Source: an uncultured delta proteobacterium (lineage in GTDB: Bacteria > Desulfobacterota > Binatia > UBA9968). Taken from it: a DNA stretch of 64,000 nt. Shown here piece after piece: positions 1 through 64,000 of this stretch. The stretch lies in the NCBI GenBank assembly GCA_963760795.1, contig CAVXEP010000003.1, positions 196,179-260,178 of the forward strand. The letters are read 5' to 3'. Below the pieces are notes generated by a model that saw nothing but the letters and a program-made list of their open reading frames with translations, did not search any database and had not been told where the DNA came from. Within the stretch, counting starts at the first letter, position 1, and each line of letters begins with the position of its first letter. Both the position numbers and the translations under genes were made by a program.

Positions 1-463
1 CGGCTTTTTCCCGCCGCTGCCGATCCTTGGCCCATTGCTCCGGCAGGTACAGCCGCCAAGCGATCGGCACACTGCCACGCTCAGTGGCCAACGACACACT
101 GACCGCCACCTGGCAATTATCCTGCTTGCCCAATTGCCCGCAGTACTGGCGCGCCACTCCCACCGAGTGGATTCCTTTCTTGGGAAATCCGGTATCGTCC
201 ACGATCCAATAAAACTGGCGCTTGCGCCCAAGCTCGGGCATCGCCCAATCGCGCACACGCCCCAGAACCGCTACGTCGGACCACTCCGAGTCGGCCACCA
301 AGTGGTGCAACGATTGATGTTTTGCGCTGACGTGCCCCGGATCGATGTGCGCCGCCAACGGTTCCACGCTCTTGCGCCCAATCGGCAGCATCAATCCTAG
401 GCTGTAATCCGAAAACCCCATATGGCGGTCCTGGTGCCCCAAGGCTTCGCACAGATACTTCAT
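1..463 (-). CDS. IS701-family transposase, N-terminal part (partial)
   Basis: Open frame from ATG 463 to the window edge with the DDTGFPKKG and RQYCGQLGK motifs. An upstream in-frame ATG at 526 is followed by TAG at codon 4. Confidence 0.85.
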   Translation of the reverse strand, partial: MKYLCEALGHQDRHMGFSDYSLGLMLPIGRKSVEPLAAHIDPGHVSAKHQSLHHLVADSEWSDVAVLGRVRDWAMPELGRKRQFYWIVDDTGFPKKGIHSVGVARQYCGQLGKQDNCQVAVSVSLATERGSVPIAWRLYLPEQWAKDRQRREKA

Positions 464-559
464 GTACCGTTCGTATTCAGCCAGCTTGCCATGGTCGTCC
501 TCCTCCTGTATGAACTACCATAACATAAACCCATTTTATTTATAACACAGTAGTACTAA
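1..559 (-). mobile_element. IS701-family insertion sequence, 5' end (runs off the window start)
   Basis: The minus strand translates as ...EALGHQDRH..GLMLPIGRKSVEPLAAHIDP..HQSLHHLVADSEWSD..WIVDDTGFPKKGIHSVGVARQYCGQLGKQDNCQVAVSVSLA..PIAWRLYLPEQW, the IS701 DDE transposase signature. An IS701-like terminus TTAGTACTACTGTGTTATAAA lies at about 539-559. Confidence 0.9.
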
Positions 560-667
560 CAGCCTGGTGAAAAAGGATTCTTCATGCTTCGACGGGTTCG
601 GCATGAACGGAAAATCATCATTGGAAACTCCTGCCCCGTTTGCCTTGAGCACGTGGAAAAGTAAGAG

Positions 668-1198
668 GTGAGTCATTCAGGTGGTAATGCATTTGGGGCA
701 TTTGAGAAAAGATGTATCTTAAGTCATGCGCCCGGAGGATAATCCGGCGGTGCGCGAATGTCTGCGTTTAGGAAGCCATGAGGCCAAACCCGTCAAAATG
801 ATTGACCCTCAACAGCATCTTGGCGGTGCGCTCGAGATTGTGCAAGCTCTCAATGAAGGCAATATTGTCTGCATGATGGGAGACCGCAGTTACGGGTTGA
901 TACCTTGGAGGTTCCTTTCCTGGGAAAACCCGCCTATTTTCCGTATGGCGCGCTTGCGGTTGCAGCGGCGACCGAGTCGCCTGTGGTAGTGTTACTAACG
1001 CATAAAGTTTTAGAGCGGGAATACATTGCAGATGTTTCTAATATGTGGCGACCAATCGGCGACCAATCTATGAGGACGGGCAGAAAAAAAAGAACAACTA
1101 AGAGGCTGGCTAAACAATTATATCGCGCTCTTAGAATAATTCGTGGAAGAACATCCCTATGAATGTTTCTTATTGCATAATGTGTGGGGTTCAACTAA
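668..1198 (+). pseudogene. LpxL/lysophospholipid acyltransferase-family remnant (5' truncated, frameshifts, premature stop)
   Basis: Fragments in shifting frames: VMRPEDN..IVQALNEGNIVCMMGDRSYG / VPFLGKPAYFPYGALAVAAATESPVVVL / YIALLE*FVEEHPYECF. These resemble the C-terminal half of LPLAT acyltransferases. Confidence 0.7.
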
Positions 1199-1210
1199 AG
1201 GGAGTGTCCG

Positions 1211-1504
1211 ATGACGGCAAGTAAGGAAGAAGAGCTAGTAGCAATTCGGCGAGAGCTGAAGGAGCTGCTTGTGAGCATGTTGGCAGGTCTGGAAGAGATT
1301 GATCCGGCAGATATTAAAGACGATGAAATGTTGTTCGAAGAAGGGCTGGGCCTGGATTCGCTTGATGCGGTGGAGATTGTGGCCTTGCTTCAAAGACATT
1401 TTGGATTACACGTTAAAGATATGAAAGAGGGTCGGGAAATTTTTAAGTCAATTGATACGCTGTCTCGATATATTTATGATAATAGGTCCAAGGAAAATAA
1501 ATGA
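1211..1504 (+). CDS. acyl carrier protein
   Basis: GLGLDSLDAVE phosphopantetheine Ser motif, acidic, 97 aa, GGGAG RBS. Confidence 0.92.
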   Translation: MTASKEEELVAIRRELKELLVSMLAGLEEIDPADIKDDEMLFEEGLGLDSLDAVEIVALLQRHFGLHVKDMKEGREIFKSIDTLSRYIYDNRSKENK

Positions 1505-2688
1505 CAATATTCGTAACGGGTGTAGGCATTATTTCCGCTGCGGGTAAGGGTGAAAAGGAAACATTAGAGTGTTTTTATGAGGGGCGTCGCAACGCCGGCC
1601 CCGTGTCTCTTTTTGCGTCAGACATTAAATCCCCTGCTTACGAAGTCAGGGACTTGTTCTGTGGTCATTTTCCCGAACGGCTTCGGACATTGAACTTGTG
1701 TCTCGCAGCAATTGATGATGCGCTCGAAGGTAACTGCCGTGTGACCCGGGCTGGGCTCAAAGGAAAGCGTATCGGTGTGGCAATCGGGACGACGGTGGGA
1801 AGTACTTTAAACGATCTGGACTTTTACCGAGAATACCGGAAAACGGGTAAGGCGTCGATGGTGGCTGTGGATCATTATCTACAAGGGGACTTGGCGTCGG
1901 CTGTTCATTCGTTTTTGGAAACTCATGGGCCCTCCGTAACGGTTGTTAATGCGTGTACGTCCGGTGCTGACGCCATAGGCATGGCTATGTCGTGGATCAA
2001 AGCGGGGCTGTGTGAGATAGCAATTGCAGGAGGATCTGACGAAATGAGTCAGGTTCCTCTCAGTGGTTTTCGTTCACTCGGCATTCTTAGCGACTCACTT
2101 TGTGCCCCCTTTGATCGCAACCGCAATGGGTTAAACTTGGGTGAAGGCGCCGCCGTGCTGATCCTAGAGAATGAAACAAGTTTGCGACAACGTGGACAAC
2201 GCGCGAGAGCAATCATTCGGGGGTACGGATCTTCGAACGACGCGCACCATTTAACGGCGCCAGATCCTGACGGGCAAGGACTTGAGCGTGCGGTGACGAC
2301 CGCGCTTAAAGCAGCCGCCATCCGCCCTGATCAAATCTCTTTTATTAATGCACACGGAACGGCAACACGAGATAATGATTGTGTCGAAGGACTCGTATTG
2401 AGCCGTTTGTTTGGTCGTCAAGCCAAGTTTTTATCCACTAAAGGATACACGGGACATACGCTCGGCGCGGCAGGCGTTTTGGAGGCGTCTTTTAGCCTTC
2501 TGGCTTTGGAACAGGAGTGGATACCCCAAAGCGCCGGGTTTAGCGAAGAAGACCCGACCATTGGGATATCTCCGGTCAAAGAACGCACTTCAATCGAGGG
2601 ACAACTTGCGCTTTCGACCTCACTTGGTTTTGGCGGTTGTGATGCGGCATTGGTGATTGAACGGCCTAAAGAGGAGTTTCTTTTTTGA
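1501..2688 (+). CDS. beta-ketoacyl-ACP synthase (type II KS)
   Basis: Cys-His-His triad: NACTSG, NAHGT, KGYTGHTLGAAG; C-terminal SLGFGG. Confidence 0.93.
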   Translation: MTIFVTGVGIISAAGKGEKETLECFYEGRRNAGPVSLFASDIKSPAYEVRDLFCGHFPERLRTLNLCLAAIDDALEGNCRVTRAGLKGKRIGVAIGTTVGSTLNDLDFYREYRKTGKASMVAVDHYLQGDLASAVHSFLETHGPSVTVVNACTSGADAIGMAMSWIKAGLCEIAIAGGSDEMSQVPLSGFRSLGILSDSLCAPFDRNRNGLNLGEGAAVLILENETSLRQRGQRARAIIRGYGSSNDAHHLTAPDPDGQGLERAVTTALKAAAIRPDQISFINAHGTATRDNDCVEGLVLSRLFGRQAKFLSTKGYTGHTLGAAGVLEASFSLLALEQEWIPQSAGFSEEDPTIGISPVKERTSIEGQLALSTSLGFGGCDAALVIERPKEEFLF

Positions 2689-3749
2689 TGAAGCCTCTTT
2701 CAATCGAAGGGCTCGGCATTCTTTGCGCGTGCGGGCGGGGTATAGAAAAGTTTGAATGCGCTTTAAGGGCGGGCTGGGTTGCACCGCAATTTTCTGCCGA
2801 TGGCCGACCGGCTTACCGGGTGAATACTCATGATTTAGTGGACCGGGAAGTCTTAAAGAAGGCCCGCCGGGCGGACCGGATTTCCAAGATGACCGTATTG
2901 GCAGCGCACGATGCAATGGTCGATAGCAGTCTGCCAATCGAGGAGATTCGCGAGACAGGGGTCATTCTTGCGACGGCTTTTGGGGCTCATTCCTCCATTT
3001 TTCGTTTTTTGGATAATATTATCGATTACGGTGAGTTGAATGTATCCCCCACCACATTTGCGCATACGCTTCATAATGCAGCGGCCTCCTATTTGGCCGG
3101 TGTCTTGGGCTGTCGAGGTCCTACGCTGACGATTACGCAATTTTGTTTTGTATTTCATCAGGCGCTCCAGCTGGCGTACTCATGGCTTTTGGAGGGCCGT
3201 GTCGAACGAGTTCTCGTAGGCGTTGCCGACGAGCTTTCAAAGACTATGGAATATATCTGTGATGAAATACTTTCGCTTGCCTACGACGGAAGAATGCAGC
3301 CTTTGAGCTGCCTGAAAAGGCCCAAAGTGGTTCCCGGGGAAGGTAGTGCTTTCTTTCTTCTTTCGTTAGACCCTGCAAGAAAGAGATACGGAAGTATCTG
3401 TGAAATTGAAATCGGGCCGAGCCGCGCAGCGCCAGAGGATGTTGATCTTTCGGTCATTGGAGCCAATGCCATGGCCGGAAGTGAAAAGCTATATAGAAGG
3501 ACGCTCAAAGATGGTTTAGACGTGGCTGCCTATACACACATCTATGGGGGTTTGATGACCGGTGCCGGTTTTGAGTGTGTTGCAAGTGCCTTAATGCTAA
3601 AGAACCAAGTCAGATATGCAAGTTCACCTTTTGCCAAACCTAAAGGATGGAAAGTGACCGAAACGACCGTGCCTAAAGAGCTGAACACGATTCGCTGTAT
3701 CGCCCATAGCTGCGACGGTGAATTAGCGTTCCTCAAAATGGAGAAGTAG
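2685..3749 (+). CDS. ketosynthase chain-length factor (inactive KS homologue)
   Basis: KS N-terminal fold (RRADRISKM, SPTTFAHTLHNAAAS) without the catalytic Cys/His motifs; overlaps the KS stop. Confidence 0.85.
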   Translation: MMKPLSIEGLGILCACGRGIEKFECALRAGWVAPQFSADGRPAYRVNTHDLVDREVLKKARRADRISKMTVLAAHDAMVDSSLPIEEIRETGVILATAFGAHSSIFRFLDNIIDYGELNVSPTTFAHTLHNAAASYLAGVLGCRGPTLTITQFCFVFHQALQLAYSWLLEGRVERVLVGVADELSKTMEYICDEILSLAYDGRMQPLSCLKRPKVVPGEGSAFFLLSLDPARKRYGSICEIEIGPSRAAPEDVDLSVIGANAMAGSEKLYRRTLKDGLDVAAYTHIYGGLMTGAGFECVASALMLKNQVRYASSPFAKPKGWKVTETTVPKELNTIRCIAHSCDGELAFLKMEK

Positions 3750-3811
3750 CAAATGGAACGATTTGACAAAAGCCGTGCACTAACCGCACGGTCAACACGA
3801 CCTAAAACGCT

Positions 3812-4069
3812 ATGAATTCAAAATCTACGGATGAGATATTGGAGGTATTACTGAGGGAAAGCGCCGCGATTTTATCTGTCGATCGCGGTGCATTTAGTGC
3901 GGATACTCCTTTATCGGCACTGGGTTTTGATTCGATGCGCTTTGTCGAGCTATTGGTTGCAATCGAAATACATTTGAAGGTTAAGCTGATCGAAATCATT
4001 CAACAGGAAGACCTGAAAACTCTTCGAACCTTGGCTAGTTGCATAAATCGGGTAGGTTGCAATCTGTGA
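3812..4069 (+). CDS. acyl carrier protein
   Basis: LGFDSMRFVELL motif, 85 aa. Confidence 0.85.
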   Translation: MNSKSTDEILEVLLRESAAILSVDRGAFSADTPLSALGFDSMRFVELLVAIEIHLKVKLIEIIQQEDLKTLRTLASCINRVGCNL

Positions 4070-5376
4070 AAGTGACGCTTCCGTCATCTCCGTTGAGATA
4101 CTATCTTTCGGGCATGGATTGGGTTGTGCATGCCATTGATCACACATCCAAGAAGGTTCTTGGCTGCGGTCTACTCTTTCAAATCGTAGTTGAGTTGGCG
4201 GGGACGCTTGAGAAAGAGTCCTTCAGGGGCTCTTTGGCGAGGTATTGTGAATGCTTTCCTCATCTTTGGGGTAGCGCTCGCAGGGACTTCATCAATCTAG
4301 CGCCTTACTGGCGGACTAATCGAGGTGAATCCAAAGTTGATATTGTATTTCGACAGGCGGTCGATTTTGAGGAGGCATTAAATCTGTTGTCCGCGGAACT
4401 CAACACGCCTCTTGAGACGGAGGAGATCTATTTTAAGGTGTTTGGTGTTACGGTCTCGGACAAGACGTTGATTGGGTGCACTTTTGATCACCGGCTTTTT
4501 GACGCCCGCGGCGCAGAGTCATTTTTGCAGGGATTTCATGATTTTTGCGCACATGGTTTGTCACAAGAGTTTCAGGTGCAGAACGCAGACGCGGGTTTGG
4601 ATCATTGGCGGGAAAAGTTCGAGGCCGGTAGGAAGGTGAAGCGGGCTGGCGTTGCTTCCGGCGAAAACTCCATGGTAAGGCGTTTTACGGATGGAAAATC
4701 ACCAAAAAAAGGAAGAAATCGGTTCAAAATTAAACATTTCGATCAGATCGCGACGCAGTCCATTTTTGAGCGGGCAGAGAAACAAGCCGGCTTATTCATG
4801 TTTTTACCTTACTCATTAGCCATAAGTATTCAGATGATCCATTCCTTGTTTGTGCGCCGTGGGCAAAGGGAGGGTGATTTCGTCATTTCGGTTACGCGTG
4901 ATATGCGCGTAAAAGGCAGCGCTAAGGTGCCGATACTTTTTAATCATTTCTCTGTCATCAATTTTAGGGTAAGTGCGCCGGAGATCGACGACTTTCAGAT
5001 GCTGGTGGGTCTTCTAAAACAGCAACTTTACGAGCAAGTCAAGAATAAACTTCCTGAGGCATTGTCCGAGTCGAGCATGCTTATTCGGATCGTCCCCAGG
5101 TCTGTACTCTCTTACGGATTTGAATCTCTTGTGCCAACCCCCATGCCTACTTTTGTGTTTGGATTCCTTGGGGAGAGCGCCTACCAAAGTGATGAGTTTG
5201 CGGGACTTGGAGTCCTAAATATGTATCATTTTCCACGCATACCACCTTCACCTGGGCTTGGTATTTTCTTCTCGCAGTACCACAAAAGGCTGACTATGAC
5301 GCTTTCTTACATTGAAGATACCGTTGGTGAAGAAGAAGCTGAAGACTTGATCCTTACGGTGGCGGAGCAGCTATGA
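4066..5376 (+). CDS. condensation-domain-like / CoA-dependent acyltransferase-fold protein
   Basis: FDHRLFDARG matches the HxxxDG catalytic motif (HRLFDA); about 436 aa; GTG start overlaps the ACP stop. Confidence 0.65.
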   Translation: MKVTLPSSPLRYYLSGMDWVVHAIDHTSKKVLGCGLLFQIVVELAGTLEKESFRGSLARYCECFPHLWGSARRDFINLAPYWRTNRGESKVDIVFRQAVDFEEALNLLSAELNTPLETEEIYFKVFGVTVSDKTLIGCTFDHRLFDARGAESFLQGFHDFCAHGLSQEFQVQNADAGLDHWREKFEAGRKVKRAGVASGENSMVRRFTDGKSPKKGRNRFKIKHFDQIATQSIFERAEKQAGLFMFLPYSLAISIQMIHSLFVRRGQREGDFVISVTRDMRVKGSAKVPILFNHFSVINFRVSAPEIDDFQMLVGLLKQQLYEQVKNKLPEALSESSMLIRIVPRSVLSYGFESLVPTPMPTFVFGFLGESAYQSDEFAGLGVLNMYHFPRIPPSPGLGIFFSQYHKRLTMTLSYIEDTVGEEEAEDLILTVAEQL

Positions 5377-6605
5377 GCTTTGCAACTCAAGTTTATGATG
5401 GGTGTGTGGTCGGAGCTGGTTTCGCGGGGATTGCCGCAGCCATTCAATCGGCTCGCCTGGGACTTAAGACCCTTTTAATTGAAAAAAGCGCTGCCTTAGG
5501 CGGAGTGGCTCATACAGGGATGCATCAACAGCTGTGCGGTCTATACCTGAATACGGACACTTCGCCGAAAGAAACATTGAATGGGGGTCTTTCGCGCGAA
5601 GTAGCGGAAGGTTTGTTGGCGAGAAAGGGTTCGAGAGCATTGAATATGGGCAAACTGGCAGTCCTGCAATATGATCCTCAGCAATTGAACCATTTGCTTT
5701 CTGACCTGGTGAAAATGGAAACAAATCTTGAGATTTTGTTTGAATCTAGAGTCGAGGCCGTTCAAGTGGAGAACCAAACCATTAAACAAATCTGCATTCG
5801 AACCAAAGAGGAAAAAACATCGCTTCATGTTCGGGCGCTGATTGATGGCAGCGCAGGTGAAGTGGTTCGTTTGAGCGGCGCATCGTATGAATTAGCTCGG
5901 AAAGGAGAGCGCCAACTAGCCGCCTATGCGGTTGAGATTGAGGACACAACAGGCGATCCTCACATGATGAACTTGAAGGTTGCCTATCATCTCGCAAGGG
6001 CTGCCGAAAGCGGTGAGATAGGACGGAGCCTTCGCTACAGCGTCTGGCTGAGTGGACGAAATAATCACAACGGTGTTTTAAGAATAAGCGTTCTCCCAAG
6101 TGATGGCACATATGATATCGAAGCAATTAGGAATAAGGCCATAAGAGTTCATGAAGTGCTTAAAAAGAATATCAGCGAATTCAGGGGCTCCAGAATCGCA
6201 GGCATGGCTCCCGGGGTTTCCGAGCGCGAGGGGATCAGAATGACAGGCCGTTATCGATTAACCGAAAAAGATGTTTTGGAGGGGAGAAAGTTTGAAGACG
6301 GGCATGTTAAGAGTGCATGGCCGATTGAGTTTTGGGATCAGCGTAAGGGGCCGCAGTATCACTATATTCCTGATGGAGACTATTATGAGATTCCGACTCG
6401 GTCTTTGCGGTCGAGGGATATTACCAATTTATTCGCCGCAGGGCGGTGTATTTCGACGGATTCCAAAGCTTTAGCGTCTGTTCGAGTCACGGGAACGTGC
6501 CTCGCTTTGGGGGAACAAAGTGCAAGGGCGATGTGTTCTTATCTCGCGGCCACCCCTGGCGATAACAGCGAACATCCGAGGTTTTCGGCTAATGAACATC
6601 GTTGA
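5373..6605 (+). CDS. FAD-dependent oxidoreductase (FAD_oxidored-like)
   Basis: VVGAGFAGIAAA Rossmann motif, IEK..LGG, REG.R..G.Y.LT..DV, YEIP.RSL..NLFAAGRCIS.D. Confidence 0.85.
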   Translation: MSFATQVYDGCVVGAGFAGIAAAIQSARLGLKTLLIEKSAALGGVAHTGMHQQLCGLYLNTDTSPKETLNGGLSREVAEGLLARKGSRALNMGKLAVLQYDPQQLNHLLSDLVKMETNLEILFESRVEAVQVENQTIKQICIRTKEEKTSLHVRALIDGSAGEVVRLSGASYELARKGERQLAAYAVEIEDTTGDPHMMNLKVAYHLARAAESGEIGRSLRYSVWLSGRNNHNGVLRISVLPSDGTYDIEAIRNKAIRVHEVLKKNISEFRGSRIAGMAPGVSEREGIRMTGRYRLTEKDVLEGRKFEDGHVKSAWPIEFWDQRKGPQYHYIPDGDYYEIPTRSLRSRDITNLFAAGRCISTDSKALASVRVTGTCLALGEQSARAMCSYLAATPGDNSEHPRFSANEHR

Positions 6606-8043
6606 CCTTCTTCGTGAAGAAACAGCGCAGAAGCGTAACAAGGTGGCTTTGCGACAAGGGAAAGTCCGTGTGACTTATGGGGAGCTTTTTGACAGAACGG
6701 AAAATATGGCCAATCATTTGCAAAGACTGGGCATCGACAAATTTGCCCGTGTCGGCCTATTCGTGCCGGAAGGAATCGACTATGTTGTTCTCAACCTGGC
6801 TATTCTGTCGCTCCCTGCGGTAGTGGTTCCCGTTCCTTTAGGTGCCTCTGAAGAAGAGGTTAATAGTCTTATTCAGGAGATGAAAATCAATTTCCTGATT
6901 GGCCCCCGAAGTTTTTGTCGATCAGCGGCGGAGTCTTATGAATTGACCGCGCTGACAGCGTCGCCGCTATTAAGCGTCTCTCGATTTGCATCAGTTATGC
7001 CTGAGCAGAATGAATTCAAATCGGTTAATCCGGCGTTTATACGTTTCACCTCCGGAACAACCGGCAAAAGCAAAGGGGTGGTGATCTCCCACGAGGCGAT
7101 TCGGGCACGGACCGAGGCCGCGGATCATGCGCTTAAGATGACAGAGCAAGATGTGGTGATTTGGGTGCTTTCGATGTCCTTTCATTTCGTAGTGACCATT
7201 CTGCTCTTTCTCAGACGAGCGTCCGAGATTGTTTTGTGCGATCACGAGTTGCCCAGGGGTATCGCGGAGGGCCTCGAAGCGAACGACGCGACGTTTATCT
7301 ATGCCTCACCATTGCATTACAATGCGATGGTTAATTCTCAGCGAATAACGACTTCGTTATGCCGTCATCTTCGCATGGCGGTCTCGACTACGGTGTCGCT
7401 TGATGAATCAACGGCAGAATCCTTTGCTGCAAAATTTGGTCTTGAACTTACCGAGGCCTACGGCATTATTGAGGTTGGATTGCCGTTTGTGAATTTGACG
7501 GGCGATGCACGGCGCCCGCGTTCCGTGGGGCGAGTGCTCCCGGCCTACCAGTGCTATTTGCGAGCCCCGGATGATGACGGTGTTGGAATCGTGAATGTAA
7601 AAGGGCCGGGGATGTTCGACGCCTACCTTAGTCCCTGGCGAACAAGAGAGCAGGTGACAAAGGATGGTTGGTTTGAAACGGACGATCTGGGTCGATTCGA
7701 TGAACAAGGGTTCCTTTATCTTCTCGGAAGACAGCAAAATGTCATTAATTTTATGGGAATGAAGATTTTTCCGGCGGAAGTCGAGCGTGTCATAAATCAA
7801 CATCCTGCCGTTAAAGAATCGTGTGTTTATGGGGTGCCGCATGAGCAACTTGGGCAGATACCCTATGCTAGAGTTGTTTTGACCGACGAAAGCGCTAATT
7901 TCGATCCAAACGAGCTTCGCCGGTTTTGCTACCAGTATTTGGCGGCGTACAAAGTTCCCAAACAAGTCGAGCAGGTTATCGAGTTGGAGAAAACATTGAG
8001 CGGTAAAACGGTGGCAAAATCGCGAGCTCAACTAAATGACTAA
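6592..8043 (+). CDS. AMP-binding acyl-CoA/acyl-ACP ligase
   Basis: FTSGTTGKSKGV P-loop, EAYGIIE, TDDLG, YKVPK..KTLSGK. Confidence 0.92.
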   Translation: MNIVDLLREETAQKRNKVALRQGKVRVTYGELFDRTENMANHLQRLGIDKFARVGLFVPEGIDYVVLNLAILSLPAVVVPVPLGASEEEVNSLIQEMKINFLIGPRSFCRSAAESYELTALTASPLLSVSRFASVMPEQNEFKSVNPAFIRFTSGTTGKSKGVVISHEAIRARTEAADHALKMTEQDVVIWVLSMSFHFVVTILLFLRRASEIVLCDHELPRGIAEGLEANDATFIYASPLHYNAMVNSQRITTSLCRHLRMAVSTTVSLDESTAESFAAKFGLELTEAYGIIEVGLPFVNLTGDARRPRSVGRVLPAYQCYLRAPDDDGVGIVNVKGPGMFDAYLSPWRTREQVTKDGWFETDDLGRFDEQGFLYLLGRQQNVINFMGMKIFPAEVERVINQHPAVKESCVYGVPHEQLGQIPYARVVLTDESANFDPNELRRFCYQYLAAYKVPKQVEQVIELEKTLSGKTVAKSRAQLND

Positions 8044-8072
8044 GTAAAAATAGACGAAGGTTGCGCACGAAC

Positions 8073-9149
8073 ATGGCAATAGATTTTTATGCAAAAGAAA
8101 GACATACACCCGGTGAAGCAAGGTTTGAAGCTCAGAAAATCGCGTTTGCCCCGTTTGTCTTTCAAGCGGCACTCGCTTTGAGAGACCTGGGGGTTTTAGC
8201 AACAGTCGAAAAATACGGTGATGAGGGTGTAGGCATTGAGAATCTAACGGAGCAGCTGCATTTACCCCATTACGGAATGCAGGTGCTCCTCGAAGCTGGG
8301 TTAGGGATCAACCTGCTGCTTTATAAAGAAAAGAAATATTCATTGACCAACACAGGTTACTTCATCCTTCATGACACCATGACGCAAGTCAATATGGACT
8401 TCGTCCAGGATGTCAATTATCAGGGAATTTTTCATTTAAAAGAAGCGATCAAAACGGGTCAGCCAGAAGGCCTCAAGGTGTTTGGGCGGTGGCCCACAAT
8501 TTATCAGGGCTTGTATTCACTGCCGGCTAAAGTGCAAAAAAGTTGGTTTGCCTTCGATCACTTTTATTCTGATCTCGCCTTCAGAAGTGCGCTGCCAATT
8601 GTGTTTAAGGAAAAACCTTCCAAGTTAATGGATGTCGGCGGCAATACTGGGAAATGGGCGTTGGAATGTCTGAAATATGACAAGAGTGTTCATGTGACGA
8701 TTGCTGATTTACCCGGGCAATTACGCATGGCTGAAAGAAACCTCGGAAAGGAAGGCGCCCCCGAAAGGGTGTCTTATTACACAATCGATGTACTTAATCC
8801 CGCGGAAAAGTTCCCAGACGGCTACGATGCGATTTGGATGAGTCAGTTTTTAGATTGTTTTTCACACGAGGAGACTGTTTCCATTCTCCGAAGAGTGGCA
8901 GAAGGAATGGGAAGTGCCGACAAACTTTATATTTTAGAGAGTTTCCGGGATAGACAGCAAAATGAGGCAGCTTGTTTTTGTCTTCAACACATATCTCTTT
9001 ATTTTGCTTGTATGGCGAACGGTAACAGCCAAATGTTTCATTCGGATGATTTGAAGGTATGTTTAGACGCGGCGGGGTTAGAAGTGATTGAAGATACGGA
9101 TAAATGCGGCATAAGCCATACGCTTTTTAAATGTATGAGAAAGAAATAA
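8073..9149 (+). CDS. SAM-dependent O-methyltransferase, ApeB-like (aryl polyene/flexirubin type)
   Basis: EAQKIAFAP N-terminus, MDVGGNTGKWA SAM motif, WMSQFLDCF. Confidence 0.88.
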   Translation: MAIDFYAKERHTPGEARFEAQKIAFAPFVFQAALALRDLGVLATVEKYGDEGVGIENLTEQLHLPHYGMQVLLEAGLGINLLLYKEKKYSLTNTGYFILHDTMTQVNMDFVQDVNYQGIFHLKEAIKTGQPEGLKVFGRWPTIYQGLYSLPAKVQKSWFAFDHFYSDLAFRSALPIVFKEKPSKLMDVGGNTGKWALECLKYDKSVHVTIADLPGQLRMAERNLGKEGAPERVSYYTIDVLNPAEKFPDGYDAIWMSQFLDCFSHEETVSILRRVAEGMGSADKLYILESFRDRQQNEAACFCLQHISLYFACMANGNSQMFHSDDLKVCLDAAGLEVIEDTDKCGISHTLFKCMRKK

Positions 9150-9151
9150 TA

Positions 9152-9303
9152 GTGCATCGCGTTGATTCCGTTGGTGCTCTTATCGTCGAGCATTTTGCCG
9201 AAATCGCTGATCGCTTTCGGTGTCCCGGCAGAGGAACCGTAAGCAATTCATAGCCGAGCGGGCTGATCCCAGGCATGCCGGTTACCGCCACGCGCCGGTT
9301 CAT
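9152..9303 (-). pseudogene. remnant of the terminal aryl polyene ketosynthase (ApeR/FabF-like), internally deleted and truncated
   Basis: ATG overlapping the fabG stop reads MNRRVAVTGMPGISPLGYE, then in another frame IAYGSSAGTPKAISDFGKMLDDKSTNGINA. Both are KS segments that are normally tens of residues apart. The similarity stops where the methyltransferase gene ends. Confidence 0.8.
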
Positions 9304-10025
9304 GCCAAGCCTCCGTTGACCGAGATCACTTGGCGCGTGATATACGCGGCATCCCCCGACATCAAGAAACTCACCGCCGCGGCAACTTCTTCAGGCTTAC
9401 CGACGCGCCGCAGAGGAATCAGTTTGAGCGCCTCTTCCATCGGCACGGCGGCGATCATGTCGGTTTCAATCAGTCCAGGAGCCACGCAGTTCACAGTGAT
9501 TTCTCGTTTCGCTAGTTCAAGCGCCAGTGCTTTTGTCGCGCCGATTATGCCGGCTTTGGCGGCGCTGTAGTTCACTTGGCCGCGGTTGCCGATCACACCG
9601 GCAACCGATGATAACGTCACGATGCGGCCCGGCGCACGCCGCCGCACCAACGGCATAATCAGCGGATTAAGCACATTGTAAAAGCCATCCAGATTGGTTT
9701 GCAGCACGATGTCCCAATCCTCCCCGCTCATCGCCGGAAACACGTTGTCGCGAACCACGCCGGCGTTACAAACCACGCCGTAGTAACAACCATGCTGGGC
9801 GATGTCGGCTGCAAGAGCGGCGGCGACCGCGGCGCGGACAGCGACATCGAACTGTAAGACGCGCGCTTGCCTTCCCATGGCGGCAATTGCTTCGGCCACA
9901 TCGTCGGCCTCGGCGCGCCGGCTGTGACAGTGCACGACGACATCGAAACCATCGCGCGCCAAGCGCAAGGCAATGGCTTTCCCGATGCCCCGGCTCGAGC
10001 CGGTGACTAATACAGTGCCGCTCAC
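9300..10025 (-). CDS. fabG: 3-oxoacyl-ACP reductase (ApeQ-like)
   Basis: VTGSSRGIG, CNAG, YSAAK SDR motifs; position in the ape cluster. Confidence 0.92.
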   Translation of the reverse strand: MSGTVLVTGSSRGIGKAIALRLARDGFDVVVHCHSRRAEADDVAEAIAAMGRQARVLQFDVAVRAAVAAALAADIAQHGCYYGVVCNAGVVRDNVFPAMSGEDWDIVLQTNLDGFYNVLNPLIMPLVRRRAPGRIVTLSSVAGVIGNRGQVNYSAAKAGIIGATKALALELAKREITVNCVAPGLIETDMIAAVPMEEALKLIPLRRVGKPEEVAAAVSFLMSGDAAYITRQVISVNGGLA

Positions 10026-10476
10026 GACGAACTCCTGGCGAGAAATTCCTCGACATCGGGCGGTTGAAAGACCGTCAGCGTTGCCGTAGCCACCGGCCCG
10101 CGCCCGATATCGACAATCTCGCAGTCAAAAGATGACAAACCGTTTTCCCCTTCCAACACGCGCGTTGCCACGATGCTTAGAACACTGCCGACGGGAAACA
10201 TTGGCCAGTTGCACTGATAACGCCGCGTGCCAAGTATGAAGCCAAGCCGAATCGGCTCGCCGCGCAGGCGCGCCCGGTAACCCGCGTAGGCGCCGATCGC
10301 CTGCGCCAAGTACTCGATGCCGACCAGGCACCAACCCCATCGGCGCGGCAGAACAGACTGTCTGGCCGAATCATCACTTCCGCGGTGACACTCTCCTCAT
10401 CGGCGGCAACCAGCCGGTCGAGCAGTACCATTGGCCCCGCGTGGGGCAGCAAAGATCGGATGTCAGCCATTTCCAT
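10022..10476 (-). pseudogene. hotdog-fold dehydratase ApeP-like, frameshifted
   Basis: LLPHAGPMVLLD...GAW then a 1-nt deletion near 10325, continuing GIEYLAQAIG..GFILGTR. Confidence 0.8.
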
Positions 10477-10478
10477 CG

Positions 10479-11666
10479 CTATTCACGCGCTAAAACTAAT
10501 ACGGCATTGGCACCGCCGAATGCAAAGGAATTACTGACCGCCCGGCGCAGCGGCCGGCCGAGGCCATACCCCGGCTCAGCTACATTGAGCGTTGGCAACT
10601 CCGGATCAGCATCACCATCCCACAAATGCGGCGGCAGCTTGCCGTTGGGATTATCATCCTGCATCGCCAGCCAACACAACCCCGCTTCAATCGCCCCCGC
10701 TGCTCCTAAAGCGTGTCCCGTCATGGGTTTTGTCGAACTGACCGGCTGTTCGTTGCCAAATAGGGTGGCCACGACGCGCGCTTCCATGGCGTCGTTTTGG
10801 ATCGTCCCTGTGCCGTGCAGATTCACGTAATCGATGTCTCGCGGGCCCATGCCCGCGCGCGCCAAGGCGCGTTCGATGGCCAGTTGCGCGCCAGTGCCGG
10901 CTGGATCGGGCGCCGAGATATGGTAGCCATCGGAGGACTCGCCCCAACCGCGCAGGGCAACCGTCGACGGATCTTCGCTCATGAGAAACAGCGCCGCTCC
11001 TTCCCCGATATTCATGCCATTTCGATTGCGGCTGAGCGGATTACACCGCGCCTCGCTCATCGATTCCAAGGCGCAGAATCCGGCAACTGTAAATTGGCAT
11101 AGTGAATCGACCCCTCCCGCCAATACCGCATCGCAAAGTCCCATGCGAATCAAACGCGCCGCGCTGGCTAGCGCCTTGGCGCTCGAAGCGCAGGCACTAG
11201 AGGCAACACAGGCGGGACCGCTAACGCCAAGCTTGGCAGCCAACATGGCCGCAGCGGAGCTCAGTTCTTGCTGGCCGTAATGAAATTGCGTCGGCAGTTT
11301 TCCGGTAACGACATGCTCGTGCAAAGCCGCTTCCCCCTCACCGATTCCTGAGGTGCTGGTGCCGATCACCACTCCGCAACGCTGGGCGCCGTATCTTTCG
11401 ATGGCGGCATCGACCGCGGTGCGGATCTGCGCCAGTGCGGCCAGGGCTAATTGATTGTTATGGCTTCGTTGACTCACCGGCAAGTCATCAACCGCCGGCA
11501 GTAGCGCCGCCACGCGGCCGACCGGCAGCGACCGCCCCGGCGAAAATAGCTCGCTGCTGGCCACTCCGCTCTGCGCCAGATCGAGTGAATTGCGCTTAAT
11601 CTCGCCCCGGTTCGCGCCCAACGAACAGATCATGCCCAAAGCATTTAGGTAACAAGTCTTCATCAC
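10479..11666 (-). CDS. aryl polyene ketosynthase (ApeO-like)
   Basis: SACASSAKA, NLHGTGT, KPMTGHALGAAG, SFAFGG. Confidence 0.92.
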   Translation of the reverse strand: MMKTCYLNALGMICSLGANRGEIKRNSLDLAQSGVASSELFSPGRSLPVGRVAALLPAVDDLPVSQRSHNNQLALAALAQIRTAVDAAIERYGAQRCGVVIGTSTSGIGEGEAALHEHVVTGKLPTQFHYGQQELSSAAAMLAAKLGVSGPACVASSACASSAKALASAARLIRMGLCDAVLAGGVDSLCQFTVAGFCALESMSEARCNPLSRNRNGMNIGEGAALFLMSEDPSTVALRGWGESSDGYHISAPDPAGTGAQLAIERALARAGMGPRDIDYVNLHGTGTIQNDAMEARVVATLFGNEQPVSSTKPMTGHALGAAGAIEAGLCWLAMQDDNPNGKLPPHLWDGDADPELPTLNVAEPGYGLGRPLRRAVSNSFAFGGANAVLVLARE

Positions 11667-12226
11667 GGGTTTGTCACGGACTCAATCGTTATTCGGTAGC
11701 CGTAGCGTAGATTGGTCAGTTCCACGCTGCTGCCCCAGCGCAATGGCCCGCCATAGTTGATCACAATAACCGGCGCCGTGTCGAACCACAGGACACGGCG
11801 CAAGCCGCGCTCCTCGATATGCCACTGCGCCGGCAACGCGCTACGAATCGCATCCGCCGGCCATAACGTCAGCTGCAAATCTTCAAGCACATCTTCGGCG
11901 CGCAATTGACTCGGCACCCCCGGGTGCCGCCAGGTTTGCACCGCTTGGCCGTCGAAAACCAGTGACAGCATGCGTTGGCCAAGCATCAAGATAATCAGAT
12001 GGACGCTCTGTTCGTCAACTTCCAGCGCGGCATCGAGCTGGTCGATGCGGCCGTCGCGCTGAACGGTCAAACGCTGTTGCAAACTGATCGATTCGCCAAG
12101 CGATGCGGGCGAAAGCTTGAGACCCAGGCGCAGCGCAGCCGGCGCGGCGCAGCCGGTTATTAAATACCCGAGCAGGACCAGCCAGCAAAGATTCCCGGCG
12201 CGGCCGCTTAAAGCGACAAAGCGCAA
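11663..12226 (-). CDS. DUF3261-family lipoprotein (ApeN-like)
   Basis: Lipobox LITGC, LEDLQLTLWP motif, position between halogenase and KS; the start is uncertain. Confidence 0.75.
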   Translation of the reverse strand: MRFVALSGRAGNLCWLVLLGYLITGCAAPAALRLGLKLSPASLGESISLQQRLTVQRDGRIDQLDAALEVDEQSVHLIILMLGQRMLSLVFDGQAVQTWRHPGVPSQLRAEDVLEDLQLTLWPADAIRSALPAQWHIEERGLRRVLWFDTAPVIVINYGGPLRWGSSVELTNLRYGYRITIESVTNP

Positions 12227-13437
12227 AATTCCTCCAATGCGGCTAAACGCCGCTTGGGCTCGCGCACATACGGGTTGGTTTCATCCCATGCGTAGCCGGC
12301 AAGGATCGCGGTAATCATACGCCGAACATCAGGCGGCGCGGCATCAAAAAAAATATTTTCTGAAACTCGCCAGCGTACCACGAGTCGACGTAAGCGCGAA
12401 AAGTATCGACACCGACTTTAAGCGGCTGGGCGAAATCGTTGTCCCAATCGACACACTCGCCCGACAGTTGGCGTCTCAGGGCGCGCGCGGCCAGACTCGC
12501 CGATTTGAAGGCGATGGTGACACCGGAGGAGAAAATCGGGTCGAGAAACTCGCCGGCATTGCCGAGGAGCGCGAAGCCTTTGCCCCAGAGCGATTTAACG
12601 TTGGCGGCATAGCCGACAAGATGGCGCGCCGGCGTGTCCCAACGCGCCTGTTCGACTAGATCGCCAAGGGTCGGCGCGGTGCGGACCAAGGCCTGCAATC
12701 GTTCCCTGTCGGTACCCGAATAGTCTCGACTAAAAAATCGATTTCTGCCGACGACGCCGATGGAACAACGGCCATCGGCAAAGGGAATAAGCCAGTACCA
12801 TACGTCGTCGCGGTCGGGATGAACCGTGATGAGGATCTTGTTGCGATCGAAGCCGTCGTCATCGATACCATCCTCGATATGGGTAAAAATCGCGCCGCGC
12901 ACGGGAAAATTTGATGGCGCCTCCAAGTCGAGCAGACGGGGCAACACCCGGCCAAAACCGCTGGCATCGAGCAGGAAGTTGGCTTCGATTGTATAAACTT
13001 GGCCCTGCGGATCTCGCACCGTTAGCTGCGGCTTATCACGCTCCACATCCACCGCCAGCACTTCATGGCGGTAGCGCACCTCCGCGCCCTGGGCTTCGGC
13101 TTGCAGGGCAAGTAAATGATCGAAGCGCGCCCGCTGCACTTGGAAAGTCGTGCTCCATCCGGGCGTAGATTTATCGTGAAAATCGAACTGGGTGCGCTTG
13201 TCGCCATGGACAAAAACCGCGCCATTTTTTAATTGAAATCCACCCTGCTGCACCGCACCCAGCATGCCGGCCTCTTCTAAATACTGCATGCTTTGCGGCA
13301 ACAAACTCTCGCCGATGCTAAAGCGCGGGAACTGTTCGCGCTCGAGCACCAACACGCGCCTGCCCTGTTTGCGCAGACAGCGCTGCAGCGACCGCGCCGG
13401 CGGGGCCAGCACCGATAATCAAAACCTCCGGGTTCAT
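12208..13437 (-). pseudogene. flavin-dependent halogenase/oxidoreductase (xanthomonadin-cluster type), two frameshifts
   Basis: MNPEVLIIGAGPAG, FPRFSIGESLLP, FQLKNGA, WYWLIP (WxWxIP), GNAGEFLDPIFSSG. One frameshift lies near 13378 and one in the A-run near 12350; the C-terminus ILAGYAWD..NPYV is in another frame. Confidence 0.82.
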
Positions 13438-13483
13438 GAAACTCCACCCACAACGCAACCCCCGCAACAAAGCAATTCGGATG

Positions 13484-13589
13484 ATTCACCGCCGAGACGC
13501 TGAGACCGCAAAGTTCGGAGAAGAGAGATGGTCGAAGAAAAACGAATCAAGATCCGACCTCTGCGTCCTCCGCGCCTCTGCGGTGCAAT
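13484..13589. repeat. REP/MITE-like imperfect inverted repeat (caccgc.gagacgc.gag ... ctctgcgtcctccgcgcctctgcggtg)
   Basis: Palindromic ends are visible; the right arm overlaps the MMPL 3' end. Confidence 0.65.
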
Positions 13590-15943
13590 TTCCGAGATCC
13601 TCTTCGCCCCCGCTCCACCGCGAAACAAGGCACTATCAGCGCGACAGTCGCAATGCCAATCAACATGGTCAGGCCAAACGCGCGCAGCGCCGGTGTCTGG
13701 CTCAATCCCAACAAGCCAAAGGAAAGCTGCGTGCTGAGCGCCGATAAAACAGTGGCCAACCAAGCCGTCGGGTCACCCCGCAGCGGGTGTTCCTGAAAAA
13801 AGATTCCATAATCGACACCTATACCAAGCAGCAGCATGAGAGCCAAAACATGAAACAGCTGCAAACTGACCCCCGCGGCGCCGAACAAAGCGAGGGTCGC
13901 AACGCTGGCCAAACCGATGGGCGCTACGGCGCGCCAAGCGCGGCCGCGGTAACGCGGGAAGAGCAAAAGATACACGCCGAGATAGGAAACTAGCACAACC
14001 CAACTCATATAACGGCGGTAATCTGCCAACAAGGATGAAATCTCACCGACCTTGTCAACCCATTCGACTCCCTGCAACCCGGTCGCTGCCGCACGCAACG
14101 CCGGCAGCGTTGCCGGTGTCACATTACGCACGGCCACCACACTGGCGTAATTGTTGTCGATCTTGCCGATCCATAGGTGGCGCCAGGGTTCGCTCGCGGG
14201 AGATTGCAGAAATAGCTCGGGGGTCAGCGGCGGGCGCGGCGCGAGCAAACGTTCGCGCGTGGCGGCAACCCACCTGTCGGCCTCGCCGAGCTGTGAGGCC
14301 AGAGTCTTTAGCGGCCCGTTTTTGACGAACAACGTCCGCTCAACGGCAGCACGACGACGCTCTTGAGCCTCGAGCGATGGCACCCAGTTGGAAATCGCCT
14401 GATAACCACCGAACACTTTTTTCTCAATTAAAAGATCGAGTCGTTGTCGCAAAGTTTCTTCAGCGCGCAGGACCATCTCGGAAGTCGGTCCACGCACCAG
14501 ATAAAATTGCACCGGCGACGGCGCATCGAGGAGCTGGCTTAACTTTATCTGTTCGGCCACCAGCCGCTTGGGCGGGTTTTGCAGCAGTCGGATATCATCT
14601 TGAACGCTTAAGTTCGACACTCCATAAGCGGCAAATACCGCGAAGGCCGCGGCCCATAATAAAGTCCTCCCATCCGCCCGGACCAAAGGCCAAGCGCCGA
14701 GGCTTCGTGCCAGCCAAGGCAGCAGCCGCGCGGCTTTGACCGACCCCAACGGCACGAGTGCGGGGAACCAAAATACCACAGTCAACCAAGCGCAAATAAG
14801 ACCCACAGCGGAGAATAAGGCCATTTGTTGCAAGCCCGGAAACGGCGTCAGGAGCAGAGCCAAATAACCGATCAAGGTGGTTATCCCCGTCAGCAGCATT
14901 GCCGGCAATAATTTCCGTAACAAGCTTTCGGAATCGACTGTTTCATTGGCGCAGCGATGGCACCAATAGTAAATCCCGTAATCCTGCGCCACGCCGATCA
15001 AACTCGCGCCGAATACCAACGTCAACATGTGGATGCGCTCGAAAATCAGCACGCAAATAGAAACTGCGCCCAGACAGCCGACGGCGACCGAGAGCATGAC
15101 CCACAGAACAGGCTTCAAGGAACGAAAAGTGAACCAGATCAACAACACAATACCGATCGTTGAGCCAGCGCCGATGGCCGACATTTCTGCCTGGGCTTTA
15201 GTGCTGGCCGCCGCTGCATGCAGCACCACACCGGCCGAGATAACTTCGCTACCCGAAACTGCTTTGCGCGCCGCGCGGCGCGCCTGGTTTAACAAAGGGA
15301 CAACAGCTTTCTGGGTCGCCACGGCAAAGGCTGAAGAGCGCAACGTCATCGGCAGCACGACATATTGGCGCTGGCCATCGCTGACGAAAAGTTTGCCATC
15401 GCGCGGCCGCACCGGAGTTTCCTGGGCGCGCGCTTGCAGCCATTCACCGAACAAACCGAACGGATCGTCCTGCCACGAAACGGCTTTGGGTCCGCTGAAC
15501 GGACGATACAATTGGCGCGCCGCGCTTTCCACCCAATAGGAGGCCGGTTGATTGGCCAGTGCCACTTCGGCGTCTCGGGTTATCAGGGCGATGCGGTAGG
15601 GCTGAAACTGCGCCAACCAATCGGCCTTATTCTCCAAGCGCCCTAGATCGGCCACCTGAAGAAGGTGGCCGTGCGGCTTCAGCACTGCCAGATAGCTATC
15701 GGCGGCACGGCTGGCGCGCCCCCAATCGTCGGAACCAATCAAAACCACGACCCGCTGCTGAGCGGTGTCAACCATGCGGCCAAAGGCGGCGCTCAAGAGT
15801 GGATCCTGGCGATCGACGGGCATGAGCGCGAGGATATCGGTGTCGGGAACCAAGCGCTGGCCGAACCACAGATAGCCGTTGTGCGCCAGGAACAAACTCA
15901 CGAATATCGCCCAGAGCCGCGTCATCGAGCGCCCCCGGCTCAA
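13547..15943 (-). CDS. MMPL/RND-type exporter (ApeM-like)
   Basis: 798 aa, two hydrophobic halves, FGASLIGVAQDY and LGIGVDYGIF motifs. Confidence 0.9.
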   Translation of the reverse strand: MSRGRSMTRLWAIFVSLFLAHNGYLWFGQRLVPDTDILALMPVDRQDPLLSAAFGRMVDTAQQRVVVLIGSDDWGRASRAADSYLAVLKPHGHLLQVADLGRLENKADWLAQFQPYRIALITRDAEVALANQPASYWVESAARQLYRPFSGPKAVSWQDDPFGLFGEWLQARAQETPVRPRDGKLFVSDGQRQYVVLPMTLRSSAFAVATQKAVVPLLNQARRAARKAVSGSEVISAGVVLHAAAASTKAQAEMSAIGAGSTIGIVLLIWFTFRSLKPVLWVMLSVAVGCLGAVSICVLIFERIHMLTLVFGASLIGVAQDYGIYYWCHRCANETVDSESLLRKLLPAMLLTGITTLIGYLALLLTPFPGLQQMALFSAVGLICAWLTVVFWFPALVPLGSVKAARLLPWLARSLGAWPLVRADGRTLLWAAAFAVFAAYGVSNLSVQDDIRLLQNPPKRLVAEQIKLSQLLDAPSPVQFYLVRGPTSEMVLRAEETLRQRLDLLIEKKVFGGYQAISNWVPSLEAQERRRAAVERTLFVKNGPLKTLASQLGEADRWVAATRERLLAPRPPLTPELFLQSPASEPWRHLWIGKIDNNYASVVAVRNVTPATLPALRAAATGLQGVEWVDKVGEISSLLADYRRYMSWVVLVSYLGVYLLLFPRYRGRAWRAVAPIGLASVATLALFGAAGVSLQLFHVLALMLLLGIGVDYGIFFQEHPLRGDPTAWLATVLSALSTQLSFGLLGLSQTPALRAFGLTMLIGIATVALIVPCFAVERGRRGSRKLHRRGAEDAEVGS

Positions 15944-16542
15944 AAGAGCGCCGCTTCATCGGCGCTCATGGCGTCCGCGCCGCTTTGGATCGTCGTAAAA
16001 ACGATCTGGGTACGATCGCCGTTGGCTTCTTGCAGAGCGATCTTGTTCACATAGACGCCGCCCTCGATCAAAATGCTGTCAATCACCTTAGCTAAACCCG
16101 GCTCGCGCGCTTTCAACGTCACGCTCCAATTGTTTTGTTGAATCGTCCCATCCGCATCGAACAGTTTCTCCAGTGGGCCGAAATCGCCGGCGAGCAGCGC
16201 GAACATGACGCTATTGATCGTTCTTATCGTCGGCTCTTGCTTGGCGTCGAGGCGTTGCGTGATGCGCTCGCCTTGCATCATGACGATCTCGTCGCGGGAG
16301 AGCTTCACCGTATTGGGAAATGGCGCCAGCGTGCGCCAGAGCACGCCTTTTTCGGCCAGCACGCAGAACCGGCCATTGGAAAGCACCGGCCGCTTCAACC
16401 CGACCAGCTGCTTGCTTTGTTCGAAGCGGCCGCAAAGAATCTTGGGCTTCGCCAATATCGCTTGTATTTTTGCCACCGGTGCGGCGCCCAGCGCCAGCAA
16501 CGCAGCCCAGACAACAGCACTCGCCAACCCCAATCGTTTCAT
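15940..16542 (-). CDS. LolA-like lipoprotein carrier (ApeL-like)
   Basis: Signal peptide MKRLGLASAVVWAALLA, GRFEQSK..L.RP..SNGRF..GVLW...PFP. Confidence 0.85.
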   Translation of the reverse strand: MKRLGLASAVVWAALLALGAAPVAKIQAILAKPKILCGRFEQSKQLVGLKRPVLSNGRFCVLAEKGVLWRTLAPFPNTVKLSRDEIVMMQGERITQRLDAKQEPTIRTINSVMFALLAGDFGPLEKLFDADGTIQQNNWSVTLKAREPGLAKVIDSILIEGGVYVNKIALQEANGDRTQIVFTTIQSGADAMSADEAALF

Positions 16543-16967
16543 GGCGGCGACACTCCCAATTTCTCGAACAGCACCGGCGGTGAGACAAAACACATCTCGC
16601 CACTCGTCCCGTCGACGGCGACTTGCGTAGTAGTAGCGCGCGAGAGCCGGCGCCCCGTCATCGCGTCGTTGATCAAATACTGAATCTTGAGACGATTTTG
16701 CCACTCGACAATTTCAGCGCGCAATTTCAGCCGCTGCCCAAAGGTTGCCGGGCTAGCGTAACGAATATGCATATCGATCACCGGCCAAGCATAGCCGGAT
16801 GCTTTCATCTGCTGGTAGTTGTAGCCGATCCGATCGAGCAACGCGCAACGTGCGATTTCTAAATACTTGACATAGTGGCCGTGCCATACGACCTCCATGG
16901 GATCGAGATCGAAAAATTGCACCTGGGTCTCTATTTCAGCAACCCAACGGCTGGGAGTTTTACTCAT
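16539..16967 (-). CDS. acyl-CoA thioesterase (ApeK-like, 4HBT family)
   Basis: FFDLDPMEVVWHGHYVKYLE motif. Confidence 0.88.
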   Translation of the reverse strand: MSKTPSRWVAEIETQVQFFDLDPMEVVWHGHYVKYLEIARCALLDRIGYNYQQMKASGYAWPVIDMHIRYASPATFGQRLKLRAEIVEWQNRLKIQYLINDAMTGRRLSRATTTQVAVDGTSGEMCFVSPPVLFEKLGVSPP

Positions 16968-17003
16968 AAGTGTTTCAGGCTTTGTCTGGATGGAGAAAAG
17001 AAA

Positions 17004-17290
17004 TTTCACCACGAAGTGTTTCATGAGCTTGCGCTCGTCTACAGATCATGAAAATACCGGAAGCCCCCTCCCGAGGGTTCATTCCTTAGACTCGTCATGC
17101 CGGCGCAGGCCGGCATCCAGGGGCGGGAGGGGGGATGGATACCGGCCTGCGCCGGTATGACGGACAGAGAGTCGTTATCGACGCGCAGATCATCGCTGCA
17201 CGTGAATTTTCGAAGGAGGCACGAAGGACACGAACGTTTCAGATGACCAAAGCTCCGAACTTCGTGGTCTTCGTGTCCTTCGTGGTGAAA
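17004..17290. repeat. nested intergenic palindromic elements (MITE enclosing a REP doublet)
   Basis: Outer inverted repeat tttcaccacgaag (17004-17016) / cttcgtggtgaaa (17278-17290). Inner REP pair cgtcatgccggcgcaggccggcatcca (17093-17119) / tggataccggcctgcgccggtatgacg (17136-17162). Confidence 0.8.
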
Positions 17291-17317
17291 ATATCTTCGC
17301 ATTAAACCAGGAATAAC

Positions 17318-18875
17318 CTACTGATAAATCTTCCATGCCCGGCTGCGCATCCGGTCGAGCAGCAGCCTTAGGTCGGGTTCCAAACGGCGATCCTCCTCAA
17401 TCACAGCGATGTCGCCACTGAGCGCATCGATCATGGTTTGGAGCGCCGGGCTTGGCGCCAAAGCTGGATTCAAACGACAGCGCAACCAAGCGGCCTGGCG
17501 CACCGTGATCAACAATCCAGCGGCCACCTGTTCGGTCAATTCCAACACCCGCGTGCAGTCGCGCGCCGCGATGGTGCCCATGCTGACCTTGTCTTGGTTG
17601 TGGCATTCGGTGGAGCGGGAAAACACCGACGGCCGGCATAGTCAGCTTAAGCGCTTCCGCGGTCCACGCCGAGACGCTGATCTGCAGCGCCTTGAGACCA
17701 TGATTGATCGCCGCGCGCGGGCCAGTGACGCCGGAGAGATTGGCCGGCAAGCCGTTGCTGTAGCGGCTGTCGACTAACAAGGCCATTTGCCGGTCGAGTA
17801 AATCGGCTAGGTTGGCCACGGCGTTTTTCATGCTGTCCATGGCGAAGGCGATATGGCCGCCGTAAAAATGGCCGCCATGCAGCACCCGTTCGCTCGCGGC
17901 GTCGATGATCGGATTGTCATTGGCGCTGTTCAGTTCATTTTCGATGTACGAGCGCAGCCACGGCAGCGCATCGGCGAGCACGCCGATGACATGGGGCGCG
18001 CAGCGAATCGAATAGCGGTCCTGCAGCCGTTTGCCGTCGTCGGCGGATAGTTGAACCGGTAAATCTTGGCGCAGCCAGCCAGCCACCGATTGTTGGCCGG
18101 GATGGGGTTTGACCGAAAATAACGTCGCGTCAAAATGCTCGGCGTTACCGTCGAGAGCGAAGGACGCCAGCGCGCTGATGCGGGTTGTCAGCCGGGTGAG
18201 GTATTCGGCACGCACATAGTTCAAGCAGGCCAGACCGGTCATCACCGCCGTGCCGTTCATGATCGCCAGCGCTTCCTTCGGCCGCAGACGCAGCGGCGTA
18301 ATGCCAGCCTCGGATAATACCGCAGCCGCAGGGACAGTCGCGCCGCCGCGCAACACTTCGCCTTCGCCGCACATGACCGCGGCGAGATAGGACAGTGGCG
18401 TCAGATCGCCGCTGGCGCCCACCGAACCTTCGCAAGGAATCGCCGGCACGACATCATGCCTGAGCAAATTGACTAGCTGCTCCAACAAGCCGACGCTGAC
18501 GCCGGAAAACCCCTTGCACAGCGAGGTCAAACGGGTGGTGATCGCCGCGCGGGTTTCGCTTGGCGTGAAGTGGGCGCCGAGACCGCAACCGTGAAAGATG
18601 TAGAGATGGCGCGGCAGCTCCGCGATCAGCGCCGGCTCTATCGCGACGGTGCAGGAATCGCCGAAGCCGGTGGTGACACCGTAAATCACGCCATCTGCGG
18701 CGAGCCGGCGGTCGAGAAAGTCTGCGCCGCGGGCAATCGCGGCGCGAAACTCCGGCGCCGTAGATAAACTCGCCGCCGCCGCTTTTTCAGCGATGGCGAC
18801 GATCTCTTCGATATCGCGCCAACCGGAGTCGAAGCACACCATGGGCGAGGAAGTTATAACTTTAGCGGGCTGCAT
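17318..18875 (-). pseudogene. aromatic amino acid ammonia-lyase (HAL/PAL/TAL family), one frameshift
   Basis: IYGVTTGFG, GSVGASGDL (MIO-forming ASG), QDRYSIRCAP, NDNP. A +1 frameshift near 17630 separates the C-terminus SRSTECHNQDKVSMG. Confidence 0.88.
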
Positions 18876-19845
18876 GATCGTCGTTCAGAGGACCTACTTG
18901 CCAAAAGTCATAAAAGTTAAACCATTGCAACGGCTCTTGCCGGCAGTAAGCCGCGAGCCGAGCCGCGTAGGCGGCAGCCAGGGCATCGAGCGCAGCCGGG
19001 CGATCTTTGCGCGGCAAGCGGATCGACTGGCGGAATAGCTCGATGTGAATTTCCCAACCGCGGCGGCTGCGCAGTGAAAACAGCAGATAGACCGGACACT
19101 GAAACAAGCTCGCAAGCACATAGGGCCCGATGGGAAACGGCGCCGGCGCGCCGAGAAAAAGCGCCAGAGCGACCCTGCCGTTGAGCGACACCGGAATACG
19201 GTCGCCGGCGATGGCGATAAATTCGCCCCGCGCAACTTTTGCCGCTAGCACCATGGCCGTGGCCGGTGTGATCTCGGTAACCTGGAGCAGATTGATTTCG
19301 CTTTGTGGATCAAGCCGCGCCAACAAACGATTGAATTTTTCGGCGTGTAAAGTATGCGTCAACACGGTCAGCTTTAGCCCTGGCTGGCGTCTCGACATCA
19401 CCCGGCATAACTCTAGATTACCGAAATGGGCGCAGATGAAAATGCCGCCGCGCCGCGCGGCAATTTGACCGGCTATCACATCGCCACCGTCGAGCCTGAC
19501 CTGCTCCTCGTCGAACCAACCTCCCCACAAGAGCATTTTATCAAGGAGAGTCTCCCCGAAGGCCGCGAAATGGCGCGCAACATCGATCAGGTTCGGTGCG
19601 CTTGCGCGCTGGCCACGCCAGGCAGCGAGTCGGCTCAGATAGCCGCGCGACGATTGCCGCGCTGCGCGCTGGGTCGTCAGATACCAGAACACCACCGGGC
19701 AAAGCAGCGCACGGAACGGCCAGCGACCCAAACAACGATAAAGCCAGAGCAGCAGGCGCATGCCCGCAACAAAGCTGAACTCATCGAGCTCCGCCCAGTG
19801 CGGCGCGCGAGCTTGGGATAAGGGCCGCGTCAACGCAGGCTCCAT
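18862..19845 (-). CDS. LpxL-like acyltransferase (aryl polyene cluster)
   Basis: CAHFGNLE (HxxxxE), IAGDRIP, FLGAPAPFP.GP, PLQWFNFYDFW. Confidence 0.88.
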   Translation of the reverse strand: MEPALTRPLSQARAPHWAELDEFSFVAGMRLLLWLYRCLGRWPFRALLCPVVFWYLTTQRAARQSSRGYLSRLAAWRGQRASAPNLIDVARHFAAFGETLLDKMLLWGGWFDEEQVRLDGGDVIAGQIAARRGGIFICAHFGNLELCRVMSRRQPGLKLTVLTHTLHAEKFNRLLARLDPQSEINLLQVTEITPATAMVLAAKVARGEFIAIAGDRIPVSLNGRVALALFLGAPAPFPIGPYVLASLFQCPVYLLFSLRSRRGWEIHIELFRQSIRLPRKDRPAALDALAAAYAARLAAYCRQEPLQWFNFYDFWQVGPLNDDHAAR

Positions 19846-20573
19846 TTGCGCATAATCAACATCGGCAGTCGCAGCAACATGCCGCAGAACAACCTGGCGT
19901 GCAAGTGCGCAATAAGTATGTTGTCCCACAATCCGCGAAAATGCGAACGCCCGTCTTTGGGATAACTCACGGTGGTGGGTAGGTTGACAATCTCCACCCC
20001 GTCCCAGTAGAGCCGCACCAATACTTCTATATCAAAATCCATACGCTGGCCGAGTTTTTGCCGCTGATCTAAGGCGATAAGTGGCGGCAACGGATAGACG
20101 CGAAAACCGCACATGGAATCCTTGATTTGCAACGACAGAGTATGGACCCACACCCAGACATGGGTCAGATAGCGCGCGCAAAGCCGCAACCATGGCACCG
20201 TTGCATCATACTTTGAATAGCCAACGATAAGCGCCTCGGGATGAAGACGTGCCCGCTCGACAAAGCGGGGAATATCGGCGGACCGGTGTTGACCATCCGC
20301 ATCGATCTGGAGCACATGGCTGTAGCCCAGTTGCGCAGCATGCCGCGCGCCCAACAACACGGCCCCTCCCTTTCCACGATTGACCGCGTGGCGTAACACG
20401 GTAAGTCGGCCCGGTCGCGCCGCGGCCATCACATCAAGAAGGCGCGCGCACTCCGCGGAGCTGGCGTCGTCCACCAGTATGCACGGCAAGTTCTGCGCAA
20501 CCACGGCATCCACAACCGCGCCGACTGCGCGTTCGTGGTTGTACACGGGAATCACGGCGCAGGGTTTAAACAT
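19830..20573 (-). CDS. glycosyltransferase family 2 (ApeJ GT part)
   Basis: VIPVYNH, VDDAS, NRGKGGAV, QIDADGQH, DSMCGFRVYPL. Confidence 0.9.
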   Translation of the reverse strand: MFKPCAVIPVYNHERAVGAVVDAVVAQNLPCILVDDASSAECARLLDVMAAARPGRLTVLRHAVNRGKGGAVLLGARHAAQLGYSHVLQIDADGQHRSADIPRFVERARLHPEALIVGYSKYDATVPWLRLCARYLTHVWVWVHTLSLQIKDSMCGFRVYPLPPLIALDQRQKLGQRMDFDIEVLVRLYWDGVEIVNLPTTVSYPKDGRSHFRGLWDNILIAHLHARLFCGMLLRLPMLIMRKWSLR

Positions 20574-22293
20574 CCGCCGCTCCAAATATGACACGACCGC
20601 TGGCATGCGATCCAAGAGGTGAGCTGATTTTAAAGAACAAGGAGGATTGGGCAGGCTCATGCACCAGTTCGAGGGTAAAGGGCATCTCCGGAGGAATGAT
20701 CCGCTGGAACTTGAGCGCGTGGATGGCGCGGAAAAGAGGCGGTAAATCGAAGCACTGACGCCCGAAATAAATGACCCACTCGACCTGGACCACGCCCGCT
20801 AGAATCGGCCCGGCTGAAAAATGGCCGTCAAAATATAGTAAATCGCGCGGCGCGGTTAACTCGAATACGGCATGGCGCGCATCCTTCGCGATCAAGCGCT
20901 GAAGTGGCAGCGTCGGGCGGGAAGGCACGTGCCCCACCAATGCGGCCAACTCGGCATAGGTCGTTTTGCCCTGGGAATTGACCGGCAAAGCGTCAAGATA
21001 ACGCCAAACTCGCGGCAAACCAACGGGCTCGACGGACTCCGTGAGGAGAATGCGCAGCATGCGATTGAAAACGAGTTTGCCGACCTCAACCAATTTGCGA
21101 CGCCCATCAACCGACAGCACGACGAATGCCGCAATCCGCTGGCGGCGCCCCTCTATGACATGCACCCGAGCATCGCTCACTAACGGCGATGCCATGAGCC
21201 GAGCTTCGATGGCGCTCAGTGAAATCCGCTTTCCCTCGACTTTGGCGATCTTATCGATTCGCCCCTTGAGCAGAAAACGATTTTCGCCCAGTTCCAACAC
21301 CTGGTCGGCCGTGCGAAACCATTCTTCATTGGCTAAATGCGGCGAGCGGATTTCCAGTACGTCGGCTTGCGGATCGACACGCCACGTAACGCCGGGCAAA
21401 GGGGTCCACACCGCATCCGCGCTCGCACGTTGTTGGCGCCAGGCGATGCCACCGGTTTCAGAGCTGCCATAGACCTCGATCGGTATCCGATCAAGCAAAC
21501 GATCAGTCTGATGAGCAACCTCGAGCGGCAACGGCCCACCAGACGAGAACACCGCTCTTAACCGATTCGATGTTTTCGCCCACGCCGGAGTTTCCGGCAA
21601 GCGTTTCAGATGCGCCGGACTCGATATCAACACCCAATCGCGTTCGGGAAGCGCTGCGGTCAGTTCTTCAAAAAACGAAAAGCTCCGCGCATAAATGGCG
21701 CGCGCGGCGGTCAGCGGCCACAAAACCTGAAAGAGTAAACCATAGATATGTTGATGAGAAACCGTTGCAAAAATGTCGGCAGCGCCAAGCAATTTTCCAA
21801 ACTGACTTTCAAGCGTTGCCACCTCTCGGGACAACTGGAAGAGTTTTTTCGGTATGGCTTGGGCCACGCCGGTGCTGCCAGAAGTATAAAGCACGACTCC
21901 GGCAAATTCAGGATCCAGGCGATTCCAATCATCCTCGTGGACTGCCAAATCCTGCGCCATCGGCACTATTGGCTGCCATACGGATTCGAACTCGCCCAAG
22001 TAGCCATCGACATTTTGGCGCAAATCGGCGCAGGTGCCGGGCAGCCGATCGCCCGGCAGGTAAATCGTTTTGCCAGCCTGCCAAGCCCCGAACAGCGCGG
22101 CGGCAAACTCGATGCCATCATCGATGTAGAGCGCAAATCGCCGGCCGGACTCAGCGCGCAAAAGCGCGCGCCACGCGCGTGTCCGCGCGAGGAATTTTTC
22201 CCAGCTCACGGACTTGTCGCCGCGCCACCCGACGGTCGAACCGGCCGGCCGCGGCGCCGCAAGTAGATCGAGCATGTCCGCGGATTCAAGCAT
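20566..22293 (-). CDS. acyl-ACP synthetase fused to a C-terminal dehydratase (ApeH-ApeI fusion)
   Basis: YTSGSTG, VSHQHIYGLLF, YGSSETGG; C-terminal YFDGHF...PILAGVVQ hotdog motif. Confidence 0.88.
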   Translation of the reverse strand: MLESADMLDLLAAPRPAGSTVGWRGDKSVSWEKFLARTRAWRALLRAESGRRFALYIDDGIEFAAALFGAWQAGKTIYLPGDRLPGTCADLRQNVDGYLGEFESVWQPIVPMAQDLAVHEDDWNRLDPEFAGVVLYTSGSTGVAQAIPKKLFQLSREVATLESQFGKLLGAADIFATVSHQHIYGLLFQVLWPLTAARAIYARSFSFFEELTAALPERDWVLISSPAHLKRLPETPAWAKTSNRLRAVFSSGGPLPLEVAHQTDRLLDRIPIEVYGSSETGGIAWRQQRASADAVWTPLPGVTWRVDPQADVLEIRSPHLANEEWFRTADQVLELGENRFLLKGRIDKIAKVEGKRISLSAIEARLMASPLVSDARVHVIEGRRQRIAAFVVLSVDGRRKLVEVGKLVFNRMLRILLTESVEPVGLPRVWRYLDALPVNSQGKTTYAELAALVGHVPSRPTLPLQRLIAKDARHAVFELTAPRDLLYFDGHFSAGPILAGVVQVEWVIYFGRQCFDLPPLFRAIHALKFQRIIPPEMPFTLELVHEPAQSSLFFKISSPLGSHASGRVIFGAADV

Positions 22294-22828
22294 TGAACCG
22301 CCTCTTGAATCGGCAACGCATAAAATACTCGCCGGCAAATAGCAAGCCCATGAGCAGATAAGCAACCACGCCGTTGTAAAGCGACCAGACGGCGGGCGGG
22401 GCCCAGAGCGCTGTCGACAGCGCGACGGCGCCGTTAACTGCGAAAAACACGCACCAGACCTGCGTAACGCGTTTCATGTAGCCCACCGATTGGGCGGGCA
22501 GGTCCGGCTCCCGCATGCGCGCGAAACGCTCGGCCATCGAAGGAGGAAAAATAAGACTGTAACCGAATGCGCCCAACATTGCCGCATTCACTAGCACCGG
22601 ATAAAGCTTTAACGGAAGCAGCGCGTTGCTCCACACGGCAAGTGTCAAAAGCACCAGCACTCCACCCAACCACCAATATCCAGCCTTGTTAGATTTCAGG
22701 ACGTGCAGCCGCGTCAATGCGAGAAGCAACAAGAGCGCGGCAAGAAAGCGCGGTTTGAACTGCCCTTGGCCAAACCAGATCGCCAGCGGGTAAAGCAACG
22801 TGAGGATAATCATCAATACAGTTGACAC
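22286..22828 (-). CDS. membrane protein COG4648 (ApeG-like)
   Basis: Hydrophobic; LYPVLVN, ERFAR..EPDL, W..FF..NG, W.LYNG..AY.L.G.LFAGE. Confidence 0.82.
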   Translation of the reverse strand: MSTVLMIILTLLYPLAIWFGQGQFKPRFLAALLLLLALTRLHVLKSNKAGYWWLGGVLVLLTLAVWSNALLPLKLYPVLVNAAMLGAFGYSLIFPPSMAERFARMREPDLPAQSVGYMKRVTQVWCVFFAVNGAVALSTALWAPPAVWSLYNGVVAYLLMGLLFAGEYFMRCRFKRRFNA

Positions 22829-22839
22829 GATTCCCCTTG

Positions 22840-23103
22840 CTACGGCACGAGCAGCGCGGCCAGCGCTGTCACGACATCCTGGATGGTGCGCACGCTCTTG
22901 AACACTTCCGGCTGCAGCCTCTTGTCCGTCATATCTTTGAGCTTGACGGCGAGGTCCACCCCATCGATGCTGTCGATATCGGGGTCGGTATAAAGATTTG
23001 CCGCCGGCGTGATCTTGGCCTTATCCAGCTCGAGCATTTCGTGCAACGTATCAACCACCAATAAATAAATCTCTTCCTTGCTCATTGAACTTGGCAGAGC
23101 CAT
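22840..23103 (-). CDS. acyl carrier protein (ApeF-like)
   Basis: DIDSIDGVDL motif; second of a tandem ACP pair. Confidence 0.85.
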   Translation of the reverse strand: MALPSSMSKEEIYLLVVDTLHEMLELDKAKITPAANLYTDPDIDSIDGVDLAVKLKDMTDKRLQPEVFKSVRTIQDVVTALAALLVP

Positions 23104-23116
23104 GGATATTACCCCC

Positions 23117-23377
23117 TCACTCCTTCCGATTGCGATCAATCAGAGCGCCGAGAGTACGAACCGATGCAAAATGGCGGCGGGTCTCCTCCGAGTCTGACGA
23201 AAGGGTGATCCCGTAACGCTTGTAGATGGCCACGCCCAGTTCAAGCGCGTCGATGGAGTCCAAACCCAATCCCTCAACAAACAGCGGCGCTTCGCTGTCG
23301 ATATCCGCGGGCGTCAAGTCTTCAAGCTGCAAGACATCGATGATCATCTGTTTAATCTCGTCTTCAAGCGATTGCAT
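23117..23377 (-). CDS. acyl carrier protein (ApeE-like)
   Basis: GLGLDSIDALELG motif. Confidence 0.92.
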   Translation of the reverse strand: MQSLEDEIKQMIIDVLQLEDLTPADIDSEAPLFVEGLGLDSIDALELGVAIYKRYGITLSSDSEETRRHFASVRTLGALIDRNRKE

Positions 23378-24028
23378 GAAAGTGACTTTCCTTTGTAAAG
23401 AAATCGCGCAGGTAGTCGGTCAGATGCCGTGCCGCCAAATTCTCAATAGACGCTTGGCTGATAAATTGTTGAATGTCGATATCGCTTTGTACCTCAATGC
23501 TGAATTGCGGCCGGCTCGCCGGCAGCGTGACGTTGCAGCGGGCGCGCATCGCGACATGGGCGGCGCCCCGTTGGAGCTTAAAGCTCCCGTCCGAAGCTGT
23601 GCGCGTCCCCTCAGGGAAAATGATCAGGTTCTCGCCCCGTTCAAGCGCCGCCACGCAATCCGTCAAAAGCTGTTCGCCCTCATCGTTGCGAATATAGTTG
23701 GCAGCCACCACCGGGGCATGAAAAACGGATTGCGCCACGATATCGAGAAACGTCGGATGATTGGCGACGATGAGCAAGCCGCGCCGGTTGAGTTTCTCGG
23801 CGCCGATAACTTTATAGTCCAAGAGCCGCGAAAAACGCAAAAAGCCAATCAAAGAAGCAAAACTCCAGGCGATGAAATCCCGGGCCAGATTCGTGCGCAC
23901 GCGGAAATCCCGAACCAAAACATTAAGCATCGGAAAAACAATCAGTTGGATCAACCCGCCGATACCAAACGCAACAAAGCCCAGAGCGACAAAAAAACCT
24001 GCGACCAACGGGCGGCTTCTTTAAACAT
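23364..24028 (-). pseudogene. PlsC-like acyltransferase (ApeD-like), probably degraded
   Basis: NHPT..D and FPEGTRT motifs. The ATG at 24028 is out of frame with the body, and the segments after NHPTFLDIV and after RARCNVT look shortened relative to the family. Confidence 0.7.
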
Positions 24029-24767
24029 CGCTCGACCAAACCCAGCGCCGACCGTCACAGCGGCGCTCCAAACTGTGCTCGCGGCGGAGATAGAAGCGCC
24101 AGATCTCAAGACCGCCGGGCAACGCGGCAGTGTCCGATGGCGCAGAACTCTCGATTGGCGACCAAGCAAGGGTCATGCGCCGCGCGCCATTCGGTTCCAT
24201 CAACCAGGCCCAAGCGAACGGCTGCTCGTGGCAGTCTTCAAAGGCACGGTACACAGGCGGCAGCGGACAGTCATAGACCACCAACAGGACCGCGGGTTCG
24301 CCGTCGGCCAATAGAGTGCCGGCCTCGATCACACCATGTTCGACGCTGCTTTGGCCAGCAGCGAGAGCGACGTGGTGCGCACGGTCCGCCCGCGCTATGG
24401 AAAAAAGCCCGCCCACCGCGTTGTGCACCGACATACCAAACGCAGTCGGCGAAAGCGGCTGACCCTTGGCCAACTCGGACAACATCGAAACCGAACGGTC
24501 CACTTCGCCGTGACGCGAGCAAAAGACGATCGGCACATCGCGGCGGTCGCCAAGACATCGGTAGGCGACTTCGAGCGCCATCCGGTCAAGAAATCCGGCG
24601 CGCCGGCGCAGCATCGGCGCCATTGCGCGCACCGCCGGCTCGGTCTCACCCGTGATCTCCCGACGACCCAATGACCAGTCGAGCCAATCCTCCGGCGTTT
24701 CTACCCCCGGTGCCCAGGCAGCGGAGGCGGTGATGGAAAATTTAATCCCACTGTCTGGCACGACCAC
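24021..24767 (-). CDS. ketosynthase chain-length factor (ApeC-like)
   Basis: PMLRRR, SRHGE, LSPTAFGMSVHNA motifs. Confidence 0.88.
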   Translation of the reverse strand: MVVPDSGIKFSITASAAWAPGVETPEDWLDWSLGRREITGETEPAVRAMAPMLRRRAGFLDRMALEVAYRCLGDRRDVPIVFCSRHGEVDRSVSMLSELAKGQPLSPTAFGMSVHNAVGGLFSIARADRAHHVALAAGQSSVEHGVIEAGTLLADGEPAVLLVVYDCPLPPVYRAFEDCHEQPFAWAWLMEPNGARRMTLAWSPIESSAPSDTAALPGGLEIWRFYLRREHSLERRCDGRRWVWSSDV

Positions 24768-24827
24768 TAAATTCCTAATGTCGCGGCAACCATTGTAATT
24801 TTGGACTGCAACGCACCGAGACGTTGT

Positions 24828-25211
24828 TCATAGCGTCGTCCAGTAACCGTTCATCGCATAGCGTTCCGGCTGCCCCGGCCAGGCTTCCATGGCGGCGCAA
24901 GATTTTCCCTTGGCGACTTCCCGTAGGTAAATATTGCGGTCGAGTAAGGCATTAGCCTCATTGCCATCCGGATTTTTCAGTTCGAATAGCCCCGGCCACA
25001 CGAAAATTCCCAAAAACAATTCGAGCCGATCGTTCGCCCGGTTCGTGGTGATTTTATGCTGCGCCACTTCGGTGTTCGATTTGAACTCTATGGCGATCTG
25101 CTCGCAAGTCAGAGCGCCATCACCGGCTTGCTTCATGGCGAGCAGTTGCGGATCGCGCGCTTGGACGCATCCGCCGAGAATCAGCAATGACAAGATAAGT
25201 AGAATTTTCAT
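24828..25211 (-). CDS. hypothetical lipoprotein
   Basis: MKILLILSLLILGGC lipobox; AGGAGG RBS. Confidence 0.7.
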   Translation of the reverse strand: MKILLILSLLILGGCVQARDPQLLAMKQAGDGALTCEQIAIEFKSNTEVAQHKITTNRANDRLELFLGIFVWPGLFELKNPDGNEANALLDRNIYLREVAKGKSCAAMEAWPGQPERYAMNGYWTTL

Positions 25212-25630
25212 GGTTCCTCCTAGGTCATGGAAGTATTTTTACTGCTCCGCGCTTACAAGTTCAACCACACATCGAAATCGCGCATCCCGTCAAGCTATAC
25301 GCCACCCATCTCACGACGAAACGCTGCCAGCGAAACATTGTAAGTTTCGAGTTGTGCATCGGCCAGCGACGATGTTATCAAAGGCTAAAATAGGCTGCGC
25401 CAACACCTTATGCGGTCGCGCGACAGAAGACATAGGAGAATCGTCCTGAGAATCAGTCCCTTGCAATTGCTGCTGGTATTCCTGGCACTAGGGCATCCGG
25501 CTGTAGCAATCGAGCGACGGCCACTGAAGGCGCGGCAAGAAGCAATATTGCTCAGGCGCTCGGGAAACTATCGAAACTCAACCTCTAAACTAACGCGACG
25601 GATCCCATTTGGCCAGGTGGCAAACAGCCA

Positions 25631-26353
25631 TTACGCGGTCAAGCTCACCGCGTCTTTGTATTTGAACGATCCATTATAGAGTGCGCGGCCGACCACGACG
25701 CCTTCCACGCCATCTTTTTCTAGTGGCAACAGCTTGCGAATATCGTCGAGCGTGGCGACGCCGCCCGAGGCGAGGGTCGGAATCTTCACGGCGCGGGCAA
25801 TCTTCAGCGTCTCATCTAGATTCACGCCAGCGCGGGTGCCATCGCGGCTGATGTCGGTGTAGATAATTCGCGAGACGCCGTCGCCTTCACAGCGCTTGGC
25901 CAGCTCGACGGCTTCCAACGCGGTGGTTTCCTTCCAACCTTTAACTGCAACCTTGCCCTGACGCGCATCGATGCCGACGACGATCTTGCCGGGAAACTTC
26001 TTGCACAAAGTCTGGAGCAACTCGACGTTGTCGTAGGCGACCGTGCCGATGACCACGCGAGACACACCCAAGTCCAACGCCGTTTGCACGGCGTCGACGG
26101 ATCGCAGCCCGCCGCCCAGTTCCACCGACAGTCCGGCGACACCCGAGACAGCGGCGACTTCTTTAGTGTGCACCGGCCGGCCTTCCACCGCGCCGTTCAA
26201 GTCGACGATGTGAAGAAAGGTCGCGCCCTCGGCTACCCAATGCCTAGCCGCGGCGACCGGATCTTCGAAGTAAACCGTCTCTTGATTCATGTCGCCCTGG
26301 AATAAGCGGACGCAGCGGCCGTCCTTCAAATCGATGGCGGGAATGATCAGCAT
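25631..26353 (-). CDS. hisA: HisA phosphoribosylformimino-AICAR-P isomerase
   Basis: IIPAIDLKDGRCVRL.QG, GGGLRS, YTDISRDG, ASGGV. Confidence 0.96.
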   Translation of the reverse strand: MLIIPAIDLKDGRCVRLFQGDMNQETVYFEDPVAAARHWVAEGATFLHIVDLNGAVEGRPVHTKEVAAVSGVAGLSVELGGGLRSVDAVQTALDLGVSRVVIGTVAYDNVELLQTLCKKFPGKIVVGIDARQGKVAVKGWKETTALEAVELAKRCEGDGVSRIIYTDISRDGTRAGVNLDETLKIARAVKIPTLASGGVATLDDIRKLLPLEKDGVEGVVVGRALYNGSFKYKDAVSLTA

Positions 26354-26449
26354 ATAGTTCAAGGCCTAAGGCAAAACGAAGAATGCAAAATTGATGCGGT
26401 GCTCTGTGGGTCGCGAATTTTCATTTTACATTTTTCATTTTGCATAGCT

Positions 26450-27067
26450 CTAGTTCCGCTCGACGAACCCGCCGAAATTCGCCAGTATGCGCAGCCCAAG
26501 CTCCTGGCTCTTCTCAGGATGAAATTGGCAGGCGAACAGCCGCTCGGTAGCGATACTCGAAACGAACGACTGGCCGTAATCGGTAGTGGTGGCGACGATC
26601 GTTGGATCTTGCGGCGCGACATAAAACGAGTGGACGAAATAAACATAGTCGCCGGTCGAGATGCCGTCGAGAAACGGCGAGTCCTGCGCCTTGGCAATGC
26701 GGTTCCAGCCCATGTGCGGCACTTTCAATTGTGCTTTTGCGTGAAAACCGACCACCTTGCCGGGGAAAAGATCGAGCCCTTGCTGCTTGCCGAATTCTTC
26801 GCTTTCGGAGAACAACAATTGAAATCCCAGGCAAATTCCCAGAAACGGTTTTTGCCGCCGGACAATCTCACGGATCGGTTCGATCAGGCCAAACTTGCCA
26901 AGGTTCTCCATGCAAGCACTAAACGCGCCGACCCCCGGCAACACGACACCGCGCGCCGACTGAATCTGACCGACATCGCGGGTGACAAGCGCGTCGAAGC
27001 CGACCCGCTCCAGCCCTTTTTGCACGCTGCGCAGATTGCCCATCCCGTAATCGATAATCGCAATCAT
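26450..27067 (-). CDS. hisH: imidazole glycerol phosphate synthase glutaminase subunit
   Basis: IDYGMGNLRSV, GICLG, QFHPEKS. Confidence 0.97.
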   Translation of the reverse strand: MIAIIDYGMGNLRSVQKGLERVGFDALVTRDVGQIQSARGVVLPGVGAFSACMENLGKFGLIEPIREIVRRQKPFLGICLGFQLLFSESEEFGKQQGLDLFPGKVVGFHAKAQLKVPHMGWNRIAKAQDSPFLDGISTGDYVYFVHSFYVAPQDPTIVATTTDYGQSFVSSIATERLFACQFHPEKSQELGLRILANFGGFVERN

Positions 27068-27120
27068 ACTTTTTTAAAATGGAACGATTGGAACCCCTGG
27101 ACCATTTGGCACCAGTCCGC

Positions 27121-27708
27121 TTATAAACTCCCCTTGGTCGACAACACGCCCTGCACCCGCGGGTCTACCTGAGTAGCGAAGTCCATCGCCCGGGCGAACG
27201 CCTTGAAGCAAGCTTCGATAATATGGTGCGGATTCTCGCCGCGCGGCACATCGATATGCAGGTTCATGCCCAACTGATTAGCAAACGCGGCGAAAAATTC
27301 ATGGGGCAAGTCGGTGTCGAAGTCGCCGACGCGGCCTGGGCGAATCTTGACGTTGTACAAGAGATAGGGCCGGCCGCTCAGATCGACCACCACCTTGGCC
27401 AGTGTCTCATCGAGCGGACAGCTGGCTTCGCCGAAGCGGCGGATACCCGCCTTGTCGCCGAGGGCGTCCTTGAACGCCTGCCCCAACACCAACCCGACAT
27501 CTTCCACCGTGTGGTGATAGTCGACTTCCAAGTCGCCCTTGGCCTGGATGGCGATATTGAAAAAACCATGGCGGCTAAAGGCGTCGAGCATATGGTTGAA
27601 AAACGGCATGCCGGTTTCGATACTCGCTTGGCCGCTGCCGTCGACATCCAGATTGATCGTGATGTCGGTCTCTTTAGTTTTTCGCGCCACCGTCGCTGTC
27701 CGTCCCAT
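27121..27708 (-). CDS. hisB: imidazoleglycerol-phosphate dehydratase
   Basis: [32 protein letters not shown]. Confidence 0.97.
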
Positions 27709-27764
27709 GATTATCTCCCAAGTTTAAATCGCCTTCACGGCGTGTTCGAAGCCAAAACCTGAAA

Positions 27765-29060
27765 CTAGGCACTCTTCTCGAAGCGCACTTCCACCGAGCG
27801 CGCGTGATCGTCCAACCCTTCCAACCGCGCCAGATGGGCAATTTTCGCCGCCAGCGCTTTCAAGCCGCGCCGCTCGGCGTGGATGATCGTAGTGCGCTTG
27901 AGAAAATCATAGGTACCGAGCGGCGAAAAAAACCGCGCGCTGCCGCCGGTGGGCAGCACATGATTGGGTCCGGCCAGATAATCGCCCAAGGGCGGCGCTG
28001 AATAAGGACCGAGAAACATCGCCCCGGCGTTGCGAATTTGCCGCGCCATTTTCTCAGGCCGGCGCACTAACAATTCAATATGCTCTGGCGCGATGGCATT
28101 CGCCAGCTGGATCATTTCTTTTTGTCCGCGCGCGACGATGATCGCGCCGTACTTTTGTAGCGAGCGCAGCGAGATCGCCTGGCGCTTGGTGCTGAGCAGC
28201 TGCTGTTCCACGGCCTTTTGAACCTTGAGCGCCACGGCTTTCGATGTCGTCAGACATAAAGCGGCAGCCAATTCATCATGCTCCGCCTGAGACAGCATGT
28301 CCGCGGCGACATGGGCCGGATCGGCGGAATCATCGGCCAAGAGTAAAATCTCGCTCGGCCCGGCGATGGAATCAATATTGACTTCGCCGAAGACCATGCG
28401 TTTAGCCGTCGCGACGAAGATATTCCCCGGCCCGACGATCTTGTCGACTTTGGGAATCGTCCGTGTGCCGAACGCCAACGCGGCGATGGCCTGGGCGCCG
28501 CCGACGCGAAAGATCCGATCGACTCCCGCCACATGGGCGGCAGCAAGAATAATCGCGCCGTCGGCGCCGATGGGCGAAGTCATGACGATCTCTTTGACGC
28601 CGGCGACCTTGGCGGGAATCGCGTTCATCAAAACAGTTGACGGATAACACGCCTTGCCGCCGGGTACGTAAACGCCGACCCGTTCGAGGGGCGTAATGCG
28701 TTGTCCCAACACCATGCCCAGGGGATCGCGGTACCGCCAGCTTTTGAGCATCTGCCGGCGGTGAAACGCCGCGATCCGTTTGGCGGCAAGCCGCAGGATG
28801 CTCAAGTCCTTACGCGAAACCTTGGCGACGGCGCTAGCGATCTGCGCCGGGGTCACTTCCATTTGCGCCGCGCGCAAACGCACATGATCGAACTGCGCCG
28901 TATAGCGCAGCACGGCGCGGTCGCCCTGGCGCTGCACCGTCGTGACGATTTCTTCGACGCGCCGCTCGACATCGCCGGTTCGCGTGCCGCGCCGCCCGAG
29001 TATCTTCGCCATCAAGGGTTTGAATCCAGCGTCGGAAGTCTTGACCAAACGAATTTTCAT
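27765..29060 (-). CDS. hisD: histidinol dehydrogenase
   Basis: VYVPGG, GPGNIFV, AGPSE, LSQAEHD, APEH, GDY.AGPNHVLPT. Confidence 0.97.
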   Translation of the reverse strand: MKIRLVKTSDAGFKPLMAKILGRRGTRTGDVERRVEEIVTTVQRQGDRAVLRYTAQFDHVRLRAAQMEVTPAQIASAVAKVSRKDLSILRLAAKRIAAFHRRQMLKSWRYRDPLGMVLGQRITPLERVGVYVPGGKACYPSTVLMNAIPAKVAGVKEIVMTSPIGADGAIILAAAHVAGVDRIFRVGGAQAIAALAFGTRTIPKVDKIVGPGNIFVATAKRMVFGEVNIDSIAGPSEILLLADDSADPAHVAADMLSQAEHDELAAALCLTTSKAVALKVQKAVEQQLLSTKRQAISLRSLQKYGAIIVARGQKEMIQLANAIAPEHIELLVRRPEKMARQIRNAGAMFLGPYSAPPLGDYLAGPNHVLPTGGSARFFSPLGTYDFLKRTTIIHAERRGLKALAAKIAHLARLEGLDDHARSVEVRFEKSA

Positions 29061-29116
29061 GTTGGTTGCGAATCTATCATACGGTGAACTTTTGAACCCT
29101 AGAACCTTGAACGCAT

Positions 29117-30385
29117 TTATCCCGCAACGCGATTAATCTGCGCCCCCAATTGGGAAAGCTTTTTTTCAATCTGTTCGTAGCCGCGATCGAGATGATAAAC
29201 GCGGGCAACTTCGGTGCTACCGCTGGCGACCAAGCCGGCGAGTACCAGCGCCACGCTGGCGCGCAAGTCGCTCGCCATTACCGGCGCACCGGACAGCGTT
29301 TTGACGCCGCGCACCACGGCGCGGTTACCTTCGAGCTTGATGTCGGCGCCCATGCGGTCGAGCTCCGGCACATGCATAAAGCGGTTCTCAAAAATCGTCT
29401 CGGTAATCACGCTGACACCGTCGGCCACCGCCATCAGCACCATCATCTGCGCCTGCAAGTCGGTGGGAAAACCGGGATACGGCTGAGTCTTCACATCGAC
29501 ACTTTTGATCCAGCCGCCGTCGCGCACATGGATGCCGCCATCGTCGCTCGTCCAAGTCACGCCGGCTTCACGCAATTTGATTAAAAAAGCTTCGAGATGG
29601 TCGGCGCGCGCGCCTTTGACGTATACCTCCCCGCCACTGAGCGCCGCGGCAATGACAAAGCTGCCGGCTTCGATGCGGTCGGGAATTATCCGGTGGCTTA
29701 CCCCGTGCAAAGCGCTCACCCCGTCGATCTTGATCACGTCGGTGCCGGCGCCATGAACTTGCCCGCCCATGGCATTCAACACTTTCGCCAAGTCGTCGAG
29801 CTCAGGCTCCTTGGCGGCATTTTCAATCACCGACGTGCCCTCGGCCAAGGCCGCGGCCATCATGAGATTTTCCGTCGCGCCCACCGACGGCACGTCTAAA
29901 TAAATTTTTGCGCCGCGCAGTTTCACCGCTCGCGCTTCGACATAACCATGAGCCTGCTCGATGGTGGCGCCGAGTGCTTCGAGCCCCTTCAAATGCAGGT
30001 CGATGGGGCGCGCGCCGATGGCACAGCCGCCCGGCGTCGATACCCGCGCTCGGCCGAAGCGCGCCACCAACGGGCCAATGACCAGGAACGACGCGCGCAT
30101 GGTCTTGACCAAGTCGTAGGGCGCTTCGAAGTTGTCGATGCTATCAGCTTGCAGGGTTAGCTCGTCGGCGCCTTCACGCCAGCGCTGGTGCTCGCTCTTG
30201 CCACCGAGCCCAGCGAGCAACCTCAAAGTCGTTCGAATATCGGCGAGATGGGGCACGCTTTGGTAAGTGCAAGGCTCGGCGGTGAGCAGCGACGAGATTA
30301 AAATCGGCAGCGCGGCGTTCTTCGAACCGCTGACGGCGACCTCGCCGTGCAACCGCTGGCCGCCTTGTATGACGATCTTATCCAT
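29117..30385 (-). CDS. murA: UDP-N-acetylglucosamine 1-carboxyvinyltransferase
   Basis: [37 protein letters not shown]; true start MDKIVIQGG at 30385. Confidence 0.97.
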
Positions 30386-30396
30386 TTGCTGAGTCC

Positions 30397-31308
30397 CTAG
30401 TGCTTGCCACGTCGCGCCACAATCACACGGTCGCGCCCGGCATAATCCTGAAACACTTCGATCTCTCGATAGCGTCCGGTATCGGCGCAAATGGCTGAAA
30501 CCTCGCTTGCCATATCGGCGCCGACCTCCAACACCAGCGCACCCCGCTCGGCTAGATACTCCGGCGCCGCAGCGGCGATCCGCCGATAAAAATCTAAGCC
30601 ATCGACACCGCCGTCCAACGCGACACGCGGCTCCCACCGGCTAACTTCCGGCGCCAGTGTTACGATCTCGCCGCGTCGCACATAAGGCGGATTGCTGACG
30701 ATCAAATCGAAACGAACCGCCGATCGCGGCACCAGCGCGTCGAACAGATCGCCGGCGAAAAATTGCATACGCTGCGCTACCTGATGGGTGTCAGCGTTGC
30801 CGCGGGCGATTGTCAGCGCCGCGGGCGAAATATCGGTGGCGTAAATTTGCGCCGACGGTAACTCGCACGCGAGACAGACCGCCACCGCGCCGCTGCCGGT
30901 GCACAAGTCAGCGATCCGTAGCAACGTCGAAGCCGGGAATTGCGCGGCGCATAATAGTGAAACTTCAACCAAGCGCTCGGTATCCGGGCGCGGAATCAAC
31001 ACATCCGGCGTGACCGCGAAATCGCGGGACCAAAACTCCTGCTTGCCGGTAATGTAAGCCACCGGCTCCCGCTGCACGCGCCGCGCTAGTAAAGTTTCAA
31101 AGCGGCGCGCCGCTGCTGGAGCGATCGGCAATTCGCTGGCAACCAGCAACTGCTCGCGGCTAACGTTCAAACAATGGGCTAGCAGCACTTCGCCATCGAC
31201 ACGCGGGCTGTCGCTGCCGGCGGCGCCTAGACGCGCAACACCTTGCAAGAGCGCGTCGCACAAGCGCCGCGAACCCGTATCGTTGGTTCTATTGGCAAGC
31301 CCTTCCAT
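30397..31308 (-). CDS. prmC: release factor glutamine methyltransferase
   Basis: [20 protein letters not shown]; follows prfA. Confidence 0.95.
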
Positions 31309-31317
31309 CGCCGTTGC

Positions 31318-32373
31318 TTACTTGAGCGCTTCTGCCTGATAGTGGGTGATCAAGCCTTCGACCACCTCATCGATCTGCCCCTCCATCACGCGCTCAAGCT
31401 GGTAGATCGTCAAATTGATCCGGTGATCGGTCAACCGCCCCTGGGGAAAGTTATAGGTGCGGATGCGCTCGCTGCGGTCGCCGCTGCCGACCATCGATTT
31501 GCGCGACGCGGCGATCTCCGATGCCTGCTCGTCCTGCTTTTTTTCCAACAAGCGCGCGCGCAAAATCTTCATGCCCTTAGCGCGGTTTTTATGCTGCGAC
31601 TTTTCATCCTGACAAGAAATCACGATGCCCGTAGGAATATGGGTAATGCGCACTGCCGAGTCTGTCGTGTTGACGCTCTGGCCGCCTGGGCCCGACGAGC
31701 GAAACACGTCGATGCGGATTTCCTTGGGATCGATGACGAGTTCCACCTCGTCGGCTTCCGGCAACACCGCGACGGTCACTGTCGACGTATGAATGCGTCC
31801 CGAGCCTTCGGTCACCGGCACCCGTTGGACGCGGTGCACACCGCCCTCGAATTTGAGCCGGCTATAAGCGCCCTGGCCTTCGATGCTGAGGATGATTTCT
31901 TTATAGCCGCCCAGACCCGTGGGGCTGGAACTCATCAGCTCAACGCGCCAACCGCGCGACTCGGCGTAGCGCGTGTACATGCGTGACAGCTCTGCGGCAA
32001 ACAGCGCCGCCTCGTCACCGCCGGTGCCGGCGCGAATCTCAACGATAACGTTCTTCGCGTCGTTGGGATCTTTCGGCAGTATGAGAAACTTGAGCTTGGT
32101 TTCGAGGGCTTCTTTGCGCTCGCGCAGGCTCACCAACTCGTCCTTGACCAACTCGCGCATCGCTTCGTCGTTTTCCTCCATGAGCTGGCGGTTATCCGCG
32201 GTCTCTTGCTCGACCTTGCGCCATTCACGATAGCAGGTGACGATCTCTTCGAGATCGGAGCGTTCCTTGGCGACCTTCTTATACTCGCGCTGTTGGCCGA
32301 CCAAATGCGGGTCGGACATCATCCCTTCGAGTTCCATGTAACGCTTTTCGACTTCAAGTAATTTATCAAGCAT
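31318..32373 (-). CDS. prfA: peptide chain release factor 1
   Basis: GGQ motif (GPGGQSVN) and PVT specificity tripeptide. Confidence 0.97.
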
Positions 32374-32459
32374 AACTGCGTATCACTTCACGGCCGGACT
32401 ATTAGTGCCGCCGACGGTCAAGGGAGTTGGTCGCTTCAGCAACTGCATTCAAGACAAAT

Positions 32460-32498
32460 AAAAAAGGGCAAAGGGTTACGAACCTGCCCTTTGCCCTT
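32460..32498 (-). terminator. Rho-independent terminator downstream of rpmE
   Basis: agggcaaaggg..ccctttgccct stem followed by a T-run on the minus strand. Confidence 0.7.
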
Positions 32499-32535
32499 CC
32501 TAGTCGCGTAAAACGTTAATAGTTCGAATGCGGCC

Positions 32536-32757
32536 TCAGCCCTCCGCCGGACTTTCGTTCTGCATGCCGTATTTTTTTCTGAACTTTTCGACTCGACCGG
32601 CGGTGTCGACCAATTTTTGTTTACCGGTAAAGAATGGGTGGCAATTGGAGCAAATTTCCACGTGGATATTACCCACCGTCGAGCGCGTTTCGGCGATGTT
32701 GCCGCACGCGCAAGTCACTTTAGCCGCCTTATACTCTGGATGAATTCCTGGCTTCAT
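32536..32757 (-). CDS. rpmE: 50S ribosomal protein L31 (Zn-binding type)
   Basis: [29 protein letters not shown]. Confidence 0.97.
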
Positions 32758-32973
32758 AATTACCTCTCAATGGATTGGTTTTATAACATATCGTCTGGAG
32801 CGCTTCAATTGGAGTGTTGGGACCATGTTAAGTGAGCGATTCTCAGCAAGACCCCTCACGCTATTCACCGGATTGCCAAAAAAGCCATAAGCAAATAAAC
32901 TACTAAGAATAACGTCGTTTGTGATGTTATAACCCTAACCATCGTCCGTATCAAAACCTAAAAGGTAGGTACT

Positions 32974-34257
32974 ATGAGCAAGCCAGAGACGATTCAAAGA
33001 GAACGACCCGAGATCATTCCGCCCATCCCGCTAAAAGTTGAAAGCACCAGCCTTGATTTCGGCTTTCTTGCCGACCTGGCGCTGAAAACAGTTTACGCCG
33101 ACGCCAACTGCACCACCGAGCGCGCCGCTGACAAGCTGAAACTTGCCATGCCGGTGGTGGAAGAGCTGCTGCAACATCTATATCGCGAAAAATTCCTTGA
33201 TGTGCGCGGGCTGATCAGCTACGGCAACAACCGGTACAGCATGCTCGACCGCGGCTGGCAGCGCGCCCAGCATCTCTTGGGGCTCAACGGCTACATCGGC
33301 CCGGCACCGGTATCGCTGTCCGACTACACCTACTCCGTGCTGGAGCAAAGCGCGGCGCGCGATACTGTCCACCCTGCCAGCGTGCGCGACGCGATGGCTA
33401 ACCTGGTGTTACCGGATAGCAGCGTGCAAACCCTCGGCCTGGTGGCCAGCTCCAGACGGAGTCTGTTCATGACCGGCCCCGCCGGCAATGGCAAGACCAC
33501 CATCGCCATGGCGCTCCATCAAGCGCAACAAGGCGAGATCTGGATCCCCTACGCCATCGAGATCGATGGCCAGGTGATCAAAGTCTTCGATCTGCACAGT
33601 CACCAACCTGTAGAATGCAACGATATGGGCCGATACGACGAGCGCTGGGTCAGGATCAAGCGGCCGATCATCGTTGTCGGCGGCGAAATGACCATCGAGA
33701 CAATGGATTTAATTTACAGTCAAACCGCACGCTTCTACGAAGCACCGTTTCAGATGAAATCCAACGGCGGCACGCTGGTCATCGACGACTTTGGCCGGCA
33801 ACGGGTCGATCCCCACGATCTACTCAACCGCTGGATCGTACCCCTTGAAGGCAAGGTCGACTACCTAACGCTACACACCGGCAAAAAGATCGAAGTGCCC
33901 TTCGAGCAGCTGCTGATCTTCGCCACCAACCTGGACCCCGACGACTTGGTCGACGATGCCTTCCTGCGGCGCATGGGCTACCGCCTTTACGTCAATCCGC
34001 CGGACAAGGAGATGTACACCAAAATTTTCCAGCAATATGTCGAATCCAACGGCTTCGGCTACGACGCCAAGCATCTCGATTTCGTCTATCGGCTTTACGA
34101 TGCCGACAAACGGCCGCTACGCGCCTGCGAACCGCGCGACCTGATGCTGCGCTGCGCCGACCATTGCAAGTACGAGAATCTGCCAAAGACCCTTTCCAAC
34201 GAAATAATTCTCCTAGCCTGGAAAAACTACTTTGGCGCGGAGCCAACGCTGGAATAG
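32974..34257 (+). CDS. AAA+ family ATPase of unknown function
   Basis: Walker A GPAGNGKT, Walker B LVIDDFGRQ, FATNL, DAFLRR. Confidence 0.85.
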   Translation: MSKPETIQRERPEIIPPIPLKVESTSLDFGFLADLALKTVYADANCTTERAADKLKLAMPVVEELLQHLYREKFLDVRGLISYGNNRYSMLDRGWQRAQHLLGLNGYIGPAPVSLSDYTYSVLEQSAARDTVHPASVRDAMANLVLPDSSVQTLGLVASSRRSLFMTGPAGNGKTTIAMALHQAQQGEIWIPYAIEIDGQVIKVFDLHSHQPVECNDMGRYDERWVRIKRPIIVVGGEMTIETMDLIYSQTARFYEAPFQMKSNGGTLVIDDFGRQRVDPHDLLNRWIVPLEGKVDYLTLHTGKKIEVPFEQLLIFATNLDPDDLVDDAFLRRMGYRLYVNPPDKEMYTKIFQQYVESNGFGYDAKHLDFVYRLYDADKRPLRACEPRDLMLRCADHCKYENLPKTLSNEIILLAWKNYFGAEPTLE

Positions 34258-34622
34258 CAGGACAGGGTTTCCCAGACTGCGCCGAGGGAACGAGGTTCGC
34301 CGGTCAGCCAACAGCCGCACTCGAAGATTTCACTGCTAAAAGCTCGAACCACACGAACGTAAGAACCAGACAATAATGTCGCTTTGTTGAATTCGCCGTC
34401 GCTGTTTCAGGATTTAGTTACGATTGAGATTGGCATGGCATTCAAGAGATCGACGCCCATCCACGAAGAATTCGCGTCGCAAAGAAAAGCTGCTAGGTCT
34501 TTCGCAATCAAGCAGGAAATAATCAACTTGTGGTGCCAGTGCAAAGGGACTGTTGCTATTCACGCCTTTTTTAACCGCGGTATCACTTCCTCACCAGCTT
34601 TCAGCCAAAACTGCCTCGTCCG

Positions 34623-34979
34623 TCACGAGGGTATGAGTTTTGAGAACCGTCCCGTCGGGCTGTTTCTCCGCATCCCAGAGTCCCGGAAAGGTAAAATTCG
34701 CGCCGGTCTTGAGCTTGAAGTGGATCGGAAACTTTTATTTGCCGTCTTCGAGCCACTCGTAGATGCCGTTGTTCCCGCTGAGCAAATGACTTCGTACGAG
34801 GTTTCTCCCATCCCCCGAGCCATGTATCGGGCGTATTCCTGCGCCCTTGGCATATTAGGGAATGACATTGTTGTCCTGAAAACGCTCGTTGACCCTTCTT
34901 TCAGAATGATTTCGACTATCGGTGATGATTTGTCTCTGACTGTGATTTCAACATTGGATTCTCGATATGACCGCTTCAT
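34623..34979 (-). CDS. hypothetical protein
   Basis: GGAGG RBS before the ATG; preferred over the overlapping + strand ORF. Confidence 0.45.
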   Translation of the reverse strand: MKRSYRESNVEITVRDKSSPIVEIILKEGSTSVFRTTMSFPNMPRAQEYARYMARGMGETSYEVICSAGTTASTSGSKTANKSFRSTSSSRPARILPFRDSGMRRNSPTGRFSKLIPS

Positions 34980-36202
34980 CGTTTAGTGGCCTCCGGAGGA
35001 TATTGTTGGTGCTACTTCCAATGCATATCCCAGCGGGGCTTCAATTGTTGTTCAATATTGGACGAAATTTAGAAAGTTAAACGGAAAACCTCACGCTTCG
35101 CTGGCGCGTCCGAATGTATATCCCATGTTGCGGTGAAGGTAACGGTGCTTTCTCGTCAACCCCCTCATGCCTGCGGTTGTGCCTTTCGACGGGCGCTCTT
35201 CTTGCGCGCATTGCTTTGCCGGTTTCATCACTAAGACCGATGTAAGCAGAGCCGTTGCAGTACGAGTTAACACTGTAGCTGAGCCGACTTTTTCTTCGTC
35301 CGAATCGTTGCGCCATGACGGCCCGCATGCAAAAAAAGCGGGCTCGAAGGAACCCTGGTTCACAATTTGAGGCGCTCTTTAGCGCGTAATCTCTCCCGGG
35401 CTGGTGTACCGGAAGCGCTAGCGATGGAGAACACTGGCTCCAAGACGCGTAGCAGGTAGCGCCGATATCGCATTGTCGATGGGCGAGATTTGCTGAAGGC
35501 GACCGAAAATTACAGAGTCAACTTGAGAACCAACACGACGCCAAAGTGATGCCTTTTTCGGGTAATCATTGAGCGAACACGGTCAAAAAGCGGACAGTTT
35601 ACGGACAAAGAGAATTTGCATGACTTTCACGACCTGCCAAATATCTGATTTGTTGCGGATTTTTGGGCCGAAGGGAATCGCACTACAGTTATAACGTATT
35701 GATAAAACAGAACTTCAGACTGCTCGAATAAGCCTGTTGCCCCAAAGTTGCCCCCACGCAATCGCTCCTGCTCATAGTTTTTTGTTTCCGATGCGCTCTG
35801 CGCTGCCATTTCATGCACTACAGCTTTGGCGATCTCCTCAACGTCGGTTCGCTCGCCGCGTTTCGCCCTGACAACATCTCGAATCATCTCACGCTGTCGC
35901 GTGCTCGCTACCTGACCGGTCACTACAGAATGTCGTGAGTATTTGTTCGTGTCCGAGATTCGGCGCCTACCTTATCCAAAGACGATGACAGTGAAACACA
36001 TGAAGACAGCCAAGAAGAACGGCAGGATCACGCCAAGCAGAACGACAATGGTAGGCGAAAACCTCATCAAGGAAATGGAAACAAATGACGGCGGCAACTA
36101 TTTCAGGCCGTCGTTTGAACGCGAGCGTGCTTTTGGTACAAACTTTGGGTGGCAGCTGGAAGACTTTCTGATGGCGGACCGGCTTGCACTAGGAGTTAGC
36201 GC

Positions 36203-37600
36203 ATGAACACCGCTTCATTTCTAAAACGTTTGATCGTGTCCGCCAATCCGAGCGGACGGGCGCGTCTGAATCGCCAGGCAAGGAAAGCGATTGAACTTTG
36301 CCAAGCCCTGATGTCGGACCGCGGCGAGGTTTCCGGCGCCGTGCATGCGCGCGCGGCGCTCGCCGCATGCGACGGGCTTTCCGAAGCGGGGATGGCGCTT
36401 TTCTTCGACATGCTGGTGGCGGAATTTTCCCCCGATCTGCGCCAGGTCATGCGCGCCGCCGATTTTTACCGCGCTCAGCCAACTCAAGAAAACCTGCTTG
36501 AAATGCAGCGCGTCGTCGCACCGCCGCGCCAGGAACTTTTTCATCGCCTGAACATGGCGCCTGGTGGCACGGCCACCTTGGTGGCGGTCCGGCGCGGCGT
36601 GCTGAGCGGGCTCAAAGCGCATCCGGAGTGGCGGGTTATCGACGCCGACCTTGTCCAACTATTCCGCTCCTGGTTCAATCCCGGCTTTCTCAAGCTCGAG
36701 CGGATCGACTGGCATACGCCGGCGATCATCCTTGAACAGCTGATTCACTACGAAGCAGTCCATGAAATCGCCAGCTGGACGGATTTGCGCCGGCGACTGG
36801 AAGCCGACCGCCGCTGTTTCGCTTTTTTTCATCCGGCGCTGCCGGGGCAGCCGATCATTTTCATCGAGGTGGCGCTGACCAAAGGTATCAGCGCGGCGGT
36901 GCAACCCCTGCTCGATCTGGATTCCCCGGTGACGAATCCGGAAGCCGCGGACACCGCGATGTTCTACTCGATTACCAGCTGTCAGGAAGGGCTGCGCAGC
37001 ATACCGTTCGGCAATTTGCTGATCAAAAGGGTGGCCCAAGAGCTCGGCCAGGAGTTTCCGCGCATCAAGCAGTTTGCCACCTTGTCGCCGGTTCCCGGCT
37101 TCGGCGCCTGGCTCACCTCGGTCAAAGACTCGCTCGCGTCGACCGCCGCCGGAAGGGCCGTGGCCGAATCGCTCAAATGTCTCGAGGACAGCGAATGGTG
37201 CAAACGCAAGCCTAGCGCCCGCCTTCAAGCCGATCTGATGTCGTTGTGCGCGTATTACTTACTTTGGGTAAAACAAGGACCGGAGCCCGGCGACTCGGTG
37301 GCGCGCTTTCACCTTGGCAACGGCGCGCAGCTGGAACGGATCAATTGGCTTGCGGATATTTCACCGCAGGGCTTGCAGCGCTGCGCCGGAATCATGGTCA
37401 ATTACCTCTATCGGCTCGGCGATGTCGAAGACAACCACGAGTCCTATGTCAGGGAACATCGCGTGGTGGCATCGCGTCAGTTGACCAAACTCGCGCGCGA
37501 TTGCCCGTTGTTTACGGAGCCGGTAAAGGTTAGAACCACGGGTGCGGCGAGCATCCTGTTACTGTCTACCGTGCGGTTTGGTTACCAGTTGAAGGGTTAG
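36203..37600 (+). CDS. malonyl-CoA decarboxylase
   Basis: RQELFHRLN..PGGT, WFNPGFL.L.RIDW.TPA, YEAVHEI, FYSI..CQ.GL, TLSPVPGF, VARFHLGNGA. Confidence 0.93.
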   Translation: MNTASFLKRLIVSANPSGRARLNRQARKAIELCQALMSDRGEVSGAVHARAALAACDGLSEAGMALFFDMLVAEFSPDLRQVMRAADFYRAQPTQENLLEMQRVVAPPRQELFHRLNMAPGGTATLVAVRRGVLSGLKAHPEWRVIDADLVQLFRSWFNPGFLKLERIDWHTPAIILEQLIHYEAVHEIASWTDLRRRLEADRRCFAFFHPALPGQPIIFIEVALTKGISAAVQPLLDLDSPVTNPEAADTAMFYSITSCQEGLRSIPFGNLLIKRVAQELGQEFPRIKQFATLSPVPGFGAWLTSVKDSLASTAAGRAVAESLKCLEDSEWCKRKPSARLQADLMSLCAYYLLWVKQGPEPGDSVARFHLGNGAQLERINWLADISPQGLQRCAGIMVNYLYRLGDVEDNHESYVREHRVVASRQLTKLARDCPLFTEPVKVRTTGAASILLLSTVRFGYQLKG

Positions 37601-38244
37601 CGCTTGATAGTGCCCCGGAAACAACAGCTCTTAACTTACTGCGCTAGAGTGCCAAAGGTGTTCCGATAAATGCCCGTTGGCTTAGTCGCCCTTGCCCCAA
37701 GTGCCATGGAGTCCTAGCGGTGATCGTCAGACCGCCGGACGAGAACCCGCCATTCCAGGCGGTCAATGGCCGCTGTGTTCGTTGTCGCTATCGAATGGTG
37801 TGGGCGGTAATCCGGGCAGAGAAGAAGCGCACCCGCGCACCGTGGCTGATGCAAGCGCTTAGAGTCGCTTTAGTAAATCGGCCAGCCGGAATCCCGCCAG
37901 CATGATCCCGCGCTCCGCGATGTGACCAGCCTCTCGGGCGTAACCCGAAGGCAGAACCTTCACGTTTGTGATTGTCCTGGACTCCTACGCCTTGCCCCTT
38001 GATGTACCCGGTATAGCGCCGTTCTGGTTCGTGAACTTCGCCGCGATCTCGAAACTCTCTTTCGCCCAAGACTCATAAATGACGCTTACATTATGCCCGT
38101 CGTATTCGATAATTATCTGCGCTGCGCCGAAGACTTGAGCGTCGCGATAGCTGAATGTATGGACGTCCGTCGAGGATTTGACCCCACGGTCAATTCCTAG
38201 ACGATCTTGTTACTGTCCGTCTTTTGTCCGTATACCAGAAACAA

Positions 38245-38286
38245 CAAGCCCCAAGCACTGCCAGTGATCGCAGTGCTTGGGGCTTG
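38245..38286. terminator. perfect 17-bp hairpin, possibly a bidirectional terminator
   Basis: caagccccaagcactgc / gcagtgcttggggcttg with an 8-nt loop, flanked by A/T-rich bases. Confidence 0.65.
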
Positions 38287-38360
38287 GTTTTGTTGGGCTT
38301 TGACGGCACGTCTAGGTCTAGTCACGGATGATTTTGATTGCCATTCAAGAGGTCGGGTTG

Positions 38361-38522
38361 TTACGCCCTCTTGAACAGCGGTATCACTTCTGCGCCAGCT
38401 CTTAGTCCATCCAGATAATCCGCCCAAGCCTGCATCATCTTGCGCCGCTCCGGCAGATGCTCCGCAAAGTTGTAAGCCGCGCTCACCGCGTTGCGCTCCG
38501 CATGCGCAAGCTGGCGCTCGAA
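38361..38522 (-). pseudogene. tyrosine integrase (P4/IntA-like) C-terminal fragment
   Basis: ERQLAHAERNAVSAAYNFAEHLPERRKMMQAWADYLDGLRAGAEVIPLFKRA*, containing the catalytic His and Tyr region. Confidence 0.88.
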
Positions 38523-38529
38523 TCGCCAT

Positions 38530-39018
38530 CTAGTCCAACGTGCTTCTGCCCCCAGGGCCTATCCAACTTCCGGCAACTCTTCGTGGATCGTCAAAGAAAT
38601 GACAAGAGCATAGAAGACTGGCGGACGCGCCAAGTGACGCGCCCAAAGAGAAGCCCGCGACGTCGATCCAATACGGGTCGTGATTTACTCCCCAGAACTT
38701 GATGTACGCCTTCTGGATCCCTTTGTCAGCTACTATACCCTCTGCGCCCGCCAAGGTTACAAAGCCTTGGAAGTCGGAAGCCCTGAGGGGCACGTCCGTC
38801 CGGAAGAACGTAAACTGAAGGTTTCCGGCGCTCGCGCCGCGTATCCCTACGCCTGCACCAACTCCAACGCTAAGCAGCCGTCCGGGGAAATACATCTGTT
38901 CCTTGACGTTGACCAGATAGACCAAATCCACACCGACGACGACGCCTCCGCCCGCACTGGCCCCAAGGGCCACCATGAAGCCTCAGTCGATGCTAATCCT
39001 GTCGGGAGATATTCCCAT
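38530..39018 (-). pseudogene. Gly-rich hypothetical protein with an in-frame TGA at codon 12
   Basis: GAGGAGG RBS and ATG at 39018, MGISPDRISID*GFMVALG..., TGA at 38983-38985. Confidence 0.45.
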
Positions 39019-39209
39019 CGCAACCTCCTCGCGTAAAAGCAATTTTATCTTTGCTCACTACCCCCTCTTCACTTGATAGCTCAGCAAGAGCTCATATGTG
39101 TCCCGCAATTTTTGTCTTGCTTTCAAAAAGTCCTTGAAACATTTTCATATCTACCTCCGTAATTTATAGCAAGCGCCGGTGATAGCGAACCTGGACGGCG
39201 CGAACCGCT

Positions 39210-39470
39210 TGGAAAAAACCAGACGGCCAAACACTACGCACCTATACGATTATCACGACCGAACCCAACGAGATGCTCGCGCCGGTTCATAACCGCATGC
39301 CTGTTATACTTTGCGACAGCAATGCGCTTGACTGGCTTAAAGGTGGCGAGATCGAGCAGGCTCTTGCCTTGCTTAAACCGTTGCCCGCTGACTTGATGGA
39401 TGGCTACGAAGTTTCCAAGTTGGTGAACAGTCCCGTCAACGATACACCCGACTGCATTGCGCCAGTTTGA
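39210..39470 (+). pseudogene. SOS response-associated peptidase (SRAP/YedK) C-terminal fragment
   Basis: WKKPDGQTLRTYTIITTEPNEMLAPVHNRMPVIL..VSKLVNSPVNDTPDCI; the N-terminal catalytic Cys region is absent. Confidence 0.85.
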
Positions 39471-39658
39471 TGCCGATGCGCAGACTGAAAGTGTCCATGT
39501 TGCTGACAGTCGGAGAAACGATTAAACGGTTCTGCTTGTGGTCATTTAAATCAATTCAATGAGGCGCTTATCGCTCCACTGAATGGTTATTGAGTCGTGT
39601 CGACGCAAATTGACAGCAAGGAATAACCTTGCCATCAATGCACGGGAAAGTTGCAGAG

Positions 39659-39853
39659 CTAGGATGCCGAATCGCAACTCGAGGGCGTGCCAACACACGC
39701 CGTTACATTACTCCAACCACTCGACAATCCATTAGAAATGTTAGTATTCTTAACGGCGACCCAAAAAACCAGCGCCACCAAGACCACGATCAAAGTGTAC
39801 TCAACGAGACCTTGACCATCTTCTTCGATTAACAAACGTTTCAACAGCTCCAT
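39659..39853 (-). CDS. flp: Flp family type IVb pilin
   Basis: EEDGQGLVEY cleavage/Flp motif followed by a hydrophobic helix; 64 aa; strong RBS. Confidence 0.9.
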   Translation of the reverse strand: MELLKRLLIEEDGQGLVEYTLIVVLVALVFWVAVKNTNISNGLSSGWSNVTACVGTPSSCDSAS

Positions 39854-39981
39854 CTGAATTCACCCCCTTTCTTAGAGACTCTTTCCCCGGTGTTTTCTGC
39901 TTCCCCGGATCACCGCCCACACCAACGCGGCAATAAAAGGGGGAATCGCCATGGCGCAAGCCCCGGCAATTTTAGGCTGAC

Positions 39982-40338
39982 TCAATGACTATCGCGGGCG
40001 CCGGGTATTCGGGCTCGGCGCTTCATTTGACTTTGGTTATTTCTGACTTTGGTTATTTCTGTGACTGAATCCGACAACGCCCGAATCAGAGGTTTATATT
40101 TCGCAGCAAGCGCCTCAAGACTGGTCTCTGTAACTGCGCGCTTTCGAGCTGTCCACGCCGTGAGCGTTTCGTCGCTTCGCTGATCCTGCTTAGTTAGCAT
40201 GACTAATATTGGTTGAACTTCGCGCTTATATGCTTCTAGTAAAGCAAGATAGAGGTCCTCAAAACCTTTTTTCGGTTCATATATTCCATACATAACCAGA
40301 TAACTCCGCTCCGGGGTCAAGCCCCGCGCTTCCAGCAT
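39982..40338 (-). CDS. hypothetical protein
   Basis: 118-aa ORF in the island; no recognised motif. Confidence 0.4.
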   Translation of the reverse strand: MLEARGLTPERSYLVMYGIYEPKKGFEDLYLALLEAYKREVQPILVMLTKQDQRSDETLTAWTARKRAVTETSLEALAAKYKPLIRALSDSVTEITKVRNNQSQMKRRARIPGARDSH

Positions 40339-40574
40339 TATTCATTGCGCTTGGGGCCTTGCTTTTGCGCTTCTACGTGCGGTAGAAGAACGCTCCGTTA
40401 GCTGTGGCCACTGATGATCAACGAACACAAAATACTGCAACCCATGCTCGATAAGATCGAGCCAGATTGGGTTATAGTTGTTTACCTCCAAAGATTCTGT
40501 CCAATATTAGACAAGTTTTTAAACTAATTCGCTGTACCCACGCCATCGCCAAACGCCCGTTTGCCATCGGATTA

Positions 40575-40889
40575 ATGCCGGTGGTAAGCCTGATGGCCGA
40601 GATGATGGAACAATACAAAGACCTTTGGATGTCCGGCCATGCCACTCCCGGCTATCCCGCCGGCCATAAGTTGACGCCTGGCGACTGCGTATTATATCAG
40701 CGCCCCGACAACTCAGTGGTGGAGCTAAGCCGTGGAATCTATTTGGCTGGCGATTTGTCTGACTTATTGCAACAACTCGAAGATCTCATTGTATCTAGTC
40801 GCAAACTCAGGGAGGAAAATAAAAGGCTTGCGGATGAACAAAAGAAGCTCTTAATTGAGTTACTCACCGAATTCAAAGAAATCAAATAA
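40575..40889 (+). CDS. hypothetical protein with a C-terminal coiled coil
   Basis: Heptad-like LQQLEDLIVSSRKLREENKRLADEQKKL; the start is uncertain. Confidence 0.4.
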   Translation: MPVVSLMAEMMEQYKDLWMSGHATPGYPAGHKLTPGDCVLYQRPDNSVVELSRGIYLAGDLSDLLQQLEDLIVSSRKLREENKRLADEQKKLLIELLTEFKEIK

Positions 40890-41164
40890 TCGCCCACCAC
40901 CGACCCCACATCCGGCGCCCGCTCCGGCGTCCGCCTTCCGTCAGGCCACGCCCGCAGGCGTAGGGCTTGGCGGCCGGTCTATTGGAAAAACAAATAGACG
41001 ATGAAAAGAAGTGGCAGAACCACGCCAAGCAAAATCACGATAGTTGACGAGAGTATCATCTAGCCGACCGTGCTTTAGTACGGGGCGCGGCTTGACTGAT
41101 TTTCTTAATATCGTTGATCCAACTCCGGGCGAAAAGCTTGGCTTCTTTCTCGGCGGCCGACTCC

Positions 41165-41395
41165 TTCTCAAAGCTCTCTGCCCCAGCCTGTGCCTGCTTC
41201 TCCGCTTTGCGCGCCTCACCAGGATCAATGCCTGCGGCAGAAAGCCCCTTCGCCTTACCACCGAAGCGGTATTTTCCAGCGCCACCATTTACCGCCAGCA
41301 GTGCTGACTATCAGATACAGACCACCACCATCGAATAACTTGAAGGGCTTTGCCCGAGGTTTTGCGGAGCGAATAGCGGTATCAGTTAATGGCAT
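41165..41395 (-). pseudogene. tyrosine integrase (P4/IntA-like) N-terminal arm-binding domain remnant
   Basis: MPLTDTAIRSAKPRAKPFKLFDGGGLYLIVSTAGGKWWRW, a frameshift, KYRFGGK.K.LS, an apparent deletion, then GIDPGEARKAEKQAQAGAESFE. Confidence 0.88.
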
Positions 41396-41563
41396 GTGGG
41401 GTAACTCACTTTCGAGATCTACCAGTTGCCCCCAGAGTTGCCCCCAATATGGGGGCAGCTTTAGTGGAACGGCATACGGACCATGCCGGACGCTATACAA
41501 GGAAAAGGTGTTTAGCTACAATGGGTTAACGGACTTATTAGGACAATCTTGGAAGGGAAATAG

Positions 41564-41636
<73 letters not shown>

Positions 41637-41820
41637 ACATGAACAACGCGGAAATGGGAAGGATAAAGTCGAACTGTGAGCTAATATCTAAATTCAGCGG
41701 ACGAAAGTCAATGTCCTGCGGCGCAATCCTGAATACGGTTTGAACATTTTAAACGGCTTGCCTTCGATAGTCTCAGGTCCTGAGCGTGCCGAAGAGAACA
41801 ATGGGACGGTCTCCAAAATC

Positions 41821-43518
41821 TTAATCCCGTCCGCGCACCATCTCTTCGGCGTGTTTGCGGGTCTGTTCGGTGATCTTTACCCCGCCCAACATGCGCGCGA
41901 CCTCGCCGATGCGGTCTTTGTCGGAGAGTTTTTGCACCCGGGTGAAAGTGCGACCCTTCTCGACTTCCTTTTGCACCACGTAGTGGCAATCGGCCATGGC
42001 GGCGATCTGCGGCAGGTGAGTGACGCTGATGACCTGGTTCTGGGCCGCGACCTGCTTCAACTTTTTGCCGACGATCTCGGCGACCCGCCCGCCGACGCCG
42101 CTGTCGACTTCATCGAACAGCAAAGTCGACACTACGCCGGGGGTCATGACCAGGGACTTGAGCGCCAGCATGAGGCGCGACAGTTCGCCGCCGGAGGCGA
42201 TCTTGGCCAAAGGTTTGACCGGTTCGCCGGGATTGGATGAAAAGTAAAATTCCACTTGGTCCATGCCGCGCTCGTTCAACCGCTTGCCAGCGATGAAGAA
42301 CGGCGGCGCGTCGGCTTTGTCATCCTGACTCAGGAAACGGGTTTCGAAAGAGATTTCCGCCATGCCCAAGCCGCGCGCCTCTTTCTCCAGCTCGCGCCGC
42401 AGTTTTTTCGCCGCGCGCTGGCGTTCATGGGAAAGCTTCTCAGCGCTACCCCAGGCGCGCCCGCGTGCCGCGGTAAAAGTCTTTTCCATGGCAGCGATTT
42501 GTTCTTCGCTATTTTCCAAACGGTCGAGCGATTGTCGGATATCGCTCTCCATCCTGAGGATGTCATCGACGCTCGCGTTATATTTGCGCTTGAGCCGCTG
42601 AATTTCCGCCAAGCGGTCTTCGAGCTGTTCCAACGCCCGCGGATCGAAATGCACCCGCCCGGCGTAGCGGCGCAGCTGCGCCGCCGCCTCTTGCAATTGT
42701 GCCAGGGAAGATTGAATCAGCTCCTCGGTTGGTTGCAAATTGGCATCGATGGCGGCCAGCTCGCGCAGCTTTCCCGCATACTTGCCCAGCCGGCCAACCA
42801 GCGCGGCATCGCCTTCGTAAAGCAGCTCTTCGCCCTCGCGGCAGCCCAAGGTGAGTTTTTCCGAATGCGCTAAAATATTCTTGCGCGCCCGCAGCTCTTC
42901 CTCTTCACCGGCTTTGAGTTGAGCGCGGCCAATCTCTTCGCCTTGGTTTTCCAAATTAGCGCGTTCGCGGCGCCGCCGGTCCAAAGAGTCACGCGTTTCG
43001 TTGAGATCGCGCCACGCCGCCGTCAGGGCGACAAACTGCTGTTTCATCGCTAAAGTCATGGCATCGACATCGGCGAAAGCGTCGAGCAGGTTTAAGTGGG
43101 TTTCGGGCTGGAGCAAGCTGTGATGCTCATGCTGGCCGTAGATATGCACCAAGGCGCCGCCGATCTCGGCCAGCAGATTGAGCGGGCAAAGACTGCCGTT
43201 CAAGTAAATGCGGTTTTTGCCCGAGCGATTGAGGATACGCTTGATCACCAGCTCGCCATCAAGTTCGAAACCGGCATCGGCGAGCTTTGCTTCGATGAGC
43301 TTGGGCACGCCGTCGAACAACGCCTCGACAGTCGCTTCATCTTCCTTGTGGCGAATAATCTCCGAGCTGCCGCGTTCACCGGCGACCAGTCCCAGGGCAT
43401 TTAGAATAATCGACTTACCGGCCCCGGTTTCGCCGGTGATGATGTTGAGCCCCGGCCCCAGCTCCAGTGCCACTTCGTCGATCACCGCGAAGTTTTTGAT
43501 TCGCAACTCGCGCAACAT
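41821..43518 (-). CDS. recN: DNA repair protein RecN
   Basis: ITGETGAGKS, IYGQHEH, ASGGELSR, LFDEVDSG, THLPQIA. Confidence 0.97.
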   Translation of the reverse strand: MLRELRIKNFAVIDEVALELGPGLNIITGETGAGKSIILNALGLVAGERGSSEIIRHKEDEATVEALFDGVPKLIEAKLADAGFELDGELVIKRILNRSGKNRIYLNGSLCPLNLLAEIGGALVHIYGQHEHHSLLQPETHLNLLDAFADVDAMTLAMKQQFVALTAAWRDLNETRDSLDRRRRERANLENQGEEIGRAQLKAGEEEELRARKNILAHSEKLTLGCREGEELLYEGDAALVGRLGKYAGKLRELAAIDANLQPTEELIQSSLAQLQEAAAQLRRYAGRVHFDPRALEQLEDRLAEIQRLKRKYNASVDDILRMESDIRQSLDRLENSEEQIAAMEKTFTAARGRAWGSAEKLSHERQRAAKKLRRELEKEARGLGMAEISFETRFLSQDDKADAPPFFIAGKRLNERGMDQVEFYFSSNPGEPVKPLAKIASGGELSRLMLALKSLVMTPGVVSTLLFDEVDSGVGGRVAEIVGKKLKQVAAQNQVISVTHLPQIAAMADCHYVVQKEVEKGRTFTRVQKLSDKDRIGEVARMLGGVKITEQTRKHAEEMVRGRD

Positions 43519-43530
43519 AATCGCGCCCGA

Positions 43531-44382
43531 CTAGCGCTCTCCCCATTTGAGCTTTTCACGGAGGATTTCATAGTAACTACGCGATGGCAGTTTGATCAGC
43601 GAAACGGGTAAACCAAAGTCGCGAACTTCCACCTTGTCGCCGTTGTTGAGGCGCAGTCCTTTTTGCCCGTCGGGGCTGAGAATTACCGTGTCGCCAAAGG
43701 AGCGCAGGGTGACGTGAATCGGCGCATCGCTCGGTACGACAATGGGCCGGTTGGTCAGCGTATGGGGACAGATCGGCGATAGCACAATCGCGCCCAAGGT
43801 CGGCTCAAGGATCGGTCCCGCCGCGGCTAATGAATACGCTGTCGAGCCGGTGGGCGTGGAGATGATCAAACCATCGGCCCGATATGTACACAGATATTCC
43901 GCGCCGACATAGGTTTCCAAGTCGATGATCCGGCTCCGCGCGCCCTTGGCGATCACCGCATCGTTGAGCACGCGGAAACCGCGCATGCGGCCCTTCTTGC
44001 TGATCACCCGCACTTCCAAAGTCATGCGCTTTTCGACTTCATAATCGCCGGCGAGGGTTTTGCTGAGCACCGACTTCAATTCATCCGCCGCCACCTCGGT
44101 GATAAAACCCAAACCGCCCATGTTAACGCCCAAAATCGGCACCTCGGGCCGCACTACCAACGGCGCGATGTTGAGCAGCGTACCGTCGCCGCCCAGGGAG
44201 ATGATCAGATCGGCCTGAGCCGCCATTTCCTTCTTGGTACAAGACTGCGCGCCGCGCGGCGCCAAGCCATTTTCAACGCAGACCTTTTTGCCGCGCTTTT
44301 TGAGCCAGGGAATCAGCCAGCGGACCATCTGCCCCGCCTTGGGTTCATTATATTTGGCAACTAATCCAACGGTGCGAATCAT
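43531..44382 (-). CDS. nadK: NAD kinase
   Basis: LGGDGT, LNDAV, STPTGSTAYSL..GP, PICPH. Confidence 0.96.
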   Translation of the reverse strand: MIRTVGLVAKYNEPKAGQMVRWLIPWLKKRGKKVCVENGLAPRGAQSCTKKEMAAQADLIISLGGDGTLLNIAPLVVRPEVPILGVNMGGLGFITEVAADELKSVLSKTLAGDYEVEKRMTLEVRVISKKGRMRGFRVLNDAVIAKGARSRIIDLETYVGAEYLCTYRADGLIISTPTGSTAYSLAAAGPILEPTLGAIVLSPICPHTLTNRPIVVPSDAPIHVTLRSFGDTVILSPDGQKGLRLNNGDKVEVRDFGLPVSLIKLPSRSYYEILREKLKWGER

Positions 44383-44444
44383 ACAGGTAGCATCTCCAGC
44401 CGTGAGAGTATCACATGGCAAAAAAAAAAGTCCATGACGGCAGA

Positions 44445-44660
44445 AAATCCAAAACCCGAAACAAAGTCACAGCCAAATAAATCTCAAGTCAGGAAATTAA
44501 AAACACGGAGTCCGAATGAAGCTTGTTTTGGATTTGGTGTTTTTGATCATTTGAATTTGTTTCGAACTTCGAATTTCGGTCCGTGGGGCTTCTTTCGTGC
44601 GGCAAATTTTTGCGTTTTTTGCGGCTAATTATCCGATGCCGATTTTCCGCGGCAACACGC
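44445..44660. repeat. AT-rich intergenic palindromic/REP-like repeat cluster
   Basis: aatccaaaac..gaaacaaa versus ttttggatt..tttgtttcg inverted segments; ttttgcgttttttgcggcta recurs as ttttgcgttctttgcagcta near 45745. Confidence 0.5.
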
Positions 44661-44663
44661 AAG

Positions 44664-45602
44664 TCAAACGACGAGCTGGCGCAGCCGGGAGCTCAAGTAA
44701 TCCACCAGCATGACCAAAGCGATCAAGACCAGCACGATCGCCGCCGCTTCCCGATACTGAAAGGTGCGAAAGCTGGTGTTCATCAGATAGCCGATGCCAC
44801 CGGCGCCGATCAGGCCTAAGACTGAAGCGGCGCGGATGTTGGTTTCCAAGCGGTACAGCGTGAATGAGATCAGGTCGGGCAGAATCTGCGGCACCACGGC
44901 GAAAGAAAGAATCTGCGCATAACCGGCGCCGGTGGCGCGAATCGCTTCGACCACGCCCTCGTCGATGTTCTCCACCGACTCGGACAACAGTTTACCCAAC
45001 ACCGTCGCCGTATGAATGGCCAATGCGATGGTGCCGGCGAAAGCGCCCAGCCCGACGGCGGCGACGAAAAGCAGGCCGAGGGCGAGATCGGGTATCGTCC
45101 GCACCAAATTCAGCACCAGGCGCACGCCGCGATAGACCGCCGGATGGGGGGTGGTGTTGCGCGCGGCCAAGAACCCTAGTGGGAAGGCAACGATCAGCGC
45201 TAGGAAAGTGCCGGCCAACGCCATTTGGATAGTTTCCAGCGTCGCGCCCATCACCGTCTGGGGGAAAGTATTGTTCCACCAACGTTGGCGAGCCCGGGTC
45301 TCGGCCTCGCCCAAAGGCGCCAGCAATATCAATTCGGCCAACGAAATATTTTCCGGAAAATAATAGTGCTTTGACTCGGTGATCTTGGAAAAATCCGGCG
45401 GCAGCATGCGCGCCAGAGTCTGGCCGATCTGCGGTATGCCCTCGATCAATTCACCGGGACGAATCTTCGCGCCGTGAAACGACCAAGCCAAGACTATGAG
45501 CAAAATTCCTAAGAAAACGAAGAACCGCCCGCCCCGTTTGGGCCGGACCGGCGCTTCGTCCATGATATCGTAGACTATTTCTGGGTTGCGATCGGCGGCC
45601 AA
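44664..45602 (-). CDS. phnE: phosphonate ABC transporter permease
   Basis: ETIQMA..GT, RTIPDL, GKLLSE.VENID..EA..ATGA, E.NIR.A.VLG.IGAGGIG. Confidence 0.92.
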   Translation of the reverse strand: MAADRNPEIVYDIMDEAPVRPKRGGRFFVFLGILLIVLAWSFHGAKIRPGELIEGIPQIGQTLARMLPPDFSKITESKHYYFPENISLAELILLAPLGEAETRARQRWWNNTFPQTVMGATLETIQMALAGTFLALIVAFPLGFLAARNTTPHPAVYRGVRLVLNLVRTIPDLALGLLFVAAVGLGAFAGTIALAIHTATVLGKLLSESVENIDEGVVEAIRATGAGYAQILSFAVVPQILPDLISFTLYRLETNIRAASVLGLIGAGGIGYLMNTSFRTFQYREAAAIVLVLIALVMLVDYLSSRLRQLVV

Positions 45603-45626
45603 ACGATTACTCCCGCTGAATTGCTA

Positions 45627-45817
45627 TTCCACCACAAAGACCGAAGTATTCGTTCAAGCAGTGCTAACCGCAACTGATTTGTCACCGCGCCACCGCCGCT
45701 CCACCACCCCAGGACGTATGCCATACTCACCCCCATTCGGATTTTTTTGCGTTCTTTGCAGCTAAAATTCCGACTCCGAGTCCTCTTCTCTGTTACCACT
45801 GGGCCCTTTGTGGTGAA
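45627..45817. repeat. second copy of the caccac.aag / ctt.gtggtg MITE-like element
   Basis: ttccaccacaaag (45627) and ctttgtggtgaa (45806-45817) resemble the outer ends of the 17004-17290 element; the copy lies just before the segment junction. Confidence 0.55.
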
Positions 45818-45836
45818 TCCTTCGGTTCTCGCGGAT

Positions 45837-46564
45837 ACGTGGTTCTCGACGGCGGATCGACCGACGCGAGCCCAGCGATCATCGAGCGATACGGCGACCG
45901 GCTCGCCCGCTGGTCGAGCGGCCCGGACGATGGCCAGGCAGCCGCGGTCGATGCCGGCTGGCGGTCGGCCACGGGCGAGATCCTCGCCTGGCTCAACTCC
46001 GACGACTGCTACACGCCCGGGACCCTCGCGCTTGTCGGCCGCTGGTTCGCCGATCACCCCGACCGCGGCTTCCTGTACGGCCGCTGTCGCCTGGTCGACT
46101 CGGACCGCGTCCCGCTTGGCGTGATCGGCAGCCGCTACAGCCGAACCAGATTGCTCTTCTCGCACCAGATGATCCCTCAGCCTGCCGCCTTCCTGCGCCG
46201 ATCGCTCGTCGAACAAGCCGGCTTCATCGACAGCCATCTGCGCTATTCGATGGACTTCGACCTGTTCCTGCGCGCGGCGGAACTCGACCGGCCGGTCTTC
46301 CTGCCACACACACTCGCCGAGGCGACCGTCCATGGGGCCGCCAAGACGACAGCGGAGGCAGACATGGCGATGGACGAGACGCGGGCGCTCCGGCGGCGTC
46401 ACGCGCGCGGCGCGGAACGGGTCGTCGTCGCGCTCCAGCCCGCGAGCTCGATCATCTATCACCGGTTGCCAAGGACCGGGCGGCGGTTCGTCGACCGGTT
46501 TCGTGCAGCTCGCGTCCGGCAAGTCGCGCCCACATCGGACGATCGCCGGCCGAACACGGACTGA
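45837..46564 (+). CDS. glycosyltransferase family 2 (5' truncated)
   Basis: VLDGGSTD, PDDGQAAA, GEILAWLNSDD, QPAAF, MDFDLFLR. Confidence 0.88.
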
Positions 46565-46607
46565 CCCGAGAGCGGACGGCCGGGCCTGACTGGTACGCTC
46601 TCCGCCA

Positions 46608-47972
46608 ATGGACCGACTCGCACCGCCGCCCGGTCACCATCGTCGGCGCAGGCTACGTCGGCCTCGTCAGCGCAGTCGGATTGGCGAACCTCGGACACCG
46701 GGTCCAGCTCGTCGAAACCGGGCGGACGCGGCTGGCGGCGCTGCGCGAGGGTCGGATCCCGATCCACGAGGCACGGCCTCCAGGAGGGCTTCGACGCGGC
46801 CGTCGCCGCGGGCGGTTGACGCGTCGCCGACGCGGTCCCGCGCGGACGCGGCCATCGTCCTCATCTGCGTCGGGACGCCGATCGGCGACGACGGCCAGAG
46901 CGACCTCAACCAGCTCGACGCGTCGCTGGCCGCGATCCGCGGGCGGCTCGGCCCGGATGCCATCCTCGTCATCCGCAGCACGCTGCCGGTCGGCGGCACG
47001 CGACGCTCGGTCGAGGCGACCGGCCTGCCGACGAGCCGGATCTTCACGAACCCCGAGTTCCTCCGCCAGGGCACGGCGGTCGACGGACTTCGCGCCACCC
47101 GACCCGCATCGTCGTCGGCCGCTTCCCGGACGCCGACCCCGAGCGCGCTCGCAGCGGTCGATCGGTCTGTACGACGGTCGTCGAGGCGCCGCGGCTCGTG
47201 GTCGATGTCGAGGCGGCCGAGATCATCAAGAACGGCGCGAACGCCTTCCTCGCCCTGAAGCTGTCGTTCACGAACGAGATCGCGTCGCTGTGCGAGGAGG
47301 CGGGCGCCGACGTCGACGAGGTGCTCGACGGGATCAGCGCCGACCCGCGCATCGGGCGGACGTACATGCCGCCGAGCTTCGGGTTCGGTGGCAGCTGCCT
47401 GCCCGAAGGAGCTGACCACGCTCGCCGTCGCCGGCCAGGCCCTGGGCCTGCCGATGCACGTCACGACGGCGGCCTCGGCCGCGAACCTGGCCGCACAGGA
47501 CCGGTTCGCGGAGCGGGTCGCAGGCGCGTTGGGCGGGCGCCGACGGACGGACGATCGCGCTGCTCGGGCTCGCCTTCAAGGCAGGCACGGACGACATCCG
47601 CGATTCACCCGCGATCCGGCTCGCCGACGCGCTCTGCTGGCCGACGGCGCGACCGTCCGCGGCTACGACCCGGCCGCCGGCGGGAACGCCGCGGCGAGCG
47701 TGCCCGGCCTCGACGTCGTCGACGACGCGGCGCAGGCCGTGGTCGGGGCGGACGCCGTCGTCGTCACGACCGAGTGGCCGGAGTTCCGCGACCTGCCGTG
47801 GGCGACCTGGGCGCATGCCGGGCGCGTCGCCGCTGATCATCGACGGACGCCGGCTCCTCGACGCGCGGCACTTCGCGCGGCCGGCTATCGCGTCGTCCAG
47901 CTGGGCGACGGACGCAGACCTCAGGCCGGATCGGCGTCCCCGGTCCCGCCCTCGGCGAGGAACGCCCCGTAG
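46608..47972 (+). CDS. UDP-glucose/GDP-mannose dehydrogenase (several frameshifts, probably sequencing errors)
   Basis: VGAGYVG, ICVGTP, IRSTLPVG, NPEFLRQG, AEIIK..ANAFLALKLSF.NE, GFGGSCLPK, LGLAFK.GTDDIRDSP across frames. Confidence 0.88.
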
Positions 47973-49181
47973 GCCGCGACCAGCCGCTCGGCCGAGCGCC
48001 TCCCAGCGCAGATCGAGCTCGTCGATCCGGCCGACCGGCGGCGCTCGGTCAGGACCGGCGAGGGCGTCCCGGTCGTCGGCGAGGCCGGCCAGCGACGCAG
48101 CCAGCCCCTCCGCCGTGGCGTCGTCGACGATGCGCCCCGCGTCGCCGACGATCCGCGATCGTCTCGGCCAGCGCGAAGGCGACGACCGGACGACCGATGG
48201 CCAGGTACTCGACGACCTTGGTCATCGTCGACACGTCGTTGAACGGCGTCGGCGGGTCGGGCGAGACGCAGAGGTGCGTCGCCGCCAGGATGCGGAACGA
48301 ACGCCTCCGGGCGGCGATAGCCATGGAATCGACACGCGATCGGCGATCCCCAGCCCGGCGGTCCGGCGCCTCGAGCGCCGCGCGCGCCTCGCCGTCGCCG
48401 ACGAGGTCGACCTCGACACGTCGAGGTCCGGCCGGGCGATCCCGCAGCGACGGCGACCGCGTCGAGCAGGATCTCGACGCCGTCCTGCGAGCCCATCACC
48501 CCGAGGTAGCCGAGACGCAGCGTCCGTCGGTCGGCGCGGTCGATCCCGGCGGCGAGGGCGCGGAACCGATCGCCGGGCGGGGCGTTGCGGACGACGACGA
48601 TCCGATCCGCGGCGACGCCGCCGCGCGTCGGCGGCGAGCGCGCGTACGACTCGTTCGGGACGATGACCGAGAGGCAGCCGTGGCATACGACGCACGCTCG
48701 AGCGTCCGGGTCAGGCCGGACGAGGAGCCGACCGCTCCGTCGGTCGCCCCATTTCGTGATCGCGAGCTCCGGGTTGGCGTCGTGCTGGTCGTACACGTAG
48801 CGACCGCCCAACAGCCGCGCCGAGGCGACCGAGGACGAAGAAGAGGTCGGGCGGGTTGCAGCCGTGGACGACATCGATCCGTCCACGCAGCCGAAGGGCG
48901 AGCAGCCAGGCGGTCGCTGAAGAGCATCGAGGGCGACGTACTCGACGAGGTAGCCGGCCAGGCCGGTCGCGGCCCGCTGCGGGTAGCGCAGGAGCCGGAT
49001 CCCGTCCCGGATCTCGACGAGACCGGCCCATGTCGCCCTCGCCCCGCGCGCGAGACGATGGTGACCCGGTAGCCGCGCGGCGACGCAGCGCCTGGGCTTC
49101 CTGCCAGACGCGCCGATCGAGCGGGACCGGCAGGTTCTCGTCGAGGATCACGACGTGCGGGCGGCCTGAGCGCGTGCGCAT
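47921..49181 (-). CDS. glycosyltransferase family 4 (frameshifted)
   Basis: ENLPVPLDRRVWQEA, HGCNPPD, YDQHD..PEL, YLGVMGSQDGV, NDVSTMTKVVEY. Confidence 0.85.
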
Positions 49182-50285
49182 CCTCGTCGATCTCCAATCT
49201 GTACCCGAGCCCGGCCCATCCGGGATTCGGGACCTTCGTCGAGGCGCGCGTCGCCGCGCTCGAGGCCGCCGGGGCCGAGGTCCAGCGTCGAGGCCAATCC
49301 GGGACCCGGCCGTCCACCGGCGCGTCGCGGCGAAGTATGCCAGCCTCGCCGTCCGCGGTCCGGACGTGACCGCCGTCCGTCGCCCGGCTGCGGCGGTCGG
49401 CGCATCGACGTCGTCGAGGCCCACATCGCCTACCCGACCGGGCTCATCGCACGGCCGACCGCGGCCGCTCGCTGGGAGCGCCGCTCGTCCTGTTCGCCCA
49501 CGGCGCCGACGTCGATGACCATCCCGGCCCGGTCACGGCGCCACGCACGGCTCGCGCGGTCGACCTACCGGGCGGCCGACCTCGTCGTCGCCAACAGCTG
49601 CGTTCCTGGCCGGCGAGATCGCGCGGCGGTACCCGGACGTGGCGGCTCGGGTCCGGGTCCTGACACCCGGGATCGAGCTGCGACCGGTTCACCGCCGCGA
49701 TCGGCGGCAGTGGCGCCCCGCGGCCGGGGATCCTGTTCGTCGGCCGGCTCATCCCGGAGAAGGGCGTCGACGTCCTCATCCGGGCGATCGCCGCGCTCGA
49801 CGCAGCGGCGGCCGCGAGGCGTCGGCCGGCTGACGATCGTCGGCGACGGCCCCGAGCGCGCAGCGCCTGGCCGACCTCGCCGACGGCGCTCGGCGTCGAC
49901 CTGGACGATCGACCGGCGACGTCGGCCGCGACGCTGGTCGCCGCCGCGATGGCGCGGACGCTCGTCACGGTGCGGTCCCGTCGGTCTACCGCGAGCCACT
50001 CGGACTCGTCGCCCTCGAGGCCATGGCGGCCGGCGCGATCGTCGTCGCGTCGGCGACCGGCGGACTGATCGAAACGGTCATCGATGGGGTCACCGGCGTT
50101 GACGCGCGCCGCCGGGCGACGTCGACGCACTCGCCGCGCCATCGAGCGCGCACTCGGGCTCGCGACGGACCCCGTCGCCGGCCCGGCGATGCGGTCGACG
50201 GCTGGCTGAGCGATGGCCGCCTCCCACGACGTCCGACGGGCGGCCGAGGCCTCGCTCGGCCTGGTATGGCACTCTACGCCGATGA
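49174..50285 (+). CDS. glycosyltransferase family 4 (frameshifted)
   Basis: SNLYPS..HP.FGTFV, FAHGADV, FVGRLIPEKGVD, EPLGLVALEAMAAG..V.....GGL.E.V.DG.TG. Confidence 0.8.
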
Positions 50286-51674
50286 ACGCGGCCGACGTGT
50301 CGACCGCCAGCGCTCCTCGCCGTCGCCATCGCGATCGTCGTCATCGGCCTGCTCGCCGGCCGCTGGATCACCCGCCGGACCGACTGGGCGCCGGCCGCCG
50401 GGATCGCCCTCCTCGTCGCCACACCGCTCGTGCCCCATGTCCCGGTCGTCGGCCGGACTCAGCCTCGACGACATCCTGCCGCTGCTCGGGCATCGCGTAT
50501 CTCGCGACCGGCGGTCGACCTGTCGCGCCTCCGGCGCGTCCGCGTCCCGTGGCTGCTGGTCGTCGGCGTCGCGCTGGCGATCGCCGCCGGGATCGTCAGC
50601 AGCATCTGGTGAACGCGACGTCCCCCGCCCAGGCCGTGACGATGCTCCTGCGCTCACCCGGCCGCTACGTCTTCCTCGCGGTCATCGTGGCCCTCGTCGC
50701 CCTGGCCGAGCCGGCCGACCGGCGCGGCCTGCTGACGGCGCGCGCGATGGCCCTCCTCGGCACGCGCCGAGGCGGCCTTCGGGCTGGCCGCGTTCTTCCT
50801 GCCGCTCGGCGGGATCGGCCTCGAGCCGACGCGCAAGTTCTCGGTCCTCTACTTCGAGGTGCCGGGCCGGATCGCCGGGCACGCTCGGGATCTCACCGAA
50901 CTTCCTCGGGGCGATCTTCGTGCTGACGATCATCCTGACGGCCGGGCTCGCGATCGAGGCCCGCGATGGTCGCCAGCGCGCGTTCCTGTGGGCGTCGATC
51001 CTCGCTCCAGACGCTGGCACTGACCCTGACCTTCACCCGCGCCTCGCTCGGCCTCGCCATCGTCGCGCTCGCGGTCCTGCTGCTTCTCCGCGGGCGGGTC
51101 CGTTACATGGTGCCGGTCCTGCTGGTCGTCGCCGCTCGGGTTCGCCACGACGCCGAGCGCCGCGCCGCCACCCGGCTCCGCGCCGTCCACGCCCGCGCCA
51201 CCGGTCGCCGTCGTGCGCCTGACCAGTGACGTTCCCGACAGGCTCGCGCTGTGGTACGCGGCGACGCTGATGATGATCGACCACCCGCTCACGGGAGTCG
51301 GGCCGGGTCGGACGATCCAGCTCGCCCAGAACGTCGACCGCTACGAGGACACGCCGTTCGGTGCGGCCGAGAGCAGCGCCCACAACTCGGTCCTGCTGGC
51401 CGGGGCGGAGACCGGCGTCATCGGGGCGCTCGGGGCGCTGCTGGTCAACATCGGCTTCGCGCTGGCCGCGCTGCGGATCCTGGTCCGGGCGCGCCGGCCG
51501 GCGGTCGCCGGCGATCGAAGTCGCGGGCGCCGTGGCGGTCCTCGGCTACCTCGCCCAGGGGATGGTCAACAACCTGTTCAACGTCGCGGCGGCGGGTGCC
51601 GTCTTCGCGGTCGTCGCCGGGGCATACGTGGTCAGGCTCGAGGCGACCTCAGCCGAACCGTCAACGGTTGGTGA
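50282..51674 (+). CDS. O-antigen ligase/polymerase-family membrane protein (frameshifted)
   Basis: Multiple TM segments, R..GTLG.SPN.LG, LTFTRAS, DRL.LW..A..M..DHPLTGVGPG, SAHNS.L. Confidence 0.75.
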
Positions 51675-51687
51675 CCGACGATGCCGA

Positions 51688-52384
51688 TCAGTTCCAGCGG
51701 GCGCCGACCGGACCGCCGGTCGAGCTCAGCCTGTAGGCGGGCGACGTCCGGTCGATCGTCAGGTAGAACGCGGACACCGGGTCGTACGACAGGAACCCGG
51801 GGTCCAGGTACTTGACGCCGCTGTAGTACTTGACCGTGCTGGAGCTGTTGCGCGTCTTGATGCCCGCCGAGTAGTAGATGGTGTTGCTCATCTTGATCGA
51901 CGCCCCGCTCGCGGCGTAGAAGTGATAGCCGGCCGACGAGCGGATGACCGAGTTGCGGATCTTGATCGAGCCCTTCTTCATGTAGAAGGTGCTGTGCGAC
52001 TGGGTCTTGACGGTGCCGGTCCGGTAGAAGGTCTCGTGGTCGAAGATCTTGCCGTAGGTGTACGACTCGGACGCGACGCCCTTCTGGTTGTCGACGTAGG
52101 TGTTCCGGTAGAACGTGATGGCGCCCTTGCCCTGGGTGGTGTTGTACTTGCCGTCCCACAGGACGACCGCCGTGTCGTTGCCGCTGAACGTGTTGTAGCG
52201 GATGGCGTTGCCGGTCAGAGCCTTGCCGCTCGAGCTGATCTGGTAGAGCATCAGGCCCCGCCGGTTGCGCTCGATCAGGTTCGATTGGATCGTGTTGCGG
52301 TTGGCGCCCTGCTCGATGTCGATGCCCTGCACGTAGCCGCCGTACTGGCCCTGGTTCGACGGCACGTCCTTCCCGCCGCGGAAG
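51688..52384 (-). CDS. right-handed parallel beta-helix repeat protein, C-terminal part (5' truncated)
   Basis: Repeats such as GIDIEQGANRNTIQSNLIERNRRG and GNAIRYNTFSGN; C-terminal DPGFL..YL....SPA. Confidence 0.7.
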
Positions 52385-52385
52385 C

Positions 52386-52889
52386 GAGAACGTCGCCCGC
52401 GAGCAGCTCTCGCCCGTCGAGGAGGCGCGCGCCTACGCGTTGCTCCTGGACGAGTTCGGGCTGGCGCTCGGCGAGATCGGTGAGCGCGTCGGCCGCTCCA
52501 AGCCGTCGGTCTCGAACCGGCTGCGTTTGCTCGAGCTGCCCGACGACGTGCTCGCGATGCTGGAGCGCGGTGAGCTCTCGGAGGGCCACGCGCGCGCGGT
52601 GCTCGCCGTGCAGGGTCACGAGGACCGGCGTCGGCTCGCGCGCTTGATCGTGCGCCGCGGCCTGTCAGTCCGGGCGGCCGAGCGCGCCGCACGCTGGGCG
52701 GGAGCGCGCACCAAGCCCCGCCGCCCGCGCCGAGCGCCGCCCGATCCGGCGCTCGCCGAGCGAGCTCGTACCGCCGCAGAGACGTTGACCGGCCTGAGCG
52801 CCCGCGTCGCGGCCGGCCGGCTCGAGATCCACTTCGCCGACGAGCACGATCTCGCGCAGCTCGCCGAGGCGCTCGAGCAGCGACCGTAA
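52386..52889 (+). CDS. parB: ParB/Spo0J partition protein, C-terminal part
   Basis: ENVAREQLSPVEEARAY, VGRSKPSVSNRLRLL.LP, LSEGHARA.L, GLSVRAAE. Confidence 0.9.
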   Translation, partial: ENVAREQLSPVEEARAYALLLDEFGLALGEIGERVGRSKPSVSNRLRLLELPDDVLAMLERGELSEGHARAVLAVQGHEDRRRLARLIVRRGLSVRAAERAARWAGARTKPRRPRRAPPDPALAERARTAAETLTGLSARVAAGRLEIHFADEHDLAQLAEALEQRP

Positions 52890-52934
52890 CCACCTGCGCG
52901 CCCCGGGCGTTAGGGGTCCATGCATGCGGCGTGG

Positions 52935-53168
52935 ATGGAGGATCTCGAGTCCCTGCAGGAAATCGCGGAGAACGATTCCGCGAGACGCCTGTTCCTGCGC
53001 ATGGCGCTGCTCTCTCGCGAGGGCCGGCTCGAGCCGTTCCTGACCGAGCTCGAGGCCGACGACGAGCTCGACGACGGCACGAAGGGCGCGGTCGCGGAGC
53101 TCGCGAACGACAGCTCGTTCCTGGCCGCGGTCGAGGAATACCTACGCTCGACGCAGCGGGTTCACTGA
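52935..53168 (+). CDS. hypothetical acidic protein
   Basis: Clean ORF with GC3-rich codon usage between parB and the tRNA. Confidence 0.6.
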   Translation: MEDLESLQEIAENDSARRLFLRMALLSREGRLEPFLTELEADDELDDGTKGAVAELANDSSFLAAVEEYLRSTQRVH

Positions 53169-53197
53169 GCGGGGCCTCGGCTACAATCGGCCGCCCC

Positions 53198-53271
53198 GGG
53201 CGATTAGCTCAGTTGGTTAGAGCGCCGCTCTGATAAGGCGGAGGTCCATGGTTCGAATCCACGATCGCCCA
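53198..53271 (+). tRNA. tRNA-Ile (GAT)
   Basis: GGGCGATTAGCTCAGTTGGTTAGAGCGCCGCTCTGATAAGGCGGAGGTCCATGGTTCGAATCCACGATCGCCCA; TACAAT -10 box at 53182-53187. Confidence 0.95.
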
Positions 53272-53290
53272 CCTCGCTGCACGCCCCGGG

Positions 53291-55087
53291 TCAGTCGAGC
53301 TGGTCGGCTGCGGCCCGCTCTGCCGGGGTGAGCGGAGCCGGGGCGAGGCTGGCGACCCACGAGGGAGCGAAGAGCTTGAGGTAGTCCGGCGACGGGCGGT
53401 TGAGCGTGCGGTCCGTGGGCCGGACTCCGCGGTCGCCGGATGTCCCCATCCAGAGCAGGGTTCCGTAGGGGAGATCGAGGCGGGGGAGCTGACTGCGTCC
53501 GGTCGGCGCGTCGAAGCTGGGGTTGCTGACGTCCTTCGTGTACGAGCGGCCGGCGAGTTGCGTCAGCGCTGCCTGCCAGGACGCGGCGACGCCGGGTTCG
53601 CCCGGCGCGGCGAGGTCGATGACATCCAGCCCCGCCGGCGCCACGTGCGGCGCGAGCCGGCGGGCGCCTCGTCCCATCGCGACGAGTGCCGTAACGCCGC
53701 TGTTCTGCGCGGCGAGACGGCGGAGCAGCTCGCGGTGCAGAGCCTGGACCTGGGGGTGGTCCACGAGGGCGTCGCGTTTCGCGGCGGTGAGATCGAGCGT
53801 GTCCACCGGCAACGTGCGGATGATCAGATAGCGGCGCGTGAGCCCGGCGGCGTCCAGGAAGCCCTGGAAGCGTTGGCCCGCGTCGCCGGAGAGGGCGCGG
53901 GCGGTGAAGACGTCGTCGTGGGACGTCTGGTCCGCGAGGACGATCAGGCTGAGCTGGCGGAAACGGCCGCGGTAGATCGGCCCGACGCCGAACGAAGCGT
54001 GAGATTTGACGCCGAGCGATTCGAAGTTCGGCCACGCGAAGCCGGACTCGCCGCCGAGCAACAGTCGCGCGAGGTTGCTGGGCGGACCGGGGTCGAACGC
54101 CTTCGGTTTGGCGCGGGGCGGCTCGTAGGGAAGCTCGCCGGGACTGTCCTCGTAGCCCTCGCGGCTGCCGCCGGCCGTCGAGGGATCGCTGAGTCGAGCG
54201 CCGGCCGCGTTGTACTTGCCGGCGGCGGAGAACAGCCGAATGCCGCGTTGCGCGTCGCTGCGGTTGCTCGACGTGCCGCCTCGACCGAGGCGGGGGCAAA
54301 CCCCGAACGGAAAGTCGCGGAAGGGGATCGGCGCCGACGAGTACTGGTACGGGGCGTTGAGGTTGCGCGGCACGCCGGGATCGGCAGGGAGCCAGCCGGC
54401 ATCGTCGTCGATCCAGTCCTTGATCAGCGCGACCGCTCGGCGGAAGTCGGCCTTGATCGCCGCCGTCCCGCCGCCGGTGCTGGCGCCGCCGGGGTGGAGC
54501 ACCCCGACCAGCCGCAGCCGATTCGGCAGTGAGCCGAGCGATGCCTGGTGCAAGCGGTCGGGATCGGCCGAGCCGCCGTGCGCCTTCACCCAGGTGGCGA
54601 TCGACTCCTTCGCAGCGCGGCCGACAGCGACCACGAGTCGCCCGTCGCCGTCGACGACCGCCTTGTCGAGGATCCGATGCCGGTGCGTGACGATCGGCGA
54701 GCGGGAATCCTGCGCGAGCGGCCGCAGTGCGGGGGTGTACTGCCCGAAGATCGGGTAGACGAACGAGTTCAGGAACAGGTAGGAGCGGTCGAGGCCGATG
54801 TGGCGCAGGAAGTGCTGCATGCGCGCGCCCGTGCCGCCGGTGAACGAACGGTGCGAAAGCGACTCGTCCTGCGCGCCCTCCTGCCCGACGAGCACGACCC
54901 TCGCCGAGCCGTCGAGCCGGCCGCGGAAGAACATGGGCCCGTGGTGCCAGCGAAACGCCTCCTTCCCGAGCACCGCGCGACCGAGGCCGCGGTAGTTCGG
55001 GGTCTCCGCAAAGAGCTCCGCCCAGCCGCTCGTCGCCGGGGGGCCGGGATCGTGCTCCCACATGTCGCCTCGCAGGTCTGCCACCAC
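53291..55087 (-). CDS. protein with two tandem uracil-DNA-glycosylase-superfamily domains
   Basis: Domain 1: RGRLDG.ARVVLVGQEG..DE....F.G.TG.R...FL..IG, then VLHPG. Domain 2: YRGRF....LIVLADQ...DD.....L.G.AG.R...FL.AAG. AAGGAGG RBS before GTG 55087. Confidence 0.75.
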   Translation of the reverse strand: MVADLRGDMWEHDPGPPATSGWAELFAETPNYRGLGRAVLGKEAFRWHHGPMFFRGRLDGSARVVLVGQEGAQDESLSHRSFTGGTGARMQHFLRHIGLDRSYLFLNSFVYPIFGQYTPALRPLAQDSRSPIVTHRHRILDKAVVDGDGRLVVAVGRAAKESIATWVKAHGGSADPDRLHQASLGSLPNRLRLVGVLHPGGASTGGGTAAIKADFRRAVALIKDWIDDDAGWLPADPGVPRNLNAPYQYSSAPIPFRDFPFGVCPRLGRGGTSSNRSDAQRGIRLFSAAGKYNAAGARLSDPSTAGGSREGYEDSPGELPYEPPRAKPKAFDPGPPSNLARLLLGGESGFAWPNFESLGVKSHASFGVGPIYRGRFRQLSLIVLADQTSHDDVFTARALSGDAGQRFQGFLDAAGLTRRYLIIRTLPVDTLDLTAAKRDALVDHPQVQALHRELLRRLAAQNSGVTALVAMGRGARRLAPHVAPAGLDVIDLAAPGEPGVAASWQAALTQLAGRSYTKDVSNPSFDAPTGRSQLPRLDLPYGTLLWMGTSGDRGVRPTDRTLNRPSPDYLKLFAPSWVASLAPAPLTPAERAAADQLD

Positions 55088-55174
55088 TGCCCTCCTTGCC
55101 GCGCTCGATCGTACGCCACCGGGATCGCCCGGTCGAATCGGTTCGCGCGTTCGTCGGGCCGGCGCGACACGCCG

Positions 55175-55193
55175 TAGACTCGGTGACAGGAGG
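55175..55193 (+). promoter_or_regulatory. -10 box (TAGACT) and RBS (AGGAGG) of the amidohydrolase gene
   Basis: Motifs lie directly upstream of TTG 55199 in the divergent intergenic region. Confidence 0.5.
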
Positions 55194-55198
55194 AGCCC

Positions 55199-56608
55199 TT
55201 GGCCGAATCGTCCGATCCCGAGCAGAGCCTCTTCGAGGCCGCCTACAGCGCCACGGTCGCCGAGGCGATCGCGCCGCCGGCACGCGGAGAGATCGAGCTC
55301 GCCCCCCGTGCCGCCCCCACCGAGGCGGTTGCGCTCCGCGGCTACGTCCTGACGCCGACTCAGGCGATCGAGAACGGCTATGTCGTCATCGGTCCGGGCA
55401 AGGAGATCAAGGCCGTCCAGACGGCGAAACCGCAGGGCGTGCGGGTTCACGACACGGGTGGCGTGATCCTGCCCGGCCTGATCGACCTCCACGGCCACCC
55501 GGAGTTCAACATCTTCGCCGCCTGGGAGCCGCCGAGGCAGTTCGCCGAATCGCTACTCCTGGCGCGGCTCGCGAGCTCTACAAGGAGCTCGTGCGCGGCC
55601 CGCAGAACCGGCTCCTGCAGGAGCTGCCGGCGAAGACGCAGCTGCGCTACGCCGAGATCCGCGCACTGGTCGGCGGGGTGACGGCGATCCAGGGCACTGG
55701 CGGGCAGGCCACGAGCTACCAGGACGAGGCGCTCGTCCGCAACGTCGACAAGTGGATCTTCGGCGGCCAGGTCGGCCGGTCGATGATCGACCTGCCCTCC
55801 GGCGCACTGCGGCAGCCGGAGCTCGACTCGATCCTGACGGGGATCGCCGCCGGCGAGGTCAAGGCCTTCTACATCCACCTGGCCGAGGGCCGTTCCGACA
55901 ACGAGCGCTCGAAGGGGGAGTTCGACCGGCTCGTCGAGCTGAACGCGCTCACCGTCGGACCGTGTCATCCACGGCACCGCGCTGACGAAGGACCAGCTCT
56001 GGCGACGTGAAGGACGCGGGCGCCAAGCTCGTCTGGTCGCCGCAGTCGAACCTGCGCCTCTACGGCGAGACCACCAGAGCCGCCGACGCGCTCGAGCTCG
56101 GGCTGCCGTCGGGCTCGGCGCGGACTGGCTGCCGAGCGGCTCGACCAGCCTGCTCGCCGAGCTCAAGGTCGCCCGCCGCGACCTCGTCGACCAGGGGCCA
56201 GGCCGACGGCCAAGAAGCTCGTCGACATGGTGACCCGCGACGCCGCCGAGCATCGCCGGGCTCGAAGACAAGCTCGGCACGCTGAAGGAGGGCCGTCCGG
56301 CCGACCTCGTGGTGCTCGAGCGCCGCGAGGAGGACCCGTGGGAGAACGTCGTCGAGGCCGACCCCGGCTGGGTCGAGCTGGTCATGATCGACGGCGACCT
56401 CGCCTACGGTCGCGCCGACTGGCTCGAAGCGCTCGACCGATCCCGCTGCGCCGAGGGCCTCGAGCCGCTCATCGCCTGGGGCAAGCGGATGCTGCTCGAC
56501 ACGAGCTACGCGGCCAGCCCGGGCAGCTCGACGGCACCGACGAGGCTCGCCAAGCTGCGCGCCGACCTGATCAAGGAATACCCGCAGGTCGGCCCGATCT
56601 TCGCCTAG
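55199..56608 (+). CDS. metal-dependent amidohydrolase, nucleoside/nucleobase deaminase type (frameshifted)
   Basis: PGLIDLHGH (HxH), IHLAEG (HxxE), IHGT, WSPQSNL.LYG.T, GADW.PSGS, G.L..G..ADLVV across frames. Confidence 0.85.
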
Positions 56609-56624
56609 CAGCCGGCGACGCGGC

Positions 56625-57626
56625 TTACGCGAGCATCGTCTCGGGATCCTTCTCCGGCAGGGGGAAGTCGCCCTTTGGCGGCTCGGGCGGCTTCGGCGTC
56701 CAGCCCTCGACCAATCCCTGGATGAACGCGCACCGCTTGGGACTCGACTTCTCGAGGCGGGGCCTGTCGAGGAAGTACAGCATCACGCTCTCCGCGAGAT
56801 CCTCGCCGGCGCTCGTCTGGCCGTAGTCGGTCGGCGGCGGCTCCGCGTCCTTCTTGCCGCTTGCGGTGTCCGCGTCGCGCCAGTAGTCGAACGTCTTCAC
56901 CCAGTCGGCCTCGGCGTAGTCGAAGATCCCGTGCGCGATCTCGTGGACGGCGGTGCCCTCGATCTGCTTGTCGAGGTCGGCGAAGTCGGGCGTGGCCGTC
57001 TCGCCGTGCTTGTACATGGCGAACGTCTGGTAGCTCCCGAAGTAGGTCCCCATCACCGACGGCTTCCAGACCGTTTTTCCCTCCTTGACGCCGAGCCTCG
57101 TCTCGAGCTTGCCGATGGCGACGAGCTCCTGGGGGGCGGCGGCGCGGGTCGAGAACGCCCGTGCTGCTCCGAGCACACGGGAGAAGTGCTTGAGCGCCCG
57201 CTCGACCGCCCGCAGCTCGCGGTAGAGCCACGGCCGGGTCTTGATCTTGTCGAGCATCGCCTTCGGGGCCGACTTGTTGCCGCCCTTGAGGGCTTTCATC
57301 GCCTTGAGCGACGAGACGTCGATGCCGTAGCTCGACGAGATGTTCTTGATGATCCGCGCGGCGTCCTTCTCCTCGGCCTCGCTCGCGACGATCACCTTCT
57401 CTCCCGCCACGGTGGCCTCGTAGGTCTTCGCGCCGAAGAACATGCCCACGCGATCCCAGAACGTGGGCGCGCGCTGCATCAGGCCGGCGACGGCCTGGTT
57501 GCCAGCGGCTTGCTGGAGGGCGAGGACGTTGGCGGTGGCTGAGGGGACCGGTGCGGCCGTCGATACGCGTGGCGCGTCGACGGCCTGCTCTTGGCCGTGC
57601 TCTCGACCGCTCACCGAGCCGGACAC
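56625..57626 (-). CDS. HEXXH zinc metalloprotease-like protein, copy B
   Basis: VHEIAH plus YG.TSAGEDLAES; N-terminal LALQQAAGNQAV. Confidence 0.8.
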   Translation of the reverse strand: MSGSVSGREHGQEQAVDAPRVSTAAPVPSATANVLALQQAAGNQAVAGLMQRAPTFWDRVGMFFGAKTYEATVAGEKVIVASEAEEKDAARIIKNISSSYGIDVSSLKAMKALKGGNKSAPKAMLDKIKTRPWLYRELRAVERALKHFSRVLGAARAFSTRAAAPQELVAIGKLETRLGVKEGKTVWKPSVMGTYFGSYQTFAMYKHGETATPDFADLDKQIEGTAVHEIAHGIFDYAEADWVKTFDYWRDADTASGKKDAEPPPTDYGQTSAGEDLAESVMLYFLDRPRLEKSSPKRCAFIQGLVEGWTPKPPEPPKGDFPLPEKDPETMLA

Positions 57627-57694
57627 TTCGAGAGGAGTCTTCTCGCCGCGGAGCGGTCTGTCAACGGTCCGTGATTCCTGGGCCGACAGGCGGC

Positions 57695-58144
57695 TCAGCG
57701 GATCCGCTCGGGCGGCTCCTTGTAGATGCGGGTGCGGTACTCGTCGAGGGTCGTCGGCGGGAAGATCTCGACGATCTCGACGTGCTCGCCGTCAGTGGCG
57801 AACGCGACGCCCTGATCGGGATAGACGAGCAGGGAGGAGTCCTCGCCGGTGCGGGAGCTGAGCGTCGCCGCCGGCTCGCCCAACGCCTGGCGCAGCTCGT
57901 CCGGATCGTCGTCGGCGAGCGCGCTTCGCGGGATGTAGATGATCGCCAGGTCGTCGCCGCGAAAGAAGAAATGGCCGGGAAACGCGCTCGGCTGGTAGAG
58001 GGCGTCGACGCCGTCGAGCCGCTCGTACGCCACATCCGGATCGACTCCGCTCTCGTCGATTCCGAAGCGATCCTGCACCTGCTCTCTCGTCAGCTCCCGG
58101 AGCGCGAGCAGTTCGTCGAGCTCGTAGCCGGCGATGCGCGTCAC
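57695..58144 (-). CDS. acidic hypothetical protein translationally coupled to protease copy A
   Basis: GTG start overlaps the stop of copy A (GTGA); 149 aa, rich in Asp/Glu. Confidence 0.75.
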   Translation of the reverse strand: MTRIAGYELDELLALRELTREQVQDRFGIDESGVDPDVAYERLDGVDALYQPSAFPGHFFFRGDDLAIIYIPRSALADDDPDELRQALGEPAATLSSRTGEDSSLLVYPDQGVAFATDGEHVEIVEIFPPTTLDEYRTRIYKEPPERIR

Positions 58145-59141
58145 GCGAGTGCGGTCTCGGGATCCGGATCCGGCAGGGGAAAGTCGCCCTTCGGCGGCTC
58201 GGGCGGCTTCGGCGTCCAGCCCTCGACGAGTGCCTGGATGAACGCCGCCCGTAGCGGGCACTTCTTCTCCAGCTGCGGCCGATCGAGGAAGTACAGCATC
58301 ACGCTCTCCGCGAGATCCTCGCCGGCGCTCGTCTGGCCGTAGTCGGTCGGCGGCGGCTCCGCGCCCTTCTTGCCGCTTGCGGTGTCGGCGTCGCGCCAGT
58401 AGTCGAACGTCTTGACCCAGTCGCCCTCGGCGTACTGGAAGACCCCGTGGGCGATCTCGTGGGTGGCGGTGCCCTCCATCTCCTTCTCGACGGTGGCGAA
58501 CACCGGCCTGGCCGTCTCGCCGTGCTTGTACATCGCGAACGTCTTGTCGGCGGTGAAGTACGTGCCGAGGACGGTCGGCTTCCAGACCGTCTTGCCCGCC
58601 TTGACGCCCAGCCGCGTCTCGAGCTTCCCGACGGCGAGGATCTCCTGGTCCGCCTTCGCTCGCGTCGACAACAGGCGTCTGAGGCCGAGAATGGGCGCGA
58701 AATGACCGAGCGCCCGCTCCAGGGCCTTCAGCTCCTTGAAGAGCCAGGGTCGGGTCTTGATCTTGTCGAGCATCGCCTTCGGGGCCGACTTGTTGCCGGC
58801 CTTGAGGGCCTTCATCGCCTTCAGCGAGGAGACGTCGACGCCGTAGTCGTCGGTGATCCGCTTGATGATCGCGCCGGCCTCCTTCTCCTCGGCTTCGCTC
58901 GCGACCATCACCTTCTCGCCGGCGACGGTGGCTTCGTAGGTCTTCGCGCCGAAGAACATGCCGACGCGATCCCAGAAGGTCGGCGCGCGCTGGATCAGGC
59001 GTGGCGACCGCCGGTTGCCGGCGGCCCGCTGGAGCGCGACCAGGTCGGCCGCGCCGGGCGCGACTGCGGCTTCCGAGCGGCGCGGGCGGGCTCCCGGCCG
59101 GCCGTCTGCCGGGGCTCCCGGTCGTGCTGGGGAGCGGACAC
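58141..59141 (-). CDS. HEXXH zinc metalloprotease-like protein, copy A (N-terminus frameshifted)
   Basis: THEIAH plus YG.TSAGEDLAES; LVALQRAAGN leader; paralogue of 56625-57626. Confidence 0.8.
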
Positions 59142-59236
59142 GACTCGAGTCTCCCGAGTGCCGGCCGGGCTGTCAACCGCACCCGCCGGAGTGAGGTTCG
59201 ACCGTGGGAGGGCTGAGCTAAGCTGACTGAGGCGCG

Positions 59237-59743
59237 ATGATCGAGATGGTCATCTACGGGGTCAGCTTCGACCTGGTCGGCAAGCAGCCGATCGTGCTGC
59301 TGAAGACCGCTGACGGGAACAAGTTCCTGCCGATCTGGATCGGCCATCCCGAGGCGGCGGCGATCCTGATGAAGCTCCAGGGGGCGTCCACCCCGCGGCC
59401 GATGACGCACGACCTCGTGGCCGACATGCTCGAGCAGCTCGACGCCCAGGTGACCCGGATCACCGTCACCGAGCTGAAGGAGAACACGTTCTACGCGAGC
59501 ATCACCGTGGCGCAGAACGGCTCCGAGATCGAGATCGACTCGCGGCCCTCCGACGCGATCGCGCTCGCCGTCCGCGCCGAGGCCCCGATCTACGCGAACG
59601 AGCGCGTGATCGAGGAGTCGGCGATCGAGTTCGAGGGCGAAGAGGTCAACGAGGAGGAGATCGTGGACGAGTTCCGCAAGTTCCTCGACGACGTCTCGCC
59701 CGACCAGTTCGCCGTCGAGGAAGACGACGGCGAAACCCGCTAG
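59237..59743 (+). CDS. bifunctional nuclease family protein (DUF151)
   Basis: PIVLL, LPIWIG..EA.AI, RPMTHDL, IDSRPSDAIALA.R. Confidence 0.93.
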   Translation: MIEMVIYGVSFDLVGKQPIVLLKTADGNKFLPIWIGHPEAAAILMKLQGASTPRPMTHDLVADMLEQLDAQVTRITVTELKENTFYASITVAQNGSEIEIDSRPSDAIALAVRAEAPIYANERVIEESAIEFEGEEVNEEEIVDEFRKFLDDVSPDQFAVEEDDGETR

Positions 59744-60380
59744 ATCGCCACTGAAACGGTCAGCGCGAAGCCGTTGAAGGCGGCGTGCAGGAGGATCGGC
59801 GGGTAGACGCTGTCCGTGCGCTCCCGCAGGAACGCCAGGCCCATTCCGAACAGCGCCAGGATCGGCAGCGCCTCGATCAGCCCGTGCGCGAGACCGAACG
59901 CGACGCCGACCCCGACGATCGCCGAGGCCATCCCGTAGGGCCGGAGCAGGCTGTAGCCCAGGCCGCGATAGGTGAGCTCCTCGACGAGGGGCGCGATCGC
60001 CGACGACGACGATCGTGTTGGCGGCGAACGCGGCAGCGCGGTCGGCGTCCCAGCCGGACGGCGTCAGGCCCTGCTCCTCGCCGGCGTCGAGGAAGGGGTC
60101 GAGCGCGGCACCGACGATCAGCACGAGCACGAAGACGCGAAGCGCCCAGCCGAGCGCCCGGGCCCAGGACGCCGGCGGCCGCAGCGCGAGCAGCTCCCGC
60201 GCCGGGCGCGCCGCTCGCGATCAGCAGCACGAGGCCGAGCACGAACGCGTAGACGATCGCGGCCGAGGCGGCGGTGCCCCACTGGTAGAGCGCGTCCTCC
60301 GGCGGGCGCCCTCCCGCGGCGCGGCTCGAGTACGCGAGCAGGGCGAGCACGCCAACCAGCACCCACCACCACGTCAGCCG
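59740..60380 (-). CDS. CPBP (CAAX/Abi) intramembrane metalloprotease (frameshifted)
   Basis: APLVEELTYRG, FGLAH, HAAFN motifs. Confidence 0.85.
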
Positions 60381-60399
60381 GCGGGGATCGCCGCCGGGT

Positions 60400-61651
60400 C
60401 TACGCCACCCACTGCCACAGGGCCCACTGTGCCACCGAGACGCCCAGGAGCAGCGCGCTGACCGCCACGATCGCCGTGTGGACGCGCCCGTTTCGGCCGA
60501 GCCAGGCGAGCGCGAGGAAGAACGGAAACACGACGAGGCCGAATCGCGGCAGCGACAGCAGCGGCCAGCGCTCGCTCGGCACGCTGAGCGGGATCGCCAG
60601 GCTCGCCGCGCAGAAGAGCCCGTACGGCGCGCCGAACCGGCGCCAGGCGACGACGGTCAGCAGCGACGAAGCAGCGCGAGGTAGGCGAGCCCCTGCAGGT
60701 TGAGCGCGGCGACACGATCGGGGTCGCTGTTCTGGACGGCGCTCCAGTAGACGTGGGCGTCCGACCCCGAGGCCAGCTGCCGGACTCCGGCCCAGCCGGC
60801 ACGGAGCCCGTCCCAGATCCCGCCGAGCGGCCCGACCGGCGAGAGGTGCCGCGTCCAGATGTCCTGCGCGCGCATGAACGCCCACGGGTCGCCGACCTCG
60901 CGCCAGAGGTACAGCGGGTAGAGCGCGAAGATGGCCGGCGCCGACCGCCAGCGACGCGAGCGCGCGCCCTCGCTGCGGTGAGCGCCAGGCGAGCAGCGCG
61001 AGCGCCGGGCAGGAGTGCGAAGCCCGCCGGCCGCGTGAGCAGCGCCAGCCCGGTCAGCGCGCCCGCTCCGAGGAAGCGGCCCACGCTCGGCGGCGAGGAA
61101 CGCGCCGAGCGTGAGCAGCAGGAAGAGCGCCTCGCTGTAGACGGCCTGCAGGAAGAAGGCCATCGGGAAGACGGCGAGGTAGAGGACGGCGCGGCGGGCG
61201 CCCTCCGCTCCGAGCCGGCTCTCGGCGAGGCGGTAGAGCAGCACGAACGCGCCGAGCGCGGCCGCCAGCGAGACGAGGATGCCGGCGGTCACGTAGTGGC
61301 CGCCCGAGCGCCCGCCCGCGCCAGGCCGACCGCGGCCGGGTACGCGGGATAGAAGGCCGCGGCGGCCCGCTCGACCGAGCCGTAACCGTCCTCGGCGATG
61401 CGCAGGAACCAGACGCTGTCCCAGCGGGCCCAGACGTCGGTCAGCAGCCCGAGATCGCGGGTGACGGCGGGGTCGTCCCACTCGTCGGCCCGCGGGTGGC
61501 GGTTCGGCTCGAAGACGAGCAGCGCGAAGACCGCGGCCGCCCAGATCGCCGCACGGCTCCAGAGGAAGATCTCGACCGCGGGACTGAGGCCGCGGCCGGC
61601 CGCCGGAGCCGAGCTTCGGACGGCCTCCGAGCCCGTTGAGCGACGTCCCAC
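60400..61651 (-). CDS. GT-C mannosyltransferase-family membrane protein (PIG-V-like, frameshifted)
   Basis: WARWDSVWFLRIA..GY, AFYP.YP, FP..FFL.AVYSEALF, TRP.G, SLPRF....FP. Confidence 0.82.
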
Positions 61652-61689
61652 GGCGCCCGATCCTAGATGCGGCGTATAGCTCCAGGCCC

Positions 61690-62103
61690 GTGGCGCCGCG
61701 CTACTTCACCGCTCGAGCAGGCGAACGCGGCCCTCGCCGAGGTGCGACCACTGGCCGAGCGGATGGTCGCTCACCGCGCCAAGGTCGCCGAGCTGCTCGA
61801 GCCGCCGCGCCGGGCTCACGACCACGATCGCCGGCAACGGCGGCGACCTCGACCCCGGCGAGCTGGCGCGGGTCGAGGCCGAGATCGCCGAGCAGGCGAA
61901 GGGAGTCGCCCGCTGCGTGAACGAGATCCACGGCCTCGGCGCGCAGGTCAAGGACGCCGACGAGGGGCTGGTCGACTTCCCGGCGCTCCGCGGCGGCGAG
62001 GAGATCCTCCTCTGCTGGAAGCTCGGCGAGGACGAGATCGCGCTTCTGGCACGACCTCGAGCAGGGCTTCGCCGGCCGCCGGCCGCTCGACGACGAGCTC
62101 TAG
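61690..62103 (+). CDS. DUF2203 family protein (frameshifted)
   Basis: FT.EQAN, VKD...GLVDFP, LCWKLGE..I.FWH....GFAGRRPL. Confidence 0.85.
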
Positions 62104-62128
62104 GAGCACTCACGCCCACCGTCGAAAG

Positions 62129-62866
62129 ATGGAACCCGTGGAGTGGGAGCGGATCATCACCGCCGCGGTCGTCATCGTCGTCACGCTGCTCGCCGCGCGG
62201 CTGATCGACCGGCGCATGGCGCGACGCGGAGCTGGCGCCCGAGGCGGTCACGCGCTACCGCGTGCTGCGCCGGAGCGTGACGGCTGCGATCGTCGCCGTC
62301 GGCATCCTCTCGGCGCTGCTCGTGATCCCGCAGGTGCGCGCGGTCGCGGGCGCGATCCTGGCCTCGGCCGCGGTGATCGGCCTCGTGCGTCGGCTTCGCG
62401 GCCCAGAAGACGCTCGGCAACTTCATCGCGGGGCTGCTGATCGCGTTCACGCCAGCCGCTGCGGATCGGCGACCAGGTCGAGGTGGACGGGACGGCCGGC
62501 GTCGTCGAGGAGATCGGGCTGACCTACACGTTCATCCGCACGCGGGACGACGTCAGGCTCGTGATCCCGAACGAGAAGCTGGCCTCGGATACCATCAAGA
62601 ACGCTTCCATCGTCAGCCGCGACAAGCTGGCCCAGGTGACTCTCAACGTGCCTCTCGACAAGGATCTGTCCGCCGCGGTCGACGCACTCCGCGGGCTGGT
62701 CGACGACGCGCCGCGAGGCGCCGTGCTCGTGAGCGAGCTCGGTAGCGACAAGGCGGTCATCACCGTGCGCGCCTCGGCGGACGACGCGGCCGCCACCGAG
62801 CAGCTCGAGAGCGAGCTACGGCTCCAAGCGCACGAGCGTCTCCGGACGGCGGGAGTGCTCGCGTGA
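62129..62866 (+). CDS. small-conductance mechanosensitive channel MscS family (frameshifted)
   Basis: GFAAQKTLGNFIAG, P.RIGDQV, G.VEEIGLTYT.IRT.D....IPN. Confidence 0.85.
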
Positions 62867-64000
62867 GCCCGCGCGACCGCCCGCCGCGGCGCGCGCAGGG
62901 CCGCCGACCCGCTCGAGCTGCGGCGTCCAGCGGCGCCGACGCCAGCGCCAGCAAGTCCCGCAAGCACCGGCGGCCGCAAGCTCGCCTTCCTGATCGTCCT
63001 GCTCGTGCTGCTGACGGCGATCGCGGGCGGGGTCGCGAGCCTGGGCGGCGCCTCCGAGATCAACAAGCGCTGCGACCTCGACAACCTGCGCCCGGTCGCG
63101 ATCGGCCAGAACACCTTCGTGTACGCGGCCGACGGCTCGTTCCTCGGGCACGATCCCGGCCGAGAAGAACCGCGACGCCCGGTCGAGCTGCGGCCGATCA
63201 GCCCGTGGCATGCGCAAGGCGATCGTCGCGATCGAGGACCGCCGCTTCTACGAGCACGGCGGGATCGACGTGCGCCGGGATCCTGCGCGCCGCCTGGGCC
63301 GACGTCCGGGCCGGCAAGGTCGTCGCAGGGCGGCTCCACGATCACGCAGCAGCTCGTCCGCAACCTCTACATCGGCAAGGAGGTGACGCTCGAGCGCAAG
63401 GTGACGGAGGCGTGTCTGGCGATCAAGCTGAACAGCCGCTGGTCGAAGAACCACATCCTCCAGGAGTACCTGAACCAGGTCTACTTCGGGAACCACGCCT
63501 ACGGCGTCGAGGCCGCCGCCCAGACGTACTTCTCGCGGCGCTCCCGCAACCTGACGCTGAACCAGGCTGCCCTGCTCGCCGGGCTGCCGCAGGCGCCCTC
63601 GGTCTTCGACCCGTTCAACAAGCCCGAGCGCGCGCTCGCGCGCCGGAACACGGTGCTGCGCGCGATGCTCGACAACGGCGACATCACCCGCGCGCAGTAC
63701 CAGGCGGCGATCGCCGAGCGCGACCTGGGCCTGAAGAAGGGCGTGCTCTACAAGCGCATCCACGAGCCGTACTTCTTCAGCTACGTCCGCGAGGAGCTCC
63801 TGCGCGAGTACGGCGCCGAACACCGTCCGCTCCGGCGGCCTGCGCGTCTACACCACGATCGACAGGCGCTTCCAGAAGCTGGCGCGGAAGGCGATGACCG
63901 ACACGCTCTTCTACAAGAGCGACCCCGCGGCCGCCGTCGTCTCGATCGACCCGCAGACGGGCGCGATCCGCGCGATGGACGCGGTCATCCCGGAAGAACG
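62863..64000 (+). CDS. class A penicillin-binding protein (transglycosylase/transpeptidase), partial and frameshifted
   Basis: IEDRRFYEHGGID, GSTITQQLVRN, RK..E, ILQEYLNQVYFG..AYGVEAAAQTYF, A.LAGLPQAPS. Confidence 0.92.

Follow-up and report, generated by a model that had tools for sequence, protein, structure and literature searches.

The closest described counterpart of the glycosylase analysed here is BdiUng (Blr0248) of Bradyrhizobium diazoefficiens (PDB 5GN2). The enzyme is a dimer with a preference for single-stranded DNA, from which it removes U, 5-hmU and xanthine (Chembazhi et al. 2017, PMC5449639). In the accessible part of the paper the words "operon" and "amidohydrolase" do not occur, and partner genes are not mentioned. 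Family 4 UDGs and UdgX (1vk2, 1ui0, 4zby, 6ajo) share the α/β/α fold with our protein, and its two halves superpose on them with Z 12-14 (N-half) and 12-13 (C-half).

We show by comparative genomics that a tandem relative of BdiUng is part of an accessory module that has spread horizontally. The constant partner in this module is, as judged by its motifs, a metal-dependent amidohydrolase (AH) of the guanine deaminase / TRZ-ATZ type whose catalytic set is complete. The window, the 64,000-nucleotide stretch that was analysed (G000:C3:196179-260178), ends on the right exactly at the contig end. Within it the glycosylase alone is intact, the AH copy is broken and there is no peptidase. The features are:

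45830-64000, no strand: high-GC tail (71% GC; ~18 kb), which holds the whole finding
53198-53273, plus strand: tRNA-Ile, anticodon GAT (ARAGORN), convergent with the UDG gene and 17 nt from the UDG stop
53291-55087, minus strand: intact gene for the tandem UDG-fold protein (ORF; 598 aa from GTG 55087)
53294-54091, minus strand: C-terminal diverged UDG-fold domain, residues 333-598 (VIA and internal duplication)
54188-55087, minus strand: N-terminal BdiUng-like UDG domain, residues 1-300 (5gn2 phmmer and VIA)
55088-55198, no strand: divergent intergenic region of 111 bp, with AGGAGG ahead of each start
55199-56608, plus strand: deaminase-type amidohydrolase gene of a 473-aa subtype, with seven frame changes (three-frame translation; tblastn)

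An earlier reading of the sequence alone had described a 598-aa protein made of two UDG-superfamily-like domains, and this description holds. The ORF is intact, Pfam UDG (PF03167) matches it in two stretches (E 5.3e-11, 43.2 bits, cut-off 24.3), and both halves are predicted to adopt the UDG-superfamily fold, an α/β/α sandwich with a central parallel sheet (AlphaFold model, pLDDT 89.9, pTM 0.89). In the model, residues 3-291 superpose on 5gn2_A with a VIA Z of 22.8 (rmsd 2.9, 256 aligned), while residues 333-518 match the family-4 UDGs 1vk2 (Z 13.1) and 1ui0 (12.5) and the UdgX structure 6ajo (12.3). The longest open frame extends to 55498 and would encode 735 aa. Relatives are about 595-596 aa long with an N-terminus MAD.., which makes the next GTG (55084; 597 aa) the more probable start codon. 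Among 8000 scored sequences, 1023 relatives were found with E<=1e-3, the best 120 of which are 72-91% identical to the query.

Several differences set the protein apart from BdiUng. The N-half has the same fold and belongs to the same family, aligning over 256 of 272 residues with 27% identity (VIA; chain residues 1-270), in agreement with phmmer (E 3.7e-21 over query residues 40-175) and Foldseek (E 9.1e-15). The C-half has no significant sequence match to 5gn2 (score of the second stretch -0.9). It can be aligned with the N-half (BLASTP E 7e-11, 30% identity over 152 aa) and, on this similarity, is a diverged internal duplicate of it. While BdiUng is a homodimer of a 272-aa protein, the window encodes a single 598-aa chain with two diverged copies, and the tandem duplication is consistent with a single-chain pseudo-dimer. 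A Cys cluster is not evident in the part of the window protein aligned with BdiUng. An assignment to family 4 or to UdgX was rejected, as the scores against TIGR00758 (20.6 bits vs 125.3) and TIGR03914 UdgX (25.3 vs 189.95) fall far below the cut-offs; NF040953 gives 16.8 bits against a cut-off of 250.

The active-site positions are concentrated in the N-half. Residues Q69, E70, E75, F105, N107, H198, P199 and G200 are invariant in all 40 aligned tandem relatives, and the window residues align with Q56, D57, E62, M92, N94 and H168 of BdiUng (5gn2 alignment; PMC5449639). The motif-A Gln, the pocket Asn (N107, aligned with N94) and the motif-B His are thus common to both proteins. H198, within GVLHPGG, follows a predicted strand (192-196) and aligns with the HPT His in the VLHPT of a single-domain relative. 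Motif A reads GQEGA (Q69, E70) in place of GQDPA: the Gln is kept, the catalytic Asp57 becomes Glu70 and the Pro becomes Gly, so that a carboxylate is retained but not the exact motif. In addition, F105 replaces M92. Single-domain UDGs located beside AH-S41 genes retain GQDPAA or GQDAAT. The second copy lacks the Asn and His of BdiUng; it carries LADQxSxDD in place of motif A and R424 in place of the Asn, with no motif-B His. Its own invariant positions among the 40 aligned relatives are D386, D392, R397, R424 and D429, and it retains an acidic loop of its own that does not vary. To our knowledge, LADQxSxDD fits no UDG family motif. Motifs and model together indicate that the N-half is probably an active glycosylase, whose chemistry or substrate may differ from those of BdiUng given the Glu that replaces the catalytic Asp.

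The amidohydrolase gene lies head-to-head with the UDG gene. The sequence-only reading had reported this arrangement together with a 111-bp shared intergenic region and ribosome-binding sites on both sides; the sequence at 55088-55198 agrees, with AGGAGG at 55096-55091 (minus, UDG) and 55188-55193 (plus, amidohydrolase). The reported HxH, HxxE, H and D motifs are all found as well (HGH, HLAE, IHG and GADW), but the gene is not open: the frame that starts at TTG 55199 ends at 55681, there is no full ORF in the record, and the motifs are scattered over three reading frames. The coding frame runs through frame 2 (55199-~55546), 0 (~55545-55571), 1 (55576-~55955), 2 (55964-~55997), 0 (56001-56110), 2 (~56111-56200), 1 (~56205-56250) and 2 (56250-56608), a map that was verified against an intact relative (L133:949-2370) by ungapped tblastn. 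Pfam Amidohydro_1 matches the final piece only, and the pieces score 12-23 bits against the NCBIfam named deaminases.

The seven frame changes are most likely consensus errors of a low-quality, mis-joined contig tail, because related contigs show 1-base indels (at 55954, 55964, 56000, 56107, 56184-56190 and 56247) that fall near 5 of the 7 frame-change points, and because the coding frame changes every few hundred bases along the whole 71% GC tail. They could instead reflect genuine decay of the gene. An independent soil-metagenome contig (2734 nt; window 53249-55954) has the same head-to-head layout. The tail itself is probably DNA of a foreign organism joined by mistake onto a 57% GC MAG contig. 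This view is based on the frame switching, on composition (GC ~57% genome-wide vs ~71% across ~45,830-64,000), on a glycosyltransferase (GT2) gene into which the tail onset cuts, its Pfam match beginning at profile position 32 of 168, and on the 6.15% contamination of the MAG (completeness 88.9%). The tRNA that had been noted next to the pair is a real tRNA-Ile(GAT), but its adjacency is not conserved: none of the 60 related loci examined has a tRNA-Ile beside the UDG 3' end.

Across relatives, the AH adjoins the UDG gene in 112 of 160 loci, or 112 of 130 if 30 loci whose flanks are too short are left out. It is found downstream on the same strand in 93 cases, upstream on the same strand in 5, head-to-head in 5 and convergent in 9. 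The homologues therefore co-occur, which the sequence-only reading had left as a check: where the two genes are unlinked, all 5 genomes checked encode an AH at another site, and in one sampled family all 10 UDG-positive genomes have it, compared with 16 of the 101 genomes in total. The tandem UDG is found in 10 of the 101 sampled genomes of that family, and in 4 of 101 of one order. UDG relatives come from MAGs labelled Actinomycetota, Chloroflexota, Acidobacteriota, Bacteroidota and Proteobacteria, some on contigs of Mb size. Hosts in which the pair is kept together include many soil and water bacteria.

These counts bear on an alternative in which the glycosylase is an ordinary back-up enzyme for uracil/xanthine repair that works alone in high-GC bacteria, while a functionally unrelated AH persists beside it through inherited synteny. 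BdiUng is active by itself in vitro and its homologues occur mainly in high-GC genomes (PMC5449639), and 18 of the 130 assessable loci have no adjacent AH. The adjacency nevertheless survives four gene orders and phylum-level labels despite changing flanks, and the genome-wide co-occurrence is 10/10 and 5/5. The same partners also stand beside single-domain relatives: in 4 of 5 AH-S41 loci that lack the tandem gene, a single-domain BdiUng-like UDG (275-311 aa) lies alongside, the exception being L163, with no UDG nearby. The window lineage has a divergent AH subtype of 473 aa that shares about 30-34% identity with the other AHs, against 70-77% for the accompanying UDG, and that still occupies the same place next to the UDG gene. 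The stand-alone reading is disfavoured, and we consider it very improbable. The conserved pairing, often with a protease, suggests a shared pathway, of which we found no published description.

The intact amidohydrolases of the module form a group of their own. All 25 sequences share H101, H103, H229, E232, H262 and D313, which supply the HxH, H and D ligands, the HxxE Glu and the β6 His of the deaminase branch, the same HxH, HxxE, H, D set as in guanine, 8-oxoguanine and MTA/SAH deaminases and TRZ/ATZ hydrolases. In contrast to that branch, the alignment is limited to the C-terminal half, fusion to a peptidase is frequent, and there is a separate invariant signature (W124, Q167, R182, WSPxSNLxLY, E325, K327). 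Among solved structures the nearest are 4f0r (E 6.7e-8), the guanine deaminase 6ohb (7.9e-8), atrazine chlorohydrolase 4v1x (1e-6) and 5hmf (1e-5), with 8-oxoguanine deaminase 7ww2 also among them. The intact AH of L029 stays below every NCBIfam cut-off, the best being guanine deaminase (76.9 bits vs 375.4), followed by TRZ/ATZ (75.8 vs 540) and 5'-deoxyadenosine deaminase (70.5 vs 522). Identity with a standard named enzyme (guanine, 8-oxoguanine, MTA/SAH, 5'-deoxyadenosine, cytosine or TRZ/ATZ) was rejected, as the equivalog cut-offs are not reached. The possibility that the AH is an ordinary MTA/SAH salvage enzyme, raised earlier as an objection to the pairing, is likewise not borne out: the scores lie far under the cut-offs and the intact relatives have 35 invariant columns of their own.

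A third component accompanies the AH. In 72 of the 92 assessable AH loci, a CPAF-like S41 peptidase is encoded behind the AH or fused to it, frequently as a single ORF of 1180-1220 aa. The relatives match Pfam Peptidase_S41 (E 1e-18, 67.9 bits vs cut-off 24), NCBIfam CPAF (E 2e-13 to 2e-16), the CPAF structure 3dja of Chlamydia CT_858 (5.4e-5) and the C-terminal processing peptidase CtpB 4c2h (MEROPS S41; 6e-5). All 17 sequences conserve S433 and H91, with a DLRGNPGG motif. At what we take to be the position of the S41 dyad Lys there is no Lys, the stretch reading TGAGGANVW. Unlike CPAF and Ctp, the module peptidase is fused to an AH and seems cytoplasmic, since no signal peptide is seen by eye at the N-termini. 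It is absent at 20 of the 92 loci, including those with the AH subtype of the window; tblastn finds no S41 of this kind in the window or the G000 genome, and one query found none in any of the 5 genomes where UDG and AH are unlinked. Other proteases occur in its place. In two genomes (L168 and L169) the AH lies in an operon with caspase C14 and CHAT proteases, apart from the UDG gene, and in L058 and L051 a caspase C14 is directly upstream of the UDG. Because the AH is found in such a caspase-like/CHAT operon without the UDG, a protease, and not the glycosylase, may be its tightest partner.

The reading that we favour, and to which we give tentative credence just short of belief, is that a BdiUng-class single-chain glycosylase and a dedicated AH, with or without the S41 peptidase, act on one nucleobase in one pathway. 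The N-half would be the working glycosylase and cleave the base-sugar bond, releasing from DNA, most likely in single-stranded form, a base altered by deamination or in some other way. The C-half would stand in for the second BdiUng protomer and might offer a binding site for a partner or a ligand. The AH would hydrolytically strip an exocyclic amino-type substituent from the same base, as free base or nucleotide, while the peptidase may either control the AH or trim a peptide portion of the substrate. The deaminate-then-excise idea of the sequence-only reading, if taken directly as deamination within DNA followed by excision, is unlikely because amidohydrolase-fold deaminases are known to use free bases, nucleosides or nucleotides as substrates, and not DNA.

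A rival reading would have the module process a peptide- or protein-nucleobase conjugate, either in the repair of DNA-protein or DNA-peptide crosslinks or in degrading or detoxifying a natural product of the peptidyl-nucleoside type. For crosslinks, the protease would trim the protein, the glycosylase unhook the adducted base and the TRZ/ATZ-type hydrolase displace the N-linked remnant from the ring. This is the sole reading that assigns one substrate to all three activities. Many genomes have AH and S41 as a fusion, and a protease accompanies the AH even where the UDG lies elsewhere. Atrazine chlorohydrolase and triazine hydrolases, among the nearest solved relatives (4v1x, E 1e-6; 5hmf, E 1e-5), displace substituents from N-heterocycles, and the conserved charged pocket of the C-terminal pseudo-UDG (D386, D391, D392, R424, D429) could hold a non-base moiety. 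The BdiUng pocket is enlarged near base position 5 (PMC5449639). However, genes for crosslink repair or antibiotic resistance do not recur among the annotated neighbour clusters, and the absence of S41 from 20 of 92 assessable loci and from all five unlinked genomes (one query) indicates that a peptide step is dispensable. We also know of no UDG-fold enzyme that acts on free nucleosides, and regard a conjugate substrate as decidedly improbable.

Finally, the module may be a conflict system, anti-phage or abortive-infection, in which a protease-controlled AH deaminates nucleotides or bases, the products are built into replicating DNA, and the glycosylase, of a class that excises deaminated bases from single strands, riddles this DNA with abasic sites. 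Such a scheme would transfer the deaminate-then-excise idea of the sequence-only reading to the nucleotide pool. Its patchy occurrence, its spread over five phylum-level labels, the self-contained module between varying flanks and the swapping of the protease (mostly S41, otherwise C14, with or without CHAT) would fit this, as would the removal by BdiUng of U and xanthine, both products of deamination. Single loci have suggestive genes nearby: a STAND-type ATPase, a subtilase and a patatin in L034, phage-baseplate-like genes in L051 and a serine recombinase in L167. The effector of the RADAR defence system is reportedly an amidohydrolase-fold adenosine deaminase. Brig1 and RADAR RdrB, a UDG-fold glycosylase and an amidohydrolase-fold deaminase that target phage DNA or the nucleotide pool, are possible analogies only, and unlike in RADAR an RdrA-like ATPase partner does not recur near the module. 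The anti-phage role proposed from sequence found no backing in the searches: PADLOC-DB 2.0.0 (2023) returned 0 matches at E<=0.01 for five proteins (the UDG, two AH forms, S41 and the fused form), and the flanks are ordinary, lineage-specific and changing. No neighbour cluster occurs in more than 12 of the 160 loci, and the 36 annotated cluster representatives are regulators and metabolic genes, with no defence genes among them. C14 is present in merely 4 of 171 loci, and UDG identities of 46-57% across phyla and 72-91% within the clade are unusually high for a defence gene. A conflict system is unlikely, and the fuller proposal of an undescribed protease-gated one, built from a BdiUng-class UDG, an AH and an interchangeable protease, in which the nucleotide or base pool is deaminated and the glycosylase then destroys DNA that has incorporated the products, is rather improbable. 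Were it true, the tandem form would be a one-chain version of the dimeric enzyme.

The UDG part can also occur in a larger protein, with a feature that supports a link to DNA: one long relative (P0157), among 15 examined, carries helix-hairpin-helix domains ahead of it.

The UDG gene of the window encodes two UDG-type halves in a single chain, as the sequence-only reading had proposed from the DNA. Pfam matches the UDG family in two stretches (E 5.3e-11), and VIA-align finds the fold in both halves of a predicted model, which was obtained from an alignment of 40 relatives (pLDDT 89.9, pTM 0.89). BLASTP shows the halves to be homologous (E 7e-11, 30% over 152 aa). By sequence, Blr0248/BdiUng (PDB 5gn2; E 3.7e-21, query 40-175) is the closest protein of solved structure, and it is also the top Foldseek match of the model (E 9.1e-15). 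Family-4 UDG and UdgX entries rank behind it, at E 0.015 and above only, and the NCBIfam scores for family-4 UDG/UdgX are far below the cut-offs. Residues 3-291 superimpose on 5gn2_A with Z 22.8 and an rmsd of 2.9 over 256 aligned positions. Residues 333-518 match the family-4 UDGs 1vk2 (Z 13.1) and 1ui0 (Z 12.5), UdgX (12.3) and SMUG1 (10.7).

BdiUng is described in the 2017 paper (PMC5449639) as a dimer that prefers ssDNA and excises U, 5-hmU and xanthine. It has GQDPA as motif A, D57 and H168 as catalytic residues, and a pocket lined by M92 and N94 (PMC5449639). The counterparts in the N-terminal half are Q69-E70, F105, N107 and H198 (in GVLHPGG), all invariant in 40/40 relatives. Compared with BdiUng, motif A reads GQEGA instead of GQDPA, and F105 occupies the place of M92. 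From these residues we infer that the N-terminal domain is an active DNA glycosylase. The C-terminal half contains the motif LADQxSxDD, carries R424 in the place of the Asn and lacks the motif-B His; D386, D392, R397, R424 and D429 are invariant. This non-canonical domain may substitute for the second protomer of the dimer. Of 15 long relatives scanned, one has helix-hairpin-helix domains N-terminal to the UDG part, and a second has a lamin-tail domain. The ESM Atlas returned nothing beyond the proteins' own family labels. The glycosylase class is already known; what is new here is the single-chain tandem form with dedicated partners.

The first partner is the deaminase-type amidohydrolase (AH). 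The UDG family gave 1023 matches among 8000 scored, the best 120 at 72-91% identity, and 160 loci were retrieved, half of them from species genomes and half from metagenomes. An AH gene related to that of the window is near the UDG gene in 73/80 genome loci and 39/80 metagenome loci. A locus was counted as lacking AH only if at least 1.8 kb was present on both sides; 30 loci were too short to judge, so that AH is adjacent in 112 of 130 assessable loci and missing from 18. The pairing that had been suspected from one locus is conserved. The AH gene is most often downstream on the same strand (93 loci); it is also found upstream on the same strand (5 loci), convergent with the UDG gene (9 loci) or head-to-head with it, as in the window (5 loci). 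The third gene encodes a Peptidase_S41 protein and lies 3' of AH, or is fused to it, in 72 of the 92 AH loci whose downstream flank is long enough to judge. No fusion of UDG with AH or S41 is present among the 150 representatives listed or the 15 long ones scanned.

The metal ligands and catalytic residues of AH are invariant (25/25). Its nearest solved relatives are MTA/SAH deaminase, guanine deaminase, atrazine chlorohydrolase and 8-oxoguanine deaminase, all matched at E 1e-6 to 1e-8 in alignments confined to the C-terminal half. Every NCBIfam score is far below its cut-off, which argues against a standard MTA/SAH salvage enzyme. The best named matches of the S41 part are CPAF and C-terminal processing peptidases. 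DLRGNPGG, S433 and H91 are kept in 17/17 sequences, and there is no Lys at the expected position of the S41 dyad Lys, which fits a CPAF-like Ser/His site. The AH of the window belongs to a rarer 473-aa subtype, ~30-34% identical to other module AHs. This subtype is intact in the related loci L133 and L130, where it immediately precedes the UDG gene in the same orientation and no S41 gene is present. Unlike its divergent AH, the UDG of L133 shares 70-77% identity with its closest relatives. Co-folding of AH with a single-domain UDG from one operon (L164) scored 0.00, which gives no verdict and is neutral either way.

The distribution of the module is patchy, and the association extends beyond adjacency. 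Among 101 sampled genomes of the family that includes locus L036, tandem UDG is present in 10, AH in 16 and S41 in 15, and all 10 tandem-UDG genomes also hold AH (hypergeometric ~4e-10, a significance overstated by the relatedness of the genomes). In an order-level sample around locus L003, 4/101 genomes have the tandem UDG. Of five genomes that carry AH and S41 and lack the tandem UDG, four have a single-domain BdiUng-like gene (275-311 aa, motif GQDPAA or GQDAAT, HPT) next to AH-S41, and in the fifth (L163) no single-domain UDG was found nearby. In five genomes whose UDG locus has no AH neighbor, a full-length AH family member is encoded elsewhere in 5/5 (profile E 1e-145 to 1e-159); a search for S41 with one protein query found it in 0/5. 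In two of these five genomes, at L168:2897-6512 (+) and L169:5004-8902 (-), AH follows caspase-like (Peptidase_C14) and CHAT genes on the same strand, a protease of a different family takes the place of S41, and the tandem UDG gene is elsewhere in the genome. In L058 and L051, C14 genes immediately precede the UDG gene.

A 1045-aa open frame in genome G050 was considered as a UDG fusion and rejected, since it contains one UDG domain only. Its long N-terminal part is taken as ORF over-extension in high-GC DNA, and GlgE lies between this frame and AH-S41. In the same genome an AidB-like acyl-CoA dehydrogenase of the adaptive-response family (L166, G050:C77, 105-2399) is located a few kb from a single-domain UDG and an AH-S41 fusion, a single case.

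No further neighbor cluster occurs in more than 12/160 loci. The 36 annotated cluster representatives include LuxR-type regulators, SpoIIE phosphatase, sigma factors, NUDIX proteins, kinases, a nucleoside hydrolase (3 loci) and similar genes. PADLOC gave 0 matches for any module protein. The literature searched, with incomplete coverage, contains nothing that links this kind of glycosylase with AH or S41 partners, and within it BdiUng is named only in the 2017 paper (PMC5449639) and one review. As far as this incomplete search allows, the module appears to be undescribed.

The sequence-only reading had suggested that a base is deaminated and then excised. As a pathway-level hypothesis this idea survives: AH would act on the same base as the glycosylase, and the protease could regulate the system or trim a peptide moiety. 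Deamination of bases within DNA does not survive, because enzymes with the AH fold are known to act only on small molecules. Candidate roles are defense, repair or detoxification of adducts, and plain repair in which the released base is salvaged.

BdiUng represents a family that has been characterized biochemically and structurally, and the linkage supplies a concrete, testable pathway context for it. One specific deaminase-type AH accompanies the single-domain as well as the tandem forms, usually together with the CPAF-like protease, and the association spans several phylum-level labels. The analysis also delineates two enzyme sub-families that are new and whose catalytic sets are intact. 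If all three proteins share one substrate, the module would be either a new type of defense module or a new way of processing altered bases or base-peptide adducts.

In the window, the UDG ORF (53291-55087, minus strand) has 598 codons from a GTG at 55087, in a frame that is open as far as 55498. The true start is probably the GTG at 55084, since relatives have ~595-596 aa and begin with MAD... The sequence just 5' of the start is AAGGAGGG. A 111-bp spacer separates the UDG start from the AH TTG at 55199, which is preceded by AGGAGG, and the divergent arrangement is as described. The intergenic region also contains a palindrome spotted by eye, CGAATCGGTTCG (CGAA-N4-TTCG, 55139-55150), shorter than the LexA box of SOS genes. 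ARAGORN places the expected tRNA-Ile(GAT) at 53198-53273 (+), 17 nt past the UDG stop. Its role as an integration site is ruled out, as a tRNA adjoins the UDG gene in 0/60 related loci. The tRNA-Asp(atc) called at 53639-53723 is inside the UDG ORF and is taken as a false call. No S41 gene and no second UDG or AH copy is present elsewhere in the window's own genome (G000).

The AH gene had been read as one ORF with deaminase motifs. The motifs HGH, HLAE, IHG and GADW are present, split over different frames, and there is no single intact ORF. The frame from TTG 55199 closes at 55681, and three-frame translation follows the protein only via seven frame changes to a common stop at 56606-56608. 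Ungapped tblastn with the intact relative from L133:949-2370 (473 aa) reproduces this frame map. Soil-metagenome contigs from four runs, placed at 85% likeness and used as relatives only, are ~90% identical to this region. One of them (2734 nt) covers 53249-55954, indicating that the head-to-head layout exists in nature. Relative to the window, these contigs have one-base insertions or deletions at 55954, 55964, 56000, 56107, 56184-56190 and 56247, close to five of the seven frame-change points; none of the listed indels falls at the first two (~55546, ~55571), and those at 56139/56145, 56434 and 56526 are distant from all frame changes. None of the sequencing runs searched is rich enough to be the source sample (best share of sampled words 0.10), and genuine gene decay is a possible alternative to consensus errors.

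The indel problem is not limited to AH. In the GC3 frame plot the coding frame switches every few hundred bases at 46.6-52.5, 55.5-56.3 and 60-62 kb, and a few tail genes, the UDG gene among them, keep one frame. Genes for UDP-glucose dehydrogenase-like, glycosyltransferase and O-antigen ligase proteins (46,600-52,500 and 60,000-62,000) can be traced only by frame switching. Other features of the tail are:

52440-52889, plus strand, ParB HTH-domain fragment, N-terminal domain missing
51688-52893, minus strand, beta-helix-like ORF overlapping the ParB fragment; its real part looks lower in GC
56625-57626, minus strand, paralogous ORF of 333 aa with a HEIAHG zinc-peptidase-like motif and N-terminal LQQAAGNQAV
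58141-58959, minus strand, paralogous ORF of 272 aa with a HEIAHG zinc-peptidase-like motif
59237-59743, plus strand, intact bifunctional-nuclease (BFN) domain gene, Pfam E 3.8e-43

The ParB/beta-helix overlap is a further sign of a patchwork region. The two paralogous ORFs are a tandem duplication (84% identity over 924 nt), with no Pfam match at E<=0.001.

The genome assembly comprises 6.58 Mb in 35 contigs at 57% GC and is rated at 88.9% completeness and 6.15% contamination. The window forms the final 64 kb of contig C3, where GC jumps from ~57% to ~71% at ~45,830 and remains high to the contig end. The high-GC part starts inside a truncated family-2 glycosyltransferase gene, matched by Pfam from profile position 32, with the junction at 45,700-45,960. 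Other stretches above 66% GC are limited to the start of C2 (1-3000), the end of C6 (128001-132614) and one 2-kb window of C12. The C2 and C6 ends and the window tail look like mis-joined contaminant sequence. The tail is probably DNA of a different organism with high GC, joined to the MAG contig and containing many consensus indels. The UDG protein is real and well conserved, in a poor-quality, probably chimeric stretch. The error-rich tail and the broken partner gene make the window copy a poor start for experiments, for which intact loci such as L133 (AH and UDG) and L060 (UDG, AH and S41) are better suited. Within the 57% GC host part, stretches of ~50% GC are present at 1-10,000 and 32,000-42,000 of the window and may be islands.
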